From Zancudomyces culisetae HAW-14-8 (lineage: Eukaryota > Fungi > Kickxellomycota): a stretch of DNA of 64,000 nucleotides. Below, piece by piece: positions 1 to 64,000 of this stretch. How positions within the stretch are numbered: the stretch's first letter is position 1; every line of letters starts with the position of its first letter. The notes under the pieces are model-generated. The model was not told the origin of the DNA. It did not search any database and saw only the letters and a program-made list of their open reading frames with translations. The stretch is from the NCBI GenBank assembly GCA_052426225.1, contig JBNJNM010000023.1:372001-436000 (forward strand), in the 5' to 3' direction. A program made the position numbers and the translations under genes.

Positions 1-107
1 CAAGAGGAAAAAGTTCCAATCTAAACATATAAATATAACTAAAAATAAACTTAAATAAAACCGGGGACTAATTTCCCTTATCCTTCTAATCGTATTTCTA
101 TACGACA
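1..107 (-). mobile_element. Partial solo LTR, distant relative of the 37-42 kb gypsy LTR, cut by the window edge
   Basis: Ends ...tttctatacgaca and shares gaaaaagttccaatct and gggg motifs with the LTR end at 37320-37459. Followed by 4 bp (tctc) and the next TG-starting unit. Confidence 0.6.
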
Positions 108-111
108 TCTC

Positions 112-800
112 TGTAGTAATTTTAGATTCCATAAAATTTCTCAGGAAATTTCCGCAACTAAACCTACAAAAAGTTCTGCTAATAGAGGGGGATTGTTACT
201 GGAATAAGTTTTACTTTATTTAACCAGTCAACCCTACCTTTTTAGCTTATATTTAATTTAGTTTTATGTATTTATTACTTCAATAAATGCGATAAAACTG
301 GGTAAAATTACGCCCAACTCCTAATATTTGGTGTGCAAAACAATCAATTTTGGTCCAAATATTAGACTCTGATACCTTTCTGATACCCTTTGAAAATTCT
401 GTTACGCTTCACTACCTATGTTTTTTTTTTGGTTTTAGGTAGGTTTTTGCTCAAATCACAAATTTCAATTTTATAGAGTAAAATCAAGTATTTTAGAGCT
501 AATTTGTATTTTATTTAATGAATAACTTTTAAAAATAAAAAGATAAAACCACCAAACTTGTGGTGGGGTTACTAGTAATATACTAGTACCTGACTAGCTA
601 TTTTATTAAAACTTTATATAATAGAAACCTAAAATAATTAAATAAACTAACGATTTCGCCTACATTTTGGGTGATAATTTCACCTTAGTAATCCCAGATT
701 ACTAGCTCGAACACCCGAGATAACGGTGGTTATTCGGTGTTTGAGAAGCTGTATGCTGTTCACCCAATAGTTTAGCTTGGATAGAACTAAGCATACAACA
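112..800. mobile_element. Putative solo LTR unit (TGTAG...CAACA)
   Basis: TG...CA termini abut neighbouring units at 107 and 803. Confidence 0.45.
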
Positions 801-802
801 TG

Positions 803-1262
803 TGTTGTATAATTAAATTTTACTTATAATTATTTATATTTTTCTTATTTATATATGTATAATATGTATCGTATAATTATTGTTATAAATTATAAACTTA
901 GTTGAAACTATTAGAAACTTAATATAAACATCTGCGTTGATCATAGCTATTTATTTACTAATATAAAGCTTGTTGATAGAATGATATTTATTTCCTTATG
1001 CAATAATTAACACTTTAATACTTTTCCTAGTATTATAAACATATTAATAACTAACTATTGAACTAATACTAACTAAATAAACTAATACTGAAACAATTTA
1101 AATGAGTAATAAACTAATACTCTTAGAAATAACATCAATGAATCAGTTTCATTGAATACTAAAAAAACTAAAACTATAAGTATATTATTAATTTAATTAT
1201 TTCACTTCATAATAAACATATAACATTAGTTTATTTACAAGGGATCATTTAACTATATGACA
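803..1262 (-). mobile_element. Solo LTR, inverted copy of the 46749-47602 unit (minus its nested insert)
   Basis: Long reverse-complement match to 46749-46964 plus 47377-47602. TGTTG...TGACA termini. Confidence 0.85.
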
Positions 1263-1884
1263 TATTGTGGTAATAGTTATTATAGTATATGAATAGGCAA
1301 TGTTTCCCACTGGGTGTTTTCCCTTACATTTGTTTATTTACATAGTATCATTATCGTCTATTTTAATTAACGAAATTTTTATGTTTCAAAATAAATCAGT
1401 GCAATTTATCAAGAGGATAAATATCACTAAAACCACGTGTGTTTAACACGGGGAAATTCGCAAGTTTGAAACATAGAACAATATGATAAGGAAGAAATGG
1501 GTAGAATGATAAACAATGCAAGGAATTTTTAGATATCAATATTATACACAATAATAATGGTATTGTCAAACTATCACACAGTTGTATTTTTGAAAGCTAT
1601 TAATTATATGTTTATAAAACACTCAGAATTATAAAATATAACTAATATAACTTTATAAGTAATTAACGAGATTGTTAAACTTAGTTGTTAATCAAAGGGA
1701 AATGATAACCCTTTTATACAATTAAGTTTGTAATTAATATTAATTTAAAACTATTAATATAACTTATAATTATAAACTATAAAACTTATATTTTTAATAT
1801 ACACAATATTAATGATGTTACATTTAATATTGATCATGTGTATTCATAACAGGAATATAAACATGTAGAACTAACAAGGAGCAT

Positions 1885-2631
1885 TGTTATAAACAATGAG
1901 CTGCTTATAACTTGGACCGTGGAATAGTTTTGCTTGATTAATATTTATTTGGGAGAAGTAAGTATTTATAAAAATATAATATTAGATGTGTATTAAATAT
2001 ATATTTTTCTCTGATGTATCCCAACGGATTTTCGAAGGGTTTATATAATTTTTCATCAGAGAATTTTACTATAAAGAAAAACTTAAAGACAATAAATTTT
2101 AGCTATAAAATTTGACTAAGTAAAATTGAACTAGTTTAAGATATCTACTTATCATTAAACTTTTGATTTTCATTATTGATATTAACATAGATTTGGTTTA
2201 TCAATTTATCATGGTTTTTGTTTATCGATTTTATCATGGTATTAGTTTATCGATTTTATCATAGTTTTTGTTTATCAATTTTAGCATTGATTTTATTTAT
2301 CAATTTTAGCATTGATTTTATTTATCAATTTTGGCATTAGTTTGGTTTATCATTTTATCATGGATTTGGTTTATCATTTTATCATGAATTTGGTATATCC
2401 AATTTTTTACTAGGATTTTTGATAGAATTAATTATTGGAAAATTTCTAGAACATTCTATGTAAATTTTCCCAATAATAATATCTGAGATCTCATATTGAA
2501 TTTTGCAAACATGGTTCCAATGTCGGAATGGCATATTAGAAAACCGGAAATGAAATAAAAAAATAGGTTAGATTTTTAGTAGGCCAAATTGTAACTAAAA
2601 ATTATGTTCCGGGAATTGGTCATTCCTAACA
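1885..2631. mobile_element. Solo LTR relic, inverted homolog of 4718-5273
   Basis: Termini tgttataaac...ttcctaaca mirror tgttagga...tttataaca. Internal match 2005-2045 vs 5146-5190. Confidence 0.6.
2180..2400. repeat. Minisatellite, about 8 copies of a 24-25 bp unit (ttggtttatcaattttatcatg-like), inside the LTR relic
   Basis: Tandem units directly visible. Confidence 0.85.
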
Positions 2632-2864
2632 CTTGGGGAACTGACGGAAAGCGTCCGACAGATCCAGATTCGTAGAAGCCCGGAGAGCATGTCGGTAGAT
2701 ACATCATCTCCGACGGGATATAGGGATAGTGTCTCATCCGAGAACATCCTGATGAACATTCAGTTACACAAATTGAGTGTAACCGAGAGCACAGAACAAG
2801 CTCCTACAAGTTTGGCACGTGGTAGAGCGCGAGTGGGATTACCGAAAGATCCCACTCTGCGACA
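2632..2864 (+). mobile_element. Truncated end of an ORF-bearing LTR related to 48538-49303
   Basis: Translates LGELTESVRQIQIRRSPESMSVDTSSPT vs LGELTESVRQLQIRRSPEEMSVSTISPT on the minus strand at ~48690-48770. Both end in tgcgaca. Confidence 0.75.
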
Positions 2865-2953
2865 CCATGAAAGTCAGTATTTTTTTGCATTTATCTTCGC
2901 GGTTAGCCTTTTTTTACATTATATAATTATCCTTTAGGTTATTTTACATATCC

Positions 2954-3537
2954 TGTTAAAAACGTCAAGCTATTAGTATAATACCTTGATGCGTGTAAAA
3001 GAGGATATTAATTTAGTTAGTCAAATATTCTAAAGTTAAACCTGTACATTGTACAAAAATTCAAACTAAAAAACTTTGAGATACAATTAATGATCGATAA
3101 TATGTAGCCAGATGTAGGTATACTACAATTTTTGTCATTTGTGTTAGGTTTTATTCAAGTTTATTTATAATATATATTTTGAAGAATATTAACTTCCTAA
3201 ATGAAGCAAATATTTTTCACTGCCTCTTCCATCGACGTTTTTGTCAGGGTTTAAATACTTGTAGAGACAGGTAAAAAATAAGACAAAATATTCATGTGCA
3301 TGAAGTTACTTAACATTATGTGAGTTTCAGGATGTTAATCACATCCAGACATTTACATAGATGTTAATCCCGTTGGATATTTTTCTCCTAGATGTTAACG
3401 TGATTAATATCGTTAACATGATGCGTTACTAATTATGTGATTGTAATATTGCGAGTTCACGTTACAATTAAATTAGTAATAAATTAATTAATTAATTAAA
3501 ACTATTTAAGCTAAATTGAAATAACTAATTCATAACA
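2954..3537. mobile_element. Solo LTR relic, inverted homolog of 5425-6243
   Basis: TGTT...AACA termini. Reverse-complement matches 3181-3260 vs 5941-6020 and 3442-3469 vs 5506-5535. Confidence 0.65.
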
Positions 3538-4717
3538 CTATCCCTTGCCAGTGATAGAAAAAATATTTGAAGCATTGGCCGGCTCCGCAGTCTATAGCGT
3601 ATTAGGCGCACTATCCGGATTCTGGCAAATAAGAATCAAAGAGGAGGATAAACTTAAGACAGCATTTTTGTTTCCCGGAGAAGGTTTATTCTGTTACAAC
3701 GTGATGCCCTTTGGGTTATCAAACAGTCCAGCCACACAATAAAGGCTGATGGAAAAGATGCTTACTCCAGTTCTATGAAAACCCGTAGTAGTTTTGATAG
3801 TGTCATTGTAGTATTTTCAAGTAGTATCAATAATCTTATTGCTGACTTGCAAGTCGTATTCGATTTTCTTCGAAATGCGAAAATAAAACTAAATTATACT
3901 AAATGCGTTTTCGCCCGGGAACGCATGAGTATTTAGGTCAAATTAAAAGTGGCAACGGGATCGAAACCAATTCTACTATAACCGCGGCAGTTGCTCGTCT
4001 AAGTTACTCTCAACAATCAAAGAAGTTCAAAGTTTTCTGGGCATGACGGGCTACTATAGAAAATTCGTTGACAATTATGCCGCTATTACCAGACCATTGA
4101 CTAAATTACTAAGAAAAGATGTACCATGAAGATGGACAGAGGAATGTGCACAAGCAGTGGATATACTAAATAGATAATTGAATGAGGCTCCCATTCTTAA
4201 GTACCCGGATTAGAATAAGCAATTCACAATCTCTACAGATGCTACATCAAAGGGATTTGATGCTATTCTAAGCCAGTCGAAAATAATAAGGAATTCCCAA
4301 TTGCCTAAGCGAGGTGATCGCTGACAAAATCAGAGCGCAAAATTTCTGCAACCCGTTTGGAAGAACTAGGAGTTATTTGGGCTGTAAACTACTTAGGAAC
4401 TATATTTGGGGAAGGAAGTTCAGAATAATCACAGACCATTCAGCTCTAATAAGCCTATTTCATGACAAGCAAGCTACGGGTAGATTGGCACGATGGGCTT
4501 TAATACTAAAAGAATATGACTTTGAGATTTCCCATCGAAAAGGTTCGCTCAATACTGCAGAATATCTCTCACGTTCAACCGACAATATCAACATTTAAGA
4601 TGAAATAAAGCGAGAAGAGAATGAAGAAAATCACATAACCCTATTCAGTATTGAGATAAATATTACATGTCAATTAAGCAGTACTTGACATACCAGCCAT
4701 ATCCATTTGTTGCTGAC
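3538..4717 (+). pseudogene. Decayed Ty3/gypsy pol fragment (RT-RNase H)
   Basis: [38 protein letters not shown] and TDHSAL motifs, collinear with the intact 1473-aa polyprotein, with many stops and frameshifts. Confidence 0.92.
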
Positions 4718-5273
4718 TGTTAGGAATTGTTTGTAAATAAATTCATGTTTACATAATTCACCATGACCAAATCAAGAAGGTTACAAAATGAAATTGTAAC
4801 CATATACAAATTACTATAATGTAACTAAGTACAAATTAATTAAATGTAACTAAATACAAATTATTAAATTTATCTAACCAAGTCAAGTTAAAATTAATTT
4901 CGTGATCAAATTCCATTTAAAATCATTCACAGACCATTTTAGAAAATAAGAAACCTTAGAAAAAATTTCGAAACAAATAACTCAAATAATCGTCAGAATA
5001 AACAAGAATGACGCAATCATTGGCACTCTAAACTCACGGTAGTTAACCACGTTAGTTATTCATAAGTTTAATAGTCAAATTTATAGTTTGATAGCAACTT
5101 TACTTAAGAAAATTTTATATGGAAAAATCTCCGGAGTAAAAGTATAAAAACCCTTTCGAAATCCATCGAAAGAGAACTTCAGAGAAAAATATCTTATTCA
5201 CTATTGAATACCATATTTCTAAATAATAAAATAATTTTAAATAATATATCTTAAATATAATTTATTTATAACA
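4718..5273. mobile_element. Solo LTR relic
   Basis: TGTTAGG...TAACA, truncates the pol fragment, homologous to 1885-2631. Confidence 0.6.
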
Positions 5274-5424
5274 TGTTGGTCTATCTACTTTTGTTTTCGC
5301 TATCTTCTTAATTTAAAAATTTTAATACACCTATTGATGCTGATAACGCCATTGTTGTTAATGGTTTCTTTAATATGTTTATACTCAGATATTTTTTATC
5401 TCTTTTGTTTAGTAACTTGCTTTA

Positions 5425-6243
5425 TGTTATTAATTAACCTAATAGCTTAAATTTAATAATTACCTAGAATTATTTATATTAATAAAATTAATTTGGTACA
5501 AACATAATTGTAACGTGAACATGCAACATTACAATCTAGAAATAATTTCCCAAAAGGATTTACATCGCTGGGAACATACAGGATGTGAATCATCCATTCT
5601 GAAACTTCACTGAATTTTTAAGATTTCTAGAATATGATAGTGTTGTAATGTCAACAACAATCTAACGATGTTTACATAAGCCGTCCTAAAAATAGATATA
5701 ACTTATAGGAACTAAAGAAGCCTGATAATGACAATAAATATAGAAAGGAAAAAGAGACCTAAAAAGGGAGAACGGCTTTTGGGAATATCTTTAGTATCTT
5801 AAAAAATCATTTTAGTATCTATTAAACAGAAACATGGTTAGGACCTAGGGTCTTGAGAAACATATAAATAAACAGCATATATTATCATAACAACACGTGG
5901 TCATTTACCACAATAGTTTATGGATTTTTCACTGACCTATTCAAGTATTTAAACCTCGACAAAAACGTCGATGGAAGAGGCAGTGAAAATATCCTCTTCA
6001 TTATTTAGAAGTTGAATTTCTCTAAATTATTCTCTATTCTATAAACAAATCAATAAAATTAACACTTTATAATAATATTATGCTCTCTCCTCTCATCCGT
6101 AACTATAAGGAACTAACCAATAGGAATCATTAACCATTACATTAGTTAGTATATAAATCTTTATCAAAGCTATTTGTAAACGTTAAGTCTTTTAATCTAG
6201 TTTATTTAGTATCTATACTAATGTAATAAAGCCAATCATAACA
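5425..6243. mobile_element. Solo LTR relic with a nested TG...CA insert (5641-5912, TSD atag)
   Basis: Homology to 2954-3537 resumes on both sides of the insert, and atag flanks it at 5637-5640 and 5913-5916. Confidence 0.55.
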
Positions 6244-9091
6244 GTAACTCTTTAAGTCTCCAATATATGAAAACGATAATACGCTAAAGCCTGTTGGAAA
6301 AAAACTCCTTTCAGAAAGTATAAACCTATGAATTTATCTTATGACTAACAATAATAGGTTGAAATTTTAAAATGAACTGTTAAATGATTTCTCTATGCAC
6401 CAATTCTATTGAATAATTATACTTTAAACATATATCTATTTTAAATTTTATAATTATAGTCTAGAGTTGTGGTATTAAGGAGTATTAACTATTCACAAAT
6501 CGAAGAATTCAATACACAAAATTTACACATCATTATTATTTCAATATGACTATTGTGAGATCTTGAATTATTTTATTAATTACAATATGATAGTATTCTA
6601 AAATTTAAAATCGCTTTTCAAATCTCTACCTAAATATTTTATAATATACTACAGTTGTCATAAAAATTAAAATATTATAGGCTGGACTAATATTTCATAG
6701 ATTTTTAATGCAATATTTACTAATAATAACGAGTGCCGTAGCCGACAGTAGAAATTATTGATAATAAATATTAACGTAAATCGGATAACTTACAAAGAGT
6801 CAGATATAAGAAAATAAGAAGATAAAAAGACTGAAAAAGAAGTAGGGAAAATTAGTTCGTACTTTTGGCAGTAAGTTATTAGAGTTAGTTAAGTAGATAC
6901 ACCTAAATAAAGTTACAATATAAGTTGCAACACGACACTAGTATCTAATTTACTTTTATTATACAGTTTATAATTCATGATAGCATTTTAAAAAAATTTA
7001 AATATCTTTTCTTTTATGTTTATTTTTTTATAGCAATTGTAATTCCAATGAAATTAGCATTTAGCTAAGTATTCCCTTAATAGCTTTTATTATCTAAAAT
7101 CTACAATAATATTTACTTTATAATTTTTATATGTTGATTAGTAATGTGTCTGCACAGTGTAACTATTTACCATTTCTATTAATATATAACAATTACACTT
7201 ACAATCATTTAATACAATCATTTTAGTACCTGAAGCAGATTTTTTGTATTCCAACTATTACTTTTTTGAAGAGTCGATTATTATACATTTAATTGTTTCT
7301 GTTTATTTTTTGTTTTAATTTCTCACTAATTCTATTAACTAGACTTATCTCTTTAACTTTGGGTTTAATATATTATTTTAAAACATATTAATATTTTTTT
7401 AAATTTTCAAAAGTGGCTGGGGTCTGATTTAACTGTTTTTATGAATTCTAATAACACTATAATATCATAACTAAGAATATATAAATGCATTACTGAATTC
7501 TGCATAATACTCAGTTTAGAAAGAACATGACTCCGGCTCAAATTTATACTAGTTTTACATTTGTTTTTAAAAGATAAAAGAGCAAAGCATATCTTTGCAC
7601 AGTCAATAATAAAATAAACACGTCCAACTTATCTAATGTAACAAGCGTTGTTACAATTATGTATTTTTCTGTTGCGATTTGCTTCAATCAGCATAATACT
7701 TTTTTTTTTGATTCTTTTTATCAGATCATTGACAATAATGTGAAATTTTGGACTAAAAAATTAGTACAATATCCATAACCATTAAATAATTCATCTTCAT
7801 CCTATCAGAGATAGGTTTAAAACTGAAAAAATACAATAGAGGTAAGAGAAGATGTATAATACAGGTAGTAGAAAGCCTGCTGTTCGAAGTTGAAAAAATA
7901 TATTCTTTGTGCTTAACTTGTCTCTGAACTATCTTTAATGCGAACAACAGTTGATTGAATGAACTAAACTGTGATATACATTGTTTCTACGGAAGATTTA
8001 TTTTAATTAGCCATCCATTGTTTTACCATTATTCTGGCAACAACACTATATTTAGTTGAGGATAAGTCTGTATGGAAAAAAATGAAAGACGTCACATGTG
8101 CTGCTCCAATTTTTATTAAACGAGATTATAAAATGAAGTTATGTAGTTCATAGTTGTTTATTTTTTCTCTGGAGTATAGTTATAAAACGAATGTAAGTAG
8201 TACAAGAGAATAAGACTATTCAGTTGCTGGTAGCATTATTTGCTTAACGGATCTTTGCGCTTATGTTAGTTTTATCAACACAAATACCTGTGACTCTAAA
8301 TCTGGCCAATTGGTTGGATGTTTTAAGCAGGGTTAACTTTTAAAACGCAAACTAACACTTATTCTAGAACTTGCGTAATTTTTTCCACCTTGTTATTATT
8401 GAAGTTCAAGGTATTTGATTGTATTCCTCTTACTTTATAAATAGCTATTACCTATATATATAATTATTTCCCCTACCTTCCAAATTTTTTGCGGTTGTAT
8501 TTATTTGGTTCGTGAAAACATCACTTGGCCTGCCCAGTGACCAATTGTGAAGTAAAAAATGAGATGTACTTATAGGCCATTTGCAAAATTCGCTTTTCCC
8601 ATTCCTACTATATTATCCAATGAATTTATTTAATTACTAATGAAGATAAATAGCCTAGTTGGAAACCCACAAAAATAGTGTTATAATTATATCGCATCCA
8701 ATCAAGCAACAGTGAAATAACAAAAAAATTAGGGCAAACAAGGGGCTAAAAAAAATAAGCGTAGTGGTATTTTCCAGTTTATGAACTTCATCGGTTCCAA
8801 ATACTGCCTATAATTTCCTTAATAGCCGTAACTCTTGTATTTGCGCAGTTTACTAGATTACACATGTTTTATTACTGAATTTGGAACTCAGCAATTTTCT
8901 TTATTAAAATTTAAGAACAATAACTATATTTAATATACCCAATATATCCAAATAGGAAATAGTTTTGTTTGCAGACTTTAAAATCACAATTATCTCTATA
9001 CTTAGATAACTTTGTGTATAGATACGCAAAATATACAAAAATTGGAGTTAACAGTAAATTACAAAGCGATACAAAGGATAATTCAAACATA

Positions 9092-10760
9092 ATGGACAAA
9101 AAGGCGGCCTACAGACCTACTCCACCAAGAGTACATGAACTCAATGCAGTGAATGAGGAGGAATTGGAAGAGGGTCCCAGAAATATAATATTGAGCATGA
9201 TTGCGCAGCTCGGAACAAATCTAGACTTGAGCAGGGTCACACTACCAACTTTTGTTCTTGAGCCCCGAAGCTTTACAGAGCGAATTACCGATTTTATGAC
9301 GTACCCCGATATTTTGCTAAGGTAAAGGCGGAGTTCTAGCCTTTTATTAACACATAAACTCCAATAATTTTTTCATACGCTAACACTTTCAACATAATGT
9401 TTAGGGCAATCGATGAAAAAGATCCTATAGAACGATTCATGTTGGTCTGTAAATACTACATGGCGGGATGGAGAACCCACCCAAAGGTAAAACGCCAATA
9501 TAATGTTACATTCTACCACTTTTAACTTGTTGTAGATGATAACGGCGATACTCAAGCGTATATTGGTCTTTCTAACGAATAGGGGGTCAAAAAGCCTTAC
9601 AATCCCATATTGGGAGAGTTTTTCAGGTGTAGAGTAGATTGCCAGGAAAATGACACAGGTATATATTATTTATCGGAGCAGGTATCTCATCATCCACCGA
9701 TTTCAGCTTTCACCACTGTGTGTCCTAAAAAGGGTCTGTATATCTCGGGAGAATTGCGACCCAAGGGCCGTTTTCAAATGAACACAGTAGTAGTAACGCT
9801 TGGTGGGAACAGCACAATCAACTTTTTGAAGCACAACGAAAAGTACGAAGTGACATATCCCAGTATGTATGCAAGAGGAATACTTGTGGGGAAAATGGTG
9901 ATTGAATTGGGAGGAAAGGCAACAATCAAGTGCGAAAAAAATGACTTGATATTTAAGGTTGACTTTAAGACCAGGGGTTTCTTTGGTGGAGAATACAATC
10001 AAATTTCAGCCAAAGTATGCAAAATGTCAACAGATGCCACTTTGTACGAAATCTACGGCGATTGGCAGCACGTCCTTTATTACAAAGTAAGCCCGTCTCT
10101 TTCTATTTTTCTTTCTTGTTAGTTTTGACTCAAAAATAAGTACAAGCGTTTTAATTGTTGTAAAGTTACTCAAGCCTCTATTAATATTTTGTAGAAGAAA
10201 TCAGCTTCTTCTGAAGCCGAGCACGTATTTTTCGATTCAAATACTGAACAACTGAGACAGTTAGTAGCAGAGCCAATTGAGAACCAGAATGAGTTTGAAT
10301 CACGAAGGTACACATTTTTTCAGGATTTATCTTTGTAATATTAGAAACAGCTTTGCATTTTAAGCAACAAGTAACAAATTTATGGATTTGATGTAGACTC
10401 TGGAACCCTGTTACATTGGCCCTAAAAGTAAAGAACCTAGATAAGGCCACTGAAGAAAAAACAAAAATAGAAAACCTCCAACGCGAGATGGCAAAGGAGC
10501 GTGAAGCCAAGAAAATAGAATGGGTTCCAAAGTATTTCACCTACAACAAAGCCAGTGATTCATATAGCCTCAAGTTATTAAAGTAAGTTTATTCAGCGTC
10601 TACTTTTTATGTGTAACAAAATTCTAATACCAAGAAAACAACTGGGAATAAAAATGTTGAATATATAACCTAAATGCGATATTGTACAAATTACAAACAT
10701 AGGCAGCACAAAATGGATGCTTTGACAGATGAAATTGTCAAACCTTTTATGTTTGGTTAG
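9092..10760 (+). CDS. Oxysterol-binding protein family (Osh6/Osh7-like), 5-6 exons
   Basis: DLSRVTLPTFVLEPRS, KKPYNPILGEFF and EQVSHHPP signature. Exons ~9092-9321, 9405-9487, 9583-10086, 10195-10307, 10397-10582 and probably 10703-10760 (alternative stop at 10586). Confidence 0.9.
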
Positions 10761-11346
10761 CTTTTCCATCTAGAATTTCTTGTAATTTGCTATAGTAGTT
10801 TTTCAGCTTTTCCGTTTCCATGTCCGATTTTCCGACTGTATGCTCGTTGTTGTTTACTTTCAATAAATCACTAAAGTCATCATAAATTCCCCCGATTTTT
10901 TCATCAGGCTGAATACTCTGTGCATTTTTGGTGGCAGCTGGTATATATTTTTTGGATCTACTAGATACGCTTACTCTTATGCGCCTGCCATTAAAATCCA
11001 TATTATTAGAAATGGATAACGCTCTCTCAAAAATACTTTCCATTTCTTGAAATTCCTCTTCACTGGGAAATGATGGATTTTCCTCCTCAGGTGAACCTAT
11101 TGGCGGTCGATCTCCAACTATATACGAAACAAAGGCAAATCCCCTATCTCGTCCATCTGGATGTCTTGGGACGAATACTTTATCTATTTTTCCAAATTGA
11201 CGAAAACAATCACGCAATTGTTCCGCGGTAGAGCCCCATGGCAGACCGCTGACGTGCAATGACCTGCAGCAAAATGTTCGCTTTGTATGCCGGATATAAA
11301 TCGAAGCGAGATTTGTAGTGGTTTTGATTTTCCCTGCTACATTCAT
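10747..11346 (-). CDS. RRM RNA-binding protein, possibly mitochondrial
   Basis: RNP2 LHVSGL and RNP1 RGFAFVSY, with a basic N-terminal extension. Confidence 0.85.
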   Translation of the reverse strand: MNVAGKIKTTTNLASIYIRHTKRTFCCRSLHVSGLPWGSTAEQLRDCFRQFGKIDKVFVPRHPDGRDRGFAFVSYIVGDRPPIGSPEEENPSFPSEEEFQEMESIFERALSISNNMDFNGRRIRVSVSSRSKKYIPAATKNAQSIQPDEKIGGIYDDFSDLLKVNNNEHTVGKSDMETEKLKNYYSKLQEILDGKANQT

Positions 11347-13389
11347 GTTTTTTTTTTACGGGGAGAGTATTTTTTACTTTTTTCCTTTGTGTTGATATTT
11401 GGGTATTAATCCTATGTTTTAGAGTGCTTAAATCTGTGGTTTCTTATAATCAATCGTATTTTTTGGAATAAGGCCAACTCAAATGTTGTAATAAATTGAC
11501 TATCACACCTTTAACTTTTGAATGATTTGAAATGGTAATTTATTAAAAATTACTATCTAAATTTATTTTTTGGTGAGTTGGTCAGGCTATATTCGGATTG
11601 GATAAAAAAAAACTCAAAGAAACATCCTGGGCCTGAGCCTGAAGTAGCTAAGCATCCCCGGCAAGCAAGAGGTATTTATAGACTCTAATCCTTCTTAAGG
11701 TAGTGGCTTGATATTCCTCAAGGTCGAAAATGAACTGGATAGCAAAAAAAATTTGTTGAAAGTATAAAAGAGATATATAATTATACTGGTGATGGCATAG
11801 CACAATGCATTGTACAAGCTTATGAAAAGCAAGCTACACTTAATAAGGATCCTTTTTTTACAAAAAGCGTTACCCTCTTTATAGCACCATATCTGGTTTA
11901 AGGATAGTTAAGATTTTAATAAGCTCTGGGCTCCATGAATTTAGCACACATTGGCTCTTCTTAAACACGATTTGCTTTGTGATACCATAAAGAAAAGAAC
12001 CAAATTCTTTATCAACATTAAGAGAAATGTCTCTGGACATTTTCTGAGTGCTCTCAGATCTCAAGGCTTAATGGCTGGACTGTCACAACTTTTCTTATAT
12101 GAAACACACCCTGCTGAAAGAACACAGTGTTGGTTACTTGACTAGCAATTGGAGTTTCGCGTTTGAGTAGCAAAAAAAGAGGTGTATCTTTACACAATAC
12201 GAGTTGTGAGTGCCAAAGACATAAACTAAAAAAAAGCTGCTCTATTTGTGATACAGCATTCAAATAAACGCTTAACCGCCAAAACATGTTTCCAGCTTTT
12301 GCCACTTCAAGTAGGGGAAGGAAATGCCATTTTCACCAGCCTATCATGCGTTTGTAATTAGTTCAGCACTATTCATACTTGTAAATGCTGAATAGAGGCT
12401 TACTTTGTATAGGGATGGAGAGTATTTCGTGTTTGTTTCTATGGGGGGAAAAAAATACTGGCAAATTCAGTGTTATATGATTATCAATAGGAAATATATC
12501 ATTTCAATTTAATCAAATCACAAATAGGTTTCTAATTTTCAATAGAGAAAGTGATAGAGATTTGTCATGAAAGATTTGACGTGTAATATTCGCCATTTCT
12601 TCCTTGTTGGGGAAGATTGTGATATCGTTATTGGACAATTTTAGTGCAAAGCCTTTAATTTTTATTCAGAATGCTGAAAAAAAAGGGTATTGCTGACAAG
12701 TGCAAAAAGAAAAGGTTGATATGTCGGTTGGATGACAATCCACAACAAAGGAGGCAAATAGTTGGATATATAAAAGAACATCAAAAAGTAAAATTATAGG
12801 TAACTGTAATTATGCGAAAAGTATTCACTGAACCCAACATTGAGTATGTTGCACCACGACCATCTCAATTAAAAGCCAAAAGATAAAAAAATAAGAGCAA
12901 ATTGTGTTTTATGGTGTGCTAGATTTTTATGCAGCAAAAAGCGGAAAGGAGAAATAAAAATAAAAAATAGCCTAAAAGGCTGGGAGTATTTAACCTGTAA
13001 CAGAAAAGCATTGAATTTTTGCATTCACAAGGATAAAGTCAAAACTCAGGTTTGGGGACCATATTATGAGATCAAACAATTTGTTGTAACATTCAACAAA
13101 CCAGTACCAAATACCAAACTTGAAAATCATTCAGTACTAAAACCCAGAAAACAAGGTGTAGTCAGGAATAAATGACAAACCAACACAAGGTCTGATAGGT
13201 GAAGTTTGATGTTTACTTTGGCTTGCTTTTTTTTTGATCAATCTCACTGAATTTCGGACTCACAACATTAACAAAAATAATGAGATGACCAAGTTTGCAT
13301 GAAATATTTTGGGTATAAAAGCAGTATTATATTCGGGTTACTAAAAAGTAAAACAAAAAAAATATCATAGAAAAGCAAAATAGACAAAA

Positions 13390-14556
13390 ATGAAAAGCGC
13401 ATTAATAGTAGCAGCAGGGTTTGTTGGTTCTGTGTTGGGAGCAACTTGGTTTGACGGACTGAACTACAACCCAAAACAAAAAGATGGTAGCTGTCCAACC
13501 GTTGATACCGTGCGAAATGATTTGAGCTCAATGGCACCATATACCGATACCATTAAAATCTTTAGCGTAAAGGATTGTAATCAGGGAGAGCCTATTTTAA
13601 GAGCTGTTGAGGGAACAAGCTGGAAAGTTGTATTGGGAATGTGGGTAGGTCCTGACGATTCTGCATTTAACGCAGACGTTCAAGAATTGACCAGACTAAA
13701 CTCTGTATTTGATCTCAAAAAGTATGTGAAGTATGTCGTGGTTGGTAGTGAATCTCTTTATAGAAAAGATCAAACTGAAGACCAACTCATAGCAAAAATC
13801 AACCAGGCTAGACAACTCCTCAACAGTTTGGGATTGAGTAGCATACCCGTAACCACTGCAGACGTATACTTGAACTACAGTGCACGACTTGCATCAGCTG
13901 TCGATTTCGTAATGATGAACGCATTTACATACTGGGAAGGTGTACCAATTGAAGCAGCCGCCAACACAATGTTTGAACACATAAATGCAGTAAAGGCCAT
14001 TTCCGGAGGCAAGAGAGTAGTTATTGGAGAAACTGGTTGGCCCACAGATGGATCAAACTTCGGGGCAGCTGTTCCTAGTTTGGCAAATTCAGCAAGATAC
14101 TTGAGAGAATTTATTTGCAGAGCACGCGCAGAGCAAGTCGAGTACTTTTGGTATTTAGCTATCGATACACCATGGAACACCACACCAGATAACACAGTTG
14201 AAGCACACTTTGGTATTCTAGATGCAAACCACAACCCAAAATACCCAGGTAATGATTGGGCCAACTGTAGCAACACTAGCACCTCTTCAAGCTCATCCTC
14301 CACCTCTACTTCAAGCTCATCCTCAAGCTCATCCTCAAGCTCATCCTCCACCTCTACTTCAACTTCAACCTCCACCACCTCCTCTTCTTCCACTCCAGGC
14401 CCAGTAACTTCAGTAACCGATGTTACTTCTTCTACTTCTGATGCTCACTCTGGCTACTCAATCTCTTCGACAATCTATTCCATTGTAACCGATAGTACTC
14501 TAGAAACTGTTGAAACTATAACTTATTTGGTAAAGTGCAAGCCCGTCTCCTCTTAG
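13390..14556 (+). CDS. Secreted GH17 beta-1,3-glucanase/glucanosyltransferase (Bgl2-like) with Ser/Thr-rich tail
   Basis: Signal peptide, VVVGSESLYR and VIGETGWPT catalytic motifs, S/T low-complexity C-terminus. Confidence 0.95.
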   Translation: MKSALIVAAGFVGSVLGATWFDGLNYNPKQKDGSCPTVDTVRNDLSSMAPYTDTIKIFSVKDCNQGEPILRAVEGTSWKVVLGMWVGPDDSAFNADVQELTRLNSVFDLKKYVKYVVVGSESLYRKDQTEDQLIAKINQARQLLNSLGLSSIPVTTADVYLNYSARLASAVDFVMMNAFTYWEGVPIEAAANTMFEHINAVKAISGGKRVVIGETGWPTDGSNFGAAVPSLANSARYLREFICRARAEQVEYFWYLAIDTPWNTTPDNTVEAHFGILDANHNPKYPGNDWANCSNTSTSSSSSSTSTSSSSSSSSSSSSSTSTSTSTSTTSSSSTPGPVTSVTDVTSSTSDAHSGYSISSTIYSIVTDSTLETVETITYLVKCKPVSS

Positions 14557-14672
14557 AGTCTTTTTGATAGTTGAATATAACGATTTATTTAGCATGGTTT
14601 ATTAGACGTTCAAAATCGAATAAACAAAGCTTTTTAGTATTACAATTAAAGATGGCAGGGCTCAGACTGGAG

Positions 14673-14909
14673 TCATTTTTTGTTTCCGTTCATAACGTCA
14701 AGGTATTTGTTAGTGTTGTTAGTATATGTTACCCACAAATCGGTAAATTCTTCGATGGACTGATTGCTGGCATTGATTTCGCATAACGTCGAATTTACCT
14801 CTACCAACGAAGAGTTGAGCTTTTGAATGCTGGTAATTATTCTCTTTGTGATTTCTTTTTGAAATTCTGGATGTACGTTTCCTTGTTGTTCGTGCTGGAT
14901 GCGCTCCAT
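14673..14909 (-). CDS. DAD4: DASH/Dam1 complex subunit Dad4
   Basis: About 78 aa. The pattern Q..I..RII......LN.S...N..L..IN..N...E.....W..Y..N resembles Dad4. Confidence 0.75.
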   Translation of the reverse strand: MERIQHEQQGNVHPEFQKEITKRIITSIQKLNSSLVEVNSTLCEINASNQSIEEFTDLWVTYTNNTNKYLDVMNGNKK

Positions 14910-15302
14910 TCTCTTTAGCTTTCTATGTCTATTGAGTTTCAAGAATAAAGATGGATAGTGCTATTTAGATAAAAGTAAACAAACCTGCGAACAATTAAAC
15001 AAACACATATTGGTATATACTGAATTTATCTGTGTCACTATTGGATATTTCTTATGAGCAAATTTTAGAAAAAAATTTTCACCATTTACTGGCAATTTCA
15101 GTTTGGGCTCAAAAAAAGCTGTAGGTGTTTATCAGCACAAAATCGCTTGCTGAAAAAAAAAAATTATGATAATAATTTCCATTCCCAATACTACTGTTTT
15201 GCTATTGTTATTTTTTTTTTGATATAAATCGATTTGGCTCATTTACATGTTCAAGTTTAATCAATAATCAAAAATAAGAGAATAGAATTTAGAGCTGATA
15301 CT

Positions 15303-16313
15303 ATGAATTTGGCAACACAAAAATTAATTAAATTGAATATTCAAAGGTCGCAAAAGCTGATCTCGACAGCTGCTCGATCATACGCAACCAAGAGTCCGGC
15401 CAAAATCGAAGAAAAAGGCAAAGCTAGCGAGGAAACCGAAGTAGATCCAAATTCATTACACCTGATTAAAGCAAAGGCCTGGCTAGATGGTGAGGGTGCA
15501 AAATATAAGGATGTATTACCAGGGCAAACAAACTACGTGGGCACAACACGACCCTTCCCATTAAATCCATTTTTCAGACCACAGACCCCAGTATCGGATA
15601 AAATCAAGAATGAAATTTATGAATTGTATCTAAAAGATCCTGTGGCAAACACACCAAGAATCTTGGGAATGAAGTTTAGGCTCTCTATTAAACGAATTCA
15701 GGGGATTTTGACTTTAAAGGCCATGGAAATGCAACATTCTGAGGTAGAAGGAAAAATCCTGCAAAAAAATTTTACAAAAGGAATGGAGAGTATAATGGGA
15801 GTTAATCCAAACGAGACAACAACATCGATCTCTTCAAGAGGATTTTCCGAACCCCTGAGCTACCCAAACACTAATGTTGGAGAACCTTTTTTCAAAATCG
15901 TACCAGAAACTGAAGAATATACTTCTTCTGATGCCGCAGATGCGCTGGGACGAGAGCCTTATAAGAAAGTGTTTTATGAATTGAACAAATCTGAATTTTT
16001 TGAAATCAACAATCCACCAAACATTGATCCAAAATATGCACCAAGAAATCCTAAAAACAAACACAAATATACCAATCAAGTGTTGATCAACATTCCTGAT
16101 AGCTCCTCATTAAAAACTATTTCATCTGATCCAAGCATCATCAATAGGCGATGGGACTTTGTCTTTACTGACACTTCAAACAGCGCGAGTAAAACCAGAG
16201 CTCTGTTTGTTCGTACGAAGGAAGGTACTCTATACTCCAACAAAGCCCAATCCGCAGCCTCATCTAAGCCCAAATCCAAACCCAGCACCACTAGTACCAA
16301 AGCCAGTAACTGA
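15303..16313 (+). CDS. Mitochondrial small-subunit ribosomal protein mS45 (Bot1/Mrps35 family)
   Basis: Presequence-like N-terminus, and PFPLNPFF...IY...KF.LSIKRI.GIL.LK.ME motif. Confidence 0.85.
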   Translation: MNLATQKLIKLNIQRSQKLISTAARSYATKSPAKIEEKGKASEETEVDPNSLHLIKAKAWLDGEGAKYKDVLPGQTNYVGTTRPFPLNPFFRPQTPVSDKIKNEIYELYLKDPVANTPRILGMKFRLSIKRIQGILTLKAMEMQHSEVEGKILQKNFTKGMESIMGVNPNETTTSISSRGFSEPLSYPNTNVGEPFFKIVPETEEYTSSDAADALGREPYKKVFYELNKSEFFEINNPPNIDPKYAPRNPKNKHKYTNQVLINIPDSSSLKTISSDPSIINRRWDFVFTDTSNSASKTRALFVRTKEGTLYSNKAQSAASSKPKSKPSTTSTKASN

Positions 16314-16747
16314 TAGATACCTCAATTTTTTTTTACCTTTAGGTGTTTAAACTTATAATTGCGTATACACTATTTATTACCAAACTAAATAAGCATTTTT
16401 TTATTAAAAAATATTACAATTGAAGCCATATGTGATACTTGCTACAATAATAAGACTATACGCAAACAAAATCTGGTTAATAGACCATTATTTGTTCAGC
16501 GGAAAAAACTGACTTGAAATAGTTGAGAAAGCAAAAATAATCAGCTCACACCACTTTTCCTGTTCTATTAAGTTTGGGATGCTTGGCTATGATAAAAATT
16601 AATTGGTGCTTGCGCTTTAAAAGGATTAACTATATCACCATTAGGTTTTTATAAAAGCATATTGATTATTCTTTTAACCAAAACTATTTCGGCTAAAACT
16701 AACATTGTATAGTAATTTTGCGTTTCATAAAGAAATATTGTGAATAA

Positions 16748-18648
16748 ATGCTACATCAAAAACCCGAATCTGCAAAAAACTATAGCGAAGCTATTGCCAA
16801 CAATGGCAATAACCAATTAAAGGTTGGTACAGTATCTTTCTATTCGTCCCGAATGTTGAAAATAGCGTGTAGCTAATCTTCTAATCGTAGGCACCATGGT
16901 GCTGTTTAGTTGATAAAACATTACAAGCAAATGTAATAATCTGTATATGACGAAATATATGTTCCATTCCAACTTTCACTTGTTATTTTTTTTGATTATA
17001 GAACGACACAAAAGTTCAGACATGGGACGGTTTTTTTGAGCAAAACGAAATCATAGAAGCCTCTGAAGATATCTCATTTAATGTAATACGTTTTTTCCCA
17101 TGAAAAAGATGTAAGAAGTGTTATTTAAAAGCGTTATTAATCACTAAATTCCTACAACTATATTATCAAAGGTATATATATCTGGGTATAAACAAAGCAA
17201 AGGCCCAATATACTTTTTTGTTCATGGTGCTGGTTTGTCTGGGCTGTCATTTGGGAAAACTTCAAAAATACTTATGGATAAGTTTATGAACAACTCTGAA
17301 AGCAATACCGGTACAATTGTTTCTTTTGATTGCAGAGGGCATGGTAATTACACTCCCTTTTTTATTTTTTTAAAAAAAAACTCTTTTTGCGTATTAAATT
17401 TGTCTAGAGAATCTTCATTACTAACCTGTTGTTTCTAAAAATGGTATTACTAATTAAGGGAATACTCAAAGCAAAAACCGGTCCGAATTGAGCCTGGAAA
17501 GGCTAGCTGAAGATGCCACGTTATTGTACAACAAACTGTTTGAGACTGTTGGGAAAGGAAGACAGGTATTGTTGGTAGGACATAGTATGGGTGGCGCTGT
17601 AGTAGTGGAGTTGGCAAGTCGAAAAATGATACCAAATATTTTAGGCGTTGTGGTGATAGATGTAGTAGAAGGTATGTGGTATTCCAGACAGTCAACGCTT
17701 TTATTTTTTTGAGAAAAGTGTACAACAGTGAACAATACTGTAAAACCGTTAGGTGAGGAAGTAGGGGATAGCACTAATATCAGAGTAAAACATGCTTTTG
17801 CTTACCATATTATATAGGAACTGCGGTAAAATCGTTTAGGCACATCGAATCAATGTTGATTTTACGACCTCAATCATTTCCAAACTACGCTGGTGCGATA
17901 AACTATTATATTTATTCCGGGCTCATCAACAATCTTGACTCTGCTTGTCTCTCCGTTCCCTCGTTAGTGAGGCTCAATGAAGAGACGTCTAAATACGAAT
18001 GGGTTACAGATCTTCTTAGTAGCCGTGCTTATTGGGAGAGTAATACTTTTTATACAATTATATATACGTCGCCCTGTTTTTCGTTACAGCATATTATTGT
18101 TGAATAATTATTTTCTTGGTATTAAGCAATGCGCTCAAACTGATATGCACTTTATAGGTTGGTATAAAGACATGTCTAAAAAGTTTATTTCTTTATCGGT
18201 ACCCCGATTGTTGGTTCTAGCTGGTAAGTTTTTATGGATTTACTAAGTGAAATTCATAGTTGCTATTTCTCAAACGGCGAAATTCTTAACAACATGCAAA
18301 AACTACTTGCACTGAAAATTTAGAGACGAACAGGATAGATCGGGACTTAATGATTGGGCAGATGCAAGGTAACATTAAATTTGGCTCTATTTTTACTATT
18401 GTTATGTATACATGTTCTTTTACAGTCTATTCAAATCATTTAACACGCTATTGACATCTAAAAGGACAACTAACGCTACTGTACTTATAGGAAAATTTCA
18501 ACTGTCGATATTTAAGGGATGTGGACACATTTTGCATGAAGATAGCCCCCTAGAGTTCGCCGATGTACTATATACGTTTGCTAATAGGAACAAGGCCTTG
18601 GACCCCGAGTTTATACTTGCTTTAAAGGCAAAATATACTAAGCAGTAA
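16748..18648 (+). CDS. PPE1: Protein phosphatase methylesterase 1 (PME-1), multi-exon
   Basis: HGAGLSGLSF, DCRGHG, GHSMGG nucleophile elbow, IDVVEG, LMIGQMQGKFQL and GHILHED across GT-AG exons. The start exon is tentative. Confidence 0.9.
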
Positions 18649-19928
18649 ATGTTTGTAAGAGGGTGCTGCTGTTATAACTAATTGATTTTATTGGTTGGTT
18701 GGTTGGTTTGTTATGGTATACTTTTAATTTTAAAGAGAAAAGCTTCACCTCACTCCATCCCATTACAAATGGAGAGTATAGTGCTAAGTGATGAACCCGA
18801 TCCATCAACTTTAAAAAGAAAAAAAATGGAATCATGCAATGGACATTGTGCTTCGGGTTAAAGGACATTTTTTTATTGAGAAGTTTCTATTATTGGAATG
18901 TATTCACCAATTCCGGTTAATTTTATAAATACGCTTTGTTGCGGACAAGCTGCTTTAAACAACGGAAATGTCCAATGTTTCGTATATATCACAATTACCA
19001 GATAATAAAATAAGCTAGAAAATGTGAATTACCAGAAATTTATCGTACGATTTGTTTTTTCTGGATGCCAATACAATTAAAAAAAACGATAAAATTACAA
19101 TTACACACTGAAAATAAAAATGAAAACCATGGCCGATTCTAAAAAGTGCAGCTAAAATTTAAATTGCCTGATGTTTTTGCGTTTTTGAAATAAACCTTTA
19201 TAGCCAGAAAAAAATGAAAATGATATAAATGAAGACGAAATGCGTCTTTGTTTGTTTGCTACTCGGCGCAAAGAGTATTCATCTCATTTTTTTAATATAT
19301 TGCCAAGTTACCTTGATTTAGCAGCATATGTTTGAACCTAGACATAGTATTTTCGAGCAGAGGCCCGAGAGTGCATGCGTGTATACACGTACATGCACCC
19401 AATTGAAGGATATTTGAAGGGAGAGGGGTGCTCCAAATGTAGCGCGCTGAAGGATGTTCAAAACAACCTATGGTAGAACAGCGGATGGGATTATGTTACG
19501 TATAATAGCCATAGTAATTTCACTAGAAGGCTTCATAGCCTTTGATTCGAAGTGGGGGAAGAGCGGAAAAATGCAGACCCAAATAAGAGTAGATGATCAT
19601 GTACGCCGGCGAGGCGTATCCTAGGTAGAGACAAACTTAGAATTGTCGAACAAAACACAAGGCTATTTCCGTGCAGAAAACTGCCTCTGTTCTCATAAAA
19701 AACGACTTAGTGGGAAGGGCTGTAACTGGTTAAAAGTGAAAAGCAATAATGCGAACCTCTTACACGAAAATATATTTATTTGACATTTTATATAAGCACA
19801 ACTGAAAAGGACAAGAGAAAAAAGTAGCAATTTGAATATCTCTGTTAATAGCTACAAGCGGTAAGTAAAGTGCAGGAAGCAAAATGCTACTAGGTCCAAT
19901 TGGTAACACACACAAGCAAAAAGGGTTA

Positions 19929-20165
19929 TTAGTGAGTGTAGTGTCTAGGTTCGTCGACTACGATGTAAGTTGGTTTGCTGTCTTTGCTGACGTTCATGTA
20001 AGGGGTGGGGTTCTTCTTGTGGTTGATAACAATATCTTGCTTTGTTAGTTGGCGGATTCCGTGGAATGTAGCGAAACTTACTCCCAATGCCATTATTCCG
20101 ACGATTGGATATGCCTCCTTCTTGATCCAGTGTCTCTTGAATTGTGTTGAAAATCTTGAACTCAT
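19929..20165 (-). CDS. NDUFA4/COXFA4 (B12D/MLRQ) family small mitochondrial membrane protein
   Basis: 78 aa, EAYPIV + one TM helix + DIVINHKKNP.P motif. Confidence 0.85.
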   Translation of the reverse strand: MSSRFSTQFKRHWIKKEAYPIVGIMALGVSFATFHGIRQLTKQDIVINHKKNPTPYMNVSKDSKPTYIVVDEPRHYTH

Positions 20166-22220
20166 TTTGTTTTATTTACTTGTCGATTTATCTGTATAAC
20201 CTTGAAGAAAAAAAGATAACTGAAGTTAGGAAGCGAAAGCTAGTGGTTTAAATACAAAGAAACGAGGAAAATGAAAAGGAAAATGAAGAACGGCCACGTT
20301 TCCAATTTTATTTTAGGTAAGCACTAATCCTCTTTTGCCTGTGATGTTGGAAAAATTTTTTTTTACTATTTATTCTCTTTATGAAATGGTGTTCTATTAT
20401 TATTCTCTCAAACCCTATGAAACCAAAGATTAGCCAACATTGGGAATTAAACAAAATAATTTGTCAATTTTTTCAGAATAGTAGTGGGCAAACTGTTATC
20501 ATTTATTTGCTATTGAACGCTGAGGCTCTACCGACCTTTACACAAATAAGAAATGTGAAAAGGAATGAAAAGGAGTGGAAAAGGTTCTCTAATACGATTT
20601 TGTAATGGTTTGGTAATACCACATTTTGAAAGGCAAATTAACAAAATGGTTGCGAATTAGATTCCTTATCGAAACCCCATTATCAGGATTGGCATGGCTT
20701 TATTTTATACGGTAAACAATCGTTATCAGTATAGACGCAAATATAGCACTAACAGCAACCGGGAAACGAGAAAAAGATGTATAAGCACGGTTTATCCTAT
20801 TGCTTCTAGGCTATTACTAAGGTAACTTTTGTCCTTTTAGCTCATGGTATTGTTTTGGGGGTATTTAAAACCTATTAACTAATAAAGACAAAGATCACTT
20901 TATTATTCCGTTAATCGTGTTACAGAACATTAAAAGAATTACAACACTTGAACCAAAGGAAAGGAGGAAAAAAGAGAGAATTATAGACACTCGGTTTTTG
21001 CTCCCTACCGCTTAACCTTGGCAATAAATGAGTAATATATCCGATTTTAGGCTACAAGTCAATAACCAAATCTTGTAAGGTTGTTCCGATATCTTGGCAT
21101 TCCTTGAAAATTCTCTTTTGTGTATGAAGAAGCATTCAATGACTATTTGTACCATTTCCGTGCTAAGTTTACATGACTATACTTTACTGTGATATTGGTG
21201 CATTTGTGCTTTATCACCACTAAGAAACAAAAAACTCAAGAATAAGACGAATTCATACTCTGCACACACTTTGAAAAATACATGGCTTTAATTGTATCAT
21301 AAATTGTGGATTACTTCTTGTCAAGTTGAGTCTGTTTTTTGGTCTAGTTCCAAGTATACCAGACGACAACACGGCACCAATCCTGAAGGTTTGCTGCGAT
21401 TAATCTTGTACTCCGCTACATTTTTACAGCAGGAAAAAAAATATGAATTCGGGAAAAGCCAATACACTATTGATATATTATTACTTTAATAAATATCTAT
21501 CACTTTACTTATTTGAACAATTGTGTATTTTTAATATATAAAAATGCGCCCTGATTGAATATTCTGTTGATGACGTATCTTATCTAGAATATTTAATCAA
21601 TTTCTTGTCAGTACTGGTTGTTTTAATACAAAAAAAACACATTGTTCAAACCAATAACGAGATAAAAGGAAAGATGCCATACATTTAATATTTTCTCACT
21701 CTTTCTGGAGGATTTCCGGCTTTAAAAAGTACAGCAACCATCTCATTATTCAATATATCCTCTATTATTTTGATTTTGTTTCAACTAAAAATAAGGAATA
21801 CTGGGATAATCAAGTTTCAGTATTAAAGAGTTCTAGTATGTTTATTCATATAATTCAAAAGTGCATCCAAACTTAGTAAACCGAGAATTTGCCTTAATAA
21901 TGACATGTAAAGCTACTATTGTTTACATTTCGGAATTAGAAAGTGGTTGAAGCTAAACTATCCCACTCCAGAAAAAAGTATTTTATACTGAATTTTTCTG
22001 CCAAGATAATTACATATAACAGCAATGCTGCAGCAGGCACTTCTAGCCATGAAATGTTTATAAAAGTGTAATACTAGGCCTTTTATTTCATTAAACTATT
22101 CATCTTGACTACCTATATTTGTTTTTTTCACTATTATGGTATTTTCTCTCTTCTGAGTGTGTTAGACCTGCTAAAAAAAAAAGAAGAGTACTTCAAGTAA
22201 TTCAAACTTAAGAGCTAAGA

Positions 22221-22814
22221 ATGAGATATCTAAAGTTGGTATTTCTAACTGTTAGCTGTATTCAAAACTACGTGTTTTCCTTAAATTTGCAAGTATATGG
22301 TGAGATGCCTAAAGAACACGTGTGTGATGAGTATGAGCGCCTGGAACATGTCGAGGAATACATAACCCGGCTTGAAATATTTAAAGATGCTGACGGTATT
22401 CTCGCATACAACAGAGTAGCATACGCAGATGAATACAAGATTTACAGGCAGACCTTTGATGACTATTTCCTGAAAGAGATTTGCACATCCTCCACAGGCG
22501 AGGTGAGTATCCGCGCAAGAGCATGGAAACACTCCCGAACAAAGCCACGGGCATCCCAATTTTCTCCAGAAAAAATCAACTGCGAATATCCGTATTATAG
22601 GAACGGAACAACCTCTGTTCCTCAAACAAAGGGCCCAATGAACCATTTTATCGAATACAAGGTTTGTGAAACTGCATCCACATGCTCAATTACAGCTCGA
22701 ACTATCAATTTGGGTGTTGATGAGGAAAGAAACAAACCTGTAGAAGAAGGATGCGTTTTCTCTATCTATAAACCATATGTGACTATCGCCGCCTTTTTAT
22801 CTTCGCGGCCTTAG
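22221..22814 (+). CDS. Hypothetical secreted Cys-containing protein, 197 aa
   Basis: Intronless ORF with signal-peptide-like N-terminus and coding-like composition. No family recognised. Confidence 0.65.
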   Translation: MRYLKLVFLTVSCIQNYVFSLNLQVYGEMPKEHVCDEYERLEHVEEYITRLEIFKDADGILAYNRVAYADEYKIYRQTFDDYFLKEICTSSTGEVSIRARAWKHSRTKPRASQFSPEKINCEYPYYRNGTTSVPQTKGPMNHFIEYKVCETASTCSITARTINLGVDEERNKPVEEGCVFSIYKPYVTIAAFLSSRP

Positions 22815-23843
22815 ATCCATTCTGGAATCTTTATATTTTGATCTGGTATGCAGAGTCAAGATGACAAGAAAAATAAAAATAGTGATAAATTGTTAACCTT
22901 GAGTATCGACCATTTTCAGCAACTCTTGGTACCTCAATTAGTGGTATCATTTTTTTCTTTCAGAATACTATATAGGGTATGCTAAGCTACTTGGCTAAAA
23001 TTAAGCTTTTCCCTTATATAACATTTGTATTGATAAATATAAAGCTGGACACGTCAATATATCTAAAACAACCAGCAGCTGCTCTATTGGCTCTGCTGTT
23101 GATAAGCACAATGAAAACAGCACATCAACAGTTATAATATACATCTTTATATTGAATATTTATAGTTTGGTTTTTTTTAGAAAAAAATGTTAGGAGAACA
23201 AAAGACTTTTTAAAGATATTTTGGTGGTTTCTGAGATTTTGTTTACAGATGGAAGTGCTGAATCTTTATTCCAGACAATAATTATACTAGTTGTTATTAC
23301 CTCTTCCCCTCCTCCCCCTTCACATTATTTCTTCAAAAAGCAACTACTTTATAAAATAAACAGCTACTTTCTCTTTTCATCCCAAATTCAATCCTAGTAT
23401 CAATCAGATTACAAACACGTGTAAAATTTACATGATATACGAATAGCAAAAATGTAAAATTAACCTGGATTGCCTATTTTTTTTTGCCTAAATTGAAGAG
23501 CTGGAAATTATTCCTCCCCATCTTTTTTTCGGGGAGAGAGGGGTGGTTAGATTTGACCAAGAAGTGGTTAGCTCAAATCAAAAGTGTGGGATTTTCAAAA
23601 TTCCACCAACAAACTAAATTATCCTCAAGCTTGTTGAGAAGACAGCTAATTATTGGAGCGGAGAAGCATTGCTAAACTTCATTGTATATCTTGTAATATC
23701 TAGAGTAAAACAATAACGTGTATTTTTACATCTTGGCACTATTTATGAAAACACAATACAACACAAATAAAGGACAGGTCAGATAGACACACCGCGAACA
23801 GCGTTATAAGAAAGGAAACCAGAATTCACAAAGCGATCCCGAA

Positions 23844-24295
23844 ATGGTAATTTTCTCTGCATGGCTCTAATTTTATGAATTTAACATTTGAATACAAGTA
23901 GCCTTTTGAAGCAATCCCTCAACAGCAGCGATGATAATACCAAAATAGTCAGCCTTGTTCAACTTTCAATCATTATTGATAGTGCTACTTTTATTAATCT
24001 GCACATCTTCCTACGTCAAGACACAAGCTCCTTCGTTCATTAACAGGGAAAAATCAGGGATTTTAAATCTTTTTTACAAGTTTGCGATACTAGGTATGTA
24101 AATAGTGTGTGGCGCCACCAGCTTCGAGTGTTAGTGGTAGAGTGTGCTGGGTGAACCAAAAACGTTTTACTGCTTTCTAATATATATTGAATGTCTTGCT
24201 AACACTTACCAAACAAACTTTATATAGGCGAAAGGCTGAGCCCATACGTTAGCCTAGCTTGTATGGTTATGGCTATTTCCCTGTTAATTTTTTAA
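23844..24295 (+). CDS. KSH1: Protein kish (TMEM167/Ksh1), 3 exons, absent from the ORF track
   Basis: Exons 23844-23846 (ATG only), 23949-24093 and 24228-24295 give MSALFNFQSLLIVLLLLICTSSY...GERLSPYVSLACMVMAISLLIF*. Confidence 0.92.
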
Positions 24296-24857
24296 GAACA
24301 CAGTAGAAATGCGTCCAAAAACACGAGGCAAGTTTAGAGGAAGTGGACACATTAGCCAAGGCAACCTCACGGTGCTCGATTTAGCACAGTGGCGCTAGGC
24401 TATGGCAAAGGATTTGGATATCTAGTTTTTTCCTTTTTAGTTCAAATGGCGACATACTAAAATTTCTCAATCTTAGCTTTTGGAAAAGTAGGAATTAGGG
24501 ATAAAACTTACCCTAAACAGTTTTTTTTTTAAATTCCCAATTAGCGTTATGTGTTTTTTGTTCTTATAGCAAATCAAATTATCCTTCATTTAGGCTGCAA
24601 TTTCTTTTTAACCAAAAAAAATTTTTACTGGAAAAAAAGGTCCAAGACAAAATTAGGGCTAGTATAGCCCACAACAGCTAAAAAAAATTTTTTTTGCGCT
24701 TTAACTGGCTTGCACTGTTTAGATACTAGCGAAAAAAAAAATTATAAAAAAATTTAGCACAGGAAAACTCCTAATATAAAAGTAAATTAAACAATTCTTT
24801 CTAATACTTTTTATTCCCATATTAATTGGTATACTAAGCGGTACATCACTAGTAAAA

Positions 24858-25225
24858 ATGGAAAACGACACCGGAGATTTGGTTGATATTTACATCCCAC
24901 GCAAGTGCTCAGCAACAAACAGAATCGTAGATGCTAAGGACCACGCTTCAGTCCAAATCAGCATCGTCGATGTCGACCAAAATGGACGTATGACAAAGTC
25001 AAGCAAGAAATACGTTTTGTCCGGCTTTGTTCGTAAATTGGGCGAGAGTGACGACTCCCTAAACCGCTTGGCTTCCACTGACGGTTACATGAAGAAGTAA
25101 GTATAATCTCTTTATTTAAATCTGTCACAACTTTTTTCATGTTGTTCAGTTTGATCTTAATGGTATCATTTTCTGATATATGGATTTTTACAATGTAAAA
25201 TAGTGTCTGGAGCTACCAAAAGTAA
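24858..25225 (+). CDS. RPS21: 40S ribosomal protein S21 (eS21), 2 exons
   Basis: [21 protein letters not shown]...KDHASVQI...[11 protein letters not shown]. Intron 25097-25203, last exon completes NVWSYQK*. Confidence 0.97.
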
Positions 25226-27904
25226 ATTGGGAACCCTTCGAGATCAAAATTTTGTTTCTAGACTAGCCGGAGCATAATGTGTTCGGAATGGGAATACAAA
25301 GTATATATAATATATTCATTCAAAGTATCAAGTTTTATTTTTTGACTTGAAAAATAGCTATACTTTTTTTTATTGCTGTTTTTGGACAATAAAAAGTACT
25401 AAACTTCTGACTTTAAACTTGTGCACCTCGAACTATTACGGACAACGTGTATAACGTGTACTTAGCTCCAATGCTATCCCACATTTTTACAGGGTGCGTA
25501 TCTTGGGTATGCTTCAGCAAGAAAACTTCTTGGGTCTTCAGTGTGTGAATAAGTCACTTGTGTGGAGGTTTTTTTTTTCACCACATCATCTATATTTCAC
25601 CCACTAAATAATTCTTGAATGTTGCAATGGTTATTATGTAACATGCGAGTGAGACACTCTGTTATATAGACCGTGAGAAAAATGCTAAAAGTTGACGTGC
25701 GTTATCTAGATGTACACCTGAATCGCTTATAAAACCAACACCATTTTTTCGATATTTTGAGCTCCTAAAGTGTAGCCAGTGCAATTTTAAGTTAATAAAT
25801 GGTGTTATAAACCTTTTGATCCAAAGACACAACCATTGTGACTGTACGCCTCAGCTGCGGTGTTTATATCCGTTGAGTTAGTCTCAAAAACGTCGGATGG
25901 TTACATATAACCCCAACACAATTTTTACACCCTTCTTCTGTTCTTCCCTTCCTCCCAACAAAATAAAAACATCTACATACTCAAAATCCGCGTACATTTT
26001 CCTTTTTCTGGCTCTAAAGCTTAAACTGCAGGATTTTCTTATATGGTAGTAGCACTGGTTGAATGCTGGGGAGTTTTGGGATGTTAGCGCTGACTTTCGT
26101 ATCTTTGGGTAACTTTCTGATTAAAGCCGTGGCTCAGCTTTTCACGTATAAAGATACATATTTTTTAATGCTTGTAATATCAACACTTAGGATGGATATA
26201 AATAGCTTGTGTTATTTGCCGAAGTACTCTCCACGTATTTTCATTCAGGTGCTTGATTGTGATAAAGCTGCGCTTGATTGTAAAGAGTGGGGCACAACAA
26301 TAAAAAAATAAACAATTGTATTTTTTTTACAGCCCATGATTTGATTTTGTGCATTCTTTGTTCCACATTGTTATTGTTGTTATATTTGTTATTGTTATAG
26401 TCACATCGTTCTTATTGTTTCTACGCCTTGGGTCTAATGCTAAGACATATTTTAAAAAAACCTAAAAGAAAATATGACTTGATACACTGCTGACTTTTAT
26501 ACAAATATTCCAATTGTAGTTTGTATCACCTTACAACTAAAAGCGTAGTCATAAAAGAAACGTGATTAACGTTTTTGCTACTATCTTCACAAACTGTTGC
26601 CCTATATTGTTGAATCTGAATACAAACTTTGTTATAACTATCCAACAAAAACCAAATATATAACTTTGAAGAGCCTGCAATTAATGATCCTTCTACAAGA
26701 TGATGGGTGGTCTTTGCTGTAGGATAATATTTCACCCATCCATTCTATCAGATTCTAACGTTGTACTCGGGGTATTGCCGCAATTGGCACCTTTACCACA
26801 AATGATTTGGGTCATCAAATGTTTATTACTTTGCCAAGGGTTGCAAGATTATCCCAATATAGTTGGCGTTACATACAGTCTAGAAAATTTTGGTTTGGTT
26901 AGGCTAACATAAATGTCCACATTTATACCATGGGGAAAATGGCACAGCTGATTGTTTGTAATTTTTTAAATGCAACCATTTTCAAGATTATACATTCAGT
27001 TTGTTTTTTGTTCATTTTTCTAAACGTTTATTTCTATTTTTTGGATAACGGCAATTTTTCTACAATATTGAGCAATTGACCCTTTGCTTGGATTCATTTG
27101 TGTTAAAAAAATGTCAAAAGCAGAAAACAAAAAAGGTTTTGTTAATACAAAGGATAATGGAGCAAAGTGATCGCTTTGTTACCTTAGCTGCTATAACTAG
27201 TATAGCTATATCTAATATAATGCTAAAACCTTTTTTTTTCTCTTGTTAGTTGTAGAAAAATATCTTAATATACAAAAAAATCGCCCAATACAAGCTGAGC
27301 AGGTGAATATCGGACGATATATCGGCAGGCATATATGTGCATTACAGTCCTGCATTCAGAGGTTACTTTCTAGAAAAAATCTCTCGAGAGAAAAGTATGA
27401 TTAAAGCTGCTTTATTAAAGTATATCAGAACAAGAACTTAGTTTAGTATCTCATATAACCATACAGGTTGGTTTTCAACAAAGAGTTCAAGTGAGGAAAA
27501 GTACAGTATATACGTATAACCGAGTGAAAAAGTAAAGTAGGTCTTGTAAAACTACTGGTCAGCGGAGTTTACTAAAAATAGGTCGTTTAAAGATGACAGG
27601 GAAGCTGTTGGTATATCTAACCTCAGTGATATATATTACAGCTATATTACTCTTAGCTGTACCAGTCAGCTGTAGATATGCTACTCCAGAAAGCAACAAC
27701 TTAGTGAAAAAAAATGGTAGGATTAAAGGTAATTTATCATAAAAGATAGAATATTAGGTTTACCCTAGACATAATGCTGGCATTTACAGGAAAATACGGA
27801 TGTTTGTTGCTCATTAATTATGGATGTAGTACACTGGTTACCGCTTTTACTGATTCTTTTTTGAAAAAATACAAACTGTAAAAATAGATAAAGTACATCC
27901 GAGC

Positions 27905-30546
27905 TTGAAAAAAAGTATTATAAACCAAGGAGTACTTGTGTGTAAGCACAAAATAGCAGCCAATTTATTCGAAGGCGTTGATTGCAAAGAAATTCTGGCA
28001 AATATAGATAGTGTGGCGATGTTTGGAGATGATACGTTCATTTTGATTACGAATGAAGCTTTGAGTAGCAACACCAACAAAAAAGGTTACAGAGTACATC
28101 AAAAATCAAAGTATAAATGCAGAAAAGTAGTGTATAATGAATACAAACGCTACTTGACTTTGGCAAAGAAACAGCTTTTAATTACAGGCAAGGGAAATCC
28201 CCATAAAAGGGTGAGTATTTGGATGTGCCCAAGTATTGAGTATAAGGCAGGCGGTAATCATTTATATTTAATAACAAAATTGAACACCGTATCAAGAGTG
28301 TATGTAAATGATGACAGTCTTTTAAAGTCAAGTCGTTTAATACACAAATCGAAGCAGGCAGTAGAGGTTTCAAGGTAAGCAAGTAAAGGTGTAAATGGGT
28401 TTGATACACTGATATATACTCACTTTACACTAGAGTTAAAGCAAGCTTTATGCCCAAAGATGAAGGTTTGATATACAAATAAAAGTGTATAAATTGCATT
28501 AATTCATCAAAAATTCGGTATCTTTGTAGATGGAAAAAAGCACAAGACGCGCAAAGTGGTGAAGCTTTAAAACCTACTATAAAAAGAGGATATGTTAAGC
28601 GTACAGATGAGAACACAAAGGCGTATTCTGGTGAACAGACACAAAAAATAGCAATAATTCTTTCATGTATATCAGTATCACTATTGGTGATGGTTGGTTT
28701 ATTGATGGTTATCGCATACCTTAAATGGGGGAAAAAGCTTTCAAGGCTCAAACCATTTCAAGATAAAGGCGAGAGCGGCTTTGTGAGAGAGGATGCGGCT
28801 ACAAACCGTGTAGATTATCAAGCATGGGGCGGTAGGAGTAGTAAAGAAAGCTTTGGAAGCAGAGTAGAAAAATATGCAAGGCCACAGCCTACAGGTACTG
28901 AAAAATTTGAGGCTACCTTAGGTAAAATCCCGTCAAGCTCACAGGTGACAAAAACAAACACAAAATCTGTAGTACATAAAAACAGGGATACGCTTAAAAA
29001 CAAAGAAAGAAGGAGTAGAGGTAAACAAAGATGGAGAATGGAATCCAGAAATTTGCATAAAAGTGTATCATCAAATATATCTACAAACAGTCGGGTATTC
29101 GTCAAGGATTCCAGTTTAAAAAAATACAAAAACTACTCCATCAATAAATTAAATAAATACAAAAGGAGTTCTACTGAGAGCAAGGAGAGTTATATTTCAG
29201 GAAAAAATGTCGGATTGCTTGGGGGAAGAGGTATGGAGATAGAAAAAGCATTTAACCAATTAACTAACAAACAGGGAATGGCCAACAGAAAAATAGACAT
29301 GGAACAACAAAGTTCGAGTTTTGCCAGTAGCATTATATCGATTCCAGCAAGACACAGAAGTTCCTCAAAGTATACACGGTATTATGTGCTAAAAAAGAAA
29401 AACAATTTTCAAGAAGCTAGAAGTGTGTGTACTAATAAAAAGAGCAACAGTACCCCAGACCTATTACTAGATAAACACATGTCAGCAGGATATGCTGATG
29501 TTGTGGAGGCAGGATTGCATTCGGGAAATGATAATACCCTACAACCTACATCTCAATTAGACCAGATCAAAAATAGAAGGTCAATAAATAGGGATGAAAC
29601 AAAGGTTGAGATGCCTAACAATAAATGTGATGAAGAAATAAAAATAGACGACCATATTCTTGAATGGAGCCCAAGTTTGATGGATTGTGCTGAAACAACA
29701 ACAGTACAAGATCCACACTCCGAATCGATGGGTATACACGACCTTGCAGATAAGAGCATGAAGAGATATTTACGCTACTCAATGGGGCCAAAGGCGGCCG
29801 AACCTTACAAAAACATTGACAGTATTCTTCACGCTGAGACACTTGGTAATCCTGAAGTACTTGTCCAGAACGAGAACCCCGATTTTCTAAACATCTCAGT
29901 TGCAGAAAAACTCGAGTTTAATGAACTAATAAGACCACTTTCTGTGTATTCAATTCTATCTACACTCAGCAACAACCAGGTGCCTTTTATGACGCTACCA
30001 AGAGCCTCAACCTCAAAGACAGGAGATCGCAGTGGCTATGGGGGCCAAGAAAATACTCTATACCATTCCTCTGACCTCAGACGTACCACCGAGTTTGAGC
30101 ATGTGGTGGACAAGCAGTTTGGCGCAAAGAAATCAAACTCTATTGCGTTTATATCAATGGATAAACCTGTTGCTCGTCATAGTCTAGGAAATAACAATGA
30201 CGATTTCAGGAACGACAACCCTGAGTTAGAGTTTTCAAGTTTGGAGGAGATTAGTACCAGTCAATTATTGGCTAAGTTTGACAACCATCAGATATTCCCA
30301 CCACACTTATTTCCAGATGCATCAGCACAAAGCTTTGCTCTTATTGGTGACAATTCTGACAAAAAGAACCACTATGATGAATCTTCAGTTGAAACTGGCA
30401 ATAGACCCGGATATATGACCGATGGCTTTTCCTTTAGTGGGAATAACAATCTTAGTTTGGTATCTGTACAAAAGCGAAGTTTGGCTCGTGGAAATACACT
30501 TTTTGTTAAACCTAAGCATTCTTCTAGTCTATCAGTGCCAAATTAA
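27905..30546 (+). CDS. Hypothetical single-pass membrane protein with a long low-complexity cytoplasmic tail (true start probably further upstream)
   Basis: ORF 27905-28374 splices in frame (gtaagc...tgtag) to an exon from ~28530 containing a TM helix (IAIILSCISVSLLVMVGLLMVIAYL) and the 620-aa ORF. Confidence 0.6.
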
Positions 30547-31374
30547 AGTGCGTGTGTATATCCCCACACCTGAAAATAACTTGGTGATGTAGCTGTACTA
30601 TTATTATCATAGGGCGTATCAAAGGGTATATATTTTTTGTTTTCGTCCAGTTATTGGCTGTTTTGTTTTGTACATTCTTTTCTTTCTGCTTTCAGCACTT
30701 ATTTGCTTCATCTTGCCTATTATAATACCTTTTTACCATTTCTTTTTGTTTTAGAGAGGATGGTCAATAAAAAGTGGTAAAAGATTTGTCTATCAAGAAA
30801 ATTGAAGCTTCCGTTTTATTTACGTAAATCATTTGCTTGAGGTTATGGTTAATAGTAACAACGATTTTTATTGTTTGCTTGTTCTGCTCATGTTCCTAAA
30901 TGATAACCACTTTTTTTCAATTTTTTCCATCATATTTCCCTTTTCTACGCAATAAAATCATGGCTACACACCCAATATGATCAAATAAAGTTATTGTATA
31001 CAAAACAAGCTTAAAACATTCACATTAAACGTTATAAAATTATGAAACTTTAAATGACGGACATTAATTTTTTATCATTCGAGTTCGCAACGGTGATTTG
31101 CTGCGCTCTCCCACAGATACAAAACAACCAAAATCAGGTCAATTTGGTTCCCATGCCTTGTGTATTGGCATACATATAAGGAAAAAGCCATTGTTTTTCA
31201 AAGTTGGGCCTAGTATGTGGTAAAACAAATTAAAACTAAATTCTAGTTATCAACCAAACTTTCTTTTCTAGTAATTATTATTAACTATACTTTACGACAT
31301 CAAACACTCACTACTTTAAAAATTTCACAATATTAAAAACACAACCAGAGTACACCAGAAACTCGATACCAAAC

Positions 31375-32855
31375 ATGAAAGCTAAGGCCTTAATTACAAA
31401 GACGAGCCTGCTCGAGCAAACGCTGTCTCAAGCCAAGAAAAACTACGCAGGAAACCCATTGTTTTGGCAACTAGGTATGTATATATACTTTAAATATGTG
31501 TAAAGCAATACTTTGAAAATAAAGGGTAGTATACAAGTGAACTGAGCAAATGTTATCATATTAGGACGCACGATGGATGCACGAGCGGACTGTGCTTTCA
31601 AGCCAACAAAAATCAAAAGAATTGATACTAGAAATCAACTATACAGTAGATTTTCAACTGGTGAAAGTATAAACAATAGAACAGAACAGGAAGGTATAGA
31701 AAAAAAGGGATTTTTCAAAACTCTACTGACAGGTTCTGATGCTGTAAGGATCCAGAACCAGAAGCATTTCGAAATGTTAGCTCGTAATGTAAGCGAACAC
31801 CAGTTGTTGCGTAAGTGATAAAGATAGCCTATATTGCGAAATTCTAGCACAAGTTTTATTTGGAAAAAGGATAATACTAAATGCTTAAACAAACCAAACA
31901 TTCTCAACAGTGCACAATGTAAAGCCCGGATACATGAGGGAGTACAAGGCAATCACGTAGGTTTTTTTTAGTTTATAACTGTGTATTTTTTAACTATCTA
32001 ATGATGATATCACATGAACTCAAATTTGACACTGAGATTTACCTTAATCTGTAGTATGGAGCTTTATCCGCTGATAAGTGAGGTTTTTTCGCCTGATCTA
32101 TGGTTTTTGGGAAGCTATGAGACAATAGTAGGTGATTTGGACACAGCAGGTAATCACTTTTCAAAGTTCAATTATAGAAAGTAAGGAGTGAAGGAGAATG
32201 CGTATTGTTCATGTTACTGATGAGCAGTTATAGTTTATGTACATCCGAGATAATTATTATGATTTAACCACGGGGTCTGTTTTTATTTTATAAAAATAAA
32301 AATATAGTTCATCTCGTCGAATACAAAAACTATGGTGTGATGGATGACTTTTTGGGAATATTCACACTAAACGAGAGGCAAATCAAGGACCCAAAAATCA
32401 GACAAATCATAGAGCTGGATCAAAAGCTAAACCGGACGTTAAAGTCAAGGTTTTCCAGTGCTATCACAGAGTTCGGTTTCTATCCTTATTTGAAAAGAAG
32501 CCAAAAGGGTGGCGATATTGTCAGGGGGATTGATAGCACAAACTGTATTTTTGAATTCAGGTCATATTTGCTAAAACCTGGCGGACTACTTGAATGGGAA
32601 CAAAAGTGGAAAACATCAGTCAAACAGAGAAGCAACGTTTCACATTTAGTTGGCGCATGGTTCAGCCAAATAGGAAGTCTAAATAATGTTTATCATATTT
32701 GGCATTATAAGGACCTGGCTGAGAGGAAGGAATCGCGGAGGTTAGCTTGGACAAATAAGACTTGGTCGACTTCTGTTTACAACACTACAAAGCTGATTGA
32801 AAAAATGGACTCGTTTATTTTGAAGCCAATTGATTTTTACGATTTCAAACAGTAA
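31375..32855 (+). CDS. NIPSNAP family protein, multi-exon
   Basis: IFEFRSYLLKPG.LLEW, LVGAWFSQIGSLN.V.HIW.Y.DL..R...R..AW motifs. Upstream exons are approximate. Confidence 0.88.
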
Positions 32856-33372
32856 GTAGCAATCATGGTGATGATGTGAGCTTGTTTTTTTCTTTTTTTT
32901 TCTTTTTCCTTTTTTCTGGAGTTTTCAGAATTGTGTGAGTTTATACTTTGTTTATAACCTAGTTATTGTATTAGTTGAAGCATTTCATTAAACTCTATTT
33001 AAATCGAAGCCGAAACTATCGGGTCAGTGCTATATTGATAAATCCTGAATATTCATGATTCTTATCTATTAGCTCTTCATTTTTTATTATTTGTGGTTTT
33101 TATGGAAAAGCCATATCTATAAAAGATGTTGAGAGGTGCAAGGGGCGGGGGTTAGGCTTTTTTTTTTTAATGACGAATATGATCAACCGTTTCTAGTTTC
33201 ATAAAGTAGTTTTAGTTCTTGACTGATATGTGCTACAAATGACTATTTCTCGGGTTGCTTGTGATATGGGAGATGATATTTAAATGTATATTCAGTAAAG
33301 GTAGATGAATATTAATTGTACTAGTTTTTTTATCTACAGTTTCTACACTTTTTTCAAATCTTGTTATAAGTG

Positions 33373-34290
33373 ATGAATTAATTCAAAATTGGAACAAAGT
33401 AAAAATGTATTGCTGGAAAGTTCTTATCAAACAAAATAAACAAGAAAAATACTACAAGAGGGCGAAAGGGCAAGAGGGAGAACAAGAAGAGGAAGGAGAG
33501 CAAAGAATGTTCTTGAAGGTGTTGTACTCAGCAAGAAAGCTGTTCTCATTAATCCCTCATTCTTTTCAAACACAAAACAAGTGAGGATTATTAACAGATG
33601 ATTTAAACATGAAGAGAACATTTGTGAGGATGATCTGTGGCTATCCTATTGGTAGTACCGACATAATTGAATGGGGAGTGGCTAACAGTAGTGTATTTAT
33701 ATTTATACTAGTTGCATTTTTTTTAGCTTTTGTGGATCTAATAGCTTTTATCAGAAACAATCATGGAATAAATGGTGCGATGTAACGTGATAATACTGAT
33801 AGTGGAAAAAATATTTTTCAGTAGACTTGTATTTCAGATATGTGCGTGGAAAACTTGATGAATACCAAATTCGAGCAGTAAAGGAGATAAAGAAAAAAAT
33901 AGATCTACAAATAGATCAGAGTGAAAAAAAGATGCCTTTAGGAACCAACTGCATACTAAAATTCGCGGGAAATTTTCTGGTATCTTTAGACTTCATTTTT
34001 GTATGTGTTGTGTGTTTTGTATATGAAACAAATTTGGTAGAATCCTGAAAAAAATTCATCATAATGACTTGTAATTAATTGTTGTGGGAAAAAAGAGAAG
34101 CCCGGTTGGTCGCATGAAAAAGCAACAAGTTGCCATATAAATCGCAACGAATTGGATGCATTCAATTTATCTATAATTTATTATTGTTACTAACACATTT
34201 TTTTTTTAGTCACCTTTAAAAATTGTTTCAAATGGTGCACACGTCTTTACAAAGCATCCTGATGTGGTGAAATTCTATATGCACAGATAA
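33373..34290 (+). CDS. Possible small multi-exon hypothetical gene
   Basis: Coding-like segments ~33820-33979 and 34209-34290 bounded by GT/AG sites. No family recognised and the boundaries are uncertain. Confidence 0.3.
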
Positions 34291-34614
34291 ATGCACCAAC
34301 CAAGTGGGATTACAAACAATTCTCAGGAGGTGGGACCCATAAATGAGAAGTAACAAAAAAAAGAAAAAATTAGATGCGGAAAAATTGATGCCAAAATTTT
34401 TTTCTATAAGTATAAAGGTTAGGGAAGCTTATCTAACATTGTTTACTGCCTGCAATACTATACGATTGAGCGCAACCACAAATCCCTCCTAGTGAGTTTT
34501 TGATCAAATAAAGAGAAATATATATATAGTTTAGATTTTTCAAAGCTATAATAGATTAACACTCTGGACTAAAAAACCTAAAGACAAGGTAGCAAAGAAT
34601 AAAACAAAGGGAAA

Positions 34615-36330
34615 ATGAGTATGATAAGGAAAGCAGGCGCCATTTTGGCAAGAAACAATGGACTTAAGATGACATCCTATGCTGGAGGTAGATAGCTTTA
34701 AAATATTAAGCCTAGTATATGTTTTTTGCATCGAGTAATTTCCATAAAAAAAAAAATTCGAGAGTATTGCAAAGCTGTGATAAAAACTTGCTTATTGTCA
34801 TATAAAATAGTCAGAGCCTATGCATCCAAATCACAAAGTAAGTGGAATTTTGAATCGAAATGGACAGATGGATAGATTATCTGCTATAGATTTGCATCTT
34901 TTATGGTTTACAGACCTGTAGGAACAGGTATCAGTTGGTGTTTGTAGGTGTATGGACTAGTGAGTATTTGGTTGACATTAAATTTAAACACAATAGAAAT
35001 GGCAAAGTATAACTGGGAAGATGGGCTTGACCTAAACTCTCAATTGACAGAGGAAGAGTTGGCAGTACAGTAAGTTTGAAGTTATGATAAAACAAAAAAG
35101 GACTGAGCAAAAGTGTTGTAGAGTATAAATTTTTTACAATACATTTTAAATAAACAATAGAGATGCAGCAAGAAGCTATTGCCAGGAGAAACTCTTGCCC
35201 AGAGTAACAATGGCATACAGAAATGAAGGTATGTGGTAATTATACAATGGCATATATACAAAGAATAAACTTTATGTTAACTTGGCAAATTAGAATTTGA
35301 CACAAAAATAATGGAAGAAATGGGAGAAATGGGACTACTGGGAAGCACAATCGAGGGATATGACTGCGCAGGAGTATCATCAGTATCATACGGATTGGCA
35401 GCACGTGAAGTAGAGAGAGTGGACAGTGGCTACAGATCAGCAATGAGTGTACAGTCATCGCTGGTGATGTATCCAATTTGGGCATATGGTACAGAGGCAC
35501 AAAAGCAAAAGTATCTTCCACAGTTGGCTAGTGGAAAGATGCTTGGAGCATTTGGACTGACCGAACCAAACCATGGAAGTGATCCAGGATCAATGGAGAC
35601 AGTCGCAAGACGTGAGGGCAATGTGTACAAACTAAGTGGAGCAAAGACATGGATCACACTTTCACCAGTTGCTGATGTATTTGTTATCTGGGCAAAGAAC
35701 CTAGAAGAAGGCGGGGCTATCCGAGGATTCATTGTTGAACGTGGATCAAAGGGATTGACCACACCAAAGATTCAAGGAAAGGTAGCACTCCGTGCTTCAA
35801 TTACAGGAATGATTCTAATGGATGATGTTGAGGTTCCAGTTGAAAACATGTTTACTACAGTCAAGGGTCTCAAGGGACCATTCTCATGTCTAAACAATGC
35901 CCGCTACGGAATTGCTTGGGGTGCTTTGGGTGCTGCTGAGGCATGTTTGTCTGTAGCTCGCGACTACGCATTGAATCGAAAGCAATTCGGTGTTCCACTA
36001 GCAAGCTTCCAGCTGATTCAAGCCAAACTTGCAAATGCACACTCAGAAATCACCATTGGCTTGCAAGCCGCACTACGTGTAGGCCGTCTTAAGGACGAAG
36101 GTCGAGTTGCTCCTGAAATGATCTCCCTCATCAAGAGAAACTCTTGCGAGAAGGCTCTTACAATCGCTAGAGAATGTCGCGATATACTGGGTGGAAACGG
36201 AATTAGTGATGAATACCATATCATCCGCCACATGACTAACCTCGAAGCTGTAAAGACCTATGAAGGTACCCATGATGTCCACTCCTTGATTCTTGGTCGT
36301 GCCATTACTGGTATCCCCGCATTTTCATAG
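34615..36330 (+). CDS. GCDH: Glutaryl-CoA dehydrogenase, mitochondrial, 5 exons
   Basis: [37 protein letters not shown] and [19 protein letters not shown] motifs. Upstream exons encode [15 protein letters not shown]. Confidence 0.96.
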
Positions 36331-36961
36331 TTTTATAAATGACTACTTTTTTTCCCATTCTGTCCATTTTTTTTCGTCAAAGTTATTTCAGCTTTTGTTT
36401 CTTGGTTTTGAGATTATTAAAATAAATATATGGCCTATTGAGGCAGAGTGTAACCTTAGTTAGAAAAACGATCCCTTATTAATTAATTGAGATGATACTT
36501 ACAATATCATATAAATTTCAGGTAAAGTGATAGCTGAGTCAGGTATAGAATTATTGTCATTTAGTCATACTCATATAAGATACCACTTTACTAGATCTGC
36601 TTAATATTTATAAGTGTTTAACTGCTTTAGATAGTTGAAATAATATATAAAAGCAATTCACTATACAATTAAATTATTAGAATGAAGTTGTAAAAAATAC
36701 AAAATATGAAGTATACTTGGATTAGAAATCAATAAGACTCTCTTTTCGCTGACTGGTGACGCTAAATCTATCTAATTCCGAATACAACATTATGGGTGTA
36801 GATAATCGTGAAGGTTGACCACGTTTGATCAGATTATTAGCATACTCAGCTATGGCTTTTTACTTTTTATGCACGCAAATGATAACATTATAATAACTAT
36901 TGTAATAGAATAATTCAAAAAACACATATTGCAAAAACGATAAAAAAATGTTTGTTAAAAG

Positions 36962-37034
36962 TAGAGCTATTGGGGATCGAACCCAAGACCTTCTGCGTGT
37001 AAAGCAGACGTGATAGCCACTACACCATAGCTCT
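36962..37034 (-). tRNA. tRNA-Val (anticodon TAC)
   Basis: 73 nt cloverleaf: acceptor AGAGCTA/TAGCTCT, anticodon arm TCTGC-TTTACAC-GCAGA, GGTTCGATCC T-loop, T-run downstream. Confidence 0.97.
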
Positions 37035-37041
37035 ATTATTT

Positions 37042-37349
37042 TGTAATATTTAAAATTTATATTATATTACCCGTTATGGGTGCACAGTGTCAATACACTA
37101 GTTACTTCCTTCACGGATAGTGTTTAAGCTCACCGTTTATGTTAATAACTGAGTTTTGTGTAGACACTTGTTATATTTTACTATTGTAGTTTATTTTTTA
37201 TGATATACTTAATAAAAATTGATAATAATCTTTTTCTTAAAACTAGAAATCCAAACTCCTATATAAAAGTAATGATAACACGAACTTGTTATCAAGGAAG
37301 TAGGAAAAAACCCTCCTAGGGAGAAAAGTCCAATCTTCCCAATAAAATG

Positions 37350-37393
<44 letters not shown>

Positions 37394-37459
37394 ATGACTC
37401 ATTAATAAATTACCTAACCAATTTCTGACAAGGGGTAATCCATCCATTTCTATATGACA
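37042..37459 (-). repeat. 3' LTR (418 bp, contains about 13 TAA repeats)
   Basis: Direct repeat of 42002-42419 with TG...CA ends. Confidence 0.97.
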
Positions 37460-37468
37460 GATACTCCC

Positions 37469-40400
37469 CTACCAGATTGGACTTATCGTTGGGACATTTT
37501 TAAACCGTCTTAACTTGGTACGTAACGCAGACGACACCTCAGGTATCATGTTCTTACTGTAGTGAAACTGTTTTAGCATATCCCCATTGACCAGATCTCT
37601 CTTCCCTTCGTTATCCGTTATTATATAAGTTCCCTTGGATAATACATTTTCCACTTGATAGGGTCCCTCCCAGATCTCCTCTAGCTTACTCTGGGTTTGC
37701 TCTGTCATCTTTAGTACTAAGTCCCCTTGATTGAATTTGTACGGTTTAACCTGCTTGTTATATGATTCACGATCCTTTTCTTTAGCGAGTACGTTATTCC
37801 TTACACTATCAGTTCTCATCTCCGGCAATGATGATTTTATAGCATCAATTCGTTCTTGTACTGCAATATCTAGATTGTCAACATCGGGAGGCGGAGTCCA
37901 TACGCTAGGGGTAGCAATTTGCACTCCGTATAGCAACTCAGCAGGACTATACTTGGTAGATTTGTTTCTCATTGTCCGGATTGCAAGTAGCGATTTCCAA
38001 ATGAACTTATCCCAGTTTTGTTTGTCCTTTCGACATTGTCGCACTAATGCATTCTTCAGGGTTTGATTCAGCCGTTCCACTTGGCCGTTGCTTTGGGGGC
38101 GATACGGCGTTGTCGGTGTGTGACGAATTCCCAATTCCTTATATACCTGTTCCGCCAAGTCGCTCACAAATCCTGAGCCGCGGTCGGTTATGATTTGGCT
38201 AGGCACCCCGAACCACTGAATAATATGGGTTAGTATAAAACTAATAATGGTCTCAGTCTTTATATTACTTACTGCAGCGGCCACTGGCCACTTAGTAAAG
38301 TAATCAATTCCCGTTAAAATAAATCTATTACCTGTTTTACTCACCGGATTGATGGGTCCAATTGCATCTAATCCAAATATGCTGAATGGTCGCGGGCTAA
38401 ATATAGGATTTAGGTTGCTTCTTCGTGTTCTTCCACCTTTATATCTTTGGCAGGTGATACATTCATTAACTATTTTTTTCACAACTTCATATAGTCCTTC
38501 GCCAGTGTATTTCTCTTTCACCTTTAGCCATGTGTTTTCTATACCATTGTGTCCCTCTTCATGAATGGTGGATATAGTCTCCTCAATGTTTTTCTCGTGC
38601 AGGACCTCCTTGACTTGTCCTTTTATAACACGGCACAGTCTATCGTTTTTCAGTGTATATTTCCGTGCCTTGTTACGCAACTTCTCCCGAAACCTCTCAT
38701 CTGCTCCTCTAGGGTACTCTTTCTCTCTCAAGTAAGTCGTAATAGCAGTGTAATATAGGAAGTCAAGTGTGAGTATGTCCAGTTCTTCAATGGAAGTCGA
38801 GGGTTCATTGGTTGGGAGCCTAGACAACGCGTCAGCTGGGTTCCGCTTTCCCATACAATGCACAATGGAGTAATTATAGTTGCGGAGTATCATTGCCCAA
38901 CGGGCGACACGTCCGGTTATGTCTTTACCATTAAACAGTTGTATTAGGGCCTTGTGGTCGGTGCGGACGGTAAAGTGTTTACCCCACAAGTATTGTCTTA
39001 ATTTCTTTACGGACCATACTACGGCAAGTCCCTCTAAATGTGCCACTGAATAGTTTCTCTCATGTGGGTTTAAAATACGACTCAAATAGCAAATCGGCCT
39101 TTCACCGTCTTCGAATTCCTGGGAAAGGATCGCCCCAATACCTACAATGGAGGCGTCCGTTGTGACAATGAATTCACGCGTCCAATCGGGATGGGATAGG
39201 ACTGGAGTCTCGCAAAGTTGTTTCTTTAGTTCTTCTACTGCTGACTGATGTTCCGACTGCCAACTCCACACTGTATTCTTTTTGAGCAGCTTCAATAACG
39301 GGGCTACGATTCTGGCATAGTTCTCCACGAACTTTCGGTAGTAACCAGTCAGTCCAAGGAACGATTGAAGTTCCTTAACCGACTTCGGCGACTCGGCTTT
39401 TTGTATAGCAATTATTTTATCCATACACGTCTCAATACCCTTACCTGAGATGGTGTGTCCTAAGTATGTTAACGAATTTACGGCTAAACTACATTTATTC
39501 TTGTGAAGTTGTATATTGTTAGTTTTAAGTAGCTGTAAGACCTCACGAACATCGACTAGATGTTGTTCAAAAGACGTCGAGTATACCACAATATCATCTA
39601 TGAAGACGACCGTAGTCTTCCAGAGCACAGGTGCGAGAGCTTTTTCCATCATTCGCTGGAAGGAGGCTGGGCTATTCGTGAGCCCAAACGGCATCACGTT
39701 ATAGCAGTACGTCCCACTTCCAGGAATTGCGAAGGCAGTTTTATCGCGATCTCCCAGCGCCATGGGTATCTGCCAATACCCACTTAAGGCGTCAAACGAG
39801 CTAAATATGGTGGCACCAGCTAATGCCATAAAAATGTCATCTATGGTGGGGAGAGGATAGGAATCCTTCCGGGTGACTTGGTTCAGTTTGCGGTAGTCCG
39901 CACAGATTCGGAGCTTACCGTTCTTTTTCCAGACTGCTACAACGGGTGAGCACCACTCCGATGTGCAGGGCGCAATAACGCCATTCTTCTCCATAATCTC
40001 TAGCTCAGTACGGACCTTTTCATATAAGTGGAATGGTATGCGGTATGGACGTTGTCGGATGGGAGTATCCTGTGTTAGCTCGATCCGATGTTGAGTAACA
40101 TTCGTCTGGGTGAGCTGTTCTACATCCTCAATGAATAGTTCTTTGTTTTCCTCTATCAGTTCCGTGACCCGCGGGTCCATAGCTACCTCCTCTGTTCCCT
40201 CATCTTGACGTTCACTGATCACTAAATATACTTCCGCTTCATCTGAATCTGCTCCTTCTGCTGCTACGCGAGTGTAAAGGGGTGCTAGCAATAATTGTTT
40301 TCCTACTGGTAGTGCTAGTTCACCTTTCTGCATATCTAGTTTCGTTTTGTGGGCTAAAAGCCAATCCGTTCCTAATATGAGAATATCGTCAGTTCTTTCC

Positions 40401-41890
40401 ATGATAGTAATGTCAGTAGCGAAGATATACTTTCCTATTTGCACCGGTACATCTCTAATTATCCCCCGAGGTGCATGCCTTCGGCCGTCCGCTGTGACTA
40501 TCACTTGTCCATCCGACTGCTCCGTGATTAGACCCCATCCATATACTAAGTTTGGAGTAGCTACAGAGCACGCGGCCCCTGTATCTACAACTGCCCACAT
40601 TCTCCTTCCAAATATGGTGATCTCAATTTTGCAACTGGATGTCTTAGATGGATTCAGGCGTATCTCGTTTATCTCATCTTTTTTTACCTTTTTTGCTAGT
40701 TGACTCATATCATGTGTTAATTGTGGAGCAGCCTGTATCAGTTGGGGTAGGCTTATATGAGGGTAGTAACTCTTCAGGTCCTCCACTAAGCTAAATGGTT
40801 CTATACCTTCTGTAATCTTTGGTATCAACTTATTTCTGCTTTTTGGTGGCTCCTCTTTTGTTGCATGATCTTTCGCTGTTCCAACCACTTGAGGTTTAGC
40901 TGGTGGCTCTACCTCCATTTCTGCTCGCACTTCATCCCTGTTGCGTTGTGACATCCTTGTATGGGTAGTAATTGGAGTCATCTTCTTATTACTAAAGTCA
41001 TATGGTTTTTGTACTCCCCTTGGATGTATACCTCTCTGTACTGCAAATACGTCGGTGTCTTCCTCGTTACCAGTAGAAAGTTCAATAAAATTTACACTGG
41101 TATCTTGTACTTTACTCTGCTCTGGACAATCTGGTACTTTGTGTCCTTCGACCCCACACTTAAAACACTTGATGGGACCCCTGGTGTATGACTGTGGTCT
41201 GGGTCTACGATGCTCCCGGAGCTTGTTTTCCATCAACTCGTCAACCTTGGTGAGGAGATTCAAACTCCACTCCTCCATCTTCTTAACCATTTCTCCGTAA
41301 CCTAACTTTTCCTGGGCCATATCCTTAATCGGCCTGCCCGAATGCGGAAGCTGAATGCGTGGTTTAGTTTGTTTTTTATTGTTTTCTTTTTCAATAGCAC
41401 TTGGCTTTCGCTGTATAGCTAATTGTTGTTCATCTTTACTTATTAGTTCAACAATCTCTGTCCAGCTTTCAACTCCTGCATCCCTTACTCTTATTCTATT
41501 CTCTGTAGTTAACGCGCTAAGCAACCAGTTAAGCTTTTGCTTCTCTTCAGTGATTTTTGACTTTGTTAGCAGTTCCTCTAGCTCGTATTCTAACTCCTCA
41601 ATAGTTTCGAATTCATCTTGACTAATTGTTTTCAACTGCTCCAAGTATTTTAAACTTTGGTCTTTTGGTCCAAATTTGGTAATAAACTGTTTAGTAAATT
41701 CTTCCCACGAAGTGAACTTGAGAGTGTTTCTCTTGTACCAAACCAGCTCTCGCTTACCCAAGTGTAGTTGTACGAAATCGATCCAGTCATCTTCATCCCA
41801 CTTGTTAAGTTTTGCAATTATCCTGTATTTTCCTACCCATTCCTTTGGGTCCATACCACTGGTACAATCAAACGTCTCTGGCACCTTCAT
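37469..41890 (-). CDS. Gag-Pol polyprotein (Gag with CCHC knuckle, protease, RT, RNase H, integrase), 1473 aa
   Basis: CFKCGVEGHKVPDC, VDTGA, FIDD, TDAS, HHCC zinc finger, DDE core (GLDAIGP/TDRGSGF/NGQVERLN) and GPY motif. PR-RT-RH-IN order, no chromodomain seen. Confidence 0.98.
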   Translation of the reverse strand: MKVPETFDCTSGMDPKEWVGKYRIIAKLNKWDEDDWIDFVQLHLGKRELVWYKRNTLKFTSWEEFTKQFITKFGPKDQSLKYLEQLKTISQDEFETIEELEYELEELLTKSKITEEKQKLNWLLSALTTENRIRVRDAGVESWTEIVELISKDEQQLAIQRKPSAIEKENNKKQTKPRIQLPHSGRPIKDMAQEKLGYGEMVKKMEEWSLNLLTKVDELMENKLREHRRPRPQSYTRGPIKCFKCGVEGHKVPDCPEQSKVQDTSVNFIELSTGNEEDTDVFAVQRGIHPRGVQKPYDFSNKKMTPITTHTRMSQRNRDEVRAEMEVEPPAKPQVVGTAKDHATKEEPPKSRNKLIPKITEGIEPFSLVEDLKSYYPHISLPQLIQAAPQLTHDMSQLAKKVKKDEINEIRLNPSKTSSCKIEITIFGRRMWAVVDTGAACSVATPNLVYGWGLITEQSDGQVIVTADGRRHAPRGIIRDVPVQIGKYIFATDITIMERTDDILILGTDWLLAHKTKLDMQKGELALPVGKQLLLAPLYTRVAAEGADSDEAEVYLVISERQDEGTEEVAMDPRVTELIEENKELFIEDVEQLTQTNVTQHRIELTQDTPIRQRPYRIPFHLYEKVRTELEIMEKNGVIAPCTSEWCSPVVAVWKKNGKLRICADYRKLNQVTRKDSYPLPTIDDIFMALAGATIFSSFDALSGYWQIPMALGDRDKTAFAIPGSGTYCYNVMPFGLTNSPASFQRMMEKALAPVLWKTTVVFIDDIVVYSTSFEQHLVDVREVLQLLKTNNIQLHKNKCSLAVNSLTYLGHTISGKGIETCMDKIIAIQKAESPKSVKELQSFLGLTGYYRKFVENYARIVAPLLKLLKKNTVWSWQSEHQSAVEELKKQLCETPVLSHPDWTREFIVTTDASIVGIGAILSQEFEDGERPICYLSRILNPHERNYSVAHLEGLAVVWSVKKLRQYLWGKHFTVRTDHKALIQLFNGKDITGRVARWAMILRNYNYSIVHCMGKRNPADALSRLPTNEPSTSIEELDILTLDFLYYTAITTYLREKEYPRGADERFREKLRNKARKYTLKNDRLCRVIKGQVKEVLHEKNIEETISTIHEEGHNGIENTWLKVKEKYTGEGLYEVVKKIVNECITCQRYKGGRTRRSNLNPIFSPRPFSIFGLDAIGPINPVSKTGNRFILTGIDYFTKWPVAAAVSNIKTETIISFILTHIIQWFGVPSQIITDRGSGFVSDLAEQVYKELGIRHTPTTPYRPQSNGQVERLNQTLKNALVRQCRKDKQNWDKFIWKSLLAIRTMRNKSTKYSPAELLYGVQIATPSVWTPPPDVDNLDIAVQERIDAIKSSLPEMRTDSVRNNVLAKEKDRESYNKQVKPYKFNQGDLVLKMTEQTQSKLEEIWEGPYQVENVLSKGTYIITDNEGKRDLVNGDMLKQFHYSKNMIPEVSSALRTKLRRFKNVPTISPIW

Positions 41891-41981
41891 TTCTTATCTT
41901 TTTCCGGCTTATCTTTTAACTAAATTTGACCTCAACTATTAGTATTTTCTATAACTGTTATCTGTAGCCCACTGGCGTTGC

Positions 41982-41999
41982 GCCTAGCTGGGAGCGCCA
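41982..41999 (-). other. Primer-binding site TGGCGCTCCCAGCTAGGC (probably tRNA-Arg)
   Basis: Starts with TGG 2 nt inside the 5' LTR boundary and is complementary to a tRNA 3' end ...GGGAGCG-CCA. The isotype is inferred. Confidence 0.8.
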
Positions 42000-42001
42000 A
42001 T

Positions 42002-42309
42002 TGTAATATTTAAAATTTATATTATATTACCCGTTATGGGTGCACAGTGTCAATACACTAGTTACTTCCTTCACGGATAGTGTTTAAGCTCACCGTTTAT
42101 GTTAATAACTGAGTTTTGTGTAGACACTTGTTATATTTTACTATTGTAGTTTATTTTTTATGATATACTTAATAAAAATTGATAATAATCTTTTTCTTAA
42201 AACTAGAAATCCAAACTCCTATATAAAAGTAATGATAACACGAACTTGTTATCAAGGAAGTAGGAAAAAACCCTCCTAGGGAGAAAAGTCCAATCTTCCC
42301 AATAAAATG

Positions 42310-42353
<44 letters not shown>

Positions 42354-42419
42354 ATGACTCATTAATAAATTACCTAACCAATTTCTGACAAGGGGTAATC
42401 CATCCATTTCTATATGACA
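42002..42419 (-). repeat. 5' LTR (418 bp)
   Basis: Direct repeat of 37042-37459. Confidence 0.97.
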
Positions 42420-42423
42420 ATTT

Positions 42424-44944
42424 TGTTGTATAATTACATGTTTAAGGTCCTACTGAGTAATATAATTACCCAGTATTATACAGGACGGGACTTTTATTAT
42501 TATATATTAGTACTATAATTATTGTGGGAGTAAAAGACAATTTATTAATTAATTCAAAACTAGACTATTTAATGCATAAAATAATACTAATTAAATTAAC
42601 CAATAAAATACAAGGAAATACAGGTATATAATTCCACTATATAACAATTTTTAATATATCTTATTAAATATATGTTTAAAAATAGACTATTAGCTAAACT
42701 ATTATTTAATACTTATTAATTATAACTTAATCTTTAAATATTGTTTAGATAATACTGTGTTTATTTTAATAAAAGATTGGTGTCGTTACCATTTTGGATA
42801 CTAAATCCTTCTTTTTTTATTGAAATGACTATAAATATAAATGTTGTATAAAAGTATTCTAAATAAAAATATTCTCGATATTAGAAAAAGTCTAAAAACT
42901 AATTCGAGATTTCTAGTAATAAAAACTTATATTAAATATATAATTAAACGTTATCTAGAAAGTAATTAATAAAGTTTTAATAATTTGATAATAATTGTTG
43001 TATTAACTCAATTCTAGATGAGGTGTACTTCTCTAAAAATATATCATTTTGTCGTGAAATTACTGAAGATTTATAATCCTTTTTCCCACTGGGTTTTTTT
43101 GATTTTAAATTCCGATAGTAATTTTACGACAATCAAATTCACAATGATGTCATCTTATTACATCACAGTGAACGTAAATCAGTTGACGTCACTGTGAATG
43201 TAAATCGATCTAGTTCAACTTTCGTGAGTCATTACAACTCACATCAATTATAACAATGTTTTATGTTTTCATATGAATTAGGCTATCTTTATTAATTTAT
43301 AGTAATATTAATTTAGTTTATTTATAAGTTTATTTAGCGTTTCTAAAAGTATAAAAGACGTTCAAATTCTCGTCAGAGAAGGAGGAACAACAATTTTATT
43401 ATATTTTTTACTTAATAACATTATAACAATAATAATAAAAATATAAAATATAAAATATTAATATTATCAATAATAAATTTTTATTCTATTAATAAAAGAT
43501 ATTAATACGACAATTTTGTTATATTTTATTTATAAAATATATCTATTTACTTTAATCGTTCTATAATATTTCTTTAAGTTATTGTTATTAACTATAACAA
43601 GGTAATTATATCTTTAACTGATTATTTTCTGTATGTTTTTTCTTTATTTTGTCAAATATTTCATTTTTTTATACTTTTTTTCTTTCTAAGTAAAAATTAA
43701 TTTAAACTAAGATACTGAAACTAAACTTCTTTAATACTAAAACAATAAATTACTATTAAAAATTATATGACTAAACAAACTTTTGTATTGCGACACTATG
43801 AGTCATCAGAAAAAACTAGATTACGTTATTTTCATCGATAGTGAAAAAAACTGATCCTCATTAGTTATCGCAAACTAATAATTTGTTCGTTTGCATGATG
43901 ACTAATTAATTAGTCATCATGCTCTCCTGCCCACTATATGACAATTTTGTGTTAGCAAATTCCAGGTTCCAATTCGCTATTATGTAAAAAATGTATTTAT
44001 TTGATAGAAAAACTATACTATGTACTAATGTTGTTAAGTTTTCACTATAGTAACTATAACTTTAATAAATAGACCAAACTTGTATTTTACGTGTTTATTT
44101 GATGATGTTTAAACTATCTGAATAACTATCATATTTATACTTTTTTTTAAAACAACTATTAAACTTAAAACCTAAATATATTTTAAACTTAAAACTATAC
44201 TAATTATTAATAATAATATAGAATGTTGCTGTAGAAAAAATCCAGAAGGATAAAAAAAACTAGGTAACACATAATATACTAAATAACCTATAATAAATAT
44301 TAACTTATATTAATTGATAAACCTAAATATTAATATATAGATATAAATATGTAATTGGTAAGTTGTAATTATATAATGTCTAGAGGTAGCTCTAGCCACT
44401 ATATAACATTTGTTAGACTCAATTTATTATGAGTTCTAACTGGTTCTACTAGAGGGGTGGTATCACTAGACTGGGTTTAACCCTTTTAACTAGTTACCAC
44501 TTTCTAGTCATACATATAAATGGAACCGGAACATTTATATGGGTCAAAATTTGACAATTTATTTAAGATTCAAAATAATAATTTCTTAAATACTAAATTT
44601 TACTAGAAAAACTAATAAAACTACTGACTATAAAATTAACCAATAGTATGCAAACATTCTATTTTGCATACAACAATTTTGTCGTGTAGTAGAAATGTTT
44701 TAGGTCTTACTCGAATGCTATTGGCTTCCAAGCACTACACGAGACGGGCCGCTAATAGTTACTGTTTATAATATTTATATGTACTATTATTATATTCAAG
44801 AGACGACAAATTTATTTAACTAAAAATTTCATTGATTTAAATACTACAAAATCAACTACAAAAACTATAAAATAAATAACCAATAAAATAACACTATTAA
44901 TTACAATAGATGAGAAATCTATAACATGAATATTTTATACGACA
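42424..44944 (-). mobile_element. tRNA-Val-side stack of solo-LTR-like units: 42424-42646, 42651-43045, 43050-43512, 43517-43943, 43950-44408, 44411-44675, 44680-44944
   Basis: Recurrent junction ...ACA-attt-TG... at 42420, 42647, 43046, 43513, 43944 and 44676. Unit 43950-44408 has its own TSD tttg. Unit 42651-43045 has degenerate ends. Confidence 0.85.
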
Positions 44945-44948
44945 CAAT

Positions 44949-46078
44949 TGTCGTATAGTAAACTATACTGAAGAGTTGTCCAATTTTATTGGTTAGATAA
45001 TAGATGTATTTTATAGAAATAGTATAAATATGTTTATTGTGAATTAATTAATATATTGTCATTTTCCACAGATAAATAATAGTATAATAAAATTATATAT
45101 TATTAAAATTACCCGTCCCGTGTAGTACTTGGTAGCGAAAGTTACCAAGTAGGAGCTTAAGCATTTTCACTACACGACAAAATTGTTGTATGCCTACAAT
45201 AGGTGAAACATTTCCATTGGTTAATTGTGTTTTGTAATTTTTAGTTAGATTTTTTGTAGATTTTATTGTATAAAATTGAAATTTTTGTTTAACTAAATAA
45301 ATGTCCTCTTTTGCTAAATCAAAATAACTATATAATAATTCGCAGCATATAGTAAAAGGTAAGTAAAATGACCCGTCTCGTGTGTTATTTGGTGTAAAAA
45401 ACACTAAATGGGACGTTAAACATGGCAACACACAACAAAATTGTAGTGAATTTTTATTAAACTACTTGATGATTTTTTATTTAGATTCTCTGATATGATT
45501 TTTATACTCATAGGTAGAAAAATGTACTAGGATTAACTTTCCACGTTGGTTGTTTACAACGTGGTGTAGCTATTAGCTGCTATGAAAGACAATTGCAACC
45601 ATGTCCTTATGATATTGTTGCAATTCTTAACTAAATAATCAGTAGGTGTATGCCTCTGATAGTTTAAATACTATAAATAGACTAATAATAAACTAATAAA
45701 CGTTGTATGAGGAAAAACCCATTGGGAATAAGTGCTCATACAAAAAGGTGCTACTAATTATACGACAAAATTGTCGCAAGAATGCTTCCAATGTTAATTC
45801 TTACGCATTAATACGTGTGTATTATTTAATTATAGCTAGTCTACTAAAAGTATATTTAAACTATTATCTTTATAACTTATATGTTGTTATATCTTATCTT
45901 TATTGATATATATTTATCCTAATAAAGTCTAAACTTAATCCTAAAACTGTAAAGTTTATATTTATACCTAGATAAATTGTTTAAGCTTTAAACCTGTCCA
46001 ATAACGTATAAAAACCACTAAGGAGTAAAAACTACTATTATTGTACATAATTCTAAACATTAGTTGTCTCGCACGACA
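44949..46078 (+). mobile_element. Four solo-LTR-like units joined by aaat (44949-45179, 45184-45437, 45442-45767, 45772-46078), probably an inverted part of the Val stack
   Basis: Junction ACA-aaat-TG at 45180, 45438, 45768 and 46079. aaat is the reverse complement of attt. Confidence 0.85.
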
Positions 46079-46964
46079 AAATTGTCGTATAAAATATTAT
46101 ACATTATAGATTTCTCATCTATTGTAATTAATAGTGTTATTTTATTGGTTATTTATTTTATAGTTTTTGTAGTTGATTTTGTAGTATTTAAATCAATGAA
46201 ATTTTTAGTTAAATAAATTTGTCGTCTCTTGAATATAATAATAGTACATATAAATATTATAAACAGTAACTATTAGCGGCCCGTCTCGTGTAGTGCTTGG
46301 AAGCCAATAGCATTCGAGTAAGACCTAAAACATTTCTACTACACGACACTGTCATATCGAAATTGATGGATTACCCCTTGTCAGAAATTGGATAGGTAAT
46401 TAGTTATTTGATTAGTCATATTATTAGTATTAAATTATCGGGAAGATTGGACTTTTCTCCCTAAGGAGGGTTTTTTCCTACTTCCTTGATAACAAGTCCA
46501 CGTTATCATTTTCGTTTTAAAAGTAGAGTTTTTTGGTTAATATTTTTATAGATACAAGTACCGATATTTAGTTTTTATAGTACAAGAAAAAGAATAAACA
46601 ATAATTAACTTAAAACAAGTGTCTACATTAATCATGTTATTCGAAGTAACGGTGGACCTAAACACCCTCCGTAAATTAAATAACTAGTGTATTGACACTG
46701 TGCACCCATAACGGGTACAATAATATTCATAATTTATATTACACACAATGTCATATAGTGACATGAACCCTTGGTGATAAACTAATATTATATGTTTATC
46801 ATCAAGAAAATAATTAAATTAATAATATACTTTTAGTTTTAGTTTTTTTAGTATTCAATGAAACTGATTCATTGATGTTTTTTCTAAGCGTATTAGTTTA
46901 TTACTCATTTAAATTGTTTCAATATTAGTTTATTTAGTGAGTATTAGTTCAATAGTTAGCTATT

Positions 46965-47376
46965 TGTCAAGATCTGGAGTCTGGAAAGTTATATTTATTA
47001 TTATTAAAGTTTATTGTATGAATGTATACAAGATACTAGATACTGAATCCAAGACAGGAAAATTGTACCCTTTTTATACTTTTTTCCAGCCTTGGTTTTT
47101 GAACAAAATCACTATGAAAACTGCGGAATAGCTAAATATGCAAGCTAAAGAAAAACGTGTTTGATTACTAATCAAATTGGATTAGTAATCAAACAAAAAT
47201 CAAACTCGAATGCTAATAAAATTAAACATGTCAAAATTATTACGTAAGAAAAATTAAGAAATAATGTGAATTTTCGGTAATGTTCTAGAATGTTGGGGAA
47301 CATTCTAAACATTACTGCGGAATAAAATCAAATGATTCTAGAACTTTTTCGAACATTCTAGAATCAGTTCATGACA
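46965..47376. mobile_element. Solo LTR nested inside another solo LTR, 5-bp TSD
   Basis: TGTCAAG...CATGACA flanked by ctatt/ttatt. Absent from the sister copy at 803-1262. Confidence 0.85.
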
Positions 47377-48495
47377 TTATTAGTATGTTTAATACTAGGA
47401 AAAGTATTTAAAGGGTTAGATATTGCATAAGGAAATAAATATCATTCTATCATACAAGCTTTATAGTAGTAAATAAATAGTTATGATCAACTACAGATGT
47501 TTATATTAAGTTTATAATTTATAACAATAATTATACGATACATATTATACATATATAATAAGAAAAAAATAAATAATTAAAGTAAAATTTAATTATACAA
47601 CAACTGTCGCATAAAATGCGATATGAAACTAGAATTTCCAAAATGGATTTGGACCAATAGAATATATTTTGTTTTTAACTAGGAAATTGAGCTCTTTTTT
47701 TCAATGATTTTACTTGGTTTTTTTAATGAGCTAATTTTGGTTAGGAAAAGGAGATTTTTATTATTTATGGGATGAGGATTACAAAAAAGATTCAATAAAT
47801 TTTTACCATATACAAATACAAGAAGAGGTTCAAAAAGAGAGTTATAACATTGCTGAACACTGAAAGTAGAGCTTATATAACTTATAAATTTAAAAAACTA
47901 CAAGAAATTAAATATACTAAAGAGTTTTAGTTGACACAACAATGTCGTATAAATTTTTGTAATTAGTAATTTTACAATATAACAGCACGACAAGACTGTA
48001 TACTCTTATTAAAGTAGGTTCAGGACTTAAAAGTATTTGTTTTATAATCTTTATTAGTAAAATAACGTTACTAAATTAGAAAAAGTAGAACGAGGAACTC
48101 CATAGAGTCCTGTTCGTCGCTATTTATAAGAGTTTGATAATTATTAAATAAAATATATAATAAACTAAGTAATTAGTGTTAAAACGTTTATGCAATTGAT
48201 GTACAAGCACTTATGGTTAACAAAGAGTTATAACCTGCTCGGTACACAATTGCACCAACGTTTTACCCCATTGGCGGTGTAGACTGTCGTTTTTTCATAC
48301 GATACTGTTATATAGTGGAATTATATACCTGTATTTCCTTGTATTTTATTGGTTAATTTAATAAGTATTATTTTATCCATTAAATAGTCTAGTTTTGAAT
48401 TAATTAATAAATTGTCTTTTACTCCCACAATAATTATAGTACTAATATATAATAATAAAAGTCCCGTCCTGTATAATACTGGGTAATTATATTAC

Positions 48496-48891
48496 TCAGT
48501 AGGACGTTAAACATGTAATTATACAACAACACAACAGTGTCGCATATTGTGAAGTATCACTACTTCCATTAGCGCTACCATCACGTGTTATACCGGTTCT
48601 GGTACGATCACTGATGGTTGATGCACTTCTATTGCGTAATGCAATGTGCATCGAGGGGTGCTCGGGTGAGCTAATACCCCTGTACAGTGTCGGTGAAATT
48701 GTACTCACCGACATTTCTTCCGGGCTCCTACGGATCTGGAGTTGACGGACACTTTCTGTCAACTCACCAAGGGTGCGGGGACTTAATACCCCTGCATCCT
48801 GATCCATGCTGCTGCCCCTGCTCATGCTGGTAGAAGTGTGTGACTCCCTCCTGGAGTCACATTCGGTTCCAATCCAACTGTTTAAAAACAT
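48496..48891 (-). CDS. LTR-encoded Ser/Arg/Thr-rich ORF of unknown function that reads out through the LTR terminus
   Basis: GC-rich open frame. The homolog at 2632-2864 keeps the peptide with mostly synonymous substitutions. Confidence 0.55.
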   Translation of the reverse strand: MFLNSWIGTECDSRRESHTSTSMSRGSSMDQDAGVLSPRTLGELTESVRQLQIRRSPEEMSVSTISPTLYRGISSPEHPSMHIALRNRSASTISDRTRTGITRDGSANGSSDTSQYATLLCCCIITCLTSY

Positions 48892-49306
48892 TATTGCTAA
48901 TTTATCTTTTGGTTTATATTTGATTTTATTTAATTATTTTATTATAGTATTCCGTATCGAGACATGGATGATGTTTTCATATGTCATCCATACGTCTCCT
49001 TAAATATACTATTCGAATGTTAAACCACTATATAAAACTAAATACTAAAATATGACTATTGTTATAATATTATTAATAATTTGTTTGTTATTAATGATAA
49101 ATGTAAAATGCATGGGATCATTTTACATTTTACATTCATCATTATTGAACTAGCTCAGTATGAAAAATTGATTGCATACTGAGCTCGAAATTATTTGAAT
49201 TTATTTAAAAAAAGTAAACAAAAATGAATTTGCATTTTCGCACTGAGTGTACCATTTTCAGGCACATCCACGTGCTATTGTACAAATTGTTAATAATGCG
49301 ACAACA

Positions 49307-49388
49307 GTCGGTGTGTCCGAGTGGTTAAGGAGACAGACTAGAAATCTGTTGGGCTCTGCCCGCACAGGTTCAAATCCTGTCGCCGACG
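49307..49388 (+). tRNA. tRNA-Ser (anticodon AGA)
   Basis: 82 nt: acceptor GTCGGTG/CGCCGAC, arm ACAGA-CTAGAAA-TCTGT, long variable arm, GGTTCAAATCC, followed by TTTTT. Confidence 0.97.
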
Positions 49389-49418
49389 TTTTTACATTTT
49401 TATGAACAATTGATTTAT

Positions 49419-49927
49419 TGTAGTATAACGGCTACATGCTTTTTGCTAATGAATCAACTGTGATTCATTAGCAGAACATACTACTGTAATATATAGTAGA
49501 TGTAATAAGTTATCTGATATATTTTTCAGCTAATGTGATGGCTGAGTTTGGTATAGCACTGATTGTGTCAGTTATACTCAGGTCTCGGATCACTTAACTA
49601 GTTCTGTTTGCCGTAATATGAATGTTTTTAATAACTTTTATTATTGTTGTAATAATAATAAAACACTAAGTAAACTATCTCAATGTAGTGTTAATTTCAA
49701 TTACTAAGTATGTAAAAAACGTATATGTAAAGTATATTCCGTAAAGAAAGGCTAAAGATGTTTATTTTCGTTGTCCGCTTCGCTTTTATTTTACTGATCG
49801 TTCAGATATTCAGCTTTACTATTATAAATATTTAAATATAAAATAACTACAAGTTAATTGGTAGTTATATTATGCTAAGGTATCGCAGTTGATTCGCTAG
49901 CAAAAAGTATGTAGCCGTTATACTACA
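49419..49927. mobile_element. Non-autonomous TIR element (MITE-like) with TGT...ACA ends
   Basis: About 46-bp imperfect TIRs (tgtagtataacggctacat.ctttttgcta..gaatcaactg). No coding capacity and no clean TSD. Confidence 0.75.
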
Positions 49928-50538
49928 CTACCAATGATAGATCTGAATAATTAGGAAATTATCCAATATAGTAAAGTATTATCAAAGCTAATATACGAGA
50001 CCCACAGTCATGTTCCATTCATGACATTATTGCAATTTTTTTATGTTATTAAAAATAGCAATAGTTCTTCAATCGGAAAAATACGCTTGATGTGTTTATG
50101 CCACCTTTATTTCATTTCGAAAATACTCACCAAATTCTAGAATAGAATTTATTTGTTAATTTTATGCTAATAAAATGAGTAAATTTTTGTAAAAATTTTT
50201 TGCATGAAAAATTTTCACAAATACTTATCAATCTGACTATCGTACTTGTTTTGAAATTCTTCACCATCTTTTTTTTTGCAGGTACTAAACCAAACAAAAA
50301 ATTGAAGCAAATTTGAGTCAATTACAAGTAATTACCCCATTAAAAATCGATTTCTTAGACGATATATCATTGAAATTGAATAAACCAAAAAATAAACAAA
50401 TAAACATAAAAATTTAGTCAAAAATAAAAACTATACCATTCTGTTCAGAAAAATTTGCTGATCATCTCTATATAGGTCTTAAAAAAAGTATTTTTTACAA
50501 AAAATCCAAGCAATATACAGGCAGTAGAACTACATAGT

Positions 50539-51450
50539 ATGGCTAACAATGAAGGAAACCATACAGATATGCCACCACAATGGGCATTGCAGCTTACTGA
50601 GCAGATTAAATTATTGGAAACCAGATTATCCAGTGTCGAAAGAGGCCCGGATATCGCTATGGCACCGGTTCCAGCCTCAGAAGACGCTGAGATGGTCCCC
50701 GAGGTTCAGTATGTGGTCGAAAGACCAGCCACATACGATCTTAAGCTCTATCCTGAACTCAGACATGCTATTACAAGCATGGATAAAGACTTTTTTAAAA
50801 GTCAACTATCTGAGACGGATAGGCGAACCTTTTATGCCTCGTGTCCACGCAACGAGGGCATAGAATATACACCGCTAAGCCTTCCAGATATGGAACAGAG
50901 TCAATCGGCTAGGCGCCAAGACGCAGCATTATACGACCTTCAGTATAAGCTGTTAGGCATTACCAGACCGATTGACTATTTCATCCACCAATGCATTCAA
51001 GGCGATGGAGCTGTTAGCAGGAAGGACGCTATTGATTTTGCCAACAATATCAGAGATTTGGTCAGTGATGTGGCATCTACCACCACCCAACAGAGTATTG
51101 ATTACATGTTCAGATCAATGGGAATTCAGGGAAGCACCCCTAAGTTTAGGGAGGAGGACCAGAACGTCATTATTGAGCCAGCCAAGATCATCGAGCATAT
51201 ATCAGCACGCGACCAGCTCAGAAAGTCAGTATCACAAGCCAAGCAGAACACCAGAGCCAACGTATCCAGACGGTTGGGACCCAGAATGCAGCCCGTTACC
51301 ACGTTTCAGCATAGCCCGGGTCAGTCAAGCCAGCCTCCGGCGCCTCAGCAGAGTGTTCAGAGGTATACGCAATCCCAGCGCCCTCAAACTCTCAACTCTA
51401 GTGCCCCTCGCCCTTTTGGATCCAAGCACAGGGCAGCGAAGAGACAGTAG
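50539..51450 (+). CDS. DIRS ORF1 (Gag-like)
   Basis: 303-aa ORF immediately upstream of, and overlapping, the DIRS pol start VGGRL...W. Confidence 0.75.
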   Translation: MANNEGNHTDMPPQWALQLTEQIKLLETRLSSVERGPDIAMAPVPASEDAEMVPEVQYVVERPATYDLKLYPELRHAITSMDKDFFKSQLSETDRRTFYASCPRNEGIEYTPLSLPDMEQSQSARRQDAALYDLQYKLLGITRPIDYFIHQCIQGDGAVSRKDAIDFANNIRDLVSDVASTTTQQSIDYMFRSMGIQGSTPKFREEDQNVIIEPAKIIEHISARDQLRKSVSQAKQNTRANVSRRLGPRMQPVTTFQHSPGQSSQPPAPQQSVQRYTQSQRPQTLNSSAPRPFGSKHRAAKRQ

Positions 51451-53704
51451 GAGGAAGGCTTGCCCAGTACCAGGCAGCCTGGCAAAGACTCACAGACGAC
51501 AGATGGGTACAGTCCGTGATAGCCGAGGGGTTCAGAATCCCCTTCCATACCCAACCACCGACCACGTCGCAGCCGCGGTCGAGACCACCTCCGGCAAGCA
51601 GAGCAGCCAGAGAGACCTTAGAGGCAGAGATCATAAGCCTCTTGGCCAAGAGGGCCATCGAGGAAGTGGGCAGAAGCGACCAGAAAGGCTTCTACTCAAG
51701 CCTCTTCCTCGTCCCAAAGAAATCAGGAAAGTTGAGACCGGTTTTGAACCTAAAACCCCTCAACCAATACGTCCCTCCCCGGTCCTTCAAGATGGAAACA
51801 CTGCAGCAAACCTGCAGGAACATCAAGAGAAAGGACTGGATGTGTCAAAACTGGTTTAGGAATATTTAGTTTAGTACTATTTTTTTATTTAAATAAGACA
51901 ATTGTTGTTAGATAAAAATAGAAATTTTAAGGAAAAAACTAGGGTTTTAATACTTATAAAAAAGTTAGAAACTTGAATTAAAATTATTGCTACTATCGCT
52001 TGACTACTAAACAAAATGTTCTAGACAGGAACTTATTATTAAAATTATTAAGTAATAATAAAATTTCTAGAATGTTCTTAGAAAATCATGAAATGATAAT
52101 TACGAATTATTAATAAAAATTCGTAATTTAAACTTACCAAAAAATATAAATAGACACAACGGTCTAGAATTTAAAGATATTTTATGGTTATGACAGGATG
52201 GCAAGTATCGACTTAATAGATGCCTTCCGTCACGTATTATTGAACAAGGCATCAAGAAAATACGTAAGGTTTACCTGGGGAAGGAAGCTGTACCAGTTCC
52301 GAGTCCTTCCCATCGGTCTCTCTTTAAGTCCCTGGACCTTCACGAAGGTCCTGAAACCCGTGCTCAGATGGGCGAGGCAGAGAGGAATCAGATTGACAGC
52401 TTATCTAGACAATTTGCTGGTCTTGGGCGACTCAAAAGACCGGTGTGCCCAAAACGTCAGCCTCCTCCTCATAAATCTGGCAAAGGTAGGCTTCTTGATC
52501 AAGGAGTCAAAGTCATCCCTAATCCCAAGCCAAGTTATCGATCACTTGGGGATGACTATCAACAGCCGCGAGATGTCACTGAAGGTCCCCAAGAACAAGA
52601 AGCGGGATCTCAGACGGGAAGCCGAGAAGCTGATCAATTGCGGATCAGCTTCCCTCAGAAACCTGGCATCATTCATCGGGAGGGCCCAGTCGCTTTCGAT
52701 TGCGCTGCTCCCGGGTCGTCTCAGGCTCAGGCGCCTTCAGGAGGCCATGATCAGGGGCCTCAAGGAACATGGAGACTGGAATGCGACAGTTTTTCTACCT
52801 CCTCCAGCCATCGAGAACCTGAAATGGTGGGCTACACAGCTCAAACAGTGGAACGGGAGGTCATTTATACCCGAAGTTCTCTCCAAGGAGATATTTACGG
52901 ACGCCAGCGACAAGGGATGGGGCATAGTGACAGACATCAGAACATACAGTGGGACATGGGACAAGTTTTGGAGCCAGCAGCCGATCAATGTCAAGGAATA
53001 CAGGTAGTTCAGATGGCTCTCAGGCTTCCAGAAGTCATCGGGAGGAGCATTCTGCTCTATTGCGACAACAATCGACGATCGCATACGTCAAGAATCAAGG
53101 TGGGACTCGCTCCTCGAAACTTTTGGAGGTAGCCGAAGGTTTATGGAACTTCTGTTTGACGTCGAGGACACGCCCACAGATCGATTACATCCCTTCAGCG
53201 ATCAATCCAGCAGATGCGCCATCCAGACTGACAGCGCAAGTGGAATGGGAGATATCTCCCAGGATGTTCAGCAAGATAGATCGGATGTTCGGTCCCCACG
53301 ACATCGATCTATTTGCCTCAGCGACCAACAAGAAGGTTCCCTTGTACATGACCTGGTACAGGGACCCGTTGGTGGTAGCCTCCAATGCTCTCCATTACCA
53401 TTGGAATCCATGGAGAAACCCTTACATCTGTCCTCCGTGGAACTTGATACCCCAGGTCATCCAAAAGGTCAGGAGGGAGAAACTTTCCGTGACCTTGGTG
53501 ACCCCATACTGGAAGTCGAGCCTTTGGTTCCCGGATCTCAGGGCCCTGTCGACCTCCAGTCCACTTCTGATCCCTGCCCGGGAAGTTCTAGCAGACCCCT
53601 CAAGCGGAAAACGCCTCATGAACAAGAACAAGAGCTGGAGGCTAGCCGCTTGGAGGTTAAGCGGTCACACTATGTCGAAGCGGGACTTAACGATCATGCC
53701 CTGA
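51447..53704 (+). pseudogene. DIRS pol (RT, RNase H, adenine-methyltransferase-like domain), interrupted by a solo LTR and frameshifts
   Basis: FLVPKKSGKLRPVLNLK, SIDL.DAF, YLDN, FTDASDKGWG, DIDLFAS and CPPW motifs. Insertion at 51843-52195, frameshifts near 53000-53075. Confidence 0.9.
51843..52195. mobile_element. Solo LTR inserted in the DIRS RT, 5-bp TSD ggatg
   Basis: TGTCA...TGACA with ggatg at 51838-51842 and 52196-52200. Removing it restores KRKDWM-ASIDL. Confidence 0.92.
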
Positions 53705-54279
53705 CGCTTATTACCAGTAATCACAAGTCTATCCACCTTGATAGACGTTACCTCCTAGCTCAGAGGAAGTTTCTCGCTTACATCAGCGAGTTATCTATAA
53801 CTATGGACAAGTTCTCCGCTTCAGACGTCATAAACTACTTATCGGATGGACAATATAACTTAAAGTGGTCCTATAACACGATTAAATACTATAGTGCAGC
53901 TATATCTAACTTGCTACCAGACAGAAGGATCATTAACGACAGTTGGTTGTATAAAGAGTTTATTCAACCAATCAATACTTTAAAAACTATTAATCTATCT
54001 TCTAATTACTGTGACATAACACTTATAGCTATAAATCTAAGGGACTGGGGACCTAACACTCAACTTAGTATTCATAAGCTTACTCAGAAGCTTTGTTTCC
54101 TTCTCGGTATATGTGGCTTCATGAGGCCGAGTGACATTGAAAGGATTGACCAAAGCATGACGACAGTGACAGAAAGATTTATAAGGCTCACGGTTGTGGA
54201 ACCTAAAGAGAAACGAATGGGCCTATCCATCACCAAGACAGTCACTATCCACAAGCATTCACTCGCGTACCTACAGTGA
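53143..54279 (+). pseudogene. DIRS tyrosine recombinase, C-terminus lost at the Tc1 insertion
   Basis: LCFLLGICGFMRPSDI (catalytic Arg box) and PKEK. The HxxR/Tyr region is missing after 54273. Confidence 0.8.
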
Positions 54280-55833
54280 GTTTCAAAAATGTCTCAAAAT
54301 AATGATAATAATTTTCAAAGTGTAATAACTCGCTCAATAATATCCAGAAATAACATGTTTTTTATATTATATAATGCACAAATGTTATATGTTAATTTTA
54401 TATAAACTGTATATATTATTGGATAAAAATTCATTATGAATTTATAAATTGAAAAAATTTTAAAAATGAGACAATTTTGGGATTTTATCAAAAAAATACT
54501 TTAAAATTCTGTCCACCTTCCATTAGACTTGATAACTGCCTCAACTCTTTTGGGTATACTATCTATAAGACCAAGTATTGTTTACACTCAAATTAAATTC
54601 CATTCCGTTTCTATTCGCTCCCATAATTCGATCATCCCGGACGGAGCTTTACTGTTTCTATTTAGGCGTCTTTTGATGATTGCCCATATAGTTTCGATTG
54701 GGTTTAAGTCTGGAGATTGTGGCGGCCAGTCCAATGTATTATATTCCTGGTTTTCAAGCCAGCTGGTAACTAACTTTGCGGTATGTTTAGGATCATTGTC
54801 ATGTTGAAATATTATTGACTTGGGATCCAACTTGTAGTACTTTATTGTATTGCTAAGCTCGTCTATTAAAATGTTTAAATAACTTTCCTTGTTTAACATT
54901 CCTTCTATTAGTCATATGTAGCCAGTTTCAAATGCTGTGATGCATCCCCAAATCATTAATGATCCTCCACCGTGTTTTACGGTCTGGTTAATATTGTGCG
55001 GCTGTAGACTCACACCATCACGAACCCAAGTCCATTCATTTCCATCAGATCCAAATCGGTTGATTTTAGTTTCGTCGGACCAAACTACTCGTCGCCAATC
55101 ATCAGTAGTCCAGTGGCGATGAGATTTTGCGAATCAACCTTTTTGCAATATTTTTAAGGCTCAGTTTCGGTTTGGATGCCTTCTTTTTTGCAACGGCTTT
55201 TAGATCATTAAAAGCCCTATATATTGTAGACTTACTAGCACTAACAATATTATCCTTTTAACTTCTTTTGTACCGAAGTAACAGATCGATACTCTCCAGA
55301 TAATATCATCCTAGTACATATTCGCTTGCTTTGGGGTGAAAGCTTCGCTGGACGACCGCGTTTATTAGCCGGTAAATTGATACATATTGCAGCTTTTATT
55401 CTGTATATTGTTGCTTTACTAACTCCATTTCCTATAATGATTTGGTCAATGCTTCTGCCTTCAAGTAACTCGTTTTTTATATCCAGTTTACGTTGTTCAG
55501 ATATGATTTTTTAAAAAATTATACTTTTGATTAGTATATTAATTATATATATGATTATATGTAAAAGTTTTAAAAATTTAATAATTTAATTCATAAAGTT
55601 ATGATTGTTTAAATTTTTTTTTTGAAAAATTCCCAAAATTGTCTCATTTTTAAAAAATTTTCATATATCAATTACTTAATGAATTTTTAACCAATATAAT
55701 AACAGATAATATAGTTTAAAATTATCAATTGTTCGTTATTTAAATAAAAAATATCTAATTTCTGGATATTATTGAGCGAGATATATCACTTTGATAAATA
55801 TTCATTTTTTTGAGAAATTTTTGAAACTTACTG
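54274..55833 (-). mobile_element. Tc1-family DNA transposon with long (~220 bp) imperfect TIRs, flanked by TA
   Basis: TA-cagtgagtttcaaaaat...tttttgaaacttactg-TA. Contains a DD34E transposase remnant. Confidence 0.92.
54500..55510 (-). pseudogene. Tc1 DD34E transposase pseudogene
   Basis: GRP, VVWSDETK, VKHGGGSLMIWGC and FQHDNDPKH...WPPQSPDLNPIE (34 residues between D and E), with stops and frameshifts. Confidence 0.92.
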
Positions 55834-55835
55834 TA

Positions 55836-55960
55836 TATTAAATAAATGATTATTATTTGTGCATTATATAATATGTAAAGTATATTATCTGGATATTATT
55901 GAGCGAGATATTCTAATTGAAAACAATTACAATATTTTGAGACATTTTTGAAACAAACTG
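55836..55960. repeat. Second, orphan Tc1 right-end TIR
   Basis: Repeats tctggatattattgagcgagatat...tttttgaaac..actg-TA directly after the first right end. Confidence 0.8.
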
Positions 55961-56699
55961 TATTTATTTCAATAAAACTGATAATAGCTAATTTATTATT
56001 CTATGTTAAAGTCTTAATTATATGTGTTCTTGTGGTTACATTTTTAAATTAGTCTTATTACTCTTATTGTTTTTATATTTGAATGTTAATTTACTCTTCC
56101 TTTTTAGTGGTATTTTTCATTTTATGATTTTTCTGTGATTAATATATTTTCGATTTACTAAATAATAGTTGTTTGTTGTTGATCAACTTCAAGTTAGTTT
56201 AGTTGATTGTTTATTAAGTAATTTAAATATTTTTATAAATTGTTGAATCCCCTTATGCATCGGGTTCCACATGACACTTTGCACCATCAGTAATAAAATA
56301 TGTCTTCACCTCAATTGTATTAGCTGTAGGATTATTCACTGTTTCAATACATTTCTTTCTTATGCTAGTAGACATAAAAGCAGTCAGTAGAGTGATTATT
56401 AAATTATAGTAATTGTTGACGCTAGTGGTATTGTTTGGCTTACTGCGCGCCTTCATCTCTTTATTTAAACCGAGTATTCATATTTCTGCGGATTCATAAC
56501 CTTGATTTTTTTGTACTATGATATGTTTTAAATAGCTGTAGGGATAGGTCTTATATTTCATTTGGTTCTTATATTCAGGTATCACAGAAAAAATGTAGAG
56601 GGGTACGGGATAAGGTACTACAATATTCCAGCCGTGATATCCGAATTATCGCTCATAAGCTTTTTTTAGCGTATGAAGAAGACAAGGCTGAATTAAAAA

Positions 56700-57310
56700 G
56701 TTATGAGTTTTTGTTTTTAGGTTATAACAATTTTTTAAGTAATCATACCATTACTTGTGAATTGTGGTATAGGAACTGTTATACATACAATAACACTTAT
56801 GATAATGCTTTTTCATGGACTAGCAGAAACTTGCAAACCATCTCATAATCACTCAACAACCACTTTAGCTTTTGTAGATGTATTGCATAAATCAACACAA
56901 AGTATAACAATTCTTTACTACGACAAACATTCATGAGGCTATTTTGGTTTCCAATCATTCGGATTTTTGTTTTTGTTTTTGTTATTCTGTTTAATCTACT
57001 AGTAGAGGAAAGTGGTCATATCATCTCATCTCTAGATTATATGGTTGAGTCAGTTTTTGTAGCTTTAGGAGAGTTGAGCATTACTTATTTATTTTTTCGG
57101 CGATCTGGTTATTGATAGAACTTATCAAGATCATAGTGAGTTGATAATCTAAAAAAACCTATATCGAAGGTAATAGATAAATAGAAAGTAATAGAAAACA
57201 AAGATGAATTAGGAAATAATACTTGTGAGGATAAAAGTATTAGTGATTTAATAGGATGTGTAATTAATGAAAGTGTCGGTAAATTAGTAGCTAGAGCAGG
57301 CGATAAAAAA
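56700..57310 (+). pseudogene. Degenerate paralog of the adjacent 7TM gene (3' half)
   Basis: INTKYNNSLLRQTFMRLFWFPII vs LNHRFNNTVMRKLFRRLLWFPIF, with stops and frameshifts. Confidence 0.65.
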
Positions 57311-58461
57311 TAATAGTAGCGAAAATGATGCTGGCGAGACAAAAACAAATTGTGAGTTAGCAAACATCACAACTGAGAATAAACGTCGCTACAAGTTTTC
57401 ATACAATAATAACACGATAAATAACCAAAAATAAGATCTATAGGGGTACAGTAAATATTACTTGTATAATTTCATAAGCTCGTTTATGATCCCTAATTCT
57501 AATAGTTTATAGCTTGAGCTATGTTATACATTAGGTTAAAAAAATTTGATAAAATAAAACAAATGTTCAAAACGGGCTCATGTTACCAAGAACCTGTATC
57601 TTGGCAAGAATATAATGAGGGTTAAAGTTAATGTTTGGTATCAATCTAACAATGAAGGGTCAATTAATTTTACATTGCTTATTAATTGAGAATATGGTGA
57701 GTGATTAAGGATGTTAAATGTGATAAAATGAAAAAGTAGTTGTAGTTAGACAATGGAAAAGTAAAAACTAACATCAAGTGTATATATTAATTGCATTTTT
57801 GAGGAGATTTAATTAAATTGGATACTATTAGCAGGATGTAAAGATTACCAATGTATTGGTTTTATATCATACCCAATGGTAAAATGTAACTTTTTCAGAC
57901 TGGGTATTGTATACACTAGTTGTTAGCCAATGGTGTGGTATGATTCAATAAAATAAATTTTTTGTTCAATAAACAGCTTCAGCAAAGTAAGTGTGGGGTA
58001 TTGAAATCGTTGTTTATATTAAAAATACCTACCAAGGTAGTGGGGACTTTACTTAATTGGAAGAAAATACAGTAGAATAGTGAAATCTAAATACATTAAA
58101 ATTTTATTCATATTAGTCCATGTTAGTAGGTTTTGTTTATAATATCACATTATGGCGATTATTCAGCTAATGGTATAGTATTCATATTTTTTATTCACTG
58201 TTATATTATTTAAAACTATCCCTTCAAACCAAGTATCAAACAATCTTTGTTACTTAAAATAACAACATACAATGGAATAGAATAAGTAATATAAAATCAC
58301 ACTTAGATAAGATATAGAATAAATATTAAAGGGTATAAACTAGATAAAGTTACAAGGGTACGATTTAATACACGACTAAAGGCGAGTATAAAAAAGAAAA
58401 AATGTTGAATAGTATTACGCATTGGCAAGTAAACATATAAAACCAAGTAAAGAACAAACTA

Positions 58462-59427
58462 ATGGATGGTCCGAATGCATGGATGCAATTAACTACCAAC
58501 GTTTTTATCTCGATAGCTATCGCTATATCCTCATTTACAATAATATGGTACCTATTTTTGCTTTTAGTCGATCGAAAATTGGTTAGCAGGATAATAATTA
58601 GGCAAATAGTAATCGTACAAACGGGTAGTATACTAAGAAACATTACATTTTTAGTGATTTTGAACTCTTCGGGATATTCAAAATTTTGTCAAGATTTAAA
58701 AATATTATTTGGGTTTATAATGACTATTCAGTTTTATGTGGGGATATCGATAACTTTTCATCTGTTACTAATCTTTAAGTATCACCAAAAGAATGTGGAG
58801 AAATATGAAAAATGGTACTATGTTTTTGCTGTTGTGATAGCTGGAATATCGATCTTACAGTTCTTGGTGGATGGAAGTAAAGAGAAAATATTATATCAAT
58901 GTGGATACGCCTTTTTGACCAAAATAGGTTTTCATCCTATTGTAATATCATACTACTTATTAATAATGATAGGAGCATTATTCGCAATTTTATTCTTGGC
59001 ATTACTTTTTCAAACTATTTCAAAATACCATGGCACCATTCCAGAAAGAGTCGAACAAGATACAAACATTCAACATCGAATGGCATCGTTAAATCACAGG
59101 TTCAACAATACTGTAATGAGAAAGTTGTTTAGAAGGTTGTTGTGGTTTCCAATATTCCCTGTGGTTATTATATTTTTAGGCACTATCACTATTATGATTG
59201 AGGCACTAGGTCAGAGAATACCATTTGTTATCTATAGAATTGAGATGTTGCTTCTTGTTTTCAGCGATTTGGGAGTTACAAATTTGTTTATTAAGGATCC
59301 CATTATCATGAGAACGATACAAGATGATAGAGAAATTCACAAGCTGAAGGTACTACTAGCCAAGTTTTTAAGAAAAACTGATAAGTGTGTAGATGAACAC
59401 ATACCTGAGGAAAATTCTGATGAATAG
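58462..59427 (+). CDS. Seven-transmembrane GPCR-like protein (cAMP-receptor/Git3-like)
   Basis: About 7 hydrophobic helices, extracellular Cys (FC, QC), YEKWYY loop, and RLLWFP in TM6. Confidence 0.75.
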   Translation: MDGPNAWMQLTTNVFISIAIAISSFTIIWYLFLLLVDRKLVSRIIIRQIVIVQTGSILRNITFLVILNSSGYSKFCQDLKILFGFIMTIQFYVGISITFHLLLIFKYHQKNVEKYEKWYYVFAVVIAGISILQFLVDGSKEKILYQCGYAFLTKIGFHPIVISYYLLIMIGALFAILFLALLFQTISKYHGTIPERVEQDTNIQHRMASLNHRFNNTVMRKLFRRLLWFPIFPVVIIFLGTITIMIEALGQRIPFVIYRIEMLLLVFSDLGVTNLFIKDPIIMRTIQDDREIHKLKVLLAKFLRKTDKCVDEHIPEENSDE

Positions 59428-62385
59428 AATTTACTAGTAAAGAAAATAATTACAATAGACAAAGATCATTGTGTGTAGATATATTTTTTATGTATAAGGG
59501 TGCTAGATGAAATCAAACTGGATTGCTTCTAGTTTTACCCAACTTGAACTCTATTGAATCTTTAACCAAATCTGTAATTGATATTGCAAATGGAGCTTCT
59601 TTATGGGAATAAACACTTGAAAATTTTTCATTAATAGAATAAATACTATATTTATATTATAATGTCCATTAGGTTTTTTAACAACAAATGTCATTTTTTT
59701 TAAATAGGTTGAACAGTGAAAAATTAGAATGTATCGTATATTTATTAGATTAAATTTTATTATAATGGGAGAAAACTTCCACAAGAAATACTATATGAGT
59801 AATAAATTAAAACTGTTTGTCAATTCAAACTCACAAATAGGTACAGTATTGAATAATAAGGTTTATATTATAATAATACTTTAATATCAAAAAGAGTAAA
59901 CTCTTTAACCTAACTATGATAATATTAATGTTTCAGTTTAAATGTGTAATTTATAACACTATAATATTGTTTTTGTATCTCCAAACTGACTTATCATGTA
60001 TGATCACAGATTTTTGCCATTGATATGTTGAAACCCATTCTACATCTTTATTAGTGCCAAAATATTTATTATCTTTACCAATCTACCCCATCAACCATTT
60101 ATCTTTTTTGGACAAAAGAAAAATAGTGATATTTTAGTATGGCAATAATTGGCAAGTCAACAGGGATGTATTCTTTAATTGAAAATCAAAGGTTTCAAAC
60201 GAAAATCAATATCAGTAGTCAGTATAAAAAAGTTGATGTCGTAACTATATAATAAACCCAAGACTCAGCTATTCTTAGACTCGATACTCTTACACCCACC
60301 ATGATACTAAATACATCAAAAACAAAAATGGGGTAAAAATCAAACTGCAATACCCCTAAGAGCCAGTGATATGTAGTTTAATCTCGAGTACTACTTATAT
60401 TTCTATGCTGATTAATGCCAACAACAATATACCAGTTTATACTCTGAACCAAACGCTAAGTATTCGTCTACTTACAAAAAAATCTTATATTCGCTTGAGA
60501 TTTGTATTTCGAACATTTTAATACCTGTATTTAAATAAAAAATCCGATAAAAGTAACATTTATTGACTACAAATATACATTGCGAACCTTGTAATTAATA
60601 ATTTACAGTAACTGGAATTCTATAACATGCTAGCATATTAAATTAATGACTATCCTTATTGCTAATATTGGTGCAAAGCTATAATAAATAATACAATAGA
60701 AAGTTTAATGTACAATGCAACATTCCATTGAATTTGGGTTTTTACTAGAACATCACATTTTCGTATACCAAAAAAAAAGTTATTTATTGTAGTTTTAAAT
60801 CGATTAAAACTGAGCATATAAAGGTTTGCCAACTGTTGTAACTACCTTGAATCCTATGTGATTCAGTCTCTAACATAAACTTTATAGAATCAAAAAATAC
60901 GATGCTTACTGAAACTGCTGTTGAAAAACAGTATGGGTTTTCTGGGTTTGTGGACAATTTCAGTAAGCAAATGGTGAGCCTGCTGCTTCAATGAATCTCA
61001 CGGTTGGCTTACAACAAATAATTCTATTCCGAAAAGAATCAATGACGCCAGAATAACAATGGTTCAGTTGATAGATAAATTAATACAAATATCATCAGTC
61101 TTTTTTATCCGTTATTAAAACCTATTCTCACTGTAAAAAAATCATAATCCGGACTAAAGTTTTATCGTGTGTTCAAGCAATTAATCTTCGAGAAGAATGT
61201 GAGCAGAGTATTGATAGATACTTTACACATTGAATCTTTACATGCTAGACAAATTATTTGGGCGTGAATTATTGCATCTGTTTTTTTTTGTTAAAAAGTT
61301 ATATAAATTCAATTCCCAAACTGTATTTATTTTTTCGCTTTGAATACTGCTAATCCTAAGGCTGATTTCTTAGTTTTTATGGTGGCTTTTGGCTCTAAAT
61401 CGTGGTTTCATATTTATTGTGCCTTGGTTTAGCAGTGAAATTGCAGGTGTTCAGAGATGAACTTTCTGGTGATGGTAACTGGTTGAAATTTTATAATTTT
61501 TTATCTGCTTTTCTCCAAATAGCGACATTTTTGCTATTAGGTTCAATCAGATTATTATTGGTGTACTGTTAAATGATTAACATTTGTTATGTAATTCTCA
61601 AAACAAATTACTCGATTTAAGGAATTTTTACCAAAACGAGTAACACATCGTCATATTTTAATTATGTAATAACTAAATCAATGTTCTCAGTTTGAATATG
61701 TGAATAAATTTTTGTTTTGATATTATATAATAAGTAAAATTAATATATTAAGTGCTACACTACATCTGAACAAATAAACCATCAATTGCCTATTTAATAT
61801 TTCTTGGAGCACTTTAATAATTCGTGGAATAGTACCTGGTGTAACTATTTTCAAATCAAACCATCAACAAAATTGTTCATTGGGCTATTAATTTATCGGT
61901 TTCAAGAACTTGAGTTCTGCTAAAGCGCAATTTATATTTTCGGTAAACTTCCGCATACTTTTACAATATCAGCAAAGAGTCTGCTATGTTACTCTCACAT
62001 CCTGTAAAATCCGAGTTACATAAACCCGCAGAATATTAATGAGATGTAGTACACTTCACATATTTTTGAACACTTTTTTTGTAAAGAAAGAAGCTAAACT
62101 AGCTTTCATGTCCCCGTCATTTAGTTATTATTTACATATTCTTATTATAATATCCTTTTCTTATGTAAAACTCTAAAATTATCAATTAATTCAATGGATT
62201 ACTGTAAAATAACAGACGAGAAAGTATGCAAACTTAACCTCCCAAAAACCAATAAGCGAAATACTCAAAAGTAAATAGGTTGAAATAAAATAATATTATA
62301 TAAGCCTAGAATTGGACTCATGGTTGATTGTAATGGCTTTGCATAAACTAATTTATTACAAGAATTACCTTCAGTTAGTTATTTA

Positions 62386-64000
62386 ATGATTAATACAAAC
62401 TCTAAAAGTGAAAATTCTTCCAGTAGTGGAGGCAAACGGAAGAGATCAAAACTACACACAGATGATGCCCACAGAAAACACACAATAAAGATCAAGTATA
62501 CTGTAAATGGGGAGGCAAAGAAGATGCAAACAAAACAAATCGTGTGTGAAAAGTTTGTGAGCATAAAAGAAAGGATCAATATATTGCGCAAGCAAGTCAA
62601 AAAAAGGATTATCGTTCTCAAGGAAAACATTAACGAGGGCTTTAAAAGTGAAACAACCAACTTGATGACAAAAGTTTGTACTATTGATATGAACATTCAA
62701 AATAGCATTGATAGAGACTCAGAATATATAGTGTTATCAAAACTTTTGCGAGATGTGATAGACGAGCTAATCGATAGGCTTATATACCGCTATCCATTGC
62801 TTGTGAATGTTGTAAGGATTCCTCAATTTATACAGAATATAAAGAATTTTCAAGTCCCAAAACATGTGGTTTACATGCTTTTGCTGGTGGGGTCAACCTT
62901 ATTAAAAAATGATAAGTTTTTTGAAGCATTTACTGAGGAGAAGCGTAAAAGAGCATTAAAAAATGTTACTGAGTATATGGGAACGGTAATCAGTAATCCA
63001 GATTGCTTGAGTATATGGACAATGCTGGTTTTAGCCAAACACTATGCTGCACTTGGAATCCTGTCACAATACACAAAATATGTACACCTAGCAGCCAGCT
63101 TGGCAATTTTAATGAAATTACATAGGGTTGATGAGTATTGTATTAGAACACCCGCTAATCAGAGCGAGGATTTGATAGTGGAAAAAGAACTTAAAAGGCG
63201 TCTTTGGTGGTGCTCATATATTTTTTCCGTATTATTATCTGAAGCAACAGCGGTTCAACCGGCTATACAGCATAAGGACATATTTGTAAACATACCCAGC
63301 AATGATCGTTTATGGCATAATAATTCGGAATTTATACTTCCAACAAACTCGACGAAAAGAGGTGACATGATTCTAAGCAGCCAAGGTGAATTCAAATTTG
63401 ATACATTTGCTTCATATGTGATGCTGTTCAGGGTAAGACATGTAAATGTAACTTTTATAAACCGGAGAGAGATTACAATAGCAAAGGACATGGATAAAGA
63501 CTATCAGCGCTATTTGATAATGTTCACAAACTCTATGCAGTTTCAGGAGAGTGTCGTGGTGAAATTTCACAACGAGTTGAAAAAAATATTGGTATTTGGA
63601 GTACGCAATCCAAATATAGTGAATGTGATGAATATTGAATACTTTATACTACGCTACTGTACATTAATTCTAAACTCCTGTGTAGCCAATCTATACATTA
63701 CCACATCAGAGGTAGCTTACTATAAGAGCGTGGATATCCCCCCAGAGAGGATAAAACTGGCTAAAATAATGCTAATTGAGAACACTATCCGCTTTACAGA
63801 GATATTTTATTGGCTAATGTCAAACTTTTCACTTGATAAGTTTGATGTGGAGCTAAATAGCATGATTTTTTATGTTTTTAAACATCTCATAAACATGGAA
63901 TATGTAAAAGATCTAAGTAGGCTCAACGCAATCATAAATGGAAAAAATGCATTATCTGAATACTTTGAAAGGCTCAAGTTAACCTCATCGTCAGCAAAGA
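62386..64000 (+). CDS. Fungal-specific transcription factor domain (MHR/Fungal_trans) protein, runs off the window end
   Basis: Long open frame from ATG 62386 with NLS-like KRKRSK and A.SLAILMKLHRVD...EKELKRRLWWCSY...VNIP motif. Confidence 0.8.
   Translation, partial: MINTNSKSENSSSSGGKRKRSKLHTDDAHRKHTIKIKYTVNGEAKKMQTKQIVCEKFVSIKERINILRKQVKKRIIVLKENINEGFKSETTNLMTKVCTIDMNIQNSIDRDSEYIVLSKLLRDVIDELIDRLIYRYPLLVNVVRIPQFIQNIKNFQVPKHVVYMLLLVGSTLLKNDKFFEAFTEEKRKRALKNVTEYMGTVISNPDCLSIWTMLVLAKHYAALGILSQYTKYVHLAASLAILMKLHRVDEYCIRTPANQSEDLIVEKELKRRLWWCSYIFSVLLSEATAVQPAIQHKDIFVNIPSNDRLWHNNSEFILPTNSTKRGDMILSSQGEFKFDTFASYVMLFRVRHVNVTFINRREITIAKDMDKDYQRYLIMFTNSMQFQESVVVKFHNELKKILVFGVRNPNIVNVMNIEYFILRYCTLILNSCVANLYITTSEVAYYKSVDIPPERIKLAKIMLIENTIRFTEIFYWLMSNFSLDKFDVELNSMIFYVFKHLINMEYVKDLSRLNAIINGKNALSEYFERLKLTSSSAK

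What the first reader, a model, noticed from the sequence alone, without database searches (positions are those of the whole stretch)
36962..49388. tRNA-anchored, gap-free stack of ~19 LTR elements: a polarised insertion record between two divergent tRNA genes
Seen: the whole 12.3 kb between tRNA-Val (-) and tRNA-Ser (+) parses into TG...CA units of ~220-770 bp plus one full-length gypsy. Units are separated by only 1-9 bp, and at most junctions the separator is the same 4-mer found in the tRNA leader (attt for Val; acaa/caac/acag for Ser). Most units are unrelated to their neighbours. Known: Ty3 and Dictyostelium DGLT-A integrate just upstream of Pol III genes. Inference: many retroelement families use the same few nucleotides of the leader, each insertion duplicates the 4-mer and pushes older ones outward, and old elements collapse to solo LTRs. 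The result is a repeat-spacer-like array with leader-end growth, formally similar to CRISPR acquisition. I do not know of a described multi-family, base-precise stack of this depth. Whether it has a function (piRNA-cluster-like trap, safe harbour) is open.
Basis: partly seen in the sequence, partly recalled or inferred. Interest (0 to 1): 0.93.

Follow-up and report, generated by a model that had tools for sequence, protein, structure and literature searches.

The report
Retrotransposon pile-up between two tRNA genes
The 12.3 kb between two back-to-back tRNA genes of the mosquito-gut fungus Zancudomyces culisetae is filled by 20 retrotransposon insertions, because many Ty3/gypsy families here integrate at one spot a few bases upstream of tRNA genes; the mechanism is of a known kind, but it is unusually precise, deep and orientation-locked.

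Summary
99.4% of the 12,272 bp between tRNA-Val(-) and tRNA-Ser(+) is one intact Ty3/gypsy element plus 19 LTR units, separated by 0-9 bp. ATTT fills the Val-leader target and 6 of the 7 inter-unit separators on the Val side.

The units are dispersed LTRs of Zancudomyces culisetae (PacBio HiFi assembly). The rule holds genome-wide:
- 22 of 37 sampled tRNA transcription units carry an LTR end 3-10 bp upstream.
- Intact elements with 98.6-100% identical LTRs sit 6-7 bp upstream, co-oriented with the tRNA, with 4-bp duplications at about -7..-4.
- All 21 pol copies that have a catalogued tRNA nearby have it co-oriented just downstream (0.25 expected by chance).
- Separators are stack-specific and copy the local leader: ATTT, AAAA, GCC.

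Repeated leader-proximal insertion with collapse to solo LTRs is therefore well supported. Strict polarity is not proven: there is one nested insertion, no age gradient beyond rank 1, family order varies between loci, and an AAAT block may be an inversion.

This is Ty3/Tj1-like Pol III start-site targeting in a new fungal lineage, with fixed orientation and many families. The CRISPR comparison is only an analogy, and no function is shown. No read-level check was possible. The scan noted a similar stack elsewhere in this genome (s1-639023).

The parts
36961..37034 (-). tRNA-Val(TAC), anchor of the left stack
   Evidence: ARAGORN. Eight further copies at 99-100% identity and three tRNA-Val(CAC) genes at 96% elsewhere.
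37035..37041 (.). Val leader: 3 nt (ATT) plus the 4-nt target ATTT. On the tRNA sense strand this reads AAAT at -7..-4.
   Evidence: Sequence.
37042..42419 (-). Full-length Ty3/gypsy element G. LTRs at 37042-37459 and 42002-42419 are 100% identical. One 1473-aa gag-PR-RT-RH-IN ORF at 37469-41890. PBS-like TGGCGCTCCCAGC just inside the 5' LTR (about 41980-42001). TSD is ATTT.
   Evidence: Best solved relative is Ty3 Gag-Pol 7q5b, E 3e-106. Eight more copies at 97-100%.
42424..42646 (.). U1, solo LTR of 223 bp in Val orientation, flanked by ATTT/ATTT. Inverted copy of U18, 98.7-99% identical.
42651..43045 (.). U2, 395-bp unit flanked by ATTT/ATTT, without TG..CA ends.
   Evidence: Copies with the same ends at C13, C9 and L014.
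43050..43512 (.). U3, solo LTR of 463 bp, flanked by ATTT/ATTT.
43517..43943 (.). U4, solo LTR of 427 bp, flanked by ATTT/ATTT. The family abuts tRNA pairs at a 7-bp gap on C21.
   Evidence: (C21:2949532/2949540 and 2979917/2979925).
43948..44408 (-). U5, solo LTR of 461 bp. The sense strand is known from family copies that carry a PBS (tRNA-Ser) and a PPT.
44411..44675 (.). U6, solo LTR of 265 bp. The U5|U6 pair recurs at other loci with different separators.
44680..44944 (.). U7, solo LTR of 265 bp, the last Val-oriented unit. Inverted copy of U12, with a 245-nt tract at 100% identity.
44945..44948 (.). CAAT: the meeting point of the Val-oriented and Ser-oriented stacks. No unique spacer DNA remains.
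44949..46082 (.). U8 (44949-45179), U9 (45184-45437), U10 (45442-45767) and U11 (45772-46078): Ser-oriented solo LTRs, each followed by AAAT.
46083..46348 (.). U12, solo LTR of 266 bp. No TSD can be recognised.
46350..46743 (+). U13, a diverged (74-80%) solo LTR of the G lineage, inverted relative to G.
46749..47602 (.). U14, an LTR (46749-46964 plus 47377-47602) split by the nested LTR U15 (46965-47376). Intact U14 copies elsewhere overlap by 5 bp at the break. U14 is the LTR of a full-length element in L006.
47605..48305 (.). U16 (47605-47941) and U17 (47943-48305), solo LTRs. The 3' end of U17 is degenerate.
48306..48528 (.). U18, solo LTR of 223 bp, the inverted twin of U1.
48538..49303 (-). 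U19, 766-bp solo LTR of a 3.66-kb gag-protease-only element. TSD is ACAG, whose G is tRNA-Ser base +1. Many copies at 99-100% identity.
49307..49388 (+). tRNA-Ser(AGA), anchor of the right stack, 3 bp from the end of U19.

Best explanation
The interval is two head-to-head piles of LTR-retrotransposon insertions, one anchored on each tRNA gene.

In this genome (Zancudomyces culisetae) many Ty3/gypsy lineages integrate at a fixed spot a few bases upstream of the mature 5' end of tRNA genes. Most use about -7..-4. One gag-protease-only family uses -3..+1. They make a 4-bp target-site duplication and, for most families, point the same way as the tRNA.

Each new insertion lands between the previous LTR end and the tRNA. 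It re-uses and re-duplicates the same 4-mer and shifts earlier copies outward. LTR-LTR recombination then reduces most copies to solo LTRs. The result is a gap-free array whose separators copy the local tRNA leader.

Shown here: the anatomy, the dispersed nature of the units, the genome-wide distance, orientation and TSD rule, and that the two most proximal elements are the youngest.

Inferred: tethering of the integrase to the Pol III initiation complex (TFIIIB-type, as for Ty3), and that growth is essentially always at the proximal end.
For: (1) Parse and separators. Perfect 4-bp TSDs at nominal ends for G and U1-U4 (ATTT), U9-U11 (AAAT) and U19 (ACAG).

(2) All units are dispersed LTRs, and alignment ends coincide with the TG/CA ends.

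(3) Other tRNA genes: 22 of 37 sampled transcription units have an LTR end 3-10 bp upstream, most often 7-8 bp. This is 18 of 33 when loci picked through LTR searches and the window itself are excluded.

(4) Full-length elements in L001, L007, L014, L016 and the window lie 6-7 bp from the tRNA, with LTR identity 98.6-100%. Their TSDs are ACAA, CACT, CCAA and AAAT; L016 has none recognisable.

(5) 15 pol-bearing elements next to tRNAs in fetched loci are all co-oriented with the tRNA. 14 are at rank 1 and one at rank 2.

(6) Starting from elements instead of tRNAs: of 76 pol copies, 21 have a catalogued tRNA within -7..+3 kb. In all 21 it is co-oriented and 351-982 bp past the pol end. Chance expectation is about 0.25.

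(7) Separators are stack-specific and match the local leader: Val ATTT, L006 AAAA, L017 (A/T)GCC.

(8) U19's distal TSD copy carries the tRNA's own G+1, so U19 entered next to the tRNA after U18 was already in place. The same holds in L015, with ACTG.

(9) Empty sites exist: the upstream regions of L012 and L003 are unique in the genome.

(10) G is an intact gag-PR-RT-RH-IN element, closest among solved structures to Ty3 Gag-Pol.
Against:
- Best-hit identity shows no gradient with rank beyond rank 1.
- Family order differs between loci: U11/U12 are reversed in L017 and U5/U6 in L029.
- U15 is nested inside U14.
- U12 has no TSD.
- U7 and U12 are near-identical although both lie deepest in their stacks.
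- No unique spacer survives between the two stacks.
- The U19 family occurs in both orientations.
- The tethering factor is untested.
Confidence: 0.85

Rival explanations
1. Junction-directed insertion: integrases recognise the composite 'LTR end + 4-mer' (or any earlier junction) rather than the tRNA. On this view new copies can enter anywhere in a stack, and the order carries no time information.
For: Every junction recreates the same 4-mer next to an ...ACA end, so the pattern alone cannot tell proximal entry from internal entry. In L006 a full-length element with 100% identical LTRs sits at rank 2, behind a solo LTR. There is no age gradient beyond rank 1.
Against: Rank-1 elements sit at a fixed 6-8 bp from the tRNA at previously unique leaders with unrelated TSDs (ACAA, CACT, CCAA), so no earlier junction was needed. 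14 of 15 pol-bearing elements are at rank 1. U19's TSD includes tRNA base +1. The L006 rank-1 solo LTR has copies at 99% identity, so it can be younger than rank 2.
Confidence: 0.07
2. Secondary rearrangement shapes much of the present order. Inversion or gene conversion between inverted LTR copies, and ectopic exchange or segmental duplication between stacks, would then matter as much as insertion. In particular, U8-U11 with their AAAT separators would be the distal part of the Val stack, inverted by recombination between U7 and U12.
For: AAAT is the reverse complement of ATTT. U7 and U12 are inverted repeats with a 245-nt tract at 100% identity, followed by clustered mismatches. Undoing the inversion gives U7 a perfect ATTT/ATTT TSD. 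Adjacent pairs (U5+U6, U8+U9, U9+U10) recur at other loci, and C9 holds a large inverted duplication. L017 also shows blocks with different separators and opposite orientation.
Against: On each tRNA's own sense strand both blocks read AAAT, and A-rich leaders are common, so an ancestral AAAT leader for tRNA-Ser is not unlikely. Orientation fits both readings. Recurrent pairs have different separators (TT, ATT, GAATT), which argues for independent insertions. This rival modifies the insertion model and does not replace it.
Confidence: 0.5
3. Assembly artefact: the array is a chimeric join of repeats.
For: The region is repeat-dense, and it holds a 245-nt perfect inverted repeat.
Against: The genome matches the published PacBio HiFi assembly (27.2 Mb, 26 contigs, largest contig over 5.2 Mb; PMC12611240). 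Neighbouring units are mostly unrelated, so each junction is unique. The same architecture recurs at many loci.
Confidence: 0.02
4. A selected functional array: a small-RNA-generating transposon trap, or an insulator or heterochromatin block at tRNA genes.
For: None was obtained here. It rests only on formal likeness to piRNA clusters and CRISPR arrays.
Against: The structure is fully explained by target preference plus solo-LTR formation. Many tRNA genes are empty or carry a single element. Orientation follows the tRNA, not a single cluster-wide transcript.
Confidence: 0.04

Closest known systems
Ty3 of Saccharomyces cerevisiae (and Ty3p of S. paradoxus)
   Same: A Ty3/gypsy element with base-precise integration at the Pol III start region of tRNA genes; solo LTRs (sigma) are left upstream of tRNAs. 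G aligns to Ty3 Gag-Pol (7q5b) from RT through the integrase C-terminus, E 3e-106 (PMC5911963).
   Different: From my own knowledge, Ty3 makes 5-bp duplications; here they are 4 bp. Ty3 inserts in both orientations (PMC5911963); here orientation is fixed for most families. Ty3 is one low-copy family; here there are at least 5 identity tiers of intact elements plus non-autonomous ones, and stacks up to about 12 deep.
Tj1-Tj10 of Schizosaccharomyces japonicus; Tyl3, Ylt1 and Tyl6 of Yarrowia lipolytica; beta/Tca8 of Candida albicans
   Same: Fungal Ty3/gypsy elements that sit 1-10 bp, about 5 bp, or 6-30 bp upstream of tRNA start sites or coding sequence. In S. japonicus there are several families, and retrotransposons cluster at centromeres, where tRNA genes are also clustered (PMC5911963, PMC7175516).
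   Different: All of these are Ascomycota. The present case is a Harpellales (Zoopagomycota) fungus, for which the library search found no report. Gap-free multi-family arrays with leader-derived 4-mer separators were not described in the texts I read.
DGLT-A, Skipper-2 and TRE elements of Dictyostelium
   Same: A compact genome with tRNA genes used as landing sites. The authors note that later insertions at the same tRNA gene displace earlier ones (PMC5006619).
   Different: Insertion windows are wider (13-33 bp and more). DGLT-A inserts in either orientation. Copy number is low, and no intact DGLT-A is known.
CRISPR arrays and piRNA clusters
   Same: Only formal: ordered accumulation of foreign sequences next to a fixed 'leader'.
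   Different: There is no dedicated acquisition machinery, no repeat beyond a 4-bp duplication, and no evidence of RNA output or defence.

Membership tests
Ty3/gypsy (Metaviridae) LTR retrotransposon | Domain order gag - protease - RT - RNase H - integrase | tested here: met
   Pfam on the 1473-aa ORF of G: Retrotrans_gag/Ty3_capsid, zf-CCHC, Asp_protease, RVT_1, RT_RNaseH, Integrase_H2C2, rve, in that order.
Ty3/gypsy (Metaviridae) LTR retrotransposon | Direct LTRs ending TG...CA, with a PBS after the 5' LTR and a polypurine tract before the 3' LTR | tested here: met
   LTR pairs are 98.6-100% identical. There are PBS-like TGG... tracts and G-rich tracts in G and in L001, L006, L007, L014 and L016. 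The PBS of the U19 and U5 families is complementary to the tRNA-Ser 3' end plus CCA. U2 lacks TG..CA.
Ty3/gypsy (Metaviridae) LTR retrotransposon | Short target-site duplication | tested here: met
   4 bp at G, U1-U4, U9-U11, U19, L001, L006, L007 and L014.
Pol III start-site-targeting retrotransposons (Ty3-type targeting) | Insertions concentrated within a few bp upstream of tRNA genes, genome-wide | tested here: met
   22 of 37 sampled tRNA units have an LTR end at 3-10 bp. 21 of 21 informative pol copies have a co-oriented tRNA 351-982 bp past the pol end, against 0.25 expected.
Pol III start-site-targeting retrotransposons (Ty3-type targeting) | Position coincides with the Pol III transcription start | not testable with these tools
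   The start site in this fungus is unknown. Empty genes have ACA 8-9 nt from +1, and after insertion the LTR-terminal ACA lies 6-8 nt from +1. This is only suggestive.
Pol III start-site-targeting retrotransposons (Ty3-type targeting) | Integrase binds TFIIIB or another Pol III factor | not testable with these tools
   There is only sequence alignment to Ty3 integrase through its C-terminal part.
Pol III start-site-targeting retrotransposons (Ty3-type targeting) | Other Pol III genes (5S, U6) are also targeted | not tested
   An Rfam scan of 15 stack loci found only tRNAs. 5S and U6 loci were not examined.
Ty3 itself | Both orientations and a 5-bp duplication | tested here: not met
   Orientation is fixed in 15 of 15 pol-bearing elements next to tRNAs in fetched loci and in 21 of 21 genome-wide pol copies with a catalogued tRNA nearby, and in my hand tally for about 25 of 27 solo-LTR placements of the window's families at other tRNA loci (a seven-unit inverted distal block in L017 set aside). 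Only the U19 family is seen both ways. Duplications are 4 bp.
CRISPR-like acquisition array | Dedicated repeats and acquisition machinery, with strictly leader-end addition | tested here: not met
   The separators are only the 4-bp duplications. One insertion is internal (U15 in U14). Polarity is otherwise inferred, not shown.
piRNA-cluster-like transposon trap | Small-RNA output and silencing of cognate elements | not testable with these tools

The most novel reading that the evidence does not exclude
The tRNA genes of this fungus act as self-renewing landing pads. On this reading, more than ten gypsy lineages carry orientation-locked, base-precise integration, and the terminal ...ACA of each LTR rebuilds the native ACA start-site context, so tRNA expression survives each hit. 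The stacks at over a hundred tRNA genes would then form parallel, partly time-ordered archives of transposon invasions.
Probability: 0.25. Interest if true: 0.7.

Novelty: new variant of a known kind. Interest (0 to 1): 0.55.

Why it matters
It extends start-site-precise Pol III targeting by Ty3/gypsy elements to an early-diverging fungal lineage (Harpellales, Zoopagomycota). No such report turned up in the paper library I could search.

It also offers a natural system with many intact, diverged families that share one target. These include a gag-protease-only parasite of the system that uses a different offset. Comparing their integrases could show which features set distance and orientation relative to the Pol III complex.

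The deep, gap-free stacks are also a practical annotation issue. About 60% of sampled tRNA genes are flanked by them, and short-read assemblies lose them: 0.41 Mb of retroelements in the Illumina assembly against 3.03 Mb in an assembly the paper compares with it (PMC12611240).

It does not reveal a new kind of mechanism or a function for the array.

Tried and rejected
- Fetching the other 35 tRNA flanks and the tRNA-Ser paralogues failed. I did not try to read leaders through pattern searches.
There is no read support, no strain comparison and no expression data.
- The look-up of encoding contigs found no record of the G protein.
- Automatic segmentation, the stack 'walk' and the junction finder under-called units because the local database is small. 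I relied on hand-checked boundaries plus BLAST ends.
- Cross-locus 'stratigraphy' (the same family order in every stack) is rejected. U5 before U6 holds at 4-5 loci but is reversed in L029, and U11/U12 are reversed in L017.
- The mirror-rank idea within the window holds only for U1/U18 (ranks 2 and 2) and roughly for U7/U12 (ranks 8 and 7). It fails for G/U13 (ranks 1 and 6).
- An age gradient by best-hit identity is absent beyond rank 1.
- L006, with a young full-length element behind a solo LTR, was tested as a possible breach of polarity. The solo LTR has copies at 99% identity, so there is no breach.
- Tested whether 'empty' tRNA genes with an ACA-A-rich leader hide old LTRs. L012 and L003 upstream regions are unique, so they are truly empty.
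- A literature search for Harpellales, retrotransposon and tRNA together gave 0 papers.
- Misassembly, CRISPR-like and piRNA-like readings were considered and given low weight.
Full report
WHAT IS THERE

ARAGORN finds two tRNA genes in the window: tRNA-Val(TAC) at 36961-37034 on the minus strand and tRNA-Ser(AGA) at 49307-49388 on the plus strand. They are transcribed away from each other.

I read the 12,272 bp between them and checked every boundary by script. The interval holds:
- one full-length LTR retrotransposon, G, at 37042-42419;
- 19 further units: U1 42424-42646, U2 42651-43045, U3 43050-43512, U4 43517-43943, U5 43948-44408, U6 44411-44675, U7 44680-44944, U8 44949-45179, U9 45184-45437, U10 45442-45767, U11 45772-46078, U12 46083-46348, U13 46350-46743, U14 46749-47602 (interrupted by U15 46965-47376), U16 47605-47941, U17 47943-48305, U18 48306-48528 and U19 48538-49303.

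Units hold 99.4% of the interval and separators hold 74 bp. From the Val side, the separators read: ATT+ATTT, ATTT x5, TT, ATTT, CAAT, AAAT x4, C, CACAA, AC, A, none, ACACAACAG, ACA. Six of the seven inter-unit separators on the Val side are ATTT. The chance probability is about 3e-10.

Most units begin TGT and end ACA, with 5-8 nt terminal inverted repeats. U2 does not, although it has perfect ATTT duplications.

THE UNITS ARE DISPERSED LTRs

Searching the two halves of the solo-LTR region against the window's own genome gave many copies of each unit at 76-100% identity. Alignment ends fell on the unit ends.

G has 418-bp LTRs that are 100% identical. It has one 1473-aa ORF with gag, zinc knuckle, protease, RT, RNase H and integrase in Ty3/gypsy order. 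Its best solved relative is the Ty3 Gag-Pol chain of entry 7q5b, E 3e-106, aligned from RT to the integrase C-terminal part.

U19 is the LTR of a 3.66-kb element with an 826-aa gag-protease ORF that starts inside the LTR. This element has no RT or integrase, carries a tRNA-Ser primer-binding site, and forms LTR-internal-LTR-internal-LTR tandems.

U14 is the LTR of an intact element in L006. U5 is the LTR of an element with a tRNA-Ser PBS and a polypurine tract. U1, U7, U8, U9, U12 and U18 form one superfamily of 223-266-bp LTRs with a shared CCCGTC core.

WHICH GENOME

The nearest named proteins are Zancudomyces culisetae retrotransposon polyproteins, at up to 92% identity. The assembly is 27.09 Mb in 25 contigs, the largest 5.24 Mb. 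This matches the published PacBio HiFi assembly of that mosquito-gut fungus (PMC12611240). That paper does not mention LTRs, tRNAs or retrotransposon targeting.

THE RULE IS GENOME-WIDE

Starting from tRNAs:
- Of 37 tRNA transcription units in these loci and the window, 22 have a repeated LTR end or a pol-bearing element 3-10 bp upstream, most often 7-8 bp. Many of these units are tandem tRNA pairs.
- Excluding loci found through LTR searches and the window itself, the count is 18 of 33.
- Two 'empty' genes were checked: their upstream 0.8 kb is unique in the genome.

Full-length elements near tRNAs:
- Elements in L001, L007, L014, L016 and the window have LTRs 98.6-100% identical and lie 6-7 bp from the tRNA.
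- Their 4-bp duplications are ACAA, CACT, CCAA and AAAT. L016 has none recognisable.
- All 15 pol-bearing elements next to tRNAs in fetched loci point the same way as the tRNA. Fourteen are the first unit and one is the second.

Starting from elements:
- A search with the RNase H-integrase part of G returned 76 pol copies in at least five identity tiers (53-100%). About two thirds have open frames of 1400 aa or more.
- Against an incomplete catalogue of 168 tRNA positions, 21 copies have a tRNA within -7..+3 kb.
- In all 21 the tRNA is co-oriented and 351-982 bp beyond the pol end. About 0.25 would be expected by chance.

HOW THE ARRAY FORMS

The target is a 4-mer at about -7..-4 from the mature tRNA 5' end. 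After an insertion, the proximal copy of the duplication again lies between an LTR end and the last 3 nt of the leader. The next insertion re-uses it, leaving a single 4-mer between neighbouring LTRs.

This explains the ATTT run on the Val side, where the leader reads AAAT|AAT on the tRNA's sense strand. It also predicts that separators are specific to each stack, and they are:
- AAAA in L006, where the leader reads ...ACA|AAAA|AAGTG;
- (A/T)GCC in the proximal block of L017, where the leader reads TGCC|AATT.

The U19 family uses -3..+1. Its duplication is ACAG in the window and ACTG in L015, and in both cases the G is tRNA base +1. That distal G shows directly that U19 entered beside the tRNA after U18 was already there.

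I infer that the ACA-rich separators near tRNA-Ser and in L002 and L018 arise when such offset insertions make later targets overlap earlier LTR ends.

ORIENTATION

G and the U5 family have their sense strand running toward the tRNA, with the 3' LTR next to it.

In my hand tally from the annotation table, copies of the window's families at other tRNA loci keep the same relative orientation in about 25 of 27 placements. The U19 family is the clear exception.

In the window, the six members of the short-LTR superfamily follow the rule. U1 and U7 lie one way; U8, U9, U12 and U18 lie the other way. So G and U1-U7 belong to the Val side, and U8-U18 are Ser-oriented. In L017 a distal block of seven units is inverted and has different separators, as expected if it belongs to a tRNA on the other side.

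HOW FAR THE 'POLARISED RECORD' HOLDS

For:
- The two proximal elements are the youngest: G has identical LTRs, and U19 has copies at 100% identity.
- Pol-bearing elements are almost always at rank 1.
- U19's duplication proves one proximal step.

Against a strict reading:
- U15 lies inside U14 with a roughly 5-bp duplication.
- Best-hit identity does not fall with rank beyond rank 1.
- Family order is not conserved between loci.
- U12 has no duplication.
- U7 and U12, the deepest units under the inversion reading, share a 245-nt perfect tract.
- No unique spacer is left where the stacks meet (CAAT at 44945-44948).

The AAAT block (U8-U11) has two readings. It could be an ancestral AAAT leader of tRNA-Ser, or an inversion of the distal Val stack by recombination between U7 and U12. 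The inversion gives U7 a perfect ATTT/ATTT duplication and explains the perfect tract. I put it at roughly even odds or slightly better.

COMPARISON WITH WHAT IS KNOWN

Start-site-precise targeting of tRNA genes by Ty3/gypsy elements is established for Ty3 and Ty3p, Tj1, Tyl3/Ylt1/Tyl6 and beta/Tca8. Wider windows are known for DGLT-A (PMC5911963, PMC7175516). For Dictyostelium it has been stated that later insertions at the same tRNA gene lie between the gene and earlier ones (PMC5006619).

The present case works like Ty3 and Tj1. It differs in the following ways:
- 4-bp rather than 5-bp duplications (the Ty3 value is from my own knowledge);
- near-fixed orientation;
- the number of co-targeting intact families;
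- a non-autonomous gag-protease family with its own offset;
- the depth and gap-free precision of the stacks;
- the host lineage.

The tethering factor is inferred by analogy only. The CRISPR comparison is formal, and nothing supports a trap or defence role.

LIMITS

The tRNA catalogue is incomplete. The sample of loci is small and partly chosen by tRNA type.

First-stage notes on the same stretch agree with what I found independently. These cover the TSD at -4..-7, orientation specificity, the inversion, the +1-overlapping TSD, the LTR-embedded ORF and the CCCGTC core. Another note (s1-639023) reports a similar stack elsewhere in this genome; I did not check it.

VERDICT

This is a real and striking structure, with an ordinary kind of cause: a new, unusually precise variant of Pol III-directed retrotransposon integration.

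Noticed in passing
window 50539-54279 (+): A retroelement of another class lies just 3' of tRNA-Ser. Its overlapping ORFs include a reverse transcriptase (52198-53007) and a Dam-type adenine methyltransferase domain (52949-53704), as in DIRS-like tyrosine-recombinase elements. The frames are broken.
   Followed up: partly
L035 1416-1575; L011-L014, L016, L017; L024 1335-1493; L032 1337-1492: Many tRNA genes are tandem pairs only 0-7 bp apart: Ser(GCT)-Val, Thr(AGT)-Thr(TGT), Phe-Leu and Ser(TGA)-Gly. They are probably dicistronic. LTRs insert upstream of the first gene of the pair.
   Followed up: no
window 48538-48891 (-); L015 2491-9052: The U19 family is a 3.66-kb element that encodes only gag (zinc knuckle) and protease. 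Its 826-aa ORF starts inside the 5' LTR. It has a tRNA-Ser PBS, more than 35 copies at 92-100% identity, and tandem LTR-internal-LTR arrays. It inserts at -3..+1, in either orientation. This explains the 118-codon ORF seen in the solo LTR.
   Followed up: yes
L016 about 4000-9058: The primer-binding site of this full-length element is complementary to the 3' end of tRNA-Thr(AGT), and the element sits 6-7 bp upstream of a tRNA-Thr(AGT) gene. This may be coincidence.
   Followed up: no
L003, L004, L007, L011-L013, L019 (tRNA leaders): Empty tRNA genes share a native leader of the form ACA-A(5-6)-(G)TT, with ACA 8-9 nt from +1. After insertion, the LTR-terminal ACA sits 6-8 nt from +1, so it roughly restores that context.
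   Followed up: partly
G000 C9:535000-565000: A 30-kb LTR-rich region with tRNA genes and a large inverted duplication (C9:542389-546244 against 554922-558516).
   Followed up: no
window 37346-37393 and 42306-42353: An (ATA)n microsatellite of about 14 units lies inside both LTRs of G.
   Followed up: no
window 1-6065: A second, degenerate transposon cluster with gypsy pol and gag-protease fragments and LTR repeats. No tRNA lies inside the window there; the anchor may lie just beyond the window's start.
   Followed up: no
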